Below, piece by piece: positions 1-64,000 of a stretch of DNA of 64,000 nt. The stretch is from assembly GCA_963514005.1 (NCBI GenBank), contig OY740808.1, positions 12,648,001 through 12,712,000 of the forward strand. The letters run 5' to 3'. Source of the stretch: Raja brachyura. Lineage: Eukaryota. A program made the translations under genes and the position numbers. The notes beneath the pieces are model-generated. The model was not told the origin of the DNA, did not search any database, and saw nothing but the letters and a program-made list of their open reading frames with translations. The first letter of the stretch is position 1; each line of letters begins with the position of its first letter.

Positions 1-119
1 AGGATAGATGCAGATCAACTCTAGCATTGAAGTGCTGGGGGAGGGTTTGATTGTAAGGGGAAATATACGAGATGCTGCCTGACCAGCATTTTGTGTCTGC
101 TTTCGATTAATAAAAACAG

Positions 120-750
120 CATTGATGTACAGAGGAATTTTGGGAGCCAAGTCTATGTCTGAGTGGTGAGAACGCATATTTTATGTTTTCCTTCATTGGG
201 CAGGGCATTCAGGATAAGGATAGGCGCGTCATGATGCTACTTTTAGGACTTTTGTTAGGCTGCATTTTGTGTACTGCCATCATTTCCTGTCGCCCCAATA
301 CTAGATGGAAGTGGAGGCCTTGGGAAAGGCGCAGAGGATGTTTACCAGCATGATACCTGAATTAGGGGTATTAACTACGAGCGAGGTTGGACAGAATCGG
401 GTTTTTTTAATCTGTAACCGTTGACGATGAGGGGAGACCGGCTAGAAATATGTAAAATTATGAGAGTTATAGATAGGGCAGAGAATCATTACCATTTCCA
501 CCCAGAATGGAAATATCGTGGACGAGATGACATAGCTTTAAGGTGAGAGACGCATGGACATTTTATATACAGAGGTTGGTGAGGACCCGGAAGGCGTTGG
601 CGAGGGTGGTGGTGGCGGCACAAGCAACAGTGGCAATTGTAAGACTTCTGGATACGGATCATGAGCACGAAGATAAGATTTGGTTTTGGCATCATGTCGG
701 CAAAGACATGGAGTGCCGAAAGGCTTGTTCGTGTGCTGTGCTGTACTATG
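120..750 (+). mobile_element. Old decayed CR1 LINE 3' fragment
   Basis: Nucleotide similarity to the ORF2 C-terminus and 3' hairpin of other CR1 copies in the window. Confidence 0.7.
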
Positions 751-874
751 TTCAGCGCTTTGTGGATACTATAAACTTTAGTTGCACTCATCAATGAGGA
801 GAAATAACGTCTGCACCTTTCCTGCCAAGACCACTAAGAGTTTCATATATTACAGTGGCTGATATATTATATAC

Positions 875-990
875 TGTGGCGCACCTGGTAGAGCAGCTGC
901 CTCGACAGCGCCAGAGACCAGGGTTCGATCCTGAGCTCAGGTGCTGTCTGTGAGGAGTTTAAACATTCTCCACGTGTGTCGCGGGTTGCA
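875..990 (+). mobile_element. tRNA-derived V-SINE (HE1-like) 5' fragment
   Basis: A-box-like TGGCGCACCTGG, B-box GGTTCGATCC, then GGTGCTGTCTGTGAGGAGTTT as in the full copy at 18845-19178. Confidence 0.7.
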
Positions 991-1770
991 GTTCCTCGCA
1001 GCGTGCACTTATCCCGCTCATCAGCTCAGCAGGAACCAACCAAAAACTTCAGTACCTTTATTAGGCGAGGAAAGTAAAACTACGTGTGATACTCCATGTG
1101 TGCTAGCGCCCTATATAAAGGTAGAAAGACCATATTACTCTCACTCCCAACCAGCCCCACCCATTTAATTCCCAGATGAAATAGCTTGGAATTGCTAAGT
1201 GAATAGTATCAGCAAGGTCACATATAACGATTACTGTCTGTCCTCGAATGCGTTTCTACATGAGCGCGCCATTTTGTTCGTGTGTGCGCGTGTGCGCGAC
1301 TATATGAACCAATTTATAATCACACCAGTTTATAACATAACGTTCGGCGCCATTTATCACCGATTCTTCCATAAGGTAAAATAATGAAGGTTGATTAAAT
1401 ATATTTGATTTTCTCTGATCAGAAATGAAAATCCAACAAATGTATTGCTCATAAGATTGAATTATTGATTTTAGTCGAGAGTTGTATTTGAAAATGTTAA
1501 TAACGTGGGTAAGCAAAATAAAACTGAATGTAATCTTTAAACCACTGTATTTTAATTAATATTTGGGAATGCATCTAACAGATTGAATAACATTGGAGTT
1601 TCAATTCACAACGAGCTGCTTCGATGGAATGACGTTTGCAAACAGCGAGACAAAGGACAATTTTAAGGCAAATGCTAGTCGATAACAGAGAATATTTGTA
1701 TATCAATTTTTGACAAATGAAAGACGGAGAAAAACTATTTTTCAGCTTGATTAGTTGGAATCTATAAGTT

Positions 1771-2093
1771 TTACAGACAGCCGGACCTGGCGATGTTTCC
1801 GTGCACCGGGCTTGCCCGCGACTCGTGTTTAACCACACAGGAGTAAAGCTCGTGTGAGTTCCAGACTGTGACTGGCAGAGTCAGGTAACTGCTCGCACTG
1901 AACGTGTTGTCCGCCTCCTGTTGGATTGGGCTGGTTTCAACGCCATCACTTCTCGCACTGCCGTCCACAGTCCAGTCAATTTCCACAGCACCCGGATTAA
2001 ACCCGTTCACCAAACACACCAGGGTGGCGGTTCCCTTTCCCGTCATTTCATGCGTTGAAGGTCCAAGGACGGACACCGCGGGGGGCTGAGGTT
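1771..2093 (-). CDS. IGLC: IgL cluster 1, constant exon (lambda / type II-like)
   Basis: C1-set Ig domain ATLVCLVNGFNPG...WTVDG...SSYLTL...YSCVVKHE...RSGCL with penultimate Cys. TAG acceptor at 2096-2094. 323 nt, like C2 and C4. Confidence 0.96.
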
Positions 2094-2190
2094 CTACTTA
2101 AAATAAAGTCACAGATTAGTCGGGCTAGGAGAACTGCTTCGGTTGAAACATTAACTTTGTTAAAAAAATACAGTTGGTATAGCATGGATT

Positions 2191-2644
2191 CAGGGCTGGA
2201 TCAACCATTAAGCAAAATAAGCTCGTGCATCAAGGGAAGGGGGGCACCACAGAAATGGTAAATGGTTTACGGCACAAAATAATTCACTTTAAACTTGCGA
2301 CAATGATATTCGAAGTGGTTTATGCGATCGGAAATATAATTTCAACTATGCAACAAGGCAGGCTGGTTGCCTTATCTCTACTAAGTATAGAAGCAGATGT
2401 GTTACGTAAGATTCATTTTGAGGATTTGATCAAAGACTTTGCAATAAAAAAAAGTAGAAAACTTTTCAAATATAAATAAAGTGGAAGTATACAAAAATAA
2501 ACATTATTTTCCTTCTTACTGTTAGTTTTGTTTCATTTTGAAAAATAAAAAATATTTTATGGTTTATTATTGTTTTATTTTGAATTACATATATATATTG
2601 CACCAAAATCTTTTAAGTGCTTTATGGGTCTTAATCCGGCCCTG
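2191..2644 (+). mobile_element. Non-autonomous hAT DNA transposon derivative in the cluster 1 J-C intron
   Basis: TIRs CAGGGCTGGATCAA / TTAATCCGGCCCTG. Perfect 8-bp TSD CATGGATT (2183-2190, 2645-2652). Peptide STMQQGRLVALSLLSIE...IKDFAIKKSRK resembles the hAT C-terminal dimerisation domain. Empty site in clusters 2 and 3. Confidence 0.9.
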
Positions 2645-3887
2645 CATGGATTCATTCGTTCCAGTGAGATACCCCAAAAGTAACTGCTATTTATGGCAAT
2701 GGGACAGAATATACGCAATAGCGTAAAATATATTATTTCGGCAGTGTTTTTATTTGATCCCCAGTGTATTATTTCCATTGGCTTCAGCTACAATAAAAAA
2801 CCCCCAGTGTTTTACCCGACAGACAGTTGCGGGTTTTCATTGCAGCCAAAGTTCCACTAAACTCGCTTAAATCTTTAGTTTTCTTTAAATACATTCCCTT
2901 AATTCATCTGCTCATTTATTAAGTCCAAATACCGAAATGTTACTAATGGTTGGATTTTAGCGACAAGAATATTTTGCCGTTTTTGCCATCGATGAACAGA
3001 CTAGATTTGCAGCAACGTTACATTTACCGTTTTCTCACATTTTAAATAGTCGTTGGTATGATTTGCATGTAGGCTGAAACGTATATGTTTGTTATTTCTC
3101 GACCCGTCTCTACTCATTGAAGTAATAATTCAGCTCAGATTTCAGAAGTGGAATAGCGAATCTTATTCCTTTCGCTTAATGACACAACAACAAAATGCGT
3201 TATGAGATGTATGGAACAAAACTGATTTGAAGAATGGTCCCGAACCGAAACTTACCTATCCATGTTCACCAGTGACCCGCTGAGTCACTCCATAGCTTTA
3301 TGGCTTTTTTTTTTAAACCAGCATCCGCAGTTCCTTGTCCTACCAAAGTTATTTCCCGTTCACTTACGTTCTGTCTAATTCTTATCCAAGTTTGATCATT
3401 GTTAGCTCGCCGTCCGCAAAGTAATTAAGAATAATAAAACAGCTGGACAGCCGTTTCTTCCTATCATTGCTGTTGTCAACTAATTTGCCAAAAAAGACTC
3501 GATCGTGGCCGGGAATTTAAAAAAAAATCAGCTTTAAATACCTATTACTTTAGCTGTTTAGTGTAAAAAATTACAAACAGCCTGCCGAACATCTGGGCCC
3601 TTTGATAGAGCTACGTCTAATAATTTCTAATAAAGGAAACTCGACTTTGGTCGAACGCTGAACATATTAGCGTTAAACGCTTTTTCTTTGAACCATCGAT
3701 TAGCGACAAAAAAACAATTGCTTTTCACTGCTATATCATTTACCCAAAGATAGAACATGCAGAAAGGAAATGCAGCCCCATTCATTCCCTCCAGAGTTGC
3801 TGCCTATCCAGCTTGTTGTATCTGCCTGTCTCGCTGCATTACTCCAGCTTTTTGTGTCTACCCAAAGATAGAAGGTATTTTACTTAC

Positions 3888-4232
3888 TGCCAATACCCAG
3901 GCTCGTTCCTTTGCCGAAGATGAAAGCATCTTTCCACACAGCACAGTAGTAATCCGCTGCGTCCCCCAACTGCACGTTCGATATTGTCAATGTTGCAGTG
4001 TTGCCTGACACTGATCCGGAGAAACGTTCAGAAACTCCCGAGCCTCTGGAAATGCTGCTGCCCGAGTAATAGTAGAACAAATACCGCGGAACCGTTCCTG
4101 GAATCTGCTGGTACCAGGAAACGTCGCTGTTACCTAAACTGCCGCCAGACAGGGTACAGGCTATTTCCACGTTCTGTCCCAGAGATGTGGATTTTGAAGA
4201 CGGCTGATTCATTGCATATTGCGCATTTATAT
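3888..4232 (-). CDS. IGLV: IgL cluster 1, germline-joined VJ exon
   Basis: CAG acceptor at 4235-4233. IgV motifs C...WYQQ...RFSGS...DAADYYC run in frame into the J motif FGKGT. GTAAGT donor at 3887-3882. No RSS or intervening DNA. Confidence 0.96.
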
Positions 4233-4357
4233 CTGAAAAACAAACCAGAAAAAAGTAGAATATTAACTAATATTAGAGAAACAGCAGAAGTGTCATGGAT
4301 AGAAGGGTTTAATCGTACTCGAGATTGAATATTATGTCGGTTGAAGTAAATACTCAC

Positions 4358-4406
4358 AAGCTGCGGTAAACGCTAACGCATAGACTAGAGAGATCCAGCA
4401 AGACAT
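4358..4406 (-). CDS. IGLV: IgL cluster 1, leader exon (MSCWISLVYALAFTAA)
   Basis: ATG at 4406, 16 mostly hydrophobic codons + 1 nt, GTGAGT donor at 4357-4352. Same 49-nt length as leaders 2 and 4. Phase matches the VJ exon acceptor. Confidence 0.92.
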
Positions 4407-4463
4407 TGTAATTAATTGAGCGCAGAACGCCAGGTGAAGTGGCTTCTCAGTGTTCCTCCCGGG

Positions 4464-4553
4464 TCGCTTATGAAACGTATGACAGGGCGTCACCGCGAGT
4501 TCCTTATATATTCTTCAACAGTCAAATCAAAATGTGTGTTGCGCCAATCAGAA
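4464..4553 (-). promoter_or_regulatory. IgL cluster 1 promoter (TATA-like box, GGTGAC box, degenerate decamer, CCAAT box)
   Basis: Plus-strand TCGCTTATGAA 4464-4474, GTCACC 4489-4494, AGTCAAATCA 4520-4529, CGCCAATCAGAA 4542-4553. Same order upstream of all three leaders. Confidence 0.65.
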
Positions 4554-6140
4554 GTTGCCAGATTCGCCCTGTATCAAATTATATCCAAGGTAAATAAGGA
4601 TTTGGTGTCGAATATTTCGGTACTTTGTACCTCGGTACATTTTACTACAGACTCAGGCACATAAGATACTTTGTTTCGATTGAAAGGAGGTGTTGAATTA
4701 TTTATTTTCATTTATTCTGAATCTTTTGCTGTGCAATTGCGCGGCATGCGCCTTCAAAGAAATTAATCTAATAACCTCATCATAATTTCTGGCGAATGTT
4801 CATTCACTCTTCAAAAATGAAGGGATGCATTCCAAAAGGGGCTGAAGAATCCAATCTCATGGTCTCGCACAAATGTGCGCGTCATATACCTTCACCCTTT
4901 TAGTTGCACACTAACATTTTATTTGAAACTGGTAAATATTCTGGTGAAGATCGTGTGGAGGAAATCTTTCAAAACGCAACGTGAAGAAGCAATAGCCTGC
5001 AAAATTATTTACGAATTTGCAAATTTGGGTGTCAATGCACCGTCAAAACCGCTGCAATTCAGGAAAGCATGCTTGCTAGCAGCACACATGTTCACGGGCT
5101 TTGCACGGGCAATTTAATTGAGAAAAACAATTGAGAAGCATGTTTAATCGACCAAGGAGTTGCTGGCGAGCTTTATATATTAAAGACGTCGACGTCTGCA
5201 CGTGCTTGCGTTGCTATGATATTAATTCTGTCCAACTTCATCTGATATATGAAATTATATTTACATGCAACCAGGGTTGCCTTATACTTGATCTAATGTA
5301 CGGAGATTTTATATCGCAACCCAATCGCGCTAGTTGTCGCGGCAGCGCTCCTTTCGCTTTTTGGATTTTTCCTGCAGGGTATTAACACCAGGTGAATCAG
5401 TGCAACGGCTATGAACAAGAAAATACAGTAAAAAAAAGTCTACATATTCAAAATGTTGCCATTTGGACTAACGATTTCGTTGGTAATTAATCAAAGGAGA
5501 CCGGGCTGTTTTGCTGATTTGCCTGGACAGTTAATACTCGCATTTCATAAAAGTCGTCAGATCGATTACATGCAAAGTCAAGCAAAAGCAACAATGTCTC
5601 AAACATTGTTTCCGAAATTGTTCTGCTCCTCGGTACTTCGGAAATGCTATCTCTGTTGGAACAGGGGAATCATTCCTATGATACGTGGAATGATTATGCG
5701 TCATTTAACTGGCATTAACAATATTTTAGTTGGAATGATCACATTGAATATGTTTCAGTGCGCAACTATGACACCCATACCTAGCCTATTACCAATGTGC
5801 GTTGCCTTTGCTTTACATAAACTGGATACATTGAACAATTCCCCATGCAGGTAAAACAAAAAGCAAGTAGTTCAACTACATCCAGAAGAAAGTAATCCGC
5901 TCTCTGATTCGTTTCTCACACTAAATATTCATCCCCTGCCAAGTAACAATATATTGCCACGACTCTCTTGGTAATACGCAAAATGCATTATAATTATGCC
6001 TAGGACACCCGGCCAACACATCCGTGCCTAATCAGAATAAGAGCAAATGGTGTGCATAGGAGCACCTCTCTTGCTGGACAAGTCACAGCCGATGTTGAGT
6101 GCGAAATACATTGCTATGCTTTGCGATTGTTGGGCCCATT

Positions 6141-7794
6141 TAGAAACATAGACACATAGAAAATAGGTGCAGGAGTAGGCCATTCGGCCCTTCGAACCTG
6201 CACCGCCATTCAATATAATCATGGCTGATCATCCAACTCAGTATCCTTTAGCTGCCTTCTCTCCATACCCCCTGATCCCTTCAGCCACAAGGGCCACATC
6301 TAACTCCCTCTTAAGTATAGCCAATGAACTGGCCTCAACTACCTTCTGTGGCAGAGAATTCCAGAGACTCTCTGTGTGAAATATGTTTTCCTCGTCTCGG
6401 TCCTAAAGGAATTCCCCCTCATCCTTAGACTGTGATCCCTTGTTATGGACCTCCCTAACATCGGGAACAATATTCCTGCATCTAGACTATCCAACCCCTT
6501 AAGAATTTTGTACGTTTCTATAAGACCCCCCCTCAGTCTTCTAAATTCTAGCGAGTACAAGCCAAGTCTATCCAGTCTTCCCAAATATGAAAGTCCCGAC
6601 ATCCCAGGAATCAGTCTGGTGAACCTTCTCTGTACTCCCTCTATGGCAAGAATGTATTTTCTCACATTTGGAGACCAAAACTGTACACAATACTCCAGGT
6701 GTGGTCACACCAAAACCCTATACAAATGCAGTAGAACCTCCCTGCTCCTATACTCAAATCCTTTCGCTATGAATGTTAACATACCATTTGCTTTCTTCAC
6801 TGCCTGCTGCACCTGCATACCTACTTTCAATGATTGGTGTACCATGCCACCCAGGTGTCGTTGCATCTCCCCTTTACCTAATTTGCCACCATTAAGATTA
6901 TAGTCTACTCTCCTGTTTTTACCACCAAAGTGGATAACCTCACATTTATCCACATTATACTGCATCTGCCATGCATTTGCCCACTCACCCAGCCTATCCA
7001 AGTCACCTTGCATCCTCCTAGCATCCTCCTCACACCTAACACTCTCCCCCAGCTTAGTGTCATCGCAAACTTGGAGATGTTGCATTCAATTCCCTCGTCC
7101 AAATCATTAACATATATTGTAAATTGCTGGGGTCCCAGCACTGAGCCTTGCGGCACCCCACTAGTCACTGCCTGCCATTCTGAAAAGGACCCGTTTACTC
7201 CTACCCTTTGCTTCCTGTCTGCCAGCCAGTTCTCTATCCACATCAATACTGAGCCCCCAATACCGTGTGCTTTATGTTTGTATACTAATCTCTTATGTGG
7301 GACCTTGTCGAAAGCCTTCTGAAAGTCTAAATATAACACATCCACTGGTTCTCCCTTATCCACTCTGCTAGTTACATCCTCGAAAAAGTCTATAAGATTC
7401 GTCAGACATGATTTACCTTTCGTAAATCCATGCTGACTTTGTCCAATGATTTCACCACTTTCCAACTGTACTGTTATCCCGTCTTTAATAACTGGCTCTA
7501 GCAGTTTCCCCACTACTGATGTAAGACTAACTGGTCTGTAATTCCCCGTTTTCTCTCTCCCTACTTTTTAAAAAAGTGGGGTTACATTAGCTACCCTCCA
7601 ATCCTCAGGAACTACTCCAGAATCTAAGGAGTTTTGAAAAAATACCACTAATGCATCCACTATTTCTGTGGCTACTTCCTTGAGTAATCTGGAATGCAGA
7701 CTATTTGGCCCTGGGGATTTATCGGCCTTTAATCCATTCAATTTACCCAACACCACTTCCCGGCTAACCTGGATTTCACTCAGTTCCTATGGTA
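6141..7794 (-). mobile_element. CR1 LINE, ORF2 RT and C-terminus, runs into assembly gap
   Basis: [38 protein letters not shown] motifs. (TTTCTATG)n tail at 6141-6162. Confidence 0.95.
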
Positions 7795-7966
7795 NNNNNN
7801 NNNNNNNNNNNNNNNNNNNNNNNNNNNNNNNNNNNNNNNNNNNNNNNNNNNNNNNNNNNNNNNNNNNNNNNNNNNNNNNNNNNNNNNNNNNNNNNNNNNN
7901 NNNNNNNNNNNNNNNNNNNNNNNNNNNNNNNNNNNNNNNNNNNNNNNNNNNNNNNNNNNNNNNNNN
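7795..7966. other. Assembly gap
   Basis: N run. Confidence 1.
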
Positions 7967-8180
7967 GACAGTCTGAAAAGATTGACATTTGTAATGAAAT
8001 GTTGAACAGAACGAGGTTGTGACGTTCAAGGTGATGCGACTGTGAGATGCTGGAATATTCACTAAAACACACAATACTGGAGTAGATCGTCTCGTGAGGA
8101 CATTTCGGATCGCGAACCTTCTTTAGACTCTGGAAAAGGGTCCCCACCAAAAACATAACACAACCATGTCCTCCAAAGAT

Positions 8181-8667
8181 GAGAAGGGTGCCAAGAGAAA
8201 TGGTCTGTCTGATCAAGGATAAAGGATGTAACGGAATTGTTAAATGAGTGTGTTTTGCCAAGGAGAAAGTCATGGATGATGGTGAGATCAGTGTGGAGAA
8301 AGCAAATATGCTCGGGCACATATGCTGGGGCTTGAGATCGAAAAGAACGGCAGTGAGGCTCTTGGGGAACATTGAGTTGGATAGGTCCCTGCACCCATTG
8401 GTATCTATCCCAGTTGATTGAGGGAGACAAGACAGGTGATTCCAGGGGGTCTTTACAAGAATCATTCCTTCTTCTCTAGCCACAGGCGAGCACCAAGAGG
8501 ACTGGAAAATGACCAGTTCTTCCTTTGCTGATTGAAACGTAGAAAGAATCCAGGGAAATAGAGGCCGGTGCGGCTCACGACAGTGGTAGGAAACTATTGG
8601 TGATAATTCATTGAGATTTACTCCCATTTGAAGGAGAATGAGCTGGTTACGATAGGCATGGCTGTGT
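8181..8667 (+). mobile_element. Old CR1 ORF2 fragment (paralog at ~25145-25642)
   Basis: Decayed CR1 ORF2 sequence, collinear with the second duplication unit. Confidence 0.65.
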
Positions 8668-10440
8668 AATAGATAATAGACAATAGACAATAGGTGCAGG
8701 AGTATTCTTTACGGCCCTTCCAGCCAGCACGGACATTCATTGTGTTCATGGCTGATCATCCACAATCAGTACCCGTTCCTGCCTTCTCCCCATATCTCCT
8801 GACTCTGCTTTCATCAAGAGCTCTATCTAGCAATCTCCTGAAAGTTTCCAGGGAGCCGGCCTCCACCGCCCTCTGGGGAAGAACATTCCACAGACTCGGA
8901 ACTCTCTGTGTGAAAAAGTGTTTCCTCATCTCCGTTCTAAATAGCTTACCCGTTATTCTTAAACTGTGGCCCGTGGTTCTGGACTCCCCCAACATCGGGA
9001 ACATGTTTCCTGACTCTAGCGTGTCCAAACCCTTTATAATCTTATATTTTTCAATATGAACACCTCTAATCCTTCTAAATTCCAGAGTAGATGGAGAATG
9101 CCCAGCCGCTCCATTCTCTCAGCATATGACAGTCCCACCATCCCGCAAATGCCCTTCCTCAAATTTGGAGACCAACATTGCTCACAATCCTCCAGGTGTG
9201 GTCTCACTAGGGCCCTGTACAACTACAGAAGGAACTCCTATACTCAACTCCTCTTGTTATGAAGGCCAACATGCCGTTTGCTTTCTTCACTGCCTGATTT
9301 ACCTGCATGCTTCCTTTCATTGATTGATGAACAAGGATCCACAGATCCCAACTTGACACCATTTAGATAATAATCTTTCTTCCTGTTTTTGCTACCAATG
9401 TGGATAACTTCACGTTTATCCACATTAAACTGCATCTGCCATGCGTCTGCCCACTCACCCAACCTGTCCAAGTCACCCTGCATTCTCATAGCATCCACCT
9501 CACATTTAACACTACCACCTAGCTTTATGTCAACTGCAATTTGCAAATGTTACTTTCAATCCCTTCATCTAAATCATTTATATATATTATAAATAGCTGA
9601 ACCTTGCGGTACCCCACTAGTCACTTCCTGCCATTCTGAAAGGGATCCGCTAATCCATATTCTTTGTTTTCTGTCTGCCAACCAATTTTCTATCCATGTC
9701 AGCACTCTACCCACAATATCATGTGCCCTTATTTTACCCACTAATCTCCTGTGTGGGACCTTATCAAATGGTTTCTGAACGTCCAGGTACAGTACATCCA
9801 CTAGCTCTCTCTTGTCCATTTTCCACGTTGCACCCTCAAGAAACTCCAGACGATTATTCAAGCATGATTTCCCGTTCGTAAATCCATGCTCACTTGGACC
9901 GATCCTGTTTCTGCTATCCAAATGTGCTGCTATTTCATCTTGTATGAATGACTCCAGCATCTTCCCCACGATGTCAGGCTAACTGGTCTATAATTCCCTG
10001 TTTTCTCTCTCCCGCCTTTCTTAAAAAGTGGGATAACATTAAAGTGGGCTACCCTCCAATCCACAGGAAATGATCCTGAATCTATAGAACATTGGAAAAT
10101 GAACACCAATGCATCCACGATTTCTAGAGCCACCTCCTTAAGTACCCGGGGAGACCACCAGGTCTACCCAACACCATTTCCTATCAAATGTGGATTTCAT
10201 TCACTTCCTCCATCACTCCAGACCCTCTGGCTAATACATCAGAAAGATTGTTTGTGTCCTCCTTAGTGAACATGTATCCAAAGTACGTGTTCAACTCCAC
10301 TGCCATTTCCTTGTACCCCATAATAAATTCACCCTTTTCAGTCTTCAAGGGTTCAACTTTGGTCTTAACTATTTTTTTCCTCTTCACATATCTACAGAAG
10401 CTTTTACTATCCTCCTTTATATCCTAGGCTAGCTTACCTT
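8668..10440 (-). mobile_element. CR1 LINE, (CTATTGT)n-tail subfamily
   Basis: RT motifs in ORFs 9574-9969 and 9244-9546. Same 5' and 3' breakpoints as the paralog at 25643-27499. Confidence 0.92.
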
Positions 10441-10714
10441 GGCTAGGTCACAGGCCGTGTCTCAATACATCGGTTAGGTTTCTTGCAGATCCAACGAAGG
10501 AGATTGATGAAGGTAGGGTGTGGATGTTGTACACATGCACTTTAGTAAGAATTTTTCGTTTAGTTTAGTGCAGAGAAACAGCGCGGAAACTGGCACTTTG
10601 GCCCACCGCATCCGCTCGGACCAGTGATAACGTCATAAGGTCGTAAGGAATAATAGAATAAGGCCACTTGGCCCATCGTCAACTCCGCCATTCAATCATG
10701 GTTGATTTATCAGC

Positions 10715-11063
10715 TAGATGCAGGAAAAATGTTCCCAATGTTGGGCGAGTCCAGAACCAGGGGCCACAGTCTTTGAATAAAGGGGAGGTCATTTAAGACT
10801 TAGGTGAGAAAAGGCTTTTTCACCCAGAGATTTGTGAATTTATGGAATTCCCTGCCACAGAGGGCAATGGAGGCCAAGTCACTGGATGGATTTAAGAGTG
10901 AGTTAGATATATCTCTAAAGGCTAATGGAGTCAAGGGATATGGGGAGAAGGCAGGTACGGGTTATTGATAGGGGCTGATCAGCCATGACCACCAACAATG
11001 GCGGTGCTGGCTCGAACGGCCGAATGCCCCCCTCCTGCACCTATTTTCTATGTTTCTATGTTT
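10715..11063 (+). mobile_element. CR1 3' end fragment
   Basis: ORF2 C-terminus and (TTTCTATG)n tail. Absent from the paralogous position near 27745. Confidence 0.85.
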
Positions 11064-11552
11064 CGATGTCTCTCCCTCTTAACCCCATTGTTAGCTGGAT
11101 CGAGAGAGAGGAGGAATGCCTTGATGTTAGAGAAATCAACAGTCATTCCACTGGGCTGTCGGCGGCCCAAGTGAAATATGAGATGCTGTTCCTCCAAGTT
11201 CCATTCAGCCTCACTCTGACAATGGAGGAGACCTAGGTCAGAAAGATCAGTGTGGGAATGGGGGAGTAAAATAAAGATCAGGTATGTTCAGGCGGACTGA
11301 TTGAAGGAATTTAACGAAACGATAGCCCAGTCTACTTTTGGTGTCGCCGATGTATAAGAGTCAGCATCTTGAACAACGGATACAGTAGATGAGGTTGGAG
11401 GAAGTGCAAGTGAAACTTTGCCGAACCTGAAACCACTGTCATGGTCCCTGGTCAGAGAAGAGGGAGGGGGTTTGCGGACTGGTGTTGTATCTGCTGCGGT
11501 TGCCGGAGAAGGTACCCGGGGAGGGGGTGATTTGGATGGGTAGGGATGAGTG

Positions 11553-14500
11553 ACAATAGACAATAGACAATAGGTGCAGGAGTAGGCCATTCACCCCTAT
11601 GATCCAGCACCGCCATTCAATGTGATCATGGCTGATCATCCCCAATCAGTACCCTGTTCCTGTCTTCTCCCTATATCCACTGACTGCGATCTTTAAGAGC
11701 CCTATGTAGCTCTCTCTTCAAAGCATCCAGAGAACCTGCTTCCGCCGCCCTTTGAGGCAGATAATTCCACAGACTCGCAACTCTGTGGCCCCTGCTTCTG
11801 GACTCCCCCAACATCGAGAACATGTTTCCTGCCTCTAGCGTGTCCAAACCCTTAACAATCTTATATGTTTGAATAAGATCCCTTCTCATCCTTCTAAACT
11901 CCAGAGTGTACAAGCCCAACCACTCCATTCTCTCAGCATATGACAGTCCCACCATCCCGGGAATTAACCTTGTAAACCTACTCTGCACTCCCCCAATAGC
12001 AAGAATGTCCTTTCTCAAATTAGGGGACCAAAACTGCACACAATACTCCAGGTGTGGTCTCACAAGGCTCTGTACAACTGCAGAATGACCTCTTTCCTCC
12101 TCTACTCGTCTCCTCTTGTTATAAAGACCAACATGCCATTCGCTTTCTTCACTGCCTGCTGTAACTGCATGCCAACTTTCATAGACTGATGAATAAGGAC
12201 CCCAGATACCATTGTACTTCCCCTTTTCCCAACTTGACAGCAGTTAGATGGTAATCTGCCTACCTGTTTTTGATATCAAAGTGGATAACCTCACATTTAT
12301 CCACATTAAACTTCATCTGCCATGCATCTGCCCACTCACCCAACCTGTCCAAGTCACCCTGCATTCTCATAGCATCCTCCGCACAGTTCACACTGCCACC
12401 CAGCTTTGTGTCGTCTGCAAATTTGCTAATATTATATTGAATTCATTCATCCGAATAGCTGCGGTCTCAGCACCGATCCTTGTGGTACCCCACTAGTTAC
12501 TGCCTGCCATTCTGAAAGGGACCAGTTAATCCCTACACTTTGTTTCCTGTCTGCTAACCAATTTTCTGTCCATGCCAGCACTGTACCCCCAATGCCATGT
12601 GCCATAATTTTGCCCACTATCTCCTCGGTGGGATCTAATCAAAGGCTTTCTGAAAGTCCAGGTACACTACATCCACTGGCTCTGCCTTATCCATTTTCCA
12701 AGTAACATCTTTAAAAGATTAGTCAAGCATGATTTCCCCTTCGTAAATCCATGTTTTTTTAATATCTTTATTTATTAGCCGTACTGTAAGTTATATCAGT
12801 GTACATCCCTTGTATTGTATTACAGTGATTGTACCCCTTAATTTTTTATTTTATTTAAGGCTTTAGAAAAGAGAGAATAGAGAGAAAAATAGCAGCATAG
12901 AAAGTAGAAAAGTGAAAAAGAGATGTGAAAGTGCCAAAGCGTGACAGCGGGAAAGGAAACCCTTGAAGAGTTAGAAACGGGAATTAAGAGATAGACCCTG
13001 GAGAGGAAAAAAAAAGAAAGAGGGAAAAATAGAAAACGAAAAAAGAAAAGCCAGTAACTTTATTATAAACATCTTGCAAAAGGAATCTACCAACTTGACA
13101 ATTTTTCTTCCCCCTTTACCAAGACCCGACACCGGTACTTTTTTGAGGTATTCTTGCACCTTATCCTTGTAATAGATTTATAAATGCAGACCACGTCTTA
13201 TAGAAACAGTCTGATTTTCCTGCTAGTCGGAGTCTCATATCTTCCAAGTGTAGTGTTTCCAACATAGACGAAATCCACATATTGACTGTGGGTACCGGAG
13301 AATGTTTCCAGAATTTTAAGATGAGCTTTTTTCCAGTTATTAAGCCTTTTGAAACACGTTTTGAAACACGTTTAATTCAGGGCAGTCTCCCGATCCCGAA
13401 GATTATCCAGTCTGGGTCAGTTTTATTTTAAATATTTTTGTGAAAAATTCAAAAATTTCAGTCCAAATGTTTGAATTTTTGTACAAAAGACAAATGAGTG
13501 TGCTATATTAGCTTCTTGACATTGACATTTATCACATATAGGAGAGATGTTGGGAAAGCGTTTCCTTATTTTAGTTTTTGAATAGTATAATCTGTGTAAG
13601 ATTTTAAATTGTATTAAGGTGTGTCTTACATTAATTGAACATTTATGCACGTTTAATAAATATTCTTCCCACCTTTCTTTGGGAATGTTTATACTTAATT
13701 ATTTTTCCCAGTCTCTCCTGATACCATCTGTTGTTGGTATTTCTGCATTTAGAATACTATTATATATATATATTAGGTTTGCTGATTCTGCCTTTGTATT
13801 TATTACTTCTTCCAGTAAGTCTGCAGGCATATTGTGATAATCTTGTGCATGTTTTTTCAAATAGTCACAGATTTGGAAATATTTAAAATACTAATTGTTT
13901 CCCAAATTGTATTTTAGTTGTATTTGTTTAAATGATAAAAAAATTCCCGATTCATACGCATCTCCAAAGATTTTAATTCCAGCTCTTTCCCATTGTGTAA
14001 ATGCTTTATCTATAGTTGAAGCTTTAAATGAGGTGTTTTTACCCGATAAGAGAGATAAATTTCTTAATTTTAGATTGTGTTTTATTTGTTTCCAAATTCT
14101 GATTGTACTGCATATAATTGGCTTATTGTTGTAATTTATATTATTCATCGATATTAGAGAGAGAAGGATTTCGTAAATCCATGTTGACTCGGACCGATCC
14201 TGTTACTGCTATCCAAATGTGCGACTATTTAATATTTTATAATTGATTCCAGCAACTTCCCCACCACCGATGTCAGGCTAACTGGTCTATAATTCCCTGT
14301 TTTCTCTCTCCCACCTTTCTCTCTCCCACCTTTCTTAAAAAGTGGGATAACATTAGCTACCCTCCAATCCACAGGAACAGATCCTGAATCTATAGAACAC
14401 TGGAAACTTATCACAAATGCATCCACGATTTCTAGAGAAACTTTCTTAAGTACCCTGGGATGCAGGCCATCAGGCCCTAGGGATTTATCAGCCTTCAGTC

Positions 14501-15685
14501 CCATCGGTCTACCCAACACTATTTCCTGCCTAATGTGGATTTCCTTCAGTTCCTCCGTCACCCCAGAACCTCTGGCATCTGCTATATCATGAAGATTGAT
14601 TGTGTCCTCGTTAGTGAAGACGGATCCAAAGTACCTGTTCAATTCATCTTCCATTTCCTTGTTCCCCATAATAAATTCACCTTTTTTGGCCTTCAAATGT
14701 CCAACCTAATACGTAATGTTCTTACCTAATGGTTTTCTCTATACATACCTAACGAAGCTTTTACTATCCTCCTTTATATTTTTGGCTAGCTTACCTCCAT
14801 ACCTCATCTTTTCTCCCCACATTGTCATTTTAGGTATATTCTGTTGCTCTTTAAATATTACCCAATCTTCTTGCTTCCCGCTCATCTTTGCTACGTTGTA
14901 CTTCTCTTTTATTTTTATACTGTCCCTGATGTCCCTTGTCAGCCACGGTCGCTCATTACTCCCCTTCGAATCTTTCCTCCTCCTAGGAATGAACTGATCC
15001 TGCACCTTCTGTATTATTCCTAGAAATACCTGCCATTGTTGTTCTACTGTCATCCCTGCTAGTATATCTTTCCAGTCAAATTTGGCCAGCTCCTCCCTCA
15101 TGGACCCATAGTCCCCTTTATTCAACTGTAACGCTGTAGATTAAACCTGATGGTAGTTATGGTCACTACCTCCTAATGGCTCATTAACCTCGAGGTCCTT
15201 TATCAAATCCGGTTCATTACATAACACTAAATCAAGAATTGCCTTCTCCCTGGTAAGCTCCAATACAAGCTGCTCTAAGAATCCACCACGAAGGCACTCT
15301 ATAAATCCCTTTCTTGTGGAATAGTATTAACCTGATTTTCCCAGTCTACCAGCATGTTGAAAACTCCCATAACAACCACAGCTTTACCTTTGCTACATAC
15401 CAATTTTAACCTGCTTCAACTTGCACCCTAGGTCCAGGCTACTGTTTGGGGGCCTGTAGATAAGTCCCATTAGGGTATTTTTACCCTTACAATTCCTCAG
15501 TTCTATCCATACTGACTCCACATCTCCTGTTTCAATGACACCCCTTGCAAGGGACTGAATTTCATTTCTGACCAACAGAGCAACCCCACCCCCTCTGCCC
15601 ACCTGTCTTTTTTTCGATAGGAGGTATACCCTTGAATATTCAGTTCCCAGCCCTGGACCTCTTGCAGCCATGTCTCTGTAATTCC
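11553..15685 (-). mobile_element. CR1 LINE, near-complete ORF2 (APE + RT), split by an L1 insertion
   Basis: APE motifs GITETWL, GGGVALL, IYRPPNS; RT motifs; (CTATTGT)n tail at 11553. Confidence 0.92.
12756..14169 (-). mobile_element. L1-clade LINE, 5'-truncated
   Basis: IQFKILHRLYY...CDKC...HSFVFC (CCHC) C-terminus, AATAAA plus A-tail, 16-bp TSD TTCGTAAATCCATGTT (12740-12755, 14170-14185). Confidence 0.92.
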
Positions 15686-16481
15686 CAGGGAGTTGCAGAG
15701 GGAACGGTCTCCGCGGAAGGCATAAAGGGTTGGAGATGGGATGATGTGACTAGTGTTGGGAACCCTTTGGAGGTGGCGAAAATGTTGGAGGATTATGTGT
15801 TGTATGCGACGGCTGATGGGGTAAAAGATAAGGACTAGGGGAACTCTGTCTCTATTGCGACTAGAGGGAAGGGGCGCAAGGGCGGAGCTGCGGGTACTGA
15901 GTGAGAGCATCATCTATGATGGGAGAGGGGGACCCCCGTTAACTAAAAAATGAGGATATCCGAGTATGAAACACCTCATCTTGTGCGCAGATGCGGTGCA
16001 GACGGACGAATTGGGAGTAGGGGATAGCCGGGTGGGAAGTACCGTAGCCGAGATAGTTGTGGGAGTCAGTGGGTTTGTAATATATGTCAGTCAATAGTCT
16101 ATCTCCCGTGATGGAGACTGTGAGGTCAAGGAAGGGGAGGGAGGTGTCTAGAATGGTCCTTTACTTTTAGCATCATGTTCGACATAGATTCCTAATTGAT
16201 TAGTAGGTCCGTATATGTTGTTCAGCTACCCTCACTCGAATGAGATTCCATCTGATCGCTCCATCTCGTGTGCGTGTGTGAGTGTGTGAGTGAGTGTGTG
16301 TGTATGTTTCTTTGCGCTCTGGTAAAGTGAACCATCTTAAAGTCATTGGTTTTAAATAACGTTCGACAAACTAAATCGCTGTTTTGTCTATCAGGTAAAA
16401 AAACATAAATCTTGATTTCTTACTTCCGCATTAGAAATAATAGTCACGGAAATGTATTGCTCTCAATACTGGACTATTGAT

Positions 16482-16487
16482 TTTATT
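16482..16487 (-). terminator. Probable polyadenylation signal of IgL cluster 2 (AATAAA)
   Basis: AATAAA ~285 nt 3' of the C2 stop, at the aligned position of AATAAA in cluster 3 (29737-29742). Confidence 0.55.
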
Positions 16488-16708
16488 TGAAAGTCGTGTT
16501 TGAATTTATGATAGCAGTAAGCAAACATCCAGAATACAATCTTCAGACAACTGAATATTAATGAATATTTGAAGATGCATCGGCTGACATTTAATAACAT
16601 TGGAGGTTCAATTAACAATTTGATTGCTTTAATGGAATGGCGTACACAATTGGCAAGACAAACGACGATTTTAAACGCAAACAAACAATATTTCCAGACC
16701 AATTTCTC

Positions 16709-16733
16709 AGAAAGAAAGAAAGAAAGAAAGAAG
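16709..16733 (+). repeat. (GAAA)n microsatellite in the C2 3' UTR
   Basis: About six GAAA units; not expanded in the C1 or C3 UTRs. Confidence 0.8.
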
Positions 16734-16771
16734 GACCAACAGATATTTCTACAGCACTATTAGGTGGAGTT

Positions 16772-17094
16772 TTAGAGACAGCCGGATCTGGCGATGTCTG
16801 CCTTAAGCGGGTTTGCCTGGGTTTCGTGTTTAACCACACAGGAGTAAAGCTCGTTTGAGTTCCAGACTGTGGCGGGCAGAGTCAGGTAACTGCTTGCACT
16901 GAACGTGTTGTCCTTCTCTTGCTGGATTCGGCTGGTCTCAACGCCGTCACTTCTCGCACTGCCGTCCACGGTCCACTCAATATTCACTGCACCCGGATTG
17001 AACCCGCTCACCAAACACAACAGGGTGGCGGTGCCCTTTCCCGTGATTTCTGCCTCTGAAGGTCGGAGGACGGACACTGCGGGGGCGCGAGGTG
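16772..17094 (-). CDS. IGLC: IgL cluster 2, constant exon (lambda / type II-like)
   Basis: Intact C1-set domain ending RSGCL*. CAG acceptor at 17097-17095. Confidence 0.96.
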
Positions 17095-18844
17095 CTGTTT
17101 AAAATAACGTCACACATTAGTGGGGGTTGAAGAACTGCTTCGGTTAAAATATTGTTAAAATACCATGGATCCATTCATTTTAATGAATAAACATTTTTCC
17201 TCTACTTGTTTCAAATTGTTCGATTGCGCACCTGAGATAATCTCCAGGTGTGATCTCCGAAGATTAATTGGTAGTTATGACAATGGGACACGTTCAATTT
17301 ATTGGTTTAATATAAATTATTTCGTCAGTGTTGTTAATTGATTTCCAGAGTATTATTTCCATTGAATCCAGTTGAAATAAAAATCGTGTGTAGTACCCGA
17401 CAGCCATTTGCCGTTTTTTAAAATTGTGGAACAATTGTGCCAAGTTCAACTGAACTCTCTTAAATCATGTCTTATTTAGACACTTTCGTTTATTAAGACC
17501 AAAGACCGAAGTTTCATGAAGGATTCGATAAATGGGACACGAATAATTTGCCATTTTACCCATCGATGCATCTACTAGTTTTGCAGCAACAGTAATTTCA
17601 CTGTGTCTCCACATCTGTAATTGATTTTGACATGATTTACATTTATGTTGAAACGTATACGTTTCTTCTTTTTGGAGTAAAAAATTAGCTCAATTTCTGA
17701 ATTTGAACAGAGAATCTCACCCCGTGCACTCAACTGCCAAAAAAGGAAACCGTCTGTCATCACCTGCAATAAAACGGATTTCAACTGATATGTTTGGGAA
17801 ATTCAATTTGGCCGTGCTGGCACGAAGAGCCGAATTGCCTGCTCCTGCACCTATTGTGTAATGCGAAAATCGCTTTCACTTATATTTCGTGTGAAATTGA
17901 ACTATTCGCTGTCCCATTGATTCCAGAATCCGCATGCTCTAAGTGTAATTCAATATCGCATTAGCATCAAATCATTGGTTGCAGTGTGTTTAGGTACATT
18001 GGCTTTGATAATGTCCGGGAGCGACAATTAAACAAACTTTTGAAAGCATAAAAATTAAAGAAAAAACATAGATTCATAACAATGGACGATTACAAATCCA
18101 ATGTCGCTGCACAGCGTTATTGTTGGCTTCCGATGGTTATCCCGGCTAAATATTGGTCATTCTTTAACACTTACAAAAAAAGCATACAAGCAATCTTTAA
18201 GCAGTTTTAAAAGTATAACACAGGATAAAAATAAATTTGGCAGCTAGTCCTCTCGAAATATGATTTAATTTATTTGAAGATCAGTTGATATTTTTGAGGC
18301 AGATTCAGTGATTTCACAAAATGTTTTGATTAGAATGGATGTTGAGGGGAGAAGGCAGGAAAATTAGATTAGGAGGAAGAGATCAGACATGTTTGAATGG
18401 CGGAGTAGACTCGATTGACCGAATGGCCTAATTCTATTCCGATAATTCATGAGCGTGTGAAATTAACATAATATTTCTCAACTTCTCTGAAGAGGACTGG
18501 TCTAATTACTCGGATAAATTATAATTTTGTTTAATTTCCTCTGTTTCATTGTTTGCCATAAAACTGTTGTCAGGTCGCGAACATTACAAGAATATATTCT
18601 GTACTGCTAGTTTAGGAGAAAATCTAAGGGCACGAAAGAACTTGCAGAAGGTGGCAAACGCTTGCACGGACAATTAATTTTATTGTAATATCTTCAAGTT
18701 GAACTCTTTCCATATCCAAAACAAAGTAAGGTAAATACAATACAGTCTAATGAATTGTTGCAGCAGTTCCAGTCTTGTGCTTAGCCTTAATACGGGTTTA
18801 AAAAATCCGAACGTGTTAATGTCGAAGCTTCAGGTGTCTTCTTG

Positions 18845-19178
18845 GTTTAGTTTAGAAATACAGCGCTGAAACAGGCCATTCGGCCCACCGAATCCGCACC
18901 GACCAGCGATCCCCGCACATTAACGCTACCCTACACACACTAGGGCCAATTTACATTTATGCCGAGCCAATTAACCTACACGTCTGTACATCTTTGGAGC
19001 GTGGGAGAAAACCGAAGATCTCGGATAAACCCCACGCAGTCACGGGGAGAACATACAAACTCCTTACAGACAGCACCCGTAGTCGGGATGGAACGGACTG
19101 GGTTACAGCGCTTTCAGCGCCAGGTGAAATTTGGAATTTGAAGTCCATGGCAGCGCTTTACCACTGCGTCACCGTGCC
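18845..19178 (-). mobile_element. V-SINE (HE1-like), full length, cluster 2 J-C intron
   Basis: tRNA-like head GGCACGGTGACGCAGTGG, central GGAGTTTGTATGTTCTCCCCGTG domain, CR1-like GGGCCGAATGGCC tail with (CTAAA)n. Confidence 0.88.
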
Positions 19179-19944
19179 GATTCTTGGAGGAGAACCAATA
19201 ATTTTGAAGAATCCACATTTCTCCTTGTTCATGATTTTGGGAAAACCCCACCAGGGTCAAGTGATCCGCAGAATTCCCACATATTACAGGTCGTGACGAA
19301 ATATCAACAATAAATGAACTATTATAGAAGGTGCATGTTTGATTAGAATTAGAATTGAAGGCAGAATCAATTTCCCGAAAGAGACACGACATGACGGAGT
19401 AACTTAGCGGTTCGGGAGCTTCTCTGGAGAATATGGATGTTGCGTTTCGGGTCGGGACGTTTATATTCTTGAATTATTTCACTTTATTCACGTCATACTG
19501 TCGACTTGATTCATGTTCTTCAGTCTGAAGAAGAGTCCCGACCCGAAACATCACCAATCTATGTTCACCAGAGATGCTGCCTGACCCACTGAGGCACTCC
19601 AATACTTTTTGGGTGTTTTTTTTGTTGCAAATCAGCATCTGCAGTTCGTTGTCACTCTCATGTCAATGCGCGTTTCCATACGGTCGGTTTTATTCGTACC
19701 CTGGCTTGGTCATTGTTAGCTCATCGTCCGAAAAGTAATTAAGATTTTTTTAAAAACAGCTGGACAGTCATTTCGTCCTTTCATTGCTGTTGTCAACCAA
19801 TTTGCCAAAGGAGATTCGATCTTAGTCGGGTATTCTTTAAAAAATCAGCTTTAAAAGCCTTTTATTGGAAACAACAATCAGCGACAAAAAACAAAAAAAT
19901 CATAGCTGTATCAATAAGCCACAGGTAGAAGATAGTTTACTTAC

Positions 19945-20289
19945 TGCCAATACCCAGCCTCGTTCCTTTGCCGAAGATTAAAGGATTTATCCACACAGCA
20001 CAGTAGTAGTCCGCAGCGTCCGCAGACTGCACATTCGCTATTGTCAATGTTGCAGTGTTGCCTGACACTGATCCGGCGAAACGGTCAGAAACTCCCGATC
20101 CTCTAGTAATGCTGCTGCCCGAGTAATAGTAGAACAGAAACCGCGGAACCGCTCCGGGAATCTGCTGGTACCAGGAAACATAATTACTACTTAAACTGCC
20201 GCCAGTCATGATACAGGATATTTGCACGTTTTGACCCGGAGACGTGGACATTGAAGATGGCTGATTTAGTGTAACTAGCGCATTTATGC
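19945..20289 (-). CDS. IGLV: IgL cluster 2, germline-joined VJ exon
   Basis: CAG acceptor at 20292-20290. Open frame ...VQISC...WYQQ...DAADYYCAVWINPLIFGKGTRLGIG. GTAAGT donor at 19944-19939. 345 nt, like VJ1. Confidence 0.96.
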
Positions 20290-20421
20290 CTGGAAAACAA
20301 AGCAGAAAATATAGCGCATTAACTATGATTAGACAAACAGCAGAAGTGTCAGCGATAGAAACTTTTAAATATTAAATATTAAACATATTAAATATTATGT
20401 CGGTGGAAGTAAAATACTCAC

Positions 20422-20470
20422 AAACTGCGGAGAAAGCTAACGCATAGAGTGCCAAGACCCGACAAGACAT
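20422..20470 (-). CDS. IGLV: IgL cluster 2, leader exon (MSCRVLALYALAFSAV)
   Basis: ATG at 20470, 49 nt, GTGAGT donor at 20421-20416. Confidence 0.92.
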
Positions 20471-20522
20471 TGTGCAGTAATTAATTGAGTGGAGGACCCC
20501 TGGTAAACTGCTTGTCTCCCGG

Positions 20523-20613
20523 TCGCTTATGAACCGTGTGACAAGGCGTCACCGCGTGTTCCTTATGTATCCAGTCAACAGTCAAATCAGAATGGGTGTT
20601 GCGCCAATCAGAA
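20523..20613 (-). promoter_or_regulatory. IgL cluster 2 promoter
   Basis: TCGCTTATGAA 20523-20533, GTCACC 20548-20553, AGTCAAATCA 20580-20589, CGCCAATCAGAA 20602-20613. Confidence 0.65.
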
Positions 20614-22308
20614 GTTGCCAGATTCTCCGTGTGTCAAGTTATTTCCATACTTTCGAGTAAATAAGGATTTGGTGTCGAGTCGTTGTTGATCTCGGGCCAA
20701 TTTAATATTGTCTTAAGCACACAAGAGATGTTGTTTCGTTTGAAAGGAGATGCACAATAATATATTCTAATTATAAAATATTCTGAATCTTTTGCTGTGC
20801 AGTTGCACGGCATGCGTTCTAAATTCATCGAATAACCTCATCCTAATTTCTATCGACTGTTCATTCACTCTTGAAAAATGAAGGGATACATTGCAGCAGG
20901 AGCTGAAGAATCCCATCTCATGGTGTCGTACTACTATGCACGGCCTACTGTGCGCGACATGTACCTTCACCCTTTTAGTTGCACATTGTATTTGAAACTG
21001 GTAAATATTCTGGTGAAGATGGTGAAGAAGCAATTGTCTGCTAAATGATTTACGAATTTGCAATTTTGGGTGTCAATTTCGATTGTGCACCGTCAAGCCC
21101 GCTATAATTCTGGAAAGCATGCTAGCTAGCTGCACATCTGTTCACTGACTTTGCACGGGGAGTTCAATACCATTGAGTAGTAAAAATGAGAAATATGTTT
21201 AATCGACCAGGGATCTGCTGGCGATGTTTATATATTAAAGACGTCGTTGGTTGCACGTGCTTGGATTGCTATGGTATAAATTCTGTCTATCTTCAACCGA
21301 CATATGAAATTATATTTACACGCAACCAGCGTTGCCATCTATTTGATCTGATGAACGCAGATTTTATGTAGCAATTTAAATCGCTCTAGTTGTATCGGAG
21401 TGCTCTTTTCTCTTTATGTTGAGTAGTAACACCAGAGAAATCAGTGCTCAAAGCTATCAACAAAAAAAAGCCAAAAGAATGTCAAAAATGTCCAAATATT
21501 GCCACATGGACTAACCTTGCCTATTACCAATGTGCATTGCCTTTGCTAATTTCTCCTCTGATCTCTCCACATGAACGCTTTATCATGATAAACTGGATAC
21601 ATTGGACAATTCCCTGCCTGTTTTCATGCAGCTCGAACAAAAATCAATAGTTGAACTACATCCAAAAGAAAATAACCCGCTCTTTGATACTCTTCTCACT
21701 CTAAATATTCATCCCCTCCAAGTAACAATATATTGCGACGACTTTCTTGGCCATACGCAAAATACATTCCAATTATTTACCTCGAACACACGGACAACAA
21801 CTCCGTGCCTGATCAGGATAAGAGCAAAGCGTGTGCATAATGCACCCTCGTCATCGGCTGTGACTTGTCTAGTAAGAGTGGGTAGACAAAAATGCTGGAT
21901 GAACTCAGCGGGTGAAGCAGCATCTATGGAGAGAAGGTATAGGTGACGTTTCGGATCGTGACCCTTATATCTAGCAAGAATGATGAGTGCGAAATACATT
22001 GCTATGCTTTGTGATCGCTGGGCCAATGTGTTGGAAATCCCTTTCCAATAGCAGTATTTGGATCCAATCGCTAGAACACTTCCGTGATTCAAGAAGCTTA
22101 CCAGTGCATACTAATGCTCACCTTGCTATCAATGTCGATTAAAATTCGGCGTATTGAAGGAACTTTTGGTTTTGAACCAAAAAAAGAGGATAGGGTAGTA
22201 GAGCTGTTCTACTCGTCTTGTTGGAGTTTTAAGAATATTATTTCTGCTTGAGCTATAGTATAACTCTACGTGCGAGCATTATGGTAAGAACAACGAGAGA
22301 GGGGGAGG

Positions 22309-22463
22309 NNNNNNNNNNNNNNNNNNNNNNNNNNNNNNNNNNNNNNNNNNNNNNNNNNNNNNNNNNNNNNNNNNNNNNNNNNNNNNNNNNNNNNNNNNNN
22401 NNNNNNNNNNNNNNNNNNNNNNNNNNNNNNNNNNNNNNNNNNNNNNNNNNNNNNNNNNNNNNN
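22309..22463. other. Assembly gap
   Basis: N run. Confidence 1.
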
Positions 22464-24682
22464 TGATTTGTTAGGCCGACCACTGTCGTGTTGCAAGTGA
22501 GGGTGTGTGCCATCAACCTCAGCTTTGGTTTCCTTCCAATAATTTTTAATTTTATATGATCTGAATTCTGATGTAGCATACACAGTCATATTCCTTTATT
22601 TATATCATTGATTGTTCTGTTGATTGTTTTTTTTTAGCCACAAAGAATTCGACCATCCCTTCAGTTGTGTTCCACATTAACTTACTATAGTCCAGAATAT
22701 ATTTATTTTCAGAGTTATGCTTATTTTTATATTGGTTCACCTTCTCTATCGTTGCTTGCAGGCAAGTGTCACACTTGGTTATTTGGCTAAATAACAATTG
22801 CCAATAAAATGAAGGTAAACATAAGTGGAGCGACCATAGTAAGATTTGTTTATTGAGGCTTAAGCTCAACAGGCTTCTGTGAGGGTTACCTTAGGATAAG
22901 GTTTGGTCTGTCACTTTATGTTTGCTTTGCAGCACAACCTGGTCTTGGAGTCCTAGAGATGGAGTCTAGTGTGGTCAGCCTGTGGGATGTTGGAACTGAA
23001 GAAGACGTAGTATCTCTAAACATTATATGTGCAGGATGTGTGTCCAAGTGCAGCTGCTGAATGACCCCGTTAGTGATCTGCAGTTCCAATTGGATTACCT
23101 CGTGTTCGTCCAGAGAGTGAACAAGTCATAGTTAGGAGTCATAGTGAGGTGCTCACACCTGTGATGCGGACAAAGAATAGAAGAGTGAACACCAGCCAAG
23201 GGAGTAGGCAGAGGGTTCAGGAATCCCCTTTAGGCATTTCCCTGTAAAACAGCTATGTTCTTTTGCAACTGTTGAGGGGGGTAACCGTTCAGCGGACAAC
23301 AGCAGTAGTCGGGTCTGTGGCACTGGGCCTGTTTCTGATGTGCAGCGGTATGAAGTCAGGCAGTGATTGTGATAAAACACATTAGTGCGGCAGACAGACA
23401 GGAGGAAATAGGGCTCATGGATGGACTGTTGCCTCTCTGGTGTAAGGATCTAGGATGTCATGAAACGTCTGTAGAGCATTTTTGAGCTGGTGGATGTCAG
23501 AACAGACAGAAGTCGTTGTGCATGTCCGTACAAATGATATGTAGGAAAATGGATGAGGTCCTATAGAGTTAGTATAAAGAGATGGGAAAATAGTTACGAA
23601 AAGGGATGTGGGACTGTGGAGTGAATATAGGGAGATCAGCTAAATATAACGAAGAGCAATGAGGTCCTACAGAGTGTCTATTGGGATTTAGGTAAAAGGT
23701 TAAAATCTCTGATTACCAAATTTGCCACGTGTTAGTGAGTGTAGCAATAGGAGGATAGGACAGATGAATGCATGGCTGAGGAGTTGGTGCAGGGGAAATG
23801 ATTCATATTGTAGAGCATTGAGATTTATGTTACCGCAAAGGCAACCTGCACAAGAGGGACAGGTTGCATTTGAACGAAAGGGGCTCCAACATCCTTGCTG
23901 TGAAGTTTGCTCGTACTAATCTGGAGAATTTAAGGTAGAATGCACAGAGAATGGGAACGAAAGGAGCAAGTCTGCAAATGGGAAGGCTGATGAGAGAGTG
24001 GAGGATATAACAAGTAAGTCTCAAAGGAAAGATGGGCATGGAGAGATTCATGATTATGGGATAATTAAGGGATGAAATGTTTATTTCAATGCAAGGCGTA
24101 TTGTGGATAACGCTAAATGAACGTAGATAGTCGAGATCAGTGTTTGGAATAATAATGTCGTGGCCATTATGAAAACCTGCTTGTGGGAGAGACATGTATC
24201 AGGGCTTCGATTTTTGAGATGGCGGTACTCAGAGGTGACATACTGGGGCGGACATCTATTGAGGCATATGGGTTGTGCTTAAAAATAAGAAAGGAACAGT
24301 CTCTCTAACGGGATTATATTATGGGACACCCAATAATCAGCGGGAGATGGATCGGATGTGCATACAGATGCATGAACTACAGTGTTGTTGTAGTGGGTAT
24401 TGTCAACTTCCAAAATATTGACTTATTTTATTCAGTGCAAGAGGGTTAAACGGGGCAGAATGTATGAAGTATATCGAAGAATATTGCCTTGAACGGTGTA
24501 TGGATAGTATGAATCCAGGAGGGTCGATACTGGACCTTGTGTTGGGAAATGAGCTTGGCCAGGTGACTGGTGGTATGCTGGAAGGGCACTTGGGGATAGT
24601 AACCACAACTTTACAATGTTGAATATTGGTATGAATAAGGATTGGTCTGGATGTTGGCAGAAGCAAAACAGGTTAAAATGTC

Positions 24683-24778
24683 GGGGGTTACACAAAAAGC
24701 TGGAGAAACTCAGCGGGTGCAGCAGCATCTAAGGAGCGAAGGAGTTAGGCGACGTTTCGGGTCGAGACCCTTCTTCAG
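24683..24778 (-). mobile_element. 96-bp Penelope-repeat-derived element with a minimal hammerhead-ribozyme-like motif
   Basis: 15-bp TSD ACAGGTTAAAATGTC (24668-24682, 24779-24793). Minus strand starts CTGAAGAAGGGTCTCGACCCGAAACGTC. Confidence 0.8.
24751..24778 (-). ncRNA. Minimal type I hammerhead ribozyme-like core (CUGAAGA-A-GGGUC/UC/GACCC-GAAAC-GUC)
   Basis: All conserved hammerhead core nucleotides, stem II, and a loopless palindromic ACGU in place of helix III. Stem I partner not evident in this copy and activity is untested. Confidence 0.6.
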
Positions 24779-25642
24779 ACAGGTTAAAATGTCATTTGGC
24801 AGGAGCTTGGGAGCAGTTGTTATTGAGTATGTCCACAGCTAACATGTCTGAGTTATTTCAAGGCCAGCTGACCCAAGTACATGATCAGCATGTTCCGGTA
24901 AGGAGGATGGATAACGATGACATGGTAAGGGATCCGTGAATGACTACCGAGGTTATAAACCTTTCCAGAAACAAAGCCGAAGCATATGTCAGATTTAACA
25001 AAGTGGCCTCATATGAGGATTATGAGGAATGGCAAGTAGCAAAGAGCTCAACCTGGTGATCAGTAGGGCCAAACTGGTCATGAAATGTAATTGATGAATT
25101 GGGTTAAGGAAAATCCTGCGGCTTTTTATACATATGTTAGAAACAAGAACGGTGCCAAGATATACGGTAGGTCTGATCAAGGATAAAGGATGTAGCGGAA
25201 TTGTTAAATGAGTGTGTTTTGCATCTGTATTCACCAAGAAGAAAGACGTGGATGACGGTGAGATCAGTGCAGAGATAACAAATATGCTAGGACACATATG
25301 CTGGGGCTTGATATCGAAAAAAGGCAGTGAAGCTCTTGTGAAACATTGGGTTGGGTAGGTCCCCTGCACCCATTGGTATCTATCCCAGTTGATTGAGTGG
25401 AGGCAAGAGAGGTGATTCCAGGAGTCTTGACAAGAATCTTTGCTTCTTCTCTTGCCACATGTGAGCACCAAGAGGACTGGAAAATGTCCAGCTGCTCCTT
25501 TGTTGGTTGAGACGTAGAAAGAATCCAGGGAAATAGAGGCCGGTGAGGTGCACATCAGTGGTAAGAAACTATTGGAGATAATGCATTGAGACTCACTCCC
25601 ATTTGAAGAAGAATTAGCTAGTTAGCAATAGGCATGGCTGTG

Positions 25643-27499
25643 TAATAGACAAGAGACGGTAGACAATTGGTGCAGGCCCTTAAAGCCAGCACTGCCATTC
25701 AATGTGCTCATGGCTGATCATCCACAATCAGTACCCCATTCCTGCCTTCTCTCCATATCCCCTGACTCCGCTATCTTCAAAAGCCCTATCTAGCAATCTC
25801 TTGAAAGTTTCCAGAGAACCAGCCTCCACCACCCTCTGAGGCAGAGAATTCCAGAGACTCATAACTCTCAGTGTGAAAAAGTGTTTCCTCATCTCCGTTC
25901 TAAATGCCTTACCGCCTATTCTTATTCTGTGGCCCCTGGTTCTGGGCTCCCCCAACATCGGGGACATGTTTCCTGCCTCTAGTGTGTCCAAACCATTAAC
26001 AATCTTATATGTTTCAATAAGATCCCCTCTCATCCTACTAAATTCAAGTATACAAGCGCAGCCGCTCCATTATCTCATCATATGACTGTCCCACCATCCC
26101 CGGAATTAAACTTGTGAACCTACCCTGCACTGCCTCAATAGCAAGAATGTCCTTCCTCAAATTTGGAGACCAAAACTGCACACAATCCTCCACGTGTGGC
26201 CTCACTGGGGCCCTGTACAACTGCAGAGGACCTCTTTGCTCCCATACTCAACTCCTCTTGTTATGAAGGCCAACATGCCATTCGCTTCCTTCACTGCCTC
26301 CTGTAAATGCATGCTTACTTTCATTGACTGATGAACAAGGATCTACAGATCCCGTCGTACTACCCCGTTTACCAACTTGAAACCATTCAGATAATAATCT
26401 TCCTTCCTGTTTTTGCTACCAAGGTGGATAACTTCACATTTATCCACATTAAACTGTATCTGCCTTGCATCTGCCCACTCAATTGTGCCAATAACTCTCA
26501 GTGTGAACCTATCCAAGTCACCCTGCTTTCTCATAGTTCACACTGCCACCCAGCTTTGTGTCATCTGTACATTTGCTAATGTTACTTATAATCCCTTCAT
26601 CTAAATCATTAATCTATATTGTAAATAGATGTGGTCCCAGCACCGTGCCTTGCGGTGCCCCAATAGTCATTGCCTGCCATTCTGAAAGGGACCCGTTAAT
26701 CCTTACTCTTTGTTTCCTGTCTCCCAATCAAATTTTCTATCCATGTCAGCACTCTACCCACAATACCATGTGCCGTCATTTTGCTCTCCAGTTTCCTATG
26801 TGGGACCTTATCAAATGCTTTCTGAAAGTCCGGGTACACTACATCCACTGGCTCGCCCTTTCCATTTTTCGAGTTACATCGTCAAAAAATTCCAGAAGAT
26901 TAGTTAAGCATGATTTCCCCTTCGTAAATCCGTGGTGGCTCGAACCGATCCTGTTACTGCTATCCAAACATGCCGCTATTTAATCTTTTATAATTGACTC
27001 CAGCACCTTCCCCACTATCGATGTCGGGCTAACTGGTCTATAATCCCCTGTTTTCTCTCTCCTGCCTTTCTTGAAAAGTGGAATAACAGTATTTACCCTC
27101 CAATCCACATGGACTGATCCTGAATTTATAGAACATTGGAAAATGATCACCAATGCATCCACGATTTATAGAGCCACCTCCTTAAGTATTCTGGGATGCA
27201 GCCCATCAGGCCCTGGGGATTTATCAGCCTTCAGTCCCATCAGTCTACCCAACACCATTTCCTTCAGTTCCTCCATCACCCCAGATCCTCTAGCTAGTAC
27301 ATCAGGAAGATTGTTTGTGTTCTCCTTAGTGAAGACAGATCCAAAGTACATGTTCAACTCATCTGCCATTTCCTTAATCCCCATAATAAATTCACCCTTT
27401 TCAGTATTCAAGGGTCCAAATTTGGCCTTAAGAATTGTTTTCCTCTTCACCTAAAGAAGCTTTTGCTATCCTCCTTTAGATTCTTGGCTAGCTTACCTT
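25643..27499 (-). mobile_element. CR1 LINE (paralog of 8668-10440)
   Basis: RT motifs; identical truncation point GCTAGCTTACCTTGGCTAGG. Confidence 0.92.
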
Positions 27500-27747
27500 G
27501 GCTAGGTGGCAGGCGTGTCTTAATAAATCGTTTACTTGCGGAAACGACGAAGGAGATTGATGAAGGTAGGGCTGGATGTTGTACACATGCATTTTAGTAA
27601 CAATTTTTAGTTTAGTTTAGTAACAACGCAGAAACAGGCACTTCGGCCCACCGAATCTGCGCGGTCCAGTGTTAAGGTCATTTTGTCATAAGGAACAGTA
27701 GAATTAGACCACTTGGCCCATCAGGTCAACTCTGCTATTCAATCATG

Positions 27748-29392
27748 CTTGAGGTTGGAGGAGGTGCAAGTGAAACATTACCTATCCTGAAACGAATGTC
27801 GGGGTCCCTGGACGGAGACGAGGGAGGAGGTATATGGACAGGTGTTGTATCTCCTGTGGTTGCAGGAGAAAGTACCAGTGGAGGGGGTGATATTGATGGG
27901 AAGGGTTGAGCTACCCAGGAAGTTGCAGAGGGAACGCTCTCTGCGGAAGGCAGAAAGGGGTGGAGATGGGATGATGTGACTAATGTTGGGATCCCGGTGG
28001 AGGTGGGGAAAGTGTTGGAGGATTATATGTTGTGTGCGACGGCTGATGGGGTAAAAGGTAAGGACTAGGGGGATTCTGTTTATGTTGCGAATTGGATGGG
28101 GGGGGCAAGGCGAAGCTGTGGGTACTGAGGAGACACGAGTGAGGGCATCATCTATGATGGGAGAGGGAACCCACGTTCACTAAAGAATGACGACGTCTCG
28201 GATGTCCGGGTATGGAACACCTCATCTCGTGCGCAGATGCGGTGCAGATGGACGAATTGGGAGTAGGGGACCATCTTTGCAGGAAGCCGGGTGGGAAGTA
28301 GTAGAAACATAGAAACATAAATACATTGAAAATAGGTGCAGGAGTAGACCATTCGACGCTTCGAGCCTGCACCGCCATTCAATATGATCATGGCTGATCA
28401 TCCAACTCAGTATCCTGTACCTGCCTTCTCTCCATACCCCTTGATCCCTTTAGCCACAAGGGCCACATCTAACTCCCTCTTAAATATAGCCAATGAACTG
28501 GCCTCAACTACCTTCTGTGGCAGGGAATTCCACAGATTCACCACTCTCTGTGTGAAAAATGTTTTTCTCATCTCGGTCCTAAAATACTTCCCCTTCATCC
28601 TTAAACTGTGACCCAGTGTCCTATGCTTCCCAAACACCGGGAACAACCTTCCTGCATCTAGCATGTCCAGCCCCTTAAGAATGTTGTAAGTTTCTAGAAG
28701 ACCCCCCCCCCCCCCCCCCCCAATCTTCTAAACTCTAGCGATTACAAGCCAATTCTATCCAGTCTTTCTTCATTTGAAAGTCCTGACATCCCAGGAAATA
28801 GTCTGTTGAACCTTCATTGTACTCGCTCTATGGCAAGAATGTCTTTCCTCAGATTAGGAGACCAAAACTGCACGCAATATTCCAGGTGTTGTCTCACCAA
28901 GACCCTGTACAACTGCAGTAGAATCTCCCTGCTCCTATACTCAAATCCTTTTGCTATGAATGCAAACATACCATTCGCTTTCTTCACTGCCTGATGCACC
29001 TGCATGCCTACGTTCAATGACTGGTGTACCATGGCACCCAGGTCTCGTTGCATCTCCCCTTTTCCGAATCGGCCACCATTCAGACAATAGTCCACTTTCC
29101 AGTTTTGCCACCAAAGTGGATAACGTCACATTTATCCACATTATACTGCATCTGCCATGCATTTGCCCACTCACCCAACCTATTCAAGTCACCTTGCATC
29201 CTCCTAGCATCCTCCTCACAGCTAACACTGCCCGCCAGCTTCGTGTCATCCGCAAACTTGGAGATGTTGCATTCAATAGTGTAGCCGAGATAGTTGTGGG
29301 AGTCAGTGGGTTTGTAATAGACGTCAGTCGATAGTCTATCTTCTGTGATGGAGACTGTGAGATCAAGAAAAGGGGGGGAAGTGTCGGAGATC
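27748..29392 (-). mobile_element. Penelope-like fragment (paralog of 11100-16160) split by a CR1 at 28302-29277
   Basis: PYSQFVHLHRICARDEVFHTRTSE peptide; collinear with 15685-16160. Confidence 0.85.
28302..29277 (-). mobile_element. CR1 3' fragment, specific to the second duplication unit
   Basis: (TTTCTATG)n-type tail, LEYCVQFWSP motif, empty site at ~16040. Confidence 0.9.
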
Positions 29393-30046
29393 GTTTTAGC
29401 ATCATGTTCGACATAGATTCCTAATTGATTAGTAGGCCCGTATATGTTGTTCAGCCGCCCTCACTCGAATGAGATTCCCTATGAGCGCTTCATCGAGCGT
29501 GCGTGTGTGTGTGCGAGAGAGAGATTGTGTGTGTGTGTGTTTCTGTGCTCTCTGGGCCAGCGCTGGGTAAAGTGAACCAACTTAAAGTCACCGGTTTTAA
29601 ATAAAGTTCGACAACCTAAATCGCTGTTTTGTCTATCAGGTCAAACACTATAAATCTTGATTTCATACATTTGACTGCTTCCGCATCAGAAATAATAGTC
29701 ACGGAAATGTGTTGCTCTTAAGACTGGACTATTGATTTTATTTGACAGTTGTGTTTGAATTTATGATTTATGCAATAAGCAAACATCCAGAATATAATCT
29801 TCAGACCACTGAATGTTAATGTATATTTGAAGATGCATCAGCTGAGATTGAATAACATTGGAGGTTCAATTAACAATTTGATTGCTTTAATGGAATCACG
29901 TTCACAATTGGCAAGACAGACGACGATTTTAAACGCAAAGACTGGTCGACAACAAACAATATGCCCAGACCAATTTCTCACAAATAAAGAATGGAAGAAG
30001 GATCAAAATATATCACTTCAGCTCCATTAGGTGGAATTGAGGAGTT

Positions 30047-30370
30047 TTAGATACAGCCGGATCTGGCGATGTTTGCCTTAAGCGGGATTGCCTGAGTTTC
30101 GTGTTTAACCACACAGGAGTAAAGCTCGTTCGAGTTCCAGACTGTGGCTGGCAGAGTCAGGTAACTGCTCGCACTGAACGTGTTTTCCTTCTCCTGCTGG
30201 ATTCGGCTGGTCTTAACGCCGTCACTTCTCCCACTGCCATCCGCGGTCCACTCAACGGTTCACTGCACCCGGATTAAACCCGCTTGCCAAACAAACCAGG
30301 GTGGCGGTGCCCTTTCCCGTGATTTCTTCCGCTGAAGGTCGGAGGACGGACACTGCGGCGGCGCGAGGTG
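30047..30370 (-). pseudogene. IGLC: IgL cluster 3, orphan constant exon with +1 frameshift (no VJ)
   Basis: Close paralog of C2 with intact acceptor, but 324 nt long. AAC-CGT-TGA gives a stop at 30254-30252, while the downstream frame is intact to SGCI*. No V/J seen between 30371 and 38547. Confidence 0.9.
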
Positions 30371-32070
30371 CTGTTTAAAACAACGTCACAGATTAATGGG
30401 GGTTGACGAACTGCTTCGGTTAAAACATTGTTAAAAATACCATGGATCCATTCATTTTAATGAATAAACATTTTTCCTCTACTTGAAGATTAATTGGTAT
30501 TTAGGACTGTGGGACACGTTCTATTTAGTGGTTAACATAAATTATTTCGTCAGTGATTTTAATTGATCTCCAGATTATTACTTCCGTTGGTTCCAGTTGA
30601 AATAAAAATTGTGTGTTGTACCGGACAGCCATTTGCCGGTTTTTATTATTATGGAACTGTTGTGCCAATATCAACAGAACTCTCTTAAAACATGTCTTAT
30701 TTAGACACTTTCATTTATTAAGACCAAAGACCGAAGTGTCATGATTTATTTGATAAGAGGGACACGAATAATTTGCCATTTTACCCATCGATGCATAGAC
30801 TGAGTTTGCAGCAAGAGTAAATTCACAGTTTTCCCGCATTGTTATTTGATTTTGACATGATTTACATTTATGTTGAAACGTATACGTTTCTAATTTTCGA
30901 AGTTAAAAATTAGCTAAATTTCTGAATATGAACAGTGAATCTCACTCCGTGCACACAATGGCCGTAAATAAATTCGGCTGTAATCACCTGCAATTAAAAA
31001 CTGATTTCAAATGATATGGTTGGGAAATTCAATGCGCAAATTGCTTTCACCCTTTTCGTGTAAAATTGAAATATTCACTGTCCCCTTAATTCCAGAATAC
31101 GCATTCTCTAAGTGTAATGACAATTACATCTGGCAACAAATCTCATAGGTACCGGAATTTAAAATCACGGAATTCAATATCGCATTAACAGCTAATCATT
31201 TGCCGTGTTTAGGTATATTGACTTTGAATATGTCCGGGAGACACAATTAATCAAACATTTGAAAGCATAAAAATGAAAGAAAAAACATAGATTGATAACA
31301 ATGGACGATTTCAAATCCAATGCCGCAGCACTACATTTCACACCGCGTTATTGTTTGCTTCCGATGGTTATCAAGCCTAAATTTTGGCCATGACATTCTT
31401 TAGCACTTACAAAAAAAGCATAAAGCACTATTTAAGCAGTTTTAAAAGTATAAAACAGGACAAGGATAAATTTGGCAATTAGTCCTCTCGAAATATGGTT
31501 TAATTTATTTGAAAATCAGTGGATAATTTTAAGGCAGAGGTAGACAAATTCTTGATTAGAATGGATGTTAAGGGGAGAAGGCAGAAACATTGGATTATGA
31601 GGCAGAGATCAGACATGATTGAATGGCGGAATAGACTCGATGGGCCGAATGGCCTAATTCTGCTCCTATAACTCGTGAACTTGTGAAATTAACTTAGTAC
31701 TTCTTAACTTCTCCGAAGAGGACTGTTCTAATTCCTCGGCTAAATCATAATTTTGTTTTATTTCCTCGGCTTCATTGTTTGCCATAAAACTCCAGTCAGG
31801 TCGCGAACATTACAAGAATATATTCTATACTGCTAGTTTAGGAGAAAATCTAAGGGCACAAAATAACTTGCGGAAGGTGGCGAACGCTTGCACGGTAACT
31901 TAATGTTATTGTAATATTTTTTATTTGATCTCTTTCATATCGAAAACAACAAATAAGGTAAATACGATAAACTCTCATGAATTGTCGCAGCAGTTCCAGT
32001 CTTGTGCTTAAGCTTAATACGGGTTTTAAAAACCCGAACGCGTTAATGTCGAAGGTTTAGATGTCTTATT

Positions 32071-32409
32071 GGTTTAGTTTAGTTTAGAGATACAGCGCGG
32101 AAACAGGCCCTTCGGCCCACCGAGTCCGCACGGACCAGCGATCCCCGCACATTAACGCTACCCTACACACACTAGGGACACATTTCATTTAGACCGAGCC
32201 AATTAACCTACACGTCTGTACGTCTTTGTAGTGTGGGAGAAAACCGAAGATCTCGGAGAAACCCGACGCAGTCACGGGGAGAAAGTACAAACTCCGTACA
32301 GACAGCAACCGCAGTCGGGATGGAACCGGCTGGGTTACAGCCCTTTCAGCACCAGGTGACATTTGGAATTTGGAATCTAAGGCAGCGCTATACCACAGCG
32401 CCACCGTGC
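32071..32409 (-). mobile_element. V-SINE (paralog of 18845-19178)
   Basis: Same structure and flanks as the cluster 2 copy. Confidence 0.88.
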
Positions 32410-32434
32410 TGTTTCTTGGATGAGAACCACTCAT

Positions 32435-33585
32435 TTAGAGGAAACGAGAGATATAGACGATGATGTGGAGAGATAAAGAACAATGAATAAAATATATGCA
32501 AAAAAGTAAAGAAGGTAAAGGAAACAGGCCATTGTTAGCTGTTTGTCGGGTGAATACGCGAAGCTAGTGCGACTTGGGAGGGGGAGGGATAGCGAGATAG
32601 GGAATGCCGGGGCTACCTGAAGTGAGATAACTCAATATTCATACCACTGGACTGTAAGCTGCCCAAGCGGAATATGAGATGCTGTTCATCCAATCTGTGT
32701 TTAGCCTCACTCTGACAATGGAGGAGACCTAGGACAGAGAGGTCTGTGTAGGAATGGGAAAGAGAATTAAAATGTCCGGTAATCGGGAGATCAGGTCGGT
32801 TCAGGCGGGCTGAGTGAAAGTGTTCTGTGAAAAGATGGCCCAGTCTACATTTGGTCTCACCGATGTATAAGAGTCCACATCTTGAACAACGGATACAGTA
32901 GATGAGGTTGGAGGAGGGGCAAGTTAAACTCTGCCTAACCTGAAAGGACTGTGGGGGTCCCTCGACAGAGACGAGGGAGGAGATATAGGGACAGGTATTG
33001 CATCTTCTGCGATTACAGGGTAAGGTATCTGGGGAGATGATGTTTTGGATGGGAAAGGATAAGTTAACCAGGAAGTTGCGGAGGGAACGGTCTCTGCGGT
33101 GGAGATGGGAAATGTGGCTAGTGGAGGGATCCCGTTGGAGGTGGTGGAAATTTCGGAGCATTATGTGTTGTATGCGACAGTTGATGGGGTGGAAGGTAAG
33201 GACTAGCGGGACTCTGTCTCTGTTGTGACTAAGGGGTGGGGGAGCAAGGGCGGAGCTGCGGGGTACCGAGGAGACACCAGTCAAGGCCTCATCTATGATG
33301 GAAGAGGGGAACCCCCGTTCTCAAAAGGATGAGGACATCTCTGATGTCCTGGTATGGAACACCTCATCTTGGGCGCAGATGCGGCGTAGATAGGGGAATA
33401 GGGAGTAGGGCGTAGAGTCTTTGCAGGAAACAGGTTGGGAAGAAATGTAGTCGAGATGTTTGTGTGAGTTAGTGGGTTTGTAATAGACGTCAGTCCGTAG
33501 TCAATTTCATGTGATGGAGAATGTGACATCAAGAAAGGGGAGGGAGGTGTCGAAGATGGTCCAAATAAATTTGAGTGCAGGATGA
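32435..33585 (-). mobile_element. Penelope-like retroelement, 3' part (RT thumb + GIY-YIG endonuclease + 3' UTR)
   Basis: ORF 32613-33284: CNRRRCNTC...NLIYCIRCSRCGLLYIGET...RLDEQHLIFRLGSLQSSGMNIE. Confidence 0.92.
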
Positions 33586-35064
33586 AAAGCACCGATGCAG
33601 TCCTTCAAGCTGTCCTTTACGTTGGCGTAAGGTTACGTTTGACTAATGTATTAGAATTATTTGAAGAATTGATGTGCATTGTCCAAATAAGGATAGTGGT
33701 GCATGCACTCAGATTTTCTAGGATAACGTGCCGCAGCAACAACATGTTGCAGAAAAATCAAAGCGCGCGGTGCAGAGGTCATATCTATGGTGAATCGAAA
33801 ACCAGCTGTCAGGTAACCGAGACTAGGCATAATCAGGTCTGGTTCTGGTTTGTAATGCAAACTGTTGTATCGCGGGTATGGGTGTGGGCCCTCAACACTT
33901 TTACATACATTTAAATGACTTTAATGAAGGCTCGAACTTGACTGGAAATCAGTGCTGATGATACTTAAGGAGACCAGATGTGACAGCCAATAGTCAATTA
34001 AGACGACACAGATCTGGCAAAATAGATTGTATACATCAAAATACCAAAAGTTGCCCTTTATCACTATGGGAACTGGATACAAACATGACGAAGTCATGCT
34101 TCACCTATGCATCTTTGTTACTCCACAAAAAGGAACTTCGAGGGAAATAATTCAGGGAACATAATTTCTAGGGATCGAAGCATCGGCTCAAGATAATTGG
34201 GAATTTCAGCTCTAATGTCCGAGTGCTACTCCACAAAAGGCGTGGTGGTTTGTTTGCTGCGGCCGATTGTTTCCGGAGGGTGCATAATACGCCAGGGAAA
34301 GTAGAACCAAACAAAATTAATGTTATAAAATTTTGCTTAAGATTATTACTGTTTTTAAGAACCACATAAAAGAAATCTGGGCGTCGGAAATTGACTAATT
34401 AACATAGAAGCTTTAACTAGTTTGCAGGTTATTGGATTTGAAAACTAATCTTGAAGGCTTTACGTCAATCAGATATGCATGTTTATGATTTTAAATTTAT
34501 ACAGAATCTAGTATTTGCTTGGTACAAAATTAGTGCTATTGTCAGAGATAAGCGTTTATCGGAATCGTGGGTACGAACAAAAGCAGAATCGGGGTTATTC
34601 CCAAATCCTTACGACCGGCATAAATCCTTACAAAAAAAGACGTGCTGAAGTAGATCAGTGGGTGAATCATCACATCTAGAGAACATGGATATGCGACGTT
34701 TTGGGTCTGGACCCTACTTCAGATTTCTGATTGTAGTGGGGATGGGGGTTCATAAGACGTAGCAGCAGAATTAGTCCATTCGGTCCATCGAACCTGCTTC
34801 GCTATTCTATCATGGCTGATCTATTTTACCCATCACCTCCATTCTCTAAGAACATGTCAATCTCCACTTTACGTTGGAAGAGGGCTGTTAGCGGGACAAA
34901 ATCTGGCAAGTGATTGGTGGATATAGATAAAGCGGGGGTGGGTTGATTGGAAAATGGTTGGATAAAGGCCTGTGTGGAAACTACAAAAGGTGTGCGATAA
35001 GGAGTAAAACAGTTGCGAAAGTGAATACACGGAAAATAACTGTCCTAGATGTAGTTCCAAACGT

Positions 35065-35150
35065 ATACGCCACAGAACGCCACAGCAGATTATCCTTCCC
35101 TGTGGCTATCAAACTTTTCAACTCCTCCCCTTCTGTCGTGGGCTAGACGG
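35065..35150 (+). mobile_element. Rex1/Babar-like LINE extreme 3' fragment
   Basis: Peptide ATERHSRLSFPVAIKLFNSS resembles the Rex1/Babar ORF C-terminus. Confidence 0.5.
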
Positions 35151-35432
35151 AGACTGCCGCCCCGTCCTCCATACACATACCCCATCCCCCCGCCCCCGTC
35201 ACCAAACCCTCTACCACCCACCCGGTTGCAATGCTCAACCCGAATTCACGCTAATTTCACCTTCTATCCCGCCTCCGTTTCCTCTTTCCCTGCCCCCATC
35301 CACCGCTGTTCCTTCTTCTGGCTCAACATGTCACGCCTTCCTTATTATATGACAGCCGTCTGTCTGTATTCATCCCTAGCACATGTCCAACTAGCTGCCA
35401 TTCAAACTCTTTCACATGTATACATCTGTCAG

Positions 35433-36267
35433 TTATTAAAGATGGGATAGCAGCACATTTGGAAAGTAGTGAAATCATTGGACAAAGTCAGCATGGATTT
35501 ATGAAAGGTAAATTATGTCTGACGAATATAATAGATTTTTTCGAGGATGTACCTAGTAGAGTGGATAAGGGATTACTAGTGGATGTGTTATATCTGGACT
35601 TTCTGAAGGCTTTCGACAAGGTCTCACATAAGAGGTTAGTATGGAAACTTGAAGCACACGGTATTGGGGGTTCAGTATTGATGTGGATAGAGAACTGGCT
35701 GGCAGACAGGAAGCTAAGAGTAGGGGTAAACGGGTCCTTTTCAGAATGGCAGGCAGTGACTGGTGGGGTACCACAAGGCTCTGTGCTGGGACCCCAGCTA
35801 TTTACAATATATATTAATGATGTGGATGAGGGAATTTAATTCAACATCTCCAAGTTTGCGGATGACGCGAAGCTGGGGGGCAGTGTTAGCTGTGAGGAAG
35901 ATGCTAGGAGGCTGCAAGGGGACTTGGATAGGCTGGGTGAATGGGCAAATGCATGGCAGATGCAGTATAATGTGAATAAATGTGAGGTTATCCACTTTGG
36001 TTGCAAGGACAGGAAAGTAGATTACAAAGAGCGGTGAATCTGTAGAATTATCTGCCACAGAAAGTAGTTGAGGCCAGTTCAATGGCTATATTTAAGAGGG
36101 AGTTAGATGTGGGCCTTGTGGCTAAAGGGATCATGGGGTATGGAAAGAAGGCAGCTACAGGATACTGAGTTGGATGATCAGCCATGGTCATATTGAATGG
36201 CGGTGGAGGCTCGAAGGGCCGAATGGCCTACTCTTGCACCTATTTTCTATGTTTCTATGTTTCTATC
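35433..36267 (+). mobile_element. CR1 fragment with an internal deletion near 36028
   Basis: RT motifs in ORF 35459-35839, then a jump to the C-terminal region and (TTTCTATG)n tail. Confidence 0.9.
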
Positions 36268-38547
36268 ACTTATGTTCCTCCATATACATACCCCAACCCC
36301 CGCTCCCGTCACCAAACCCCCCCTCCATCTACCACCCACCCGGTTGCAATGCTCCACCTGAATTCACGCTAATTTCACGCGCATGACAATCCGTTTGAAG
36401 TAAGATCCCGACCCTAACCGTCGCTTCTCCATATGTCTCAATGATGTTATCTGACACGATGAATTAGCAAATTTCAACCAGTTGGCCGGTGAGCCTTAAC
36501 TTTCGCGAGTTCTCTGATTATGTGGCTTGACGCTACTGTTTGGAGCATTTAATAATACATGTGAGCTATTCGTCTCTTCTCTATTATAGAAAATATATTG
36601 ATAGATAATCCACACAATGAACACACTGCACTGGTGAAACCTCGCCCCTCCCGTCTATAATCACGCAGTTTGCTCCTTTGGCTTTTATCTCGAGTAGATC
36701 AAACCAGCTACACGCGGAGAGCGAACCATCCTGCAAATCGAAAGGTTTGTTTAATATTTGCCCCACTGAATTACCTACAGGCGAAATAAATTAAAGATCA
36801 TTGTACGTTGTATTCGTACAAATGAATCGTAAATTCATGTTAATGCTCTGTGTATTGGGATAAATGGTGTTGTGGCGAAGCACTCTCTACCTCCCGACGG
36901 TATGTGAATGGATCCTCCTGGTCACAGACTCTTTGAGACTCCTTTCTTGACGACTATTGGGAATTTGCCGCCCAGTTTTGCCGAAGACGCAGACGAGTTT
37001 GAAAATTAAAAAACACGTTATTTTGGTTGAAACATTGTCTTTTCACATTAAGCGGAAGAAATATTGTGCCGATTTCTAATCATTATTTTCTGTCAGCGTG
37101 CTATTCTGCTAATTCTTTCCGTTACTGCCATGTTTCACTTTATAACATCCATTCCGAGAAAGGAGACGTCCTTCTGGTATCCTGTGTTTTATTACAAGTA
37201 CATACTTCTCCTACCAGATTCATCGGCAGTGCTTTCATTGCATTAACTATATCCAGACAGGAGAGGTCTAGATTGAAACCGGGCAAATTGGAGGAGCTTC
37301 GATGGGTGTATTGAATGGCATGAACTGTTTGAACTATGTTTTTACGCTGCATAACTATGACTGTATGATTCCTTCAAAATGTATTTTTACAAATATACTA
37401 TGTCCTTGGTTCTCACAGGCGATGATCATCTTCGTATTCCCTCCTCCTAAGCCCAACACGGGACCTCCGCATAATGAAAATATAGGCAATCCTAAAGATG
37501 TTAACTACCATGCAAATTATTGTAAAGTAAATTTAAACGTGCGTGTAGCAACAATAGCGTATTAGCCGGACATAGTGGTGGCCGTTCCCTAATTATTTGA
37601 TCAATCGAGCTTATAGCCACAGCGCTGTAAATAACTGAGTGTGATGTGCACAAAATTATACTGCACCTGCTCTGTGTACCTTCCGTGGATTCTATCTCTT
37701 CTGCTGTATTAAAAACATGTTATCTGGATCGATTGAATTTTATTGACTAGTTAATCTTCAGTTTTTTTGTTATTGAATCGAGTCGCATTGGCTGATTGTA
37801 AACGTACAAATGGATTGTGTTAAAATGTCAATGAGCAGAAAGTATTTATTTAAGAAATAATCTTTGGAGGTATTTGGAGCGAATTTAAATCTCTGGACGA
37901 ATAGGAGAATGCGATGGAGGGAAAATAACATTGTAGTTCTTTTTCCTATTAAGACTAAGTGTTCGGTGCATTCACTGCTTCACCTGTGTTGACAGAACAT
38001 GTTGGCAGGGCTGCTATCAAACTGATGTTGTTTAATGACTGCCATCGTCAACTACCTTTCCCACATTTCCTGGTACCCACAGTCGTACGCGGTATCGCAT
38101 TACAACTAACCGAAGCTGATTATAATTACAGGATTCAAATTAATCATCCACTGTACATTGGGTGGAGATCGGTACCAAAGAAAAAAGGGTGGAAACATCA
38201 AAAGTATTCTAATTCCGGGTCAACATATTTTGCATTAGAAAAAAAAGGATATTGCATTGCATTTAAGTATAGTTTCTTTATTTTCGCAAAGGCTGCAAAG
38301 AACACTATTGGTATTTTCCAAGTATTTGGATGCACTAAACTCATATTAATTAAACTTGAGGCTGTAAATAGTACTGGTATTTTGTCGACAGAATAGCTGT
38401 AAAGTGAGCAAGTCATAAAAAATAAGCTTTACGTGCGAAATATATGTGGTAAATGTAATACTCCGGAGACCAATACATTTCGACATTGCATCAAATAAAA
38501 GAAAATAATCATGATAAACAAACTCTCTCGATTAACAAATTTCCATT

Positions 38548-38870
38548 TCACATACAGCTGGATTTCGCGATATCCACCCGAATTGGGTTTGCCTGAGTCT
38601 CGTGTTTAACCACACAGGAGTACAGCTCGTGTAATTTCCAGTCTGAGACTGGTAGAGTCAGGTAACTGCTCGCACTGAACGTGTTGTCCGTCTCCTGCTG
38701 GATCCGGCTGGTCTCAACGCCATCACTTTTCGCACTGCCGTCCACAGTCCACTGAATTTCCACAGCACCCGGATTAAACCCGCTCACCAAACACACCAGG
38801 GTGGCGGTGCCCTTTACTCTCATCTCATCTGCTGAAGGGGGTAAAACGGATGCGGCAGGGGGACGAGGAT
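38548..38870 (-). CDS. IGLC: IgL cluster 4, constant exon (lambda / type II-like)
   Basis: CAG acceptor at 38873-38871. PRPPAASVLPPS...ATLVCLVSGFNPG...YSCVVKHE...KSSCM*. AATAAA at 38282-38277. Confidence 0.96.
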
Positions 38871-40870
38871 CTGGTTTTAAAAAAAAGATCGCAGTTAAAT
38901 AATAATTGAAGCACTGTTTTCGGATCAAAGGTCAATGTAATAACCAATACGCCTGTACGTCCACCCGCTTCAAATTAATACTTTCGCATCGTGTATCTAG
39001 CTACTGAAATATAATTAACAATAATGATTTCGGAATAAATCAAACATTACCTTAATAAAATCTCAGTAATATGTAGGGAGAATCTGCAGATGCTGGTTTA
39101 TACCGCAGATAGACAAAATGCTGGAGTAACTCAGCGGGACAGGCATCAGAACTATTCTCGACTCGAAACGTCACCCATTCCTTCTCTCCGGAGATGCCGA
39201 TTCTCTGGTCCACTGAATTACTCCGGCATCTTGCGTCTTCCTTCGGTCTAATAAAATCTCATTTTACTTCATTCGCATAGTACATGAACAGGAGAGACTT
39301 GCATTATTTTTTAATCGCGTGAGACAAGAAAGGGATTGATCTCGATTTCCGTTGCGCTCTCACGCAAAGGTGGATTTGTGTACTTATTAGGCCGTTTGAG
39401 GAAAAACGGGCGGTCGGGTCCGTGCCAACTCGAAGCAGATAATTCAGTCATACTGCCCCTCCATTCTATGTCTATCTTCGGTATAATCCAGTTCCTTCCT
39501 CTCCATTATTTGACTGCAGTCTAGCAACTTCTCCAAATACCTCTTCTTTCGACAGTTTGCTGCAGTAATAGTTTACTTAGAGTTGCCAATTAGCCTTACA
39601 TCATGTCTTGGAGCAGTACAAGGAAATTGATTTTGTGACGAAATAACTTGCAAACCCAACAGACAGTACCCTAGGAGGGGATTGAACGCGGTCGCAAATA
39701 TTGGAGCTGTGAGGTAGCCTGCTGCACCGGGTTATACCAGTGATGTGTGCAGCGCTGTACACATTTAAAACTATAATCTTAGTTATATCTAACCTCATTC
39801 ATCTCTCGACGTGATGTTCCATCCTAAACGATCTGACATTTTTGAAAGGGAACTGCTTCTTTCATTGTCTGAATAGGGAAACAGTTCGGGCTGCACTATA
39901 TCAACCAGATATAGTACAGAACTACTATTAGCAACGCAACATATTTAACGTTTGCAGATGCGCATGATCACTATTGCAAAGGTTTATTGCTCTTTAAAGC
40001 TTTCGTCAGAAGACCATCAGATCTTTTACCTGGCCGAAGATTTGAAAAGACATTGACGCTAAAATATACAGTTGATTTTTTTAGATTACAAAAGTGATGC
40101 AGTGATCTTTTCATAGCTCACAGAGAGATTAGATGGTTCAGATTAAATCTTAAATTTCAGATATTTGAGAAAAAAACTTTCAATAGTAGAATAAAACCCT
40201 TTCTGATCAACAAAGAAAACCCTGTATATACTAGAAACCAGATATAAAAACTGAAGACGTTGGGGTTACCCAACAGAATAGGCAGCGTCAGGGGAGAGAA
40301 AACAGTTAACAAAACAGGCTAGCTCTGGGACGGGGTGATGGTGACTACAACCCGTATAATTGGATTTTTGAAATGCACGACTAGCTAATAATCTGGGGCA
40401 TTTTTGGGACGGGGTGATGGTGACTACAACACGTATAATGTGACTGGCTTCAAAGAGACTTGTCAAAATCATCAGGTTTGACTGGGGCTCATGCTCTCCG
40501 TAAATAGGTAAAATAATGATGTTTGTTCGGCAATGTCAACCCGATAATAAAGGGTGCAACTGGCTTTGTTCGATTGAATTTGTCCGAGCAAATGCTGAAA
40601 ATAACCTCCGTTAAACATATGACATGCATGACGGTGGTGTATCTACTAATAGCTAATGCAATCTATCTCAGGACCACTATGAATTTTGCATCAGGACAGA
40701 ATACAGTACAAATTTAAGAAAATAATGGATGATTCGGACGCAACCACAGATCGTCTGGGTGCTAACATTTTGTGCAGAAAATTCACAAAACCTCGCAGAA
40801 AGCTATTAGTTTTCACTTCCAATTACCGCCATTGAAACGGGAGAGGGCCAGTGGCGATGTCGAGAGGGAC

Positions 40871-40904
40871 TGGGGGGGAGGAGGGGGGGGGGGGGGGGGG
40901 GGGG
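40871..40904 (+). repeat. Poly-G tract in the cluster 4 J-C intron
   Basis: Long G runs ~150 nt from the J donor. Confidence 0.8.
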
Positions 40905-41052
40905 TGGTAAGGAGGCGTGGGAGCTTACAATAGAAGTACACGATTAAACATATGAAGGATAATCATCGATATTCTCACCTGATTGAAAGATAACGCAATT
41001 AATTATTGTTAATAAGAACTTACAGAACGTTAGAAATAAATATTTTACTTAC

Positions 41053-41400
41053 TGCCAACATCCACTCGTGTTCCTTTTGCAAATATTAAACCGCTTTTCC
41101 ACATAGCGCAGTAATAATCGGCAGCGTCGTCTGATTGAACGTTAGATAGTGTGAAAGTCCCCGTGTTGCCTGACACTGATCCGGAAAACCTCTCTGAAAC
41201 TCCCGGACCTCGACCAGGAGTGCTCTTGCTGGACCAATAATAGACTAAAAGCCGCGGAGTACGTCCAGCAATCTGCTGATACCAGTAAACGTTGTCATTC
41301 CCTAAAGTAGCGCCAGACATGGTGCATGTTAATTTTAAGTTCTGCCCCGGAGTGATGGACATCGAAAGCGGCTGGCTTACTGTAACTTCTGCGCGTAAAT
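41053..41400 (-). CDS. IGLV: IgL cluster 4, germline-joined VJ exon
   Basis: CAG acceptor at 41403-41401. Frame ...LKLTC...WYQQ...DAADYYCAMWKSGLIFAKGTRVDVG. GTAAGT donor at 41052-41047. Confidence 0.95.
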
Positions 41401-41515
41401 CTGGGAAAATAAAGAGCACAGTGATAACAATAATTTGTAATTTAAACACGAGAGAAACCTCCCGTTGAGAAGTACTCGAGGAGAAAACTAATTTTGATGG
41501 AAAAAAGGAACTCAC

Positions 41516-41564
41516 AAGTCGCGCAAAGAGCAAGCGCACAGAGTAGTCGGATCCAGTAAATCAT
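41516..41564 (-). CDS. IGLV: IgL cluster 4, leader exon (MIYWIRLLCALALCAT)
   Basis: ATG at 41564, 49 nt, GTGAGT donor at 41515-41510. Confidence 0.92.
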
Positions 41565-41629
41565 TGTATTTTACGGACTGGAGTTCAGGCAAGGCAACAG
41601 TTTCCCAGTGGTTCTAACGTATTCTAGTC

Positions 41630-41701
41630 TCGCTTTTGAATAGTACGGCGAGGTGTCACCTTATTAATGCAAATGATATTGCTGCTTGCCGCCAATCAGA
41701 A
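41630..41701 (-). promoter_or_regulatory. IgL cluster 4 promoter with canonical light-chain decamer/octamer
   Basis: Minus-strand TCATTTGCAT at 41676-41667, ~100 nt upstream of the ATG. Also TCGCTTTTGAA 41630-41640, GTCACC 41655-41660, CGCCAATCAGAA 41690-41701. Confidence 0.8.
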
Positions 41702-43734
41702 ATGTTTCCCTGTGACCTACTCGAACCGGAATAGGTTTCGAATTCTGTATTTCTGGTTGCTTCGATACATTTTTAAAAGATAAAACATAATAAGGAATAT
41801 AGAACATTATTGTTTAATTTTCCATTCTTATACATCTATTCCCATGGTGCTGTTATGGAAGATAGGGATCCACGAGCTTATTCAGCAAATGTCCGGTCAA
41901 AGTAAAAAGCTAGATTTTCTTACTCTGACGATTCGCATATTGGATGAGACATCATTGCAGATTGCGGTTCTGAGGTTTACAGTCATTTTGTCCTTGCCGA
42001 AGGTGAACAGGCCCCGCGGAGGCTATCAAGTCCATGCCGTCTCTCAAGTACTCATCTACATTAATCCTATTTTTCTGCACTTGGACCGTTGCTTTTACTC
42101 TCACTTCACAGAAACATCAGGTTGAACATTATACAATAGTATCGAGCTGTGACTTTGGTGCACAAATGCAACGATGTATATTGTCCACTTTGACCGTACT
42201 GTCGTGCAGCAAACCATGACCCAATATGCGCCTGCAATATCGGTCCTTGGAGAAAACGCATACATCATACCATAGCATTTGATGTCAGTGAAAACGAAGA
42301 TAAGTCTAACTGACGTGGTGCTGGTAACTTTATTTTACCCAACGGAAGAAAGTCTGGTGCCTCTGCTTTAAATACGAGGACCTGAAATGCCATAAAGTGT
42401 GATTCCTATACTGGATCAGCATTGCAAGATTAATAAATAAACAATAATATTACATATACGTTGTATATATTTAAAATATAGCACAAGCCGATCGCTTCGG
42501 GTGATGTGCGCGAGCAGGGGGCTCCAAATACACCTCAATAAATGCCGACATGTACTGCATACCAAGGCTTCTGCCCGCTGTGCTCTGATTCCAAGATTCA
42601 AGGACAAATATTTTCTACCTTTTCATCGTGTTAATATATGAGTTCCAATCATGATATTCAGAAATTCTTTGGGGTTTTTTAGACACGTGTTAGGTATGAC
42701 CTATTGGCAGAAATGAAATACGCGAGCGATTCAACAGACACAGGTCACAAAAAAGCGGCGCTACTTTTGCAAGGGTCTCTGAGAACGGTTATGCAGACTT
42801 CCATATAAATTACAAGCATCAAATTTACGTTTACATTCTTATTCTCAGGAAAATACTTACCTGTTTGTGAATACAGTAGGACAAACCTTCAAAGATTGTA
42901 TTTATGGTATTGAGGGTATTAAATAGGCACATAGGCATACACGTTTCATCCCAGATTAAAGGGATTTATCAGAGGGTATCTTTCGCACAATGGAAAACAT
43001 GTTAAATTGGTAAATCCGCAAAATGACATAATGTGAACGTGGCGCGTATATTAAGTTCGAGCCGTGGCGCCTTAAACACTGAGTGCATCATGGAAATACA
43101 CCGAAGAATTAATCTTCAAGACATGCAATTAAATAAAACATGTAATCGTTAGTAAGCATCGGGTGATGAATAGGTTGCACCAGGCCATTAATATCCAAAT
43201 CGTGGTCTATCCATATTCTTCAGGGATGCTTCCTGACTTGCTGAGGTGCATCAGCATCTTGTATCTTGTAATTTGTAAACCACCATTTGTAGTTCATTGT
43301 CTCTACTTTTGTTTTAAGCCTTTTCCTGTTGTGTTAGTCAAGATTCCAACACAGGTATTAATATGTGTAAAAACACAATGGAGAATTCAGACACAAAGAA
43401 AAATGAGGAAGAGAATTGGTAACTGGAAGACACAAATAAATTCTCTGAAAATGGCCACAGTAGCAGAAATCTACCCAGCACATATGATAAGAAAATAAAG
43501 CTGAAACTGATAAACGAGGACAAAGAATGTGAGAGGCCTGCTGCACTAAATGGGAAACGCATTTCTATTCATAAATAAGAAGTTGCAGCCTTTGCCCCAA
43601 CATAAACAAAGCGTTTTATTAAAGTATGATGGGGTGAAGCACACAAAGAACGCACTTACATCTTCGCATGCGCTGTAACTGTAAAATAAAAAAATAGTTA
43701 GCACCTTTTGCAAAAATGAAGGTTAACTTCGTCG

Positions 43735-43865
43735 TGTGTATAGGAAGGAACTGCAGATGCTGGTTTAAACCGAAGATAGTCACAAAAAGCTGGAGTAACA
43801 GCGGGATAGGCAGCATCTCAGAAGAGAAGGCATGGGGGACGTTTCGGGTCGAGCCCCTTCTTCAG
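43735..43865 (-). mobile_element. Short hammerhead-motif repeat, long-tail variant
   Basis: Minus strand CTGAAGAAGGGGCTCGACCCGAAACGTC at 43865-43838, followed by the family body and the TTTAAACCAGCATCTGCAGTTCC tail. Confidence 0.75.
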
Positions 43866-44244
43866 AGGTGATCCTTTCCACGACCTTGCAAAGTTATTTT
43901 TTACTGCAACGGCCTGACTCCCAATAGTATATTTCTATTCAAACAAAGGTAATGAGGCAAGAATCACCAACGAAATACAGATTTATAAGCATGGCAGGGA
44001 GAAGAGGAACAGAGCGAAGGCGATAATTGTATTGTAATAGTTTGAGAAAAAATCATTGCCACCAGATATATATAATTTAATAACGATCAACCGAAATACA
44101 TTTGTTAAACATATGTTGATGATGCCGATCTTTCTGAATCATATTGCAGCTGCACTTATGCAGAGAGCCAAAGGGTATTCAATTTCAGTTGGATTGTGTA
44201 TTTTTTAAATATACACCTGCCATAAGGTCATAAGGTCATAAGAG

Positions 44245-45560
44245 TCCGTTATAAAACGTGAGTTTACGGAGTACTTGGAAGTTCACGATAAATTAGGCCG
44301 AAGTCAGCATGGCTTTGTGAATGGAAAGTCTCACATGACAAATTTGCTGGAATTCATTGAAGAAGTAAATAGCAGGATATACAAAGGAGAGTCAGTAGAT
44401 GTGTTTAATTCGATTTTGTAGAAGCCTTTGATAACGCGCCACACGTTAGGCTGCAGAGGAAGATGAGAGTCGACGTATCAAAGGATAGCAGGTTGGCTGG
44501 ATGGCAGAAGACAACGAATGGCAATAAAGGGGGCTTTTTCTGGTTGCTTGCAGATGACTAGTGGAGTTCCGCAAGGGTCGGTGCTGGGCCGCTAATCTTT
44601 TCGTTCTATAGTAATAATTTGGACGAGGGAATTGAAGGCTTTGTGGCCAAGTTTGCGGATGATACAAAAATAGGTGAAGGGGACGGTTGTGTAGAGATAG
44701 TAGGGATTCTACAGAAGGACTTGGCAGGTTGGGAGAGTGGGCAGAGAAGTGGGAGATGGAATATAGTGTAGCAAAGTGTGGAGTCATGCATTTTTGTAAT
44801 AGGATTAAAGGCATAGACTATTTTCTAAATGGGGTGAGAATCCAGAAATCGGAGGTGCAAAGGGACTTGGTAGTGCTGGTGCAGTTCATCTGCAAGTCGA
44901 ATCAGTTGTAAAGAAAACAAACTCAATGCTAACATTTATTTCAAGACGGCTCATATATAAAACAGAAATGTCATGTTGAGGCTCTATAAGATGCTGATAA
45001 GGCCACATTTAGAATATTGTGAGCAATTTTGGGCACGATATCTGAGGGAGGATGTGCTGGCTCTGGAAGGTCTGGAGGAGGTTTGCAAGAATAATCCCAG
45101 GAAATAGTAGGTTAACCTATGTTGAGCATTTGCAGGCACTGGGCCTTACATGCTGGAGTTTAGAAGAATGAGGGGGGACCTCATTGAAAAGTACAGAATA
45201 GGGAAATGCTTGGATAGAGTACACGTGGAGAGGAAGTTTCCACCAGTGGGAGTCTAGGACTAGAGGTCTTAACCTCAGAATTAAAGCACGTTCTTTTAGA
45301 AAGGAGGTGAGGTGAAAGTTATTTACTCAAAGGGTGGTGAATCTGTGGAATTCCTTGCCACAGAAGGCTGTGGAGGCTGTCTGTGGATATTTTTAAGGCA
45401 GAGATCGATATATTCTTGATTAGTACAGTGTTTGAAGTTATGTTGAGAAGGCAGGAGAATAGGGTTAAGGTGGAGAGATAGATCAGCCATGATTGAATGG
45501 CAGATTAGACTTGATAGGCCAAATGGCTTAATTCTACTCCTATCCCTTATGATCTTATTG
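44245..45560 (+). mobile_element. CR1 LINE, (CTTATGAY)n-tail subfamily, decayed
   Basis: RT-region nucleotide motifs ([22 protein letters not shown]) and the 3' hairpin. Confidence 0.88.
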
Positions 45561-46091
45561 CATGTGTAAATTTTACAAATGCAAAATTCAACTGTACTTG
45601 GCTACCCTTCGTCTCTTCTGATGTGCAGCTGCAATATGATTCAGAAAGAATGGCATCATGAAGGAAAAAATGGCTTAATGGATTAGTGATTCATCTACCA
45701 TTCACATCCTTCACCACAAACACAACATATATAGAACAAACAACATAGAATCGCACAGCACTGAAACAAATCTGCGGCAATACAAATCGTTGAAGTAACT
45801 CAGTTAATGGAAAATGTAATGCCTATTAGAAGAAGCATGATAAGAAAATAATGGGGAAACAAGCAACAGCAAACCTAGGAAAGACACAAAATTCTGGAGT
45901 AAACCAGCAGTAGATGCAGCACTCCCTGAGAACGTGGACAGGTAACGTTTCGGCCCTGATCTCTTTTTCAGACCTGAAGAAGTTTCTCGACCCGAAACAT
46001 CATCTATCAATGTAGTCCAGAGATGCTGCTTGCCCCGCGGAGTTACTCCAGCACTCTGTGTCCTTTTGTTTAAATCTGTATCTGTTTTTTT

Positions 46092-46570
46092 CCGATATGG
46101 CCACATATACATCAGTGAAACCAAAGCAGATTAGGTGACAGCTTTGTCGGGCATCTGCTCTCAATCCGCTGTGGCCACGGTTATCACGGTTATCAGTCAT
46201 TTTAATTCTCCATCGCATTTCCACAAGGATTTTTCTGTCGTCCACGTCCGGAGTGAAGCTAAAGTCAAACTGTTGCAACAGGAGCTCGTATTCCATCGGG
46301 TAGTCCACAACCCAACGGTTTGAACATTGAATTTTCCATTTTACGATTACCCTAAACACTGCTACCCCTTTCCATCTCATCGTATCTATCCCAGCCCTTT
46401 CTGACACCTCCTATTCCCACCTCAGCCCCCAGTTCTCTGCCGGGCTGTTTCTTCCTCCACCCCTGCACCCTCCATCACCTTCCCCCATTACTCCCCTTCC
46501 CGTCCCTCTTCAATTCCCAGCTACCAACCTTCCACATTTTGTTCCATTCCTCGCCTTCACTTCCTTTCAG
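46092..46570 (+). mobile_element. Decayed Penelope-like GIY-YIG C-terminus and pyrimidine-rich 3' UTR
   Basis: HIYISETK...SHFNSPSH...SEAKVKLLQQELVF similar to ORF 32613-33284. Confidence 0.7.
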
Positions 46571-46574
46571 ATGA

Positions 46575-48020
46575 CAGAATCTACAGATTTATTTCCATAT
46601 CATCTCACAGCCGTTGTTGACATCTTCACCCTTCCACCCAATCCCCCCAACTTGAATGTTATCCACCAATAAGCCCCTCCATTAAGCCTCTGCAGTCTCT
46701 TGTGCCATCGCCAATAAGTCAATGTTTTCCAGATGGCGAGTAGATCCGATACGGAAGAAGCTTCCTTCATATTTTCGCAACCACTGGTATATACTTTTCT
46801 GGTTTCTCTCCGATGTCCTTCAGAAACAGGGAAACACAATTGAGTGTTCTCCGGTTCTTTGGCACCTGGCCTATGGCTGAAGAACAAACAAAGGTCACCA
46901 CCAAAAACCCAGTATTCTACTTGCGTCTCTCAATAACGTGGGATAGATTCTATTAGGCCATGGTGACTTATCCAAGCTGATATTTTTCAAGAGACAACAA
47001 AATCATCCTTCTTGATGTCAAAATGCACTGGACTATTAACATACCTCTCCTTGATTTCGCTATCCTGCTTGTCCTTCTCGTTTAGCATTTCGCCAATTTC
47101 CTCAGGCTCCTTTGTCTTGAGTTGTCTTGCTATTTTCTTTGTAATATATGTATAAAATGTCTGACGTTTCTCTTCAATCCTACTCATTGCCTGCTATTGC
47201 CTTCTTGGCTCTTCTAATTCCCTGTTTACGTACGCTCCGTTTGCTGTATCTTCTTCAATGGCACAGATCGACTTCAGCTTCCTAAACCATTCACTTGCGT
47301 CCTTTTCTTTTTTTTTTTGCAACATCTCTCTTCATCCAAGGTCGCAAAACAGTCCCATACTTGCTGTTCTGAGGAACAAGCTAGTCCTGAATTATGACCA
47401 GATGGCCTTTTAAAACCTAACACGTGAGATGTGAATTTACCGAATAGAGGTTGCTGCTGAGTTTCTCTGGTACAGATGGCAGAGGGATCCTGGAGTGCAG
47501 GTGCATTTTTCATTGAACATGGAGTGGCTGACAGCTGGTCACATAGGCTTTTGGTAAATTAGCCATCAGTCAGAGTATTTAGTGTAGAAGCTGTGAGGTC
47601 ATGTTGCAGTTATATAGATGTTGGTGAAGCCGCATTTAGAGTATTGTGTTCAGTTCTGGGCACCATTCTGTAGGAAATATGGAAATAGTACAGAGAACAT
47701 TTGCGAGGACATTGCCAGGACTAGGGATCTAAGCTATACGGAGGGATTGAGTAGGCTGGGATACTATTCCTTGGAGCGAAGGAGGATGATATTATAGAGG
47801 TGTAAAAAATCATGAGTGGAATAGATCGGGTACATGCACAGAGTCTCAAGCTCAGTGTAGGTGAATCGAGAAACAGGGGACAAAGGTTTACGGTTAGGGA
47901 AAATATTTAATAGGAATCTGAGGGGTTAATGTGGGCGGGGGGGGGGGGGGGGGCTGGTTAGGCCCAGTGTGGGGAAATTGGGCCGTCGGGCCAGTTTCCA
48001 TACTGTTTGACTGCATGACT
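46575..48020. mobile_element. Decayed CR1 fragments (minus ~46575-47400, plus ~47460-48020)
   Basis: Similarity to CR1 ORF2 (e.g. HLEYCVQFWAP coding at ~47630). Confidence 0.65.
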
Positions 48021-49165
48021 AGGACTCTATGGCTCTATCCCTTTCTCCAGATATGGCGTTTGACCCGCTGAGTTGCTCCAGCTTTTAGTGTCAAACTCAT
48101 TATTTTATGCAGGTGTTCGGGGATGGACAATCGAGACTTGGATTTTGTTCATCCTTGGACCAATTGTCCAATTGTCCAGTGCGTGTTACTAATCAATGAT
48201 GCTTCCCCTGGACGACGCAACGCGTGTTGGAAGGGCTGCTATCAAATCTCCCTTGCGCAATGACATCGTCAGTTGCCATCGCTGCATTCACTCGACCACG
48301 AAAGCCGCACTGTGGACCCCGACAACCAATTGGAGATCCAGACTGTTGCACATCCCGATTCATGGTAAAAAATTGGGAGGAAATTAGTGCCAATTTTTAA
48401 AAGGCTTGGGGATTCAACACCAGTTAAATTACTGTTCAAGAACTTTGCATCATAATAAAATGGAAAGGAAAAAACATTGCATCAGAGATCAGTTCATTGA
48501 ATAGATTGACTCATGGAAAAAAAACAACAAAAAAAACGAGGAAGCACGAATCACTTATTTGCCTTTAATCAATGTTGTTGAACATGCAGCACTAAAGTCA
48601 ATTTCATTTCGGAGTCACGTGAGTGACTTCGTGAAGAACCCGCCAGCACGCATGCGCGACATATCGTTGCAACGCATTGCAGTCGACGGCTGGAGGTGGA
48701 GCGCGGCTCACCACCAGCCCTTCATAAGGGCCACCCAGGTAAGTATTAGATAACCTTGAGTTGGTTGTTCTTGTTGTGTTGAGTGTGTGTTTCTCTCCAA
48801 CTGGAATATGGATAGAAGGAGAAGGGCCGCAGGACATCCGTAAGGAGTCGCCGGCCACCTATCCCGGAGCCCTCCTCAACGGTTGCACCTGCGAGTCGGG
48901 CCGGGAAAAAGGCGCAGAAGTCGGGGAGCCCTGTCGTCACAGGACCCGACCCACCGACACACCGTAGCTCTAGCGAGGGTCCCGCAGAGCAGGACTTCGG
49001 TGCAGCGCCGGAGCAGGCTGACACTGACTCCATCTCTTTGTCACCAGCGGGCTCGTTGGTCGACCCAACGTTGGCGGGACTCAAGTCCACTGGCAGATCT
49101 GAGAGGGCCAGTGTGGACTCACCAACCAGCAGGACCAGGAAGAGTCATTCAGGTGGAGTCCCGCC

Positions 49166-50872
49166 GTGGTCACCGAGTCCCCCATTGGCGGGAGGACGGG
49201 ACCGTATGCCGTCTGGGTCCAGGATCAGGACAGTCGGCAAGCCCGCGCAGATGTCGGGTCACCACGCTGCGGCATTGGGTGCCGACCTCTCACCGTATTT
49301 GCCCCTGGAGGCAGCGGGATCGAGCTCCGCCAAAAGGGGTTGGACAAGCTAGATGCTGGAAGATTGTTCCCGTTGTTGGGGGAGTCCAGAACAAGGGGTC
49401 ACAGTCTAAGGATAAGGGGGAATTCCTTTAGGACCGAAATGAGGAAAACATTCTTTACACAGAGAGTGGTGAGTCTCTGGAATTCTCTGCCACAGAAGGT
49501 AGTTGAGGCCAGTTCATTGGCTATATTTAAGAGGACGTTAGATGTGGCACTTGTGGCTAAAGGGATCAGGGGGTATGGAGAGAAGGCAAGTACGGGATAC
49601 TGAGTTGGATGATCAGCCATGATCACATTGAATGGCGGTGCAGGCTCGAAGGGCCGAATGGCCTACTCCTGCACCTATTTTCTATGTTTCTATGTTTCTA
49701 AAAGGAGGCGTTTGAGCAGATCCGCGCGGGAATCGCTCAGTTTAGCGACAGTTCTTTCCGGCACCGAGATTACCTTGACGAGGTACGGGCCGATGACAGG
49801 AGCCTCAGGAGTTCCTTTGGACATGAGGACTCCGACCACCCGGGTTCGCATGGCGAAGGGCGAATTGACAGGATGGAGAGGATGTTGGAACTTATCCTGC
49901 AGCAAAACCAGAGGCGGGAAACATTTAGTTCCAGGGGGCATATGGATATATCCCCATCGTCAACGGGAAGCATGAGACAGCTGGAGGATGAGGGCATCTT
50001 GGTCCATGCACCGACTACATCTGAGGTCCCTCAGGAGGAGCTCCTGGACGTGGCAACTAAATTTGCACTACCAGAATCGTCAGGACAACCCCTCAACTCC
50101 AAACTGGCTGCTACCGTTGACTTCCTCATGAACCATCAGCTTCAAGAGCAGGTCCTTGCAGAGGCCATGAATAGGCACAAGGCACCAGGAAATTGCAACT
50201 CCCTTAATGTGCCTATCGTAAATACGCCGATTTGGGGCAACATTAGCCCAGGCATCAGAACTCAGGAGATGAAGTTGCAAAGGATCCTGAATCACTGCTG
50301 GGATTACCACTTTCGCAAGGTCGGTGGGCGGGGTGGATCTGAACACCGAGCAGGAGGATGCTCTGGCACTACTGTGTAATACACAGTACGAAATTAATGC
50401 ACTCAGGAAGAGCATTATAAAACCCACATTGAACCCCAAATTTGCGGTTCTATACAAAGCACCTCCTACGCTGCCACCCAGACAGTTGTTCGGGGAGGAC
50501 CTCCCGAAGCAGGTCAAGGAATTGGATGACCATGCAAAAACGGTGGGTCTCATGAGATCTCATCTCTCGTCCAGGCAGCCGGCCAGGAAAGTACCATTCT
50601 TCAGGCCACGAGGCCCTGCCATCAGGCCAGCAAGGACCTACGCTCCAGCACCACCGCAATATCAGCAACCTCAACAGCCTAGGCCTTTTTTAGGGCTAGG
50701 CCCCCAGCGGCCAGCATGGAAAATGTGGCACCGCATTATCAACACAACCCAGCACCTCCACGTCCCGCCAAACATATCAGCGACCGCCGATAACCATGAA
50801 GGTAAGGCGGTCTGGATTTCATGCACCTGCATGTTTAACTTCACATGTTGGTGGGAGACTATGGTTCTTTAA
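49166..50872 (+). pseudogene. DIRS ORF1 (gag-like), interrupted by a CR1 fragment and a frameshift near 50290
   Basis: Lies 5' of RT and overlaps it. Removing the CR1 insert and one AAAAGG copy joins ...GIELRQK to EAFEQIRAG...RMERMLELILQQ. True start not determined. Confidence 0.6.
49338..49699 (+). mobile_element. 5'-truncated CR1 3' end nested in DIRS gag
   Basis: TRGHSLRI...FFTQRVV.LWNSLP C-terminus, (TTTCTATG)n tail, AAAAGG on both sides (49332-49337, 49700-49705). Confidence 0.9.
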
Positions 50873-52724
50873 GGAGGCATGGGAAACCATCACTTCTAAT
50901 GAGTTTATCTTACGAAGTATTCAATGCCATGAGATTGAATTCATCAATGGTCAAATCCCTCCATCCCAGCATATGCCAAATCGCAAATTTACACTGTCCA
51001 GCAAATAAACGGCAGTAGGCTATGCTGAAATCTTGAGGCTACAAGAAAAAGGCGTGATAGAAAGAACTATACACGATCCAATTGAATTTGTATCTAACAT
51101 ATTTACAAAAACCAAGAAGGATGGAGGATGTCGGGTTATTATTGATCTGACCCATTTGAATACTTTTGTAAAATATACCCATTTTAAAATGGACACGTTC
51201 GAAACAGCCAAATCTTTGATTTCTGAGGGCTGCTTTATGGCATGCATTGATTTAAAGGATGCATACTATTCAGTATCCATTCAGAAACACCACAGGAAGT
51301 TCTTGAAGTTTACCTGGATGGATCAGCTCTGGCAATACAAAGCTTTGCCAAATGGGCTTACCACAGCTCCCAGATTATTTACTAAATTGCTCAAACCAGT
51401 ATTGGCTACACTGAGGAGACAAAATCACATGGTCATGGCCTATCTGGATGATATCCTAATTATTGGGAACACTCTGGATTCAGCGGAACTGGCAGTTTCA
51501 GCCACCATGGAAATTTTTCAAAAAATGGGATTCATTATCCATCCAGATAAATCAAAGTTCTGCCCTTCACAGGTCATGGATTATCTGGGATTCACGGTGG
51601 ATTCCACTCGCATGATGGCCACCATACCAACTAACAAAGTTGGGGATGTCATTCAAGTATGTAAGAATCTAAACTGCGCCAGTATACCATCAATTAGACA
51701 AACTGCTAAGGTGTTTGGGAAAATCGTAGCAGTTTTTCCAGCTGCCCAATACGGACCTTTGCATTATCAAAATTTGCAGAGAGCCAAGATTTCAGCGTTA
51801 AAACTGAACGCTGGACATTTCGATAGACCTATGCAGCTGCCTCTCAAGGCAAAAATTGAGTTACTATGGTGGATTGACAATATCCATGACTCATTTAAGC
51901 CCATCATTTTGCCCAATCCGATGGTATACCTACAAACAGACGCAAGCTCCCATGGCTGGGGAGCCACGGACAACTATTCTAGTTGTGGAGGCAGATGGGA
52001 CACCCTTGAATCCACCCTGTTGTTGTCACAAGGGATACATTATTTGGAGATGCTAGGAGCATTTCACAGAGTTAGAGCTTATTGTTCTAACCTTACTGAC
52101 ACTCATGTCCGTCTCCAAATAGATAATACCACTGCGGTGGCATATCTAAATCATATGGGCGGTACCAGGTCAATTTCATGTGATGAATTGGCTAATACAA
52201 TTTGGCTCTGGTGTATTCAACGGAATATTTGGATTTCAGCTACTTATTTACCAGGTAAGCTCAATACAGTGGCGGACACCAGGTCACGCTAATTCAATGA
52301 CAACATTGAGTGTATGTTAAATCCCCAAATATTCGCTAAAGTTACAGCCAAATTTGGTAAACCGGATATTGACCTTTTTGCATCATGGTTGAACCATCAG
52401 GTACCAACATACTTATCATGGGAGCCAGATCCTGGGGCAATGGTGATGGACGCGTTCTCACTAGATTGGGGGAAATGGTTTTTCTATGCATTTCCTCCCT
52501 TTTGCCTCATCAGTCGGGTATTGCGGAAAATACACTCAGATGTTGCTAAAGGCATTCTTATCATACCCGACTGGCCTACGCAGCCATGGTATCCGGTGGT
52601 CCTTGATATGATCAGTCAACCATGGGTTCTCTTAGAGGGTTGCCCACAATTGGTAACGAACCCTGTCTCAGGGGAACCACATCCCTGCCACAGTCATCTA
52701 AACTTGTTGGCTTGCAGGTTCTGA
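50796..52724 (+). pseudogene. DIRS ORF2: reverse transcriptase / RNase H / adenine-methyltransferase-like domain, two in-frame stops
   Basis: ORFs 50796-51008, 51033-52292 and 52314-52724 share one frame. Motifs DLKDAY, LPNGL, YLDD (RT); TDAS, LEM, DN (RNase H); DIDLFAS and YAFPPF (MTase-like). Stops at 51006-51008 and 52290-52292. Confidence 0.9.
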
Positions 52725-53701
52725 ACAGGCCATTACTGCGGTATGGCCTATCATCAAGAACTATGGATACCATTGGAGCATCATGCCGGGAGTCCACCAG
52801 GTGGCAATATCTTACACATATCCGGAAATGGGAAACTTACTGCGGCCGCTCCCACATTGCATACGACTCCGTTACTATCACCGATGTGCTGGAATTCCTG
52901 GCGGGGTTGCATCATGACGAACACCTCAGCTACAGTGCCATCAACAGCGCCAGGAGTGCGCTATCATTCTACCTCAATATTGAGGTAGGATCCAACAAGC
53001 TGGTGTCCAAACTCATGCGGGGAATATTTAATTCCAATCCGCCTAGACCTCGTTACAACATCACCAGGGATATTGGGGGAGTATTAACCCTGCTCAGGAC
53101 GTGGTCGCCCATGGGAGGGATTGAATTGGACAAACTCACCCTGAAGCTGGTGATGTTACTGGCACTGACTTCAGCGCAAAGGGTACAGACACTCCACAAG
53201 GTCAGGATCGACAGGATGATCTCTACCCCTGGGGAAGTAATCTTCTTTATAGATGAATTACTCAAGCAGCATAGACCTGGATTCACAGGGCTGCAGATGA
53301 AGTTTCCAGCATACCCCGCTGATGCAAGGCTATGTTTAGCCACCCATATCCGCCACTATATCAAAGTGATGAGGAAATTAAGGGGAATGGAGAAATACCT
53401 ACTCATCAGCCACAAGAAATCTCACCATAGAGTGACGGTACAGACGATCTCCAAATGGCTCAGGATCGTCTTGAATGAGGCAGGTATTGACACTAATGTC
53501 TTTAAATCCCATTCCACCAGGGCTGCATCGACGTCGGCGGCAAGGGTCATGGAGGTGCCCATGGATCATATTCTTGCCACAGCGGGATGGGCGAACGAAG
53601 CCACCTTCCAACAGTTTTACAATAAACCTGTTGCCGCTCCTGTATTGTTCGCGGAGGCCGTGCTGAATGCGGGTCAAGAGCATACAGATGTCCCCCAGTG
53701 A
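52622..53701 (+). CDS. DIRS ORF3: tyrosine recombinase (open frame)
   Basis: 359-aa ORF overlapping ORF2. Catalytic set R (AQRV), K (LKQ), HxxR (HSTR), W (AGW), Y (FYNK). Confidence 0.9.
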   Translation: MGSLRGLPTIGNEPCLRGTTSLPQSSKLVGLQVLNRPLLRYGLSSRTMDTIGASCRESTRWQYLTHIRKWETYCGRSHIAYDSVTITDVLEFLAGLHHDEHLSYSAINSARSALSFYLNIEVGSNKLVSKLMRGIFNSNPPRPRYNITRDIGGVLTLLRTWSPMGGIELDKLTLKLVMLLALTSAQRVQTLHKVRIDRMISTPGEVIFFIDELLKQHRPGFTGLQMKFPAYPADARLCLATHIRHYIKVMRKLRGMEKYLLISHKKSHHRVTVQTISKWLRIVLNEAGIDTNVFKSHSTRAASTSAARVMEVPMDHILATAGWANEATFQQFYNKPVAAPVLFAEAVLNAGQEHTDVPQ

Positions 53702-54469
53702 GGGTTTTTTTTCCTTTGTTTGTTGTTAATAAATATTATTATTATTTTTTCAGTACAAGCAGTCTGGAAAGTTGATTACTCCTATCCATCCTTATAAGTG
53801 GTGTGTGAAAGCATGGACGTTGTCCAGGGCATGGAATCACAGAGCTTTGAAGTCTTCACGAAGTCACTCACGTGACTCCGAAATTAAATAGTAAGATTAA
53901 ACAAGAACTTACCAGTTCGAAGGTTGATCTTTATTTTATGAGGAGTTGCGATGAGGGATTTCGTGCCCTCCGCTCCCACCCCTCGATCATTAAGTCAACT
54001 GGTAATTCAGATTGAGTCTCTTCAATCTTACTATAACAAGTTATTTCTCTGTTTGTTGGTTCTGTGATTCCACACCGCTGCTTTGAAGAATGTCGCGCAT
54101 GCGTGCTGGCGGGTTCTTCACGAAATCCCTCATCGCAACTCCTCATAAAATAAAGATCAACCTTCGAACTGGTAAGTTCTCGTTTAATCTTACTATTAAA
54201 CTTGAACCAGCACATTCATTGGATAGACAGCGTTTACAATAAAACCGTTTCCAATACATAATATTCGATGAAAATTAAAACTGCGAAGTTTTTGGTTGTT
54301 TATTTATGTTACTATCCACCATTCCGTTTATTTATTTACATATTCGCCTATTTTCCCATTTTTATTGTTCTATTTATTTATCCACCCGTGTATTCGTTTA
54401 TGTCCTTAGTTATCTATTTATTTATTTATTTATTTATTTGTTGTTTTTGTGTTTTTTTTCCCTTCCCCT

Positions 54470-54765
54470 CCTCTGCTTGTGCCCCAGCCGTATTGACACC
54501 TATTTATCCCCCACTCCCTCCCCTTCCCCTTATATTCCTTCTTCTGTCTTCACGATTCGAACTGCTATCCTTAGATCACACCTTTTGTCTTTTCTTATTT
54601 GGCCTTTGTCCAACCATCAGCCAATCACCCGCCACCTCACTGTATCCACCTACTTGTGATGCTTAGTCATACCCCGCCTCTCTTCCAGCTTTCTCCTCCA
54701 CCCCCACCATAATCAATCAGAAGAGAGGTCCCGATTCTAAACGTCACCTATCCATGTTCTCCCGA
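54470..54765 (+). mobile_element. Penelope-like 3' UTR/terminal repeat ending in a degenerate hammerhead motif
   Basis: Pyrimidine-rich tract ending CAGAAGAGAGGTCCCGATTCTAAACGTCACCTATCCATGTTCTCC. Confidence 0.55.
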
Positions 54766-54861
54766 GGGTTCCCCACTAATTTGTGTAACATTTCGTTCTG
54801 TTGTCACCTGGAAGAAATGAATGATCCAAGTTTCTCAGCTCAGCGCGCAAGTTTTTCACCA

Positions 54862-55122
54862 TCAAATAAAATGGATCGCGATTTTTTACTGGGATTTGCC
54901 TTTAGTCTCGTATTCAACCACACAGGAGTAAAGCTTGTGCAGTTTCCAATCTGAGGCTGGCAGAGGGCTGTCCGTCTCATGCTGGACCCGCTTGGTCTCA
55001 ACGCCATTCCTTCTCGCAGTTTTGTCTGCAGTCCACTCAATGTCTACACCCCGCTTACCGAACACACCAGGATAGCCCGTCCATTTACCGTGACTTCGTT
55101 CGGCGAAGGCGGCAGAACCGAC
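54862..55122 (-). pseudogene. IGLC: IgL cluster 5, decayed constant-exon relic (closest to C4)
   Basis: Fragments SVLPPSPNEVTVNGRAILVCSVSG / VDIEWTADKTARRNGVETKRVQHETD / LPASDWKLHKLYSCVVEYET with internal deletions and frameshifts. SDWKLH is shared with C4. Confidence 0.85.
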
Positions 55123-56199
55123 CTTCAATAAAAGTTGGGAAACTACTTCAGAAACATTACGCTTTGCGATATAATTATCAGAATGTCTCTCACTCTATCA
55201 GCGGTTGATGCTCAGAGTTTTCTTTCCAGGGCCGATGTATTATATAACATATTTTCTAGCTTTAAAGTAGGAGAGGGGACGTTTGAAGGGGGTACACTTT
55301 GCATGTCTTTTTTAAACAGAAAGCGTGGAACGCTTTGGTAGCAGAAGCGGTAGAAGTAGATACCGTGCAAGGTTCAAGAGGCATTTAGGCAAGCACGTTA
55401 ACAGATAGGGAATGGAGGGATATAGACATTATATTTGGCAGGCAGATGGCATTAGTGTAAATTGGCAATAGGTTCGAACAGACATCGTGGGCCATCGTGG
55501 ATAGATATGAAGTTATGATACTGACATCGTGTTTTACAGCATTCACGCGGATGATGAGCAAGAGAGGCCGACAGCATTATGTGTGGCATGAGTGTAAGTG
55601 CATGATTTTCTCGCCGGTCCTGGCGCTCACATATAGAAATTTTCGAAAGGCAACGCTAAAATAATGTAATTACATTACGACACTGGAGAAAATGCGGCCT
55701 CCCCCACCCCCGTCCTTATTTTCTTGTAATTTTCTCTCTCTCCTGGATATTTAATCTCCGTTTGATTCACTTTGCAATGTATCTTCACTAAGGGTATTAG
55801 AGCAATAGATAGGGATGGGAAATCGATGCATTGTCTGGCCAACAATACATTAATCCCCAAAATAAATCAATGGATAGGGATTAATTCAGCTAAAAAAACA
55901 CAAACGGACAGTGTTTGTTAACGTGTAGGAAGGAACTGCAGATGCTGGTTTAGATCTAAGATAGACACAAAATGCTCGAGTAACGCAGCGGGAAAGGAAG
56001 CATCTCTAGATTCGGGTCTGAAGAAGGGTCTCGGCGGGAAAGGTCACAAATTCCTTCTGACCATATATGCTGTCTGTCCCGCTGAGTTGCTCCAGCATGT
56101 TGTATCTAGTGTTGGTTAACGTCTGTTTCGTTTTTTTCCAGTCTAAGAGAAATATTGATTTTTTTGTTCCTGCAATATAGTTATTGAGTCCACCGAACG

Positions 56200-59100
56200 T
56201 TTCGATATATGTCAAAATCATGGAAGGGCAAGGCACAATTACGCCGCTAACATGATATTTGAGAAGCAAGTGGATGACCTCAGATTCGTCCGAGAAACTG
56301 AGTCGTTCCTCGCCAAGTCCTACAGTAAGATTGTTACGCCTAAGGTGGTGGAAGAGAGAAGGTAGGTGACGGTGATAAAGGGAGGGGAACATGGAATGAA
56401 AAGGTCCCCGTGTGTTGTACCTCTTGTGAACAGGTTAACGCACTCAGAAGCTGTCGGGACAGAAGACGTTATCACACTGAGCGGCGGACTGGCTTGCGAA
56501 ACAAAAACGGCTGTTTAGTCAAAACCAAAGAGGCCAACGTCAGGCAACGCCATTGTAGTTAGAGATTCCATTGTGAGAGGTACGGACAGGAGTTTCTGCA
56601 GGAACAGACGGGATTCGAGGATGGTGTGCTGCTTTCCTGGTGCCAGGATCTAGGATATCACGGACAGAGTGCAGAAAATCCTCAAGGGCGAAGGTGAACA
56701 GCCGGAAATGGTAGTGCATGTCGGCACAAATGATGTCTGAAAGAAGGGGATGAATATTCTGCAGCGTGACCTTAGAGAGATCGGAAAAATGCTGAAAAGC
56801 AGGACCTCCAGGGTTGTTATCTCCGGTTTGCTTCCATTTCCTCGTGCTGGCGAGAGCAGGAACAGGGAGATACGGACCTGAATGTGTGGCTGAGGAACTG
56901 GTACAGGGGGCAGGGATTTGGATTCCTAGATCACTGGGGAGTAAGGGGGAACTGTATGAAAGGATGGATTGCATCTGAACAGGTGGGGGTCCAGCATTCT
57001 GGCAGGCAGGTTTGTCACTGCTACACGGGTGTTTTTAAACTAAATAACCATATAACCATATAACGATATAACAATTACAGCACGGAAACAAGCCCTCTCG
57101 GCCCTTCCAGTCTGTGCCGACCATTTATTTTCCACTAGTCCCATCTACCTGCACTAAGACCATACCCCTCCATTCCCGTCCCGTCCATATACCTATCCAC
57201 TTTACTTTTAAATGTTAAAATCGATCCTACCTCCACCACTTCTGCTAGAAGCTCATTCCACACAGCCACCACTCTCTGAGTAAAGAAGTTCCCCCTCATA
57301 TTACCCCTAAACTTCTGTCCCTTAATTCTCATGTCATGCCCTCTTGTTTGAATCTTCACTACCCTCAATGGGAAAAGCATATCCACGTCAACTCTGCCTA
57401 TCCCTTTCATCATTTTAAAGACCTCAGTCAAGTCCCCCCTTAACCTTCTGCGCTCCAAAGAATAAAGACCTAACTTGTTCAATCTTTCTCTGTAACTTTG
57501 TTGCTGGAACCCAGGCAACATTCTAGTAAATCTCCTCTGTACTCTCTCTATTTTGTTGACATCCTTCCTATAATTAGGCGACCAAAATTGTACACCATAC
57601 TCCAGAATTGGTCTTACCAATGCCTTGTACAATTTTAACATTACTTCCCTACTCCTATATTCAATGCTCTGATTTATAAAGGCCAGCACACCAAAACATT
57701 TCTTTACCACCCTATCTACATGCGATTCCACCTTCAGGAAACTATGCACAGTTATTCCTAGATCCTTCTGTTCCACAGCATTCCTCAATTCCCTACCATT
57801 TACCATGTACGTCCTATTTCAATTTGTCCTGCCAAGATGTAGCATTTCACACTTATCAGCATAAAACTCCATCTGCCATCTTTCAGCCCACTTTTCCAAA
57901 TGGCCCAAATCTCTCTGTAGACTTTGAAAATCTACTTCATTATCCACAACACCACCTATCTTAGTATCATCTGCATACATACGTATCCAATTTTCCACCC
58001 CATCATCCAGATCATTGAATAAGGGGGGCGGGGTGTCAAATGGGATAGTCAAGGGTGGAGTTAAAGGGAAAGAGAGTAAAGGGATGGTTAATGACCCCCT
58101 GAATTAACGGGAAAGGAAGCTCACAAAGGGACAGGAGAGTATGGCCAAGTGTAATAGGGATCGATGTGAAAGGTGAGATGCGTAAGGAACTAAAAGTATT
58201 GTAGATGAATGCGCGAAATATAAGAAGTAAAGTAGATGAGCTTGAGGCTCAGTTAGAGGTTGGTAGATATGACATTGTGGGGATTACTGAGACGTGGCTG
58301 CAGGAGGATCGGGCCTGGGAACTTAATATTCAGGGTTATACATCCTATCGAAAGGACAGGCAGGTGGGCAGAGGACGCGGGGTAGCTCTGCTGTGATGGA
58401 TGAAATTCAGTCCCTTGCGAGGGAAGACATAGGGACTGACGAGGTAGAGTCATTGTGGATTGAGTTGAGGAATTGCAAAGGCAAGAAGACGCTAATTGGT
58501 GTTATTTACAGACCCCCAAATAGTAGCCCGGATGTACGTTGTACGTTGCAGCAAGAGTTAAAACTGGCATGTAACACAGGTAATACCACTGTGGTGATGG
58601 GGGATTTCAATATGCAGGTAGACTGGGAAAATCAGGTTGGTTCAGGACCTCAAGAAAGAGAGTTTGTAGAATGCCTCCGAGATGGATTCTTAGAGCAGCT
58701 TGTAATGGGGCCTACCAGAGAAAAGGCAATTCAGGATTTAGTGTGTCCAATGAACCTGATATGATAAGAGAACTCGAGGTAAAAGAACCGCTTGAAAGCA
58801 GTGATCATAATATGATTAGTTTTAACCTGCAATTTGAGATGGAGAACGATAAATCGGAAGTGGCAGTTGAACAAAGGTGACTATGAGGCATGAGAGGGGA
58901 GCTGGCCAAAGTAGACTGGAAAGGGATCCTAGCAAGAATGACGGTGGAACTGCAATGGTACGAATTTCTGGGCATAATCCGGAAGATGCAGGATCATTTC
59001 ATTCCAAAAAGGAAGAAAGATTCTAAGGGGAGTAGGAGGCAACCGTGGCTGACGAGAGAAGTGAGGAATAGAATAATACAAAAAGAAAAGATGAATAACA

Positions 59101-61076
59101 CAACAAAGAGTAGCCGGAAGCCAGAGGATTGGGAAACTTTCTTTGCACAACAGAAGGAAACAAAACGGGCAATATGGGCTCAAAATATTGAGTATGAAGG
59201 GAAGCTGGCCAGGAATATAAAGAAGGACAGTAAACGCTTATTTGTATATGTTAAGGGAAAAAGAGTAGCAAAGTAAAATGTGGGTCCCTTGAAGGCAGTC
59301 AGGGGTGGAATTATTATGGTCAACAAGGAAATGGCAGAAGACTTGAATAGGTACTTCGGATTTGTCTTCACTAAGGAAGACACAAACAATCTCCCAGATG
59401 TACTGGAGGACAGAGGATCTAAGGGGGTAGAGGAACTGAAATAAATTTTCATTAGGCGAGAAATAGTATTGGGTAGGCTAATGGGACTGAAGGATGATGA
59501 ATTCCCTGGGCCTGATGGTCTAAATCCCAGGGTCCTCAGAGAGGTGGCTCTAGAAATAGTGGACGCATTTGTGATCATTTTCCAATGTTCAATAGATTCA
59601 GGATCAGTTCCTGTGGATTGGAGGATAGCTAATGTTATCCCACTTTTCAAGAAAGGAGCAGGAGAGAAAACGGGGAATTACAGACCAGTTAGCCTGACGT
59701 CGGTGGTGGGAAAGATGCTGGAGTCAATTATTAAAGAGGTAATAATGGGGCATCTGGATAGCAGTAAAAGGATTAGTCCAAGTCAACATGGATTTGTGAA
59801 AGGGAAATCATGCTTGACTAATCCTCTGGAATTTTTTGAGGATGTGACAAGTAAAATGGATGAAGGGGTGCCAGTGGATGTAGTGTATCTAGACTTTCAG
59901 AAAGCCTTTAATAAGGTCCCGCACGGGAGACTGGTGACTAAAATTAGAGCACATGTTATTCGGGGTAGGGTGTTGACATGGATAGAAAATTGGTTGGCAG
60001 ACCGGAAGCAAACAGTAGGAGTGAACGGCAGAATGGCAGGCAGTGGCGAGTGGAGTGCCGCAAGGCTCGGTGTTGAGGCCGCAACTGCTTACCATATATA
60101 TTAATGATTTGGAAGAGGGAATTAGGCGCAACAATAGCAAGTTTGCGGATGACACAAAGCTGTCTGGCAGTGTGAACTGTGAAGAGGATGTTGGGAGGTT
60201 GCAGGGTGACCTGGACAGGTTGAGTGAGTGGGCAGATGCGTGGCAGATGCAGTATAATATAGATAAATGTGAGGTTATCCACTTTGGCGGCAAAAACAAG
60301 GGGGCAGATTATTATCTCAATGGGGTTAGGTTAGGTAAGGGGGAGGTGCAGCGAGACTTGGGCATCCTTTTACACCGGTCACTGAAATATGGCGTGCAGG
60401 TACACCAGGCAGTGAAGAAAGCTAATGGAATGTTGGCCTTCATAACAAGAGATTTCCAGTATAGGAGTAAAGTGGTTCTTCTGCAGTTATATAGGCTCTG
60501 ATGAGGCCACATCTGAAGTATTGTGTACAGTTTTGGTCTCCTAATTTGAGGAAGGACATCCTTGTGATTGAAGCAGTGTAGCGTAGGTTCACGAGATTGA
60601 TCCCTGGGATGGCGGGACTGTCATATGCGGAAAGATTGAAAAGACTAGGTTTGTGTTCACTCGAGTTTAGAAGGATGAGGGTAGATCTTATAGAAACATA
60701 TAAAATAATAAAAGGACTGGACAAGCGAGATGCAGGGAAAATGTTCCCAATGTTGGGCGAATCCAGAACCAGGGGCCACAGTCTTAGAATAATGGGGAGG
60801 TCATTTATGACTAAGGTGAGAAAGAAACCGTTTTCACCCAGAGAGTTGTGAATTTATTGAATTCCCTGCCACAGAGGGCAGTGGAGGCCAAATCACTGGA
60901 TGGATTTAAGAGAGAGTTAGATAGAGCTCTAGGGGCTAGTGGAATGAAAGGATATGGGGAGAAGGCAGGCACGGGTAATTGATAGGGGACTATCAGCCAT
61001 GATCACAATGAATGGTGGTGCTGGCTTGAAGGGCCGAATGGCCTCCTCCTGCACCTATTTTCTATGTTTCTATGTA
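56200..61076 (+). mobile_element. Near full-length CR1 LINE (ORF1 SGNH-esterase-like, ORF2 APE+RT), disabled
   Basis: ORF1 DSIVRGTDR...MVCCFPGARI...VVHVGTND. ORF2 from 58205 MNARNIRSK, GITETWL, MGDFN, RT motifs. (TTTCTATG)n tail at ~61058-61075. 5' limit approximate. Confidence 0.92.
57048..58017 (-). mobile_element. CR1 of a different subfamily nested between ORF1 and ORF2 of the host CR1
   Basis: ORFs 57135-57806 and 57819-58052 (YADDTK), (TATATGGT)n tail, AATAA on both sides (57043-57047, 58018-58022). Confidence 0.9.
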
Positions 61077-62401
61077 TCCAAATGCATAAGCAGTGAGGGG
61101 AATAGTAATTATTCCGGAAACATAACCACAGACTGGTGACAGTCGTTTTTTTATGTCGTTCTAGTTGTGGCAATTCGTTTTTGTTAGGAATGATACACAG
61201 GTATTAAATTTTAATAGCACCGTCAGAGAGCCGCAATCAAGTAGTTACATGGGCATTTAAGTAGACTATTAAAAAACAATTAAAACATCAATTTACATTG
61301 ACCTTAGAAATAACAGAATGCAAATAAAAGCAAAGATCACAGAAACCTCTGCTATTTTTCTTTGGCTCCAACATGTGAATAATCAACAAGTTTCAGAAAA
61401 TTGATGCCCAGGTTGTCTTTGGCTGTGTATCCGAGTGAATTATTTTCCTGATGTGTAAAGCCAACAGATAGAGAATTGCAAAGAGTAGTGGAGAGAAACA
61501 GGGGATTGATGTAAGTGAGGGAGAGGAACAAAATGAGAGATACAGCGGGGGTCAGAGAGAAAGGAAAAGCAAGGGTAGAGAGCAACTGAGGAGGAGTCGG
61601 GGTGGGTACCGTGAAGTTTAAAGCAATGAGGGGGGTGTGAAGTACATAATTTAAAAGATTCATGGACAAAACTAGAATTTTAAAACAAACCATACAATTT
61701 GTTAGACCACAGGCTTCCAGGCAGATATGTAATTAATGGGTAAACAATACTAATTCTTATCAGTATTGATTAGTACTAATCCTGATAGCGAAGCTGTAAT
61801 TGTAATTAAGATACTTCAACTGAAATCCACCATTAAGCATAATAGATATAGACCCAAATTTGTTCTAGCTCAATGGGTCAGGTCCTCGCTGGAGAAAAGG
61901 AAAATGTGATGTTTCTGGTCGAAACCCTTCTTCAAACTGAGTGTCGGGGGGATGGAGGATGGGGGGATCTAGAGGTATGAAAAGATTCAGAATAAATGAG
62001 ACCTGATATCCATGACCAGGAAAAGGTGGAGCTCACAATGGACAACCAGTACACTAGGGGAACCGAAGGAAAGGGCAAGGCCAGGAAGACTCAAATCTTT
62101 GCTGTTGGCACCTTCACGGAAAGTACAAGCCGCAGAAGAAATTGGGCATGATAATGTCAGCTCGAGAGTAATCAGAATTGGTTCCTTTGAACAGGGAAGG
62201 TTTTATGGTGATTTGAATGAGGTGCATAGTCAAGACGTTATAATTGACCAAATTGTTCCGAGTGAAAGAATGTTCAGTATTTACAAGTTACAGTTTTAGA
62301 GTAATTGCCAAAATAACTATCGATCAGGTGAGCAATTGCAGATAAGCGACGATTTATTCGAATCAACAAAAATTTCTACAATCCGGAACATTTAGAAAAG
62401 T

Positions 62402-62620
62402 TAGACACTTAAAGCTGGAGTAACTTAGCGGGTCAGACAGCATCTGTGGAGAAAATGAATAGGTGACATTTCGGATCGAGACCCTTCTTCATACAGTCTG
62501 AGGAAGGGTCTCGCCCCAAAACATCACAGATTCCTTTTCTCCAGAGATGCTTTCTGACCCGCTGAGTCCAGCTTTTTGTGTCTACCTTTGGTTTAAACCA
62601 GCATCTGCAGCTCCTTCCTA
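62402..62620. repeat. Head-to-head inverted dimer of the hammerhead-motif repeat
   Basis: 62403-62490 is approximately the reverse complement of 62496-62585. Similar dimers at ~8065-8181, 19382-19655, 39072-39250, 45881-46086 and 55921-56110. Confidence 0.8.
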
Positions 62621-62779
62621 TTCATTAAGACGGAGCCCAGATTGCCCATGCAACGTGAAAATAATTGGGAATAAGGCTTGGAATAAGTGAAAAGTGATTT
62701 GTGACAGAGGTCAGGGGTTTGCCCGTGACTGCTTGTCCTCTTACTATAGCATATAGTTCCATCATTGTTCGCTCGTAAC

Positions 62780-62925
62780 NNNNNNNNNNNNNNNNNNNNN
62801 NNNNNNNNNNNNNNNNNNNNNNNNNNNNNNNNNNNNNNNNNNNNNNNNNNNNNNNNNNNNNNNNNNNNNNNNNNNNNNNNNNNNNNNNNNNNNNNNNNNN
62901 NNNNNNNNNNNNNNNNNNNNNNNNN
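62780..62925. other. Assembly gap
   Basis: N run. Confidence 1.
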
Positions 62926-64000
62926 TTTAATTGAGGGCTCTGCAGTCAAAGCCAGATGGACCTTTCCCTTCATATTTCCAAAATTATATATGTGTAGAGG
63001 GATTATATGTGTTTCCTACATATTTCCAAAATTATATGAGTATTGCAAAGCCATATATATAGGCCTTAATTTTTTTAATAGTGAAGAGAAGAAAAAAAAA
63101 GAGTAGAGAAAGAATAGAGATTAATTTAAAAAGTGTGATTATAATTTTGATTATATGTGAGAAGAGAAAGTGCGAGAAAAAGAAAGCAAAAAAAATAAAA
63201 TAAAATAAAAAAATAAAAACAAAAACAAAATTTAAAAAAAAAATCCATATTACTAACAAACAATTATTATACTTAAAGATAGAAAAAACAGTATACATCT
63301 TAACAATGAATGCAACAATTTCTAATAATATATATATAGAGACAAGTATATAAATCTCAGATTAAACATTTTCGTTTGATATTACCATCGGGTACTTGTT
63401 GAGTTTCAATGCTGAGCCATATTTGTTCCAAAAGCTGTGTTTATCCATTAGGATAAACCTAATTCTCTCCAATTGCAATGTCTCCAACATTTCCACTGTC
63501 CACATTTTGATTGTAGGGGATAATGGTCCCTTCCAAAATTTTAATATTATTTTTTTTCCAATTATTAAACAATAATCAAGAAAGTTTCTTTGATTTGCTG
63601 TTAATGTTTGATTTGAATCTGAAACACCAAATATTATTAACTTTGGGTCAGGAATTAATGTGATCTTAAGAACTATGGAAATAATTTTAAAAATCTCAGT
63701 CCAATAACTATTAAGTTTTGTACATATTACAAAACTATGAGTTAAATCAGCTTCTATGTGCTGACATTTATCACACAATGGTGATATATTAGGAAACATT
63801 CTATTTAATTTCTTTTTTGAGTAATGTAATCTATGTAATACTTTGAATTGTATCAAAGTATGTCTGGCATTTAACGAACAACGATGTATTCGTTGTAAGC
63901 TTTCTTCACAAAAATCTTTTAATATCGGTAAACCAGTTTCATTTTCCCATATTTGTCGAAATGATTCTGTTGTTGTTATTTCCCTGTATAAAAGAATGTT
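62926..64000 (-). mobile_element. L1-clade LINE 3' part (ORF2 C-terminus and 3' UTR), continues beyond the window
   Basis: ORF 63362-63856 IQFKVLHRLHY...CDKC...HSFVIC, homologous to the 12756-14169 element. Confidence 0.88.

Follow-up and report, generated by a model that had tools for sequence, protein, structure and literature searches.

Penelope-like elements (PLEs) of the EN+ Neptune type carry a reverse transcriptase (RT) joined through a Cys linker to a C-terminal GIY-YIG domain, pseudo-LTRs (pLTRs) with a hammerhead, a 30-40-bp tail confined to one end, head-to-head arms, solo pLTRs and a target-site duplication (TSD) (PMC8557442; PMC3846280), and in the accessible parts of these accounts the tail, its one-ended position and the inverted arm are known traits of PLEs. 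The CX2-5CxxC linker between RT and EN marks Neptune and is also present in Nematis (PMC8557442). In PAc, a Poseidon element of Anolis carolinensis, RT can start at two sites, the sequence between them being the tail, and priming takes place on both strands; mutation of the ribozyme leaves insertion normal, the RNA chiefly used is the unprocessed form, and the ribozyme requires protein to cleave (PMC11167929). Minimal hammerheads of PLE repeats have been described mostly as dispersed single copies with low activity as dimers (PMC4209133; review PMC6765202). Non-LTR retrozymes are built of tandem units holding two or more ribozymes, have circular RNA intermediates and are expressed as circles of 170-400 nt (PMC7229834; bioRxiv 10.64898/2026.07.22.740005). 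They derive from pLTRs, and the report of this origin includes one chondrichthyan; its supplementary lists may contain the family studied here (bioRxiv 10.64898/2026.07.22.740005).

We analysed a 96-bp insertion within a stretch of 64,000 nucleotides of Raja brachyura (contig OY740808.1, positions 12,648,001 to 12,712,000), hereafter referred to as the window. According to the comparisons given below, the insertion is very probably the solo pLTR of a young and intact Penelope-type element and not a separate ribozyme parasite. An earlier note on this DNA had described the insert and its perfect TSD, and both were re-measured and agree (insert 24683-24778, identical 15-bp flanks 24668-24682 and 24779-24793). 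The minimal Penelope-type hammerhead recognized at that time was also recovered on the minus strand, where CUGAAGA, one bulged A, stem II, GAAA, the palindromic ACGU and GUC are all present. Its layout stood with respect to the core and had to be redrawn at stem II, which is better described as 4 bp with a CUCG loop because the proposed 5-bp pairing would leave a loop of 2 nt. The LINE fragment interrupted by the insertion is presumably CR1/L2-like, given its motifs. The coordinates of these features are provided in Table 1.

Table 1. Features of the insertion, its target and the older Penelope fragments of the window
Feature	Position	Strand	Basis or remark
TSD copy, element's 3' side	24668..24682	.	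15 bp, sequence comparison
TSD copy, element's 5' side	24779..24793	.	first two bases (minus-strand GU) match the element's upstream bases
Solo pLTR (no tail) of a probable young Neptune-type PLE	24683..24778	-	2-3 differences from both L094 pLTRs
Hammerhead core CUGAAGA	24772..24778	-	sequence; invariant across subfamily consensuses
Bulged A and stem II (4 bp, G10.1-C11.1 closing pair, CUCG loop)	24759..24771	-	sequence, descriptor
GAAA, palindromic ACGU (loopless helix III) and GUC	24751..24758	-	sequence; architecture as in the accessible part of PMC4209133
Predicted cleavage site	between 24751 and 24750	-	sequence only
Predicted 3' hairpin ahead of reverse-transcription start site 1	24691..24723	-	fold prediction
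3' end, putative reverse-transcription start site 1, short C run	24683..24686	-	62/99 copies end here
Host target: decayed LINE fragment, split by the insertion	24300..25300	+	translated empty site
Older Penelope ORF fragment, thumb to GIY-YIG	32440..33587	-	64% amino-acid identity to parent family
Similar older Penelope fragments	27751-28296, 15687-16159, 11129-11529, 29278-29394		protein comparison

Among the best 30 genomic matches to the insert, 7 extend upstream through a UTR of 240 nt into a Penelope ORF, and upstream walking led to L094, an intact PLE of 4076 bp located elsewhere in the genome. Its ORF of 1191 aa contains an RT, a CX4CxxC linker and, at its C terminus, GIY-YIG; the YIDD and GIY-YIG-type motifs can be read directly in it, its Pfam matches (RVT_1, E 5e-4; GIY-YIG, E 2e-3) are both below the curated cut-offs, and a PDB sequence search with the RT-EN part returned nothing significant. 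Both ends of L094 carry the same unit. The pLTR, with its hammerhead, measures about 97 nt (131 with the tail) and ends before the ORF start. The insert differs from these two pLTRs at 3 and 2 positions, in keeping with the homology to Penelope termini proposed earlier. The parent appears to be an EN+ PLE of the Neptune type, to judge by the linker, which is common to Nematis too. It shares with the described Neptune-type elements all the traits listed above and differs from them, as far as their accessible accounts go (PMC8557442; PMC3846280), in its short pLTR placed wholly before the ORF start and in its very high load. In addition, between about 40 nt downstream of the pLTR start and the ORF start, L094 has an upstream ORF of 41 codons. 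It begins within the pLTR, differs in frame from the main ORF and extends over the main ATG, whose context resembles a splice donor. The pyrimidine tract before the ribozyme was considered as a splice acceptor and rejected, as the solo copies had no upstream exon in common. With regard to the window itself, its five Penelope ORF fragments show only 59-70% protein identity to the parent family. They are therefore older relatives and not the mobiliser, a role that had been attributed to the resident Penelope RT/GIY-YIG.

The copies scattered through the window are 24 according to an nhmmer profile, and they cover 12 of the 12 places already listed in the earlier note. The abundance suggested there was also evident outside the window, with 265 profile matches in 600 kb of genome samples, that is, a load of about 0.44 matches per kb, or approximately 1.2 million when extrapolated from 600 kb to 2.7 Gb. 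Exact 29-mers were counted 40,884 times in the genome for the pLTR 3' end, 12,207 times for the UTR-to-ribozyme boundary and 679 times for the tail-to-ORF boundary. Every subfamily consensus had an identical layout. A minisatellite of 66 bp at L007:570-1120 goes back to an older pLTR subfamily and is without the ribozyme core. The window also contains RT, methyltransferase-like and tyrosine-recombinase ORFs in series (51009-53701, +), which we take to be a DIRS-like retrotransposon; fragments of LINE-type RT/endonuclease (5432-9978, 35255-35839 and 58327-60501); and two immunoglobulin V-set exons running straight into a J-like motif (19940-20371 and 41048-41560, both -), which presumably resemble the germline-joined light-chain genes of cartilaginous fishes.

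A strict minimal-hammerhead descriptor was run on the window, on 600 kb of evenly spread genome samples and on 5 shuffles. It yielded 20 matches in the genome samples versus 0 in each of the shuffles, and a single match in the window, which corresponded to the 24683-24778 copy, while a loose core pattern was barely above chance (11 observed vs 5.8 expected). CUGANGA, the bulge, stem II, GAAA, the palindromic positions 15.2-16.2 and NUH were all found in the insert. The scan of the insert with the Rfam covariance models, a check that had been proposed for the hammerhead, gave no hammerhead match at E<=10. Regarding stem I, the search for a partner recovered a pairing of at most 2 bp (U-G, G-C) in the insert, whose 5' GU coincides with the last two bases of the TSD (microhomology); the helix I of 4-5 bp of minimal type I PLE hammerheads is absent from the insert family, which has only 2 bp. 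The core, the bulge before stem II, G10.1-C11.1, the palindromic loopless helix III and the occurrence mostly as single copies are shared with those minimal hammerheads in the accessible part of their description (PMC4209133). The Schistosoma families reported there have a stem II of 7-8 bp and a stem I of 4-5 bp, in contrast to 4 and 2 bp here, and the D. virilis variant also has a helix I of 2 bp (PMC4209133).

The 31 positions of the ribozyme accumulated 1 subfamily-level change versus 10 in the next 19 positions (p 8e-5), a contrast that speaks for an active ribozyme. The changes seen are located in the loop or convert U-A into U-G in stems I and II. As for the covariation of stem II, compatible one-sided changes were found and two-sided covariation between subfamilies was not; a two-sided stem change was seen in one single copy. 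Folding of the whole unit as a monomer revealed no excess stability (z-score -0.23). In the predicted monomer ensemble, stem II had a probability of about 0.01 or less and the core was sequestered in another stable fold. The ACGU duplex was predicted at -3.1 kcal/mol, and the cofold prediction of two copies did not produce the active dimer. The missing two-sided covariation and the sequestered core weigh against activity, which would probably require a dimer or the assistance of protein.

These results also bear on the possibility that the conservation of the 31 bases reflects chiefly a core promoter, composed of an initiator and an ACGT downstream element, the hammerhead match being vestigial. 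An internal promoter comprising an Inr and an ACGT-containing downstream element is described for the Penelope of D. virilis (PMC2377424), and ACGT is found here at about +27 to +30 from the transcript start proposed below; the lack of two-sided covariation of stem II and its very low probability in the predicted monomers also favor this explanation. We nevertheless consider it unlikely, since the full core and stem II are kept, with the contrast in changes just indicated between the ribozyme and its neighboring positions, the changes seen are compatible with ribozyme pairing or loop, and the ribozyme of PAc does cleave when protein is present (PMC11167929). It must be considered that the promoter and ribozyme roles are not exclusive and can coexist, and part of the conservation could stem from the former.

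The ends of the copies were studied in an unbiased set comprising the 100 exact matches that head the list for contig 1 and those in 60 spread 10-kb samples. Matches near locus edges were dropped and overlaps and local duplicates collapsed, giving 99 copies, mostly from the first 4 Mb of one contig and from the 60 samples. In 47 of these copies the 5' end falls in a 9-nt interval whose last base is the C of CUGA, where the internal truncation rate predicts 2.2 (p ~1e-51); another 18 are internal and 34 further upstream. The UTR is absent from 65 of the 99 young copies, and the remaining 34 are longer 5'-truncated forms. Both full-length copies, L092 and L094, start at the same AGT as the solo copies. 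No excess of 5' ends was detected near the predicted cleavage site (2/99 vs 2.6 expected), nor did the listed jump junctions peak at GUC, where cleaved 3' ends would lie, being spread over positions 24-38. An additional cluster of 5' ends close to the cleavage site, at position 34, had appeared in 8 of 30 loci; it was rejected as ascertainment because the query began at a rare variant base, and it is missing in the unbiased 99. The 3' ends fall at site 1 in 62 copies, about 35 nt further, including the tail, in 35, and elsewhere in only 2. Head-to-head pairs combined a tailed and an untailed arm in 30 of 31 arm observations (approximately 17 insertions, most of them viewed from both arms), with the inverted arms joined at a quasi-palindrome on the 5' border of the ribozyme, often through a 5-nt overlap. 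The TSDs of the TSD-anchored copies ranged from 9 to 17 bp, with a mode of 15, and their junctions often used microhomology of 1-3 nt. Most of the tail-to-ORF matches (L235-L264) were partial tandems and not full-length elements; in them, another copy that breaks off 140-270 nt into the element stands ahead of a pLTR whose start is at AGT, extra bases are frequent at the junction and template jumps after run-off are likely.

The common start has the context CCAGTCT, which fits the initiator consensus, in which A is at +1, and we infer a Pol II initiator located 3 nt before the ribozyme core. Reverse transcriptases copy the RNA cap as an extra G. There were 725 genomic junctions at which a copy restarts directly after the ribozyme sequence. 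In the first 100 listed, counted by hand, the base before AGTCTG was G in 33, A in 10, T in 1 and C in 42 (templated or ambiguous), whereas 14 were without the A. When duplicates were collapsed in these 100, G was found in 32 of the 42 non-C junctions (p ~2e-8 vs one third). A scripted subset of 22 distinct junctions showed 5 G and 2 A, and general junctions had a small excess of G (37/100 vs 27 expected, p 0.014). No clear extra G was seen at the junctions of 26 TSD-anchored solo copies, where there is trimming or joining by microhomology. The extra G at the jump junctions is what a cap would leave, and the start is probably capped. An intrinsic habit of the RT to add dC would yield an identical extra G, and the 5' quasi-palindrome itself could favor termination or joining at the start.

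With respect to the origin of the solo pLTRs, we are confident, on the evidence of copy ends and junctions, that they arise by internal priming on an uncleaved and probably capped RNA followed by run-off. Pol II would transcribe the element from the initiator, and the protein of the element would bind near the front of the RNA and nick the target with a stagger of 9-17 nt. Copying would begin at site 1 or 2, as the 3' ends may be taken for reverse-transcription start sites by analogy with PAc, and would run off after approximately 97 or 131 nt. Joining after run-off would then give a solo pLTR, such as the 24683-24778 insert; priming on both nicked strands would give head-to-head pairs with one arm per start site; and jumping after run-off would give partial tandems. 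Since the copied RNA held the whole ribozyme, the template would have been uncleaved, the hammerhead thus travelling as a passenger. For some solo copies, a very recent pLTR-sized master acting in trans may be involved. As in PAc, two internal RT start sites appear to bound the tail (97/99 3' ends at two sites), both strands would be primed and the template is uncleaved; unlike in PAc, which belongs to the Poseidon clade and whose ORF starts inside stem II, the linker here is of the Neptune type and the ORF starts about 30 nt past the tail (PMC11167929). Run-off from a capped start as a source of solo pLTRs does not figure in the accessible part of the PAc account (PMC11167929), and it was not found in the openly searchable literature, a scope that leaves subscription journals, Repbase and Dfam outside.

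In relation to retrozymes, the non-coding nature, the type I hammerhead and the kinship with PLE pLTRs are shared with the metazoan non-LTR retrozymes as accessibly described (PMC7229834; bioRxiv 10.64898/2026.07.22.740005). Unlike them, the insert is a monomer and not two consecutive units with complete hammerheads, and neither the 5' ends of the 99 copies nor the listed jump junctions are concentrated at the cleavage site. Retrozyme-like tandem arrays that come from this element do exist elsewhere in the genome, at 5 loci, with units of 328 and 311 nt. The 328-nt unit, which bears one full hammerhead and fuses the pLTR plus ORF start to the final 62 nt of the UTR, has 7 junctions over 3 loci (C1:39.47 Mb, C2:59.59 Mb and C22:20.18 Mb; L301/L302/L304-L307). 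These arrays contain 1, 2 and 4 junctions and have internal 5' starts, short TSDs on two of them and private variants common to the units within an array. The 311-nt unit is of the same kind and has 4 junctions at 2 loci, 3 at C1:162.94 Mb (L265/L309-L311), flanked by an 11-bp TSD, and 1 at C1:28.06 Mb (L308). Two arrays start downstream of their end within the unit, which implies in each case a template with two or more junctions. The arrays are consistent with rolling-circle copying; a tandem source with expansion at the DNA level may be an alternative. A more speculative reading, which we hold to be less likely than not, is that the solo pLTRs are integrated "strong-stop" products. A dimeric enzyme would prime both nicked strands at two start sites near the capped 5' end, run off, and join or jump. 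By jumping to the corresponding 3' repeat it would restore a two-pLTR element without a tandem array, and mis-jumps spacing two ribozymes about 300 nt apart would give retrozymes, seen as the 311- and 328-nt arrays. In this reading alone, the unit number and the array-private variants would point to rolling-circle copying, and hence to cleavage by the ribozyme in vivo.

The earlier note had interpreted the insert as a member of a separate non-coding, retrozyme-like family moved in trans. An explanation of this kind would be an independent retrozyme- or SINE-like family of approximately 100-135 nt with its own masters. The frequent lack of the UTR in young copies is in line with this, a solo pLTR would bring its own initiator, and trans-mobilised derivatives occur in this genome, as the 328-nt unit at 3 loci and the 311-nt unit at 2 loci. 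However, the unit is the pLTR of the autonomous element, with a common 5' start and common 3' ends, and the solo copies show no divergence from ORF-linked pLTRs. In addition, the insert has one ribozyme, its ends lie away from the cleavage site and it grades into longer 5'-truncated copies (34/99), the tailed and tail-less forms require sequence outside the 96-bp unit, and the layout is uniform in every subfamily consensus. We therefore regard such a family as very improbable. Equally little credit can be given to plain 5' truncation, in which a cDNA started from the 3' pLTR would end at a stall or microhomology hot spot on the ribozyme's 5' border: the quasi-palindrome that joins the inverted arms, the stable fold predicted over the core and the microhomology frequent at TSD junctions speak for it, but full-length copies begin at the identical base, jump junctions carry the extra G and run-off-and-jump junctions recurrently end at the AGT base.

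As a repeat, the element is of an expected type, and what it offers is insight into mechanism. The starting and stopping points of Penelope reverse transcription are preserved in tens of thousands of young copies. Under internal priming and run-off, these copies indicate that the ribozyme lies 3 nt from a probably capped transcript start and was uncut in the copied RNA, in agreement with PAc in vitro. The model of an uncut template would explain the thousands of lone minimal hammerheads in the genomes of fish, amphibians and invertebrates, and through the rare tandem arrays the birth of retrozymes from a Penelope element can be tested directly.
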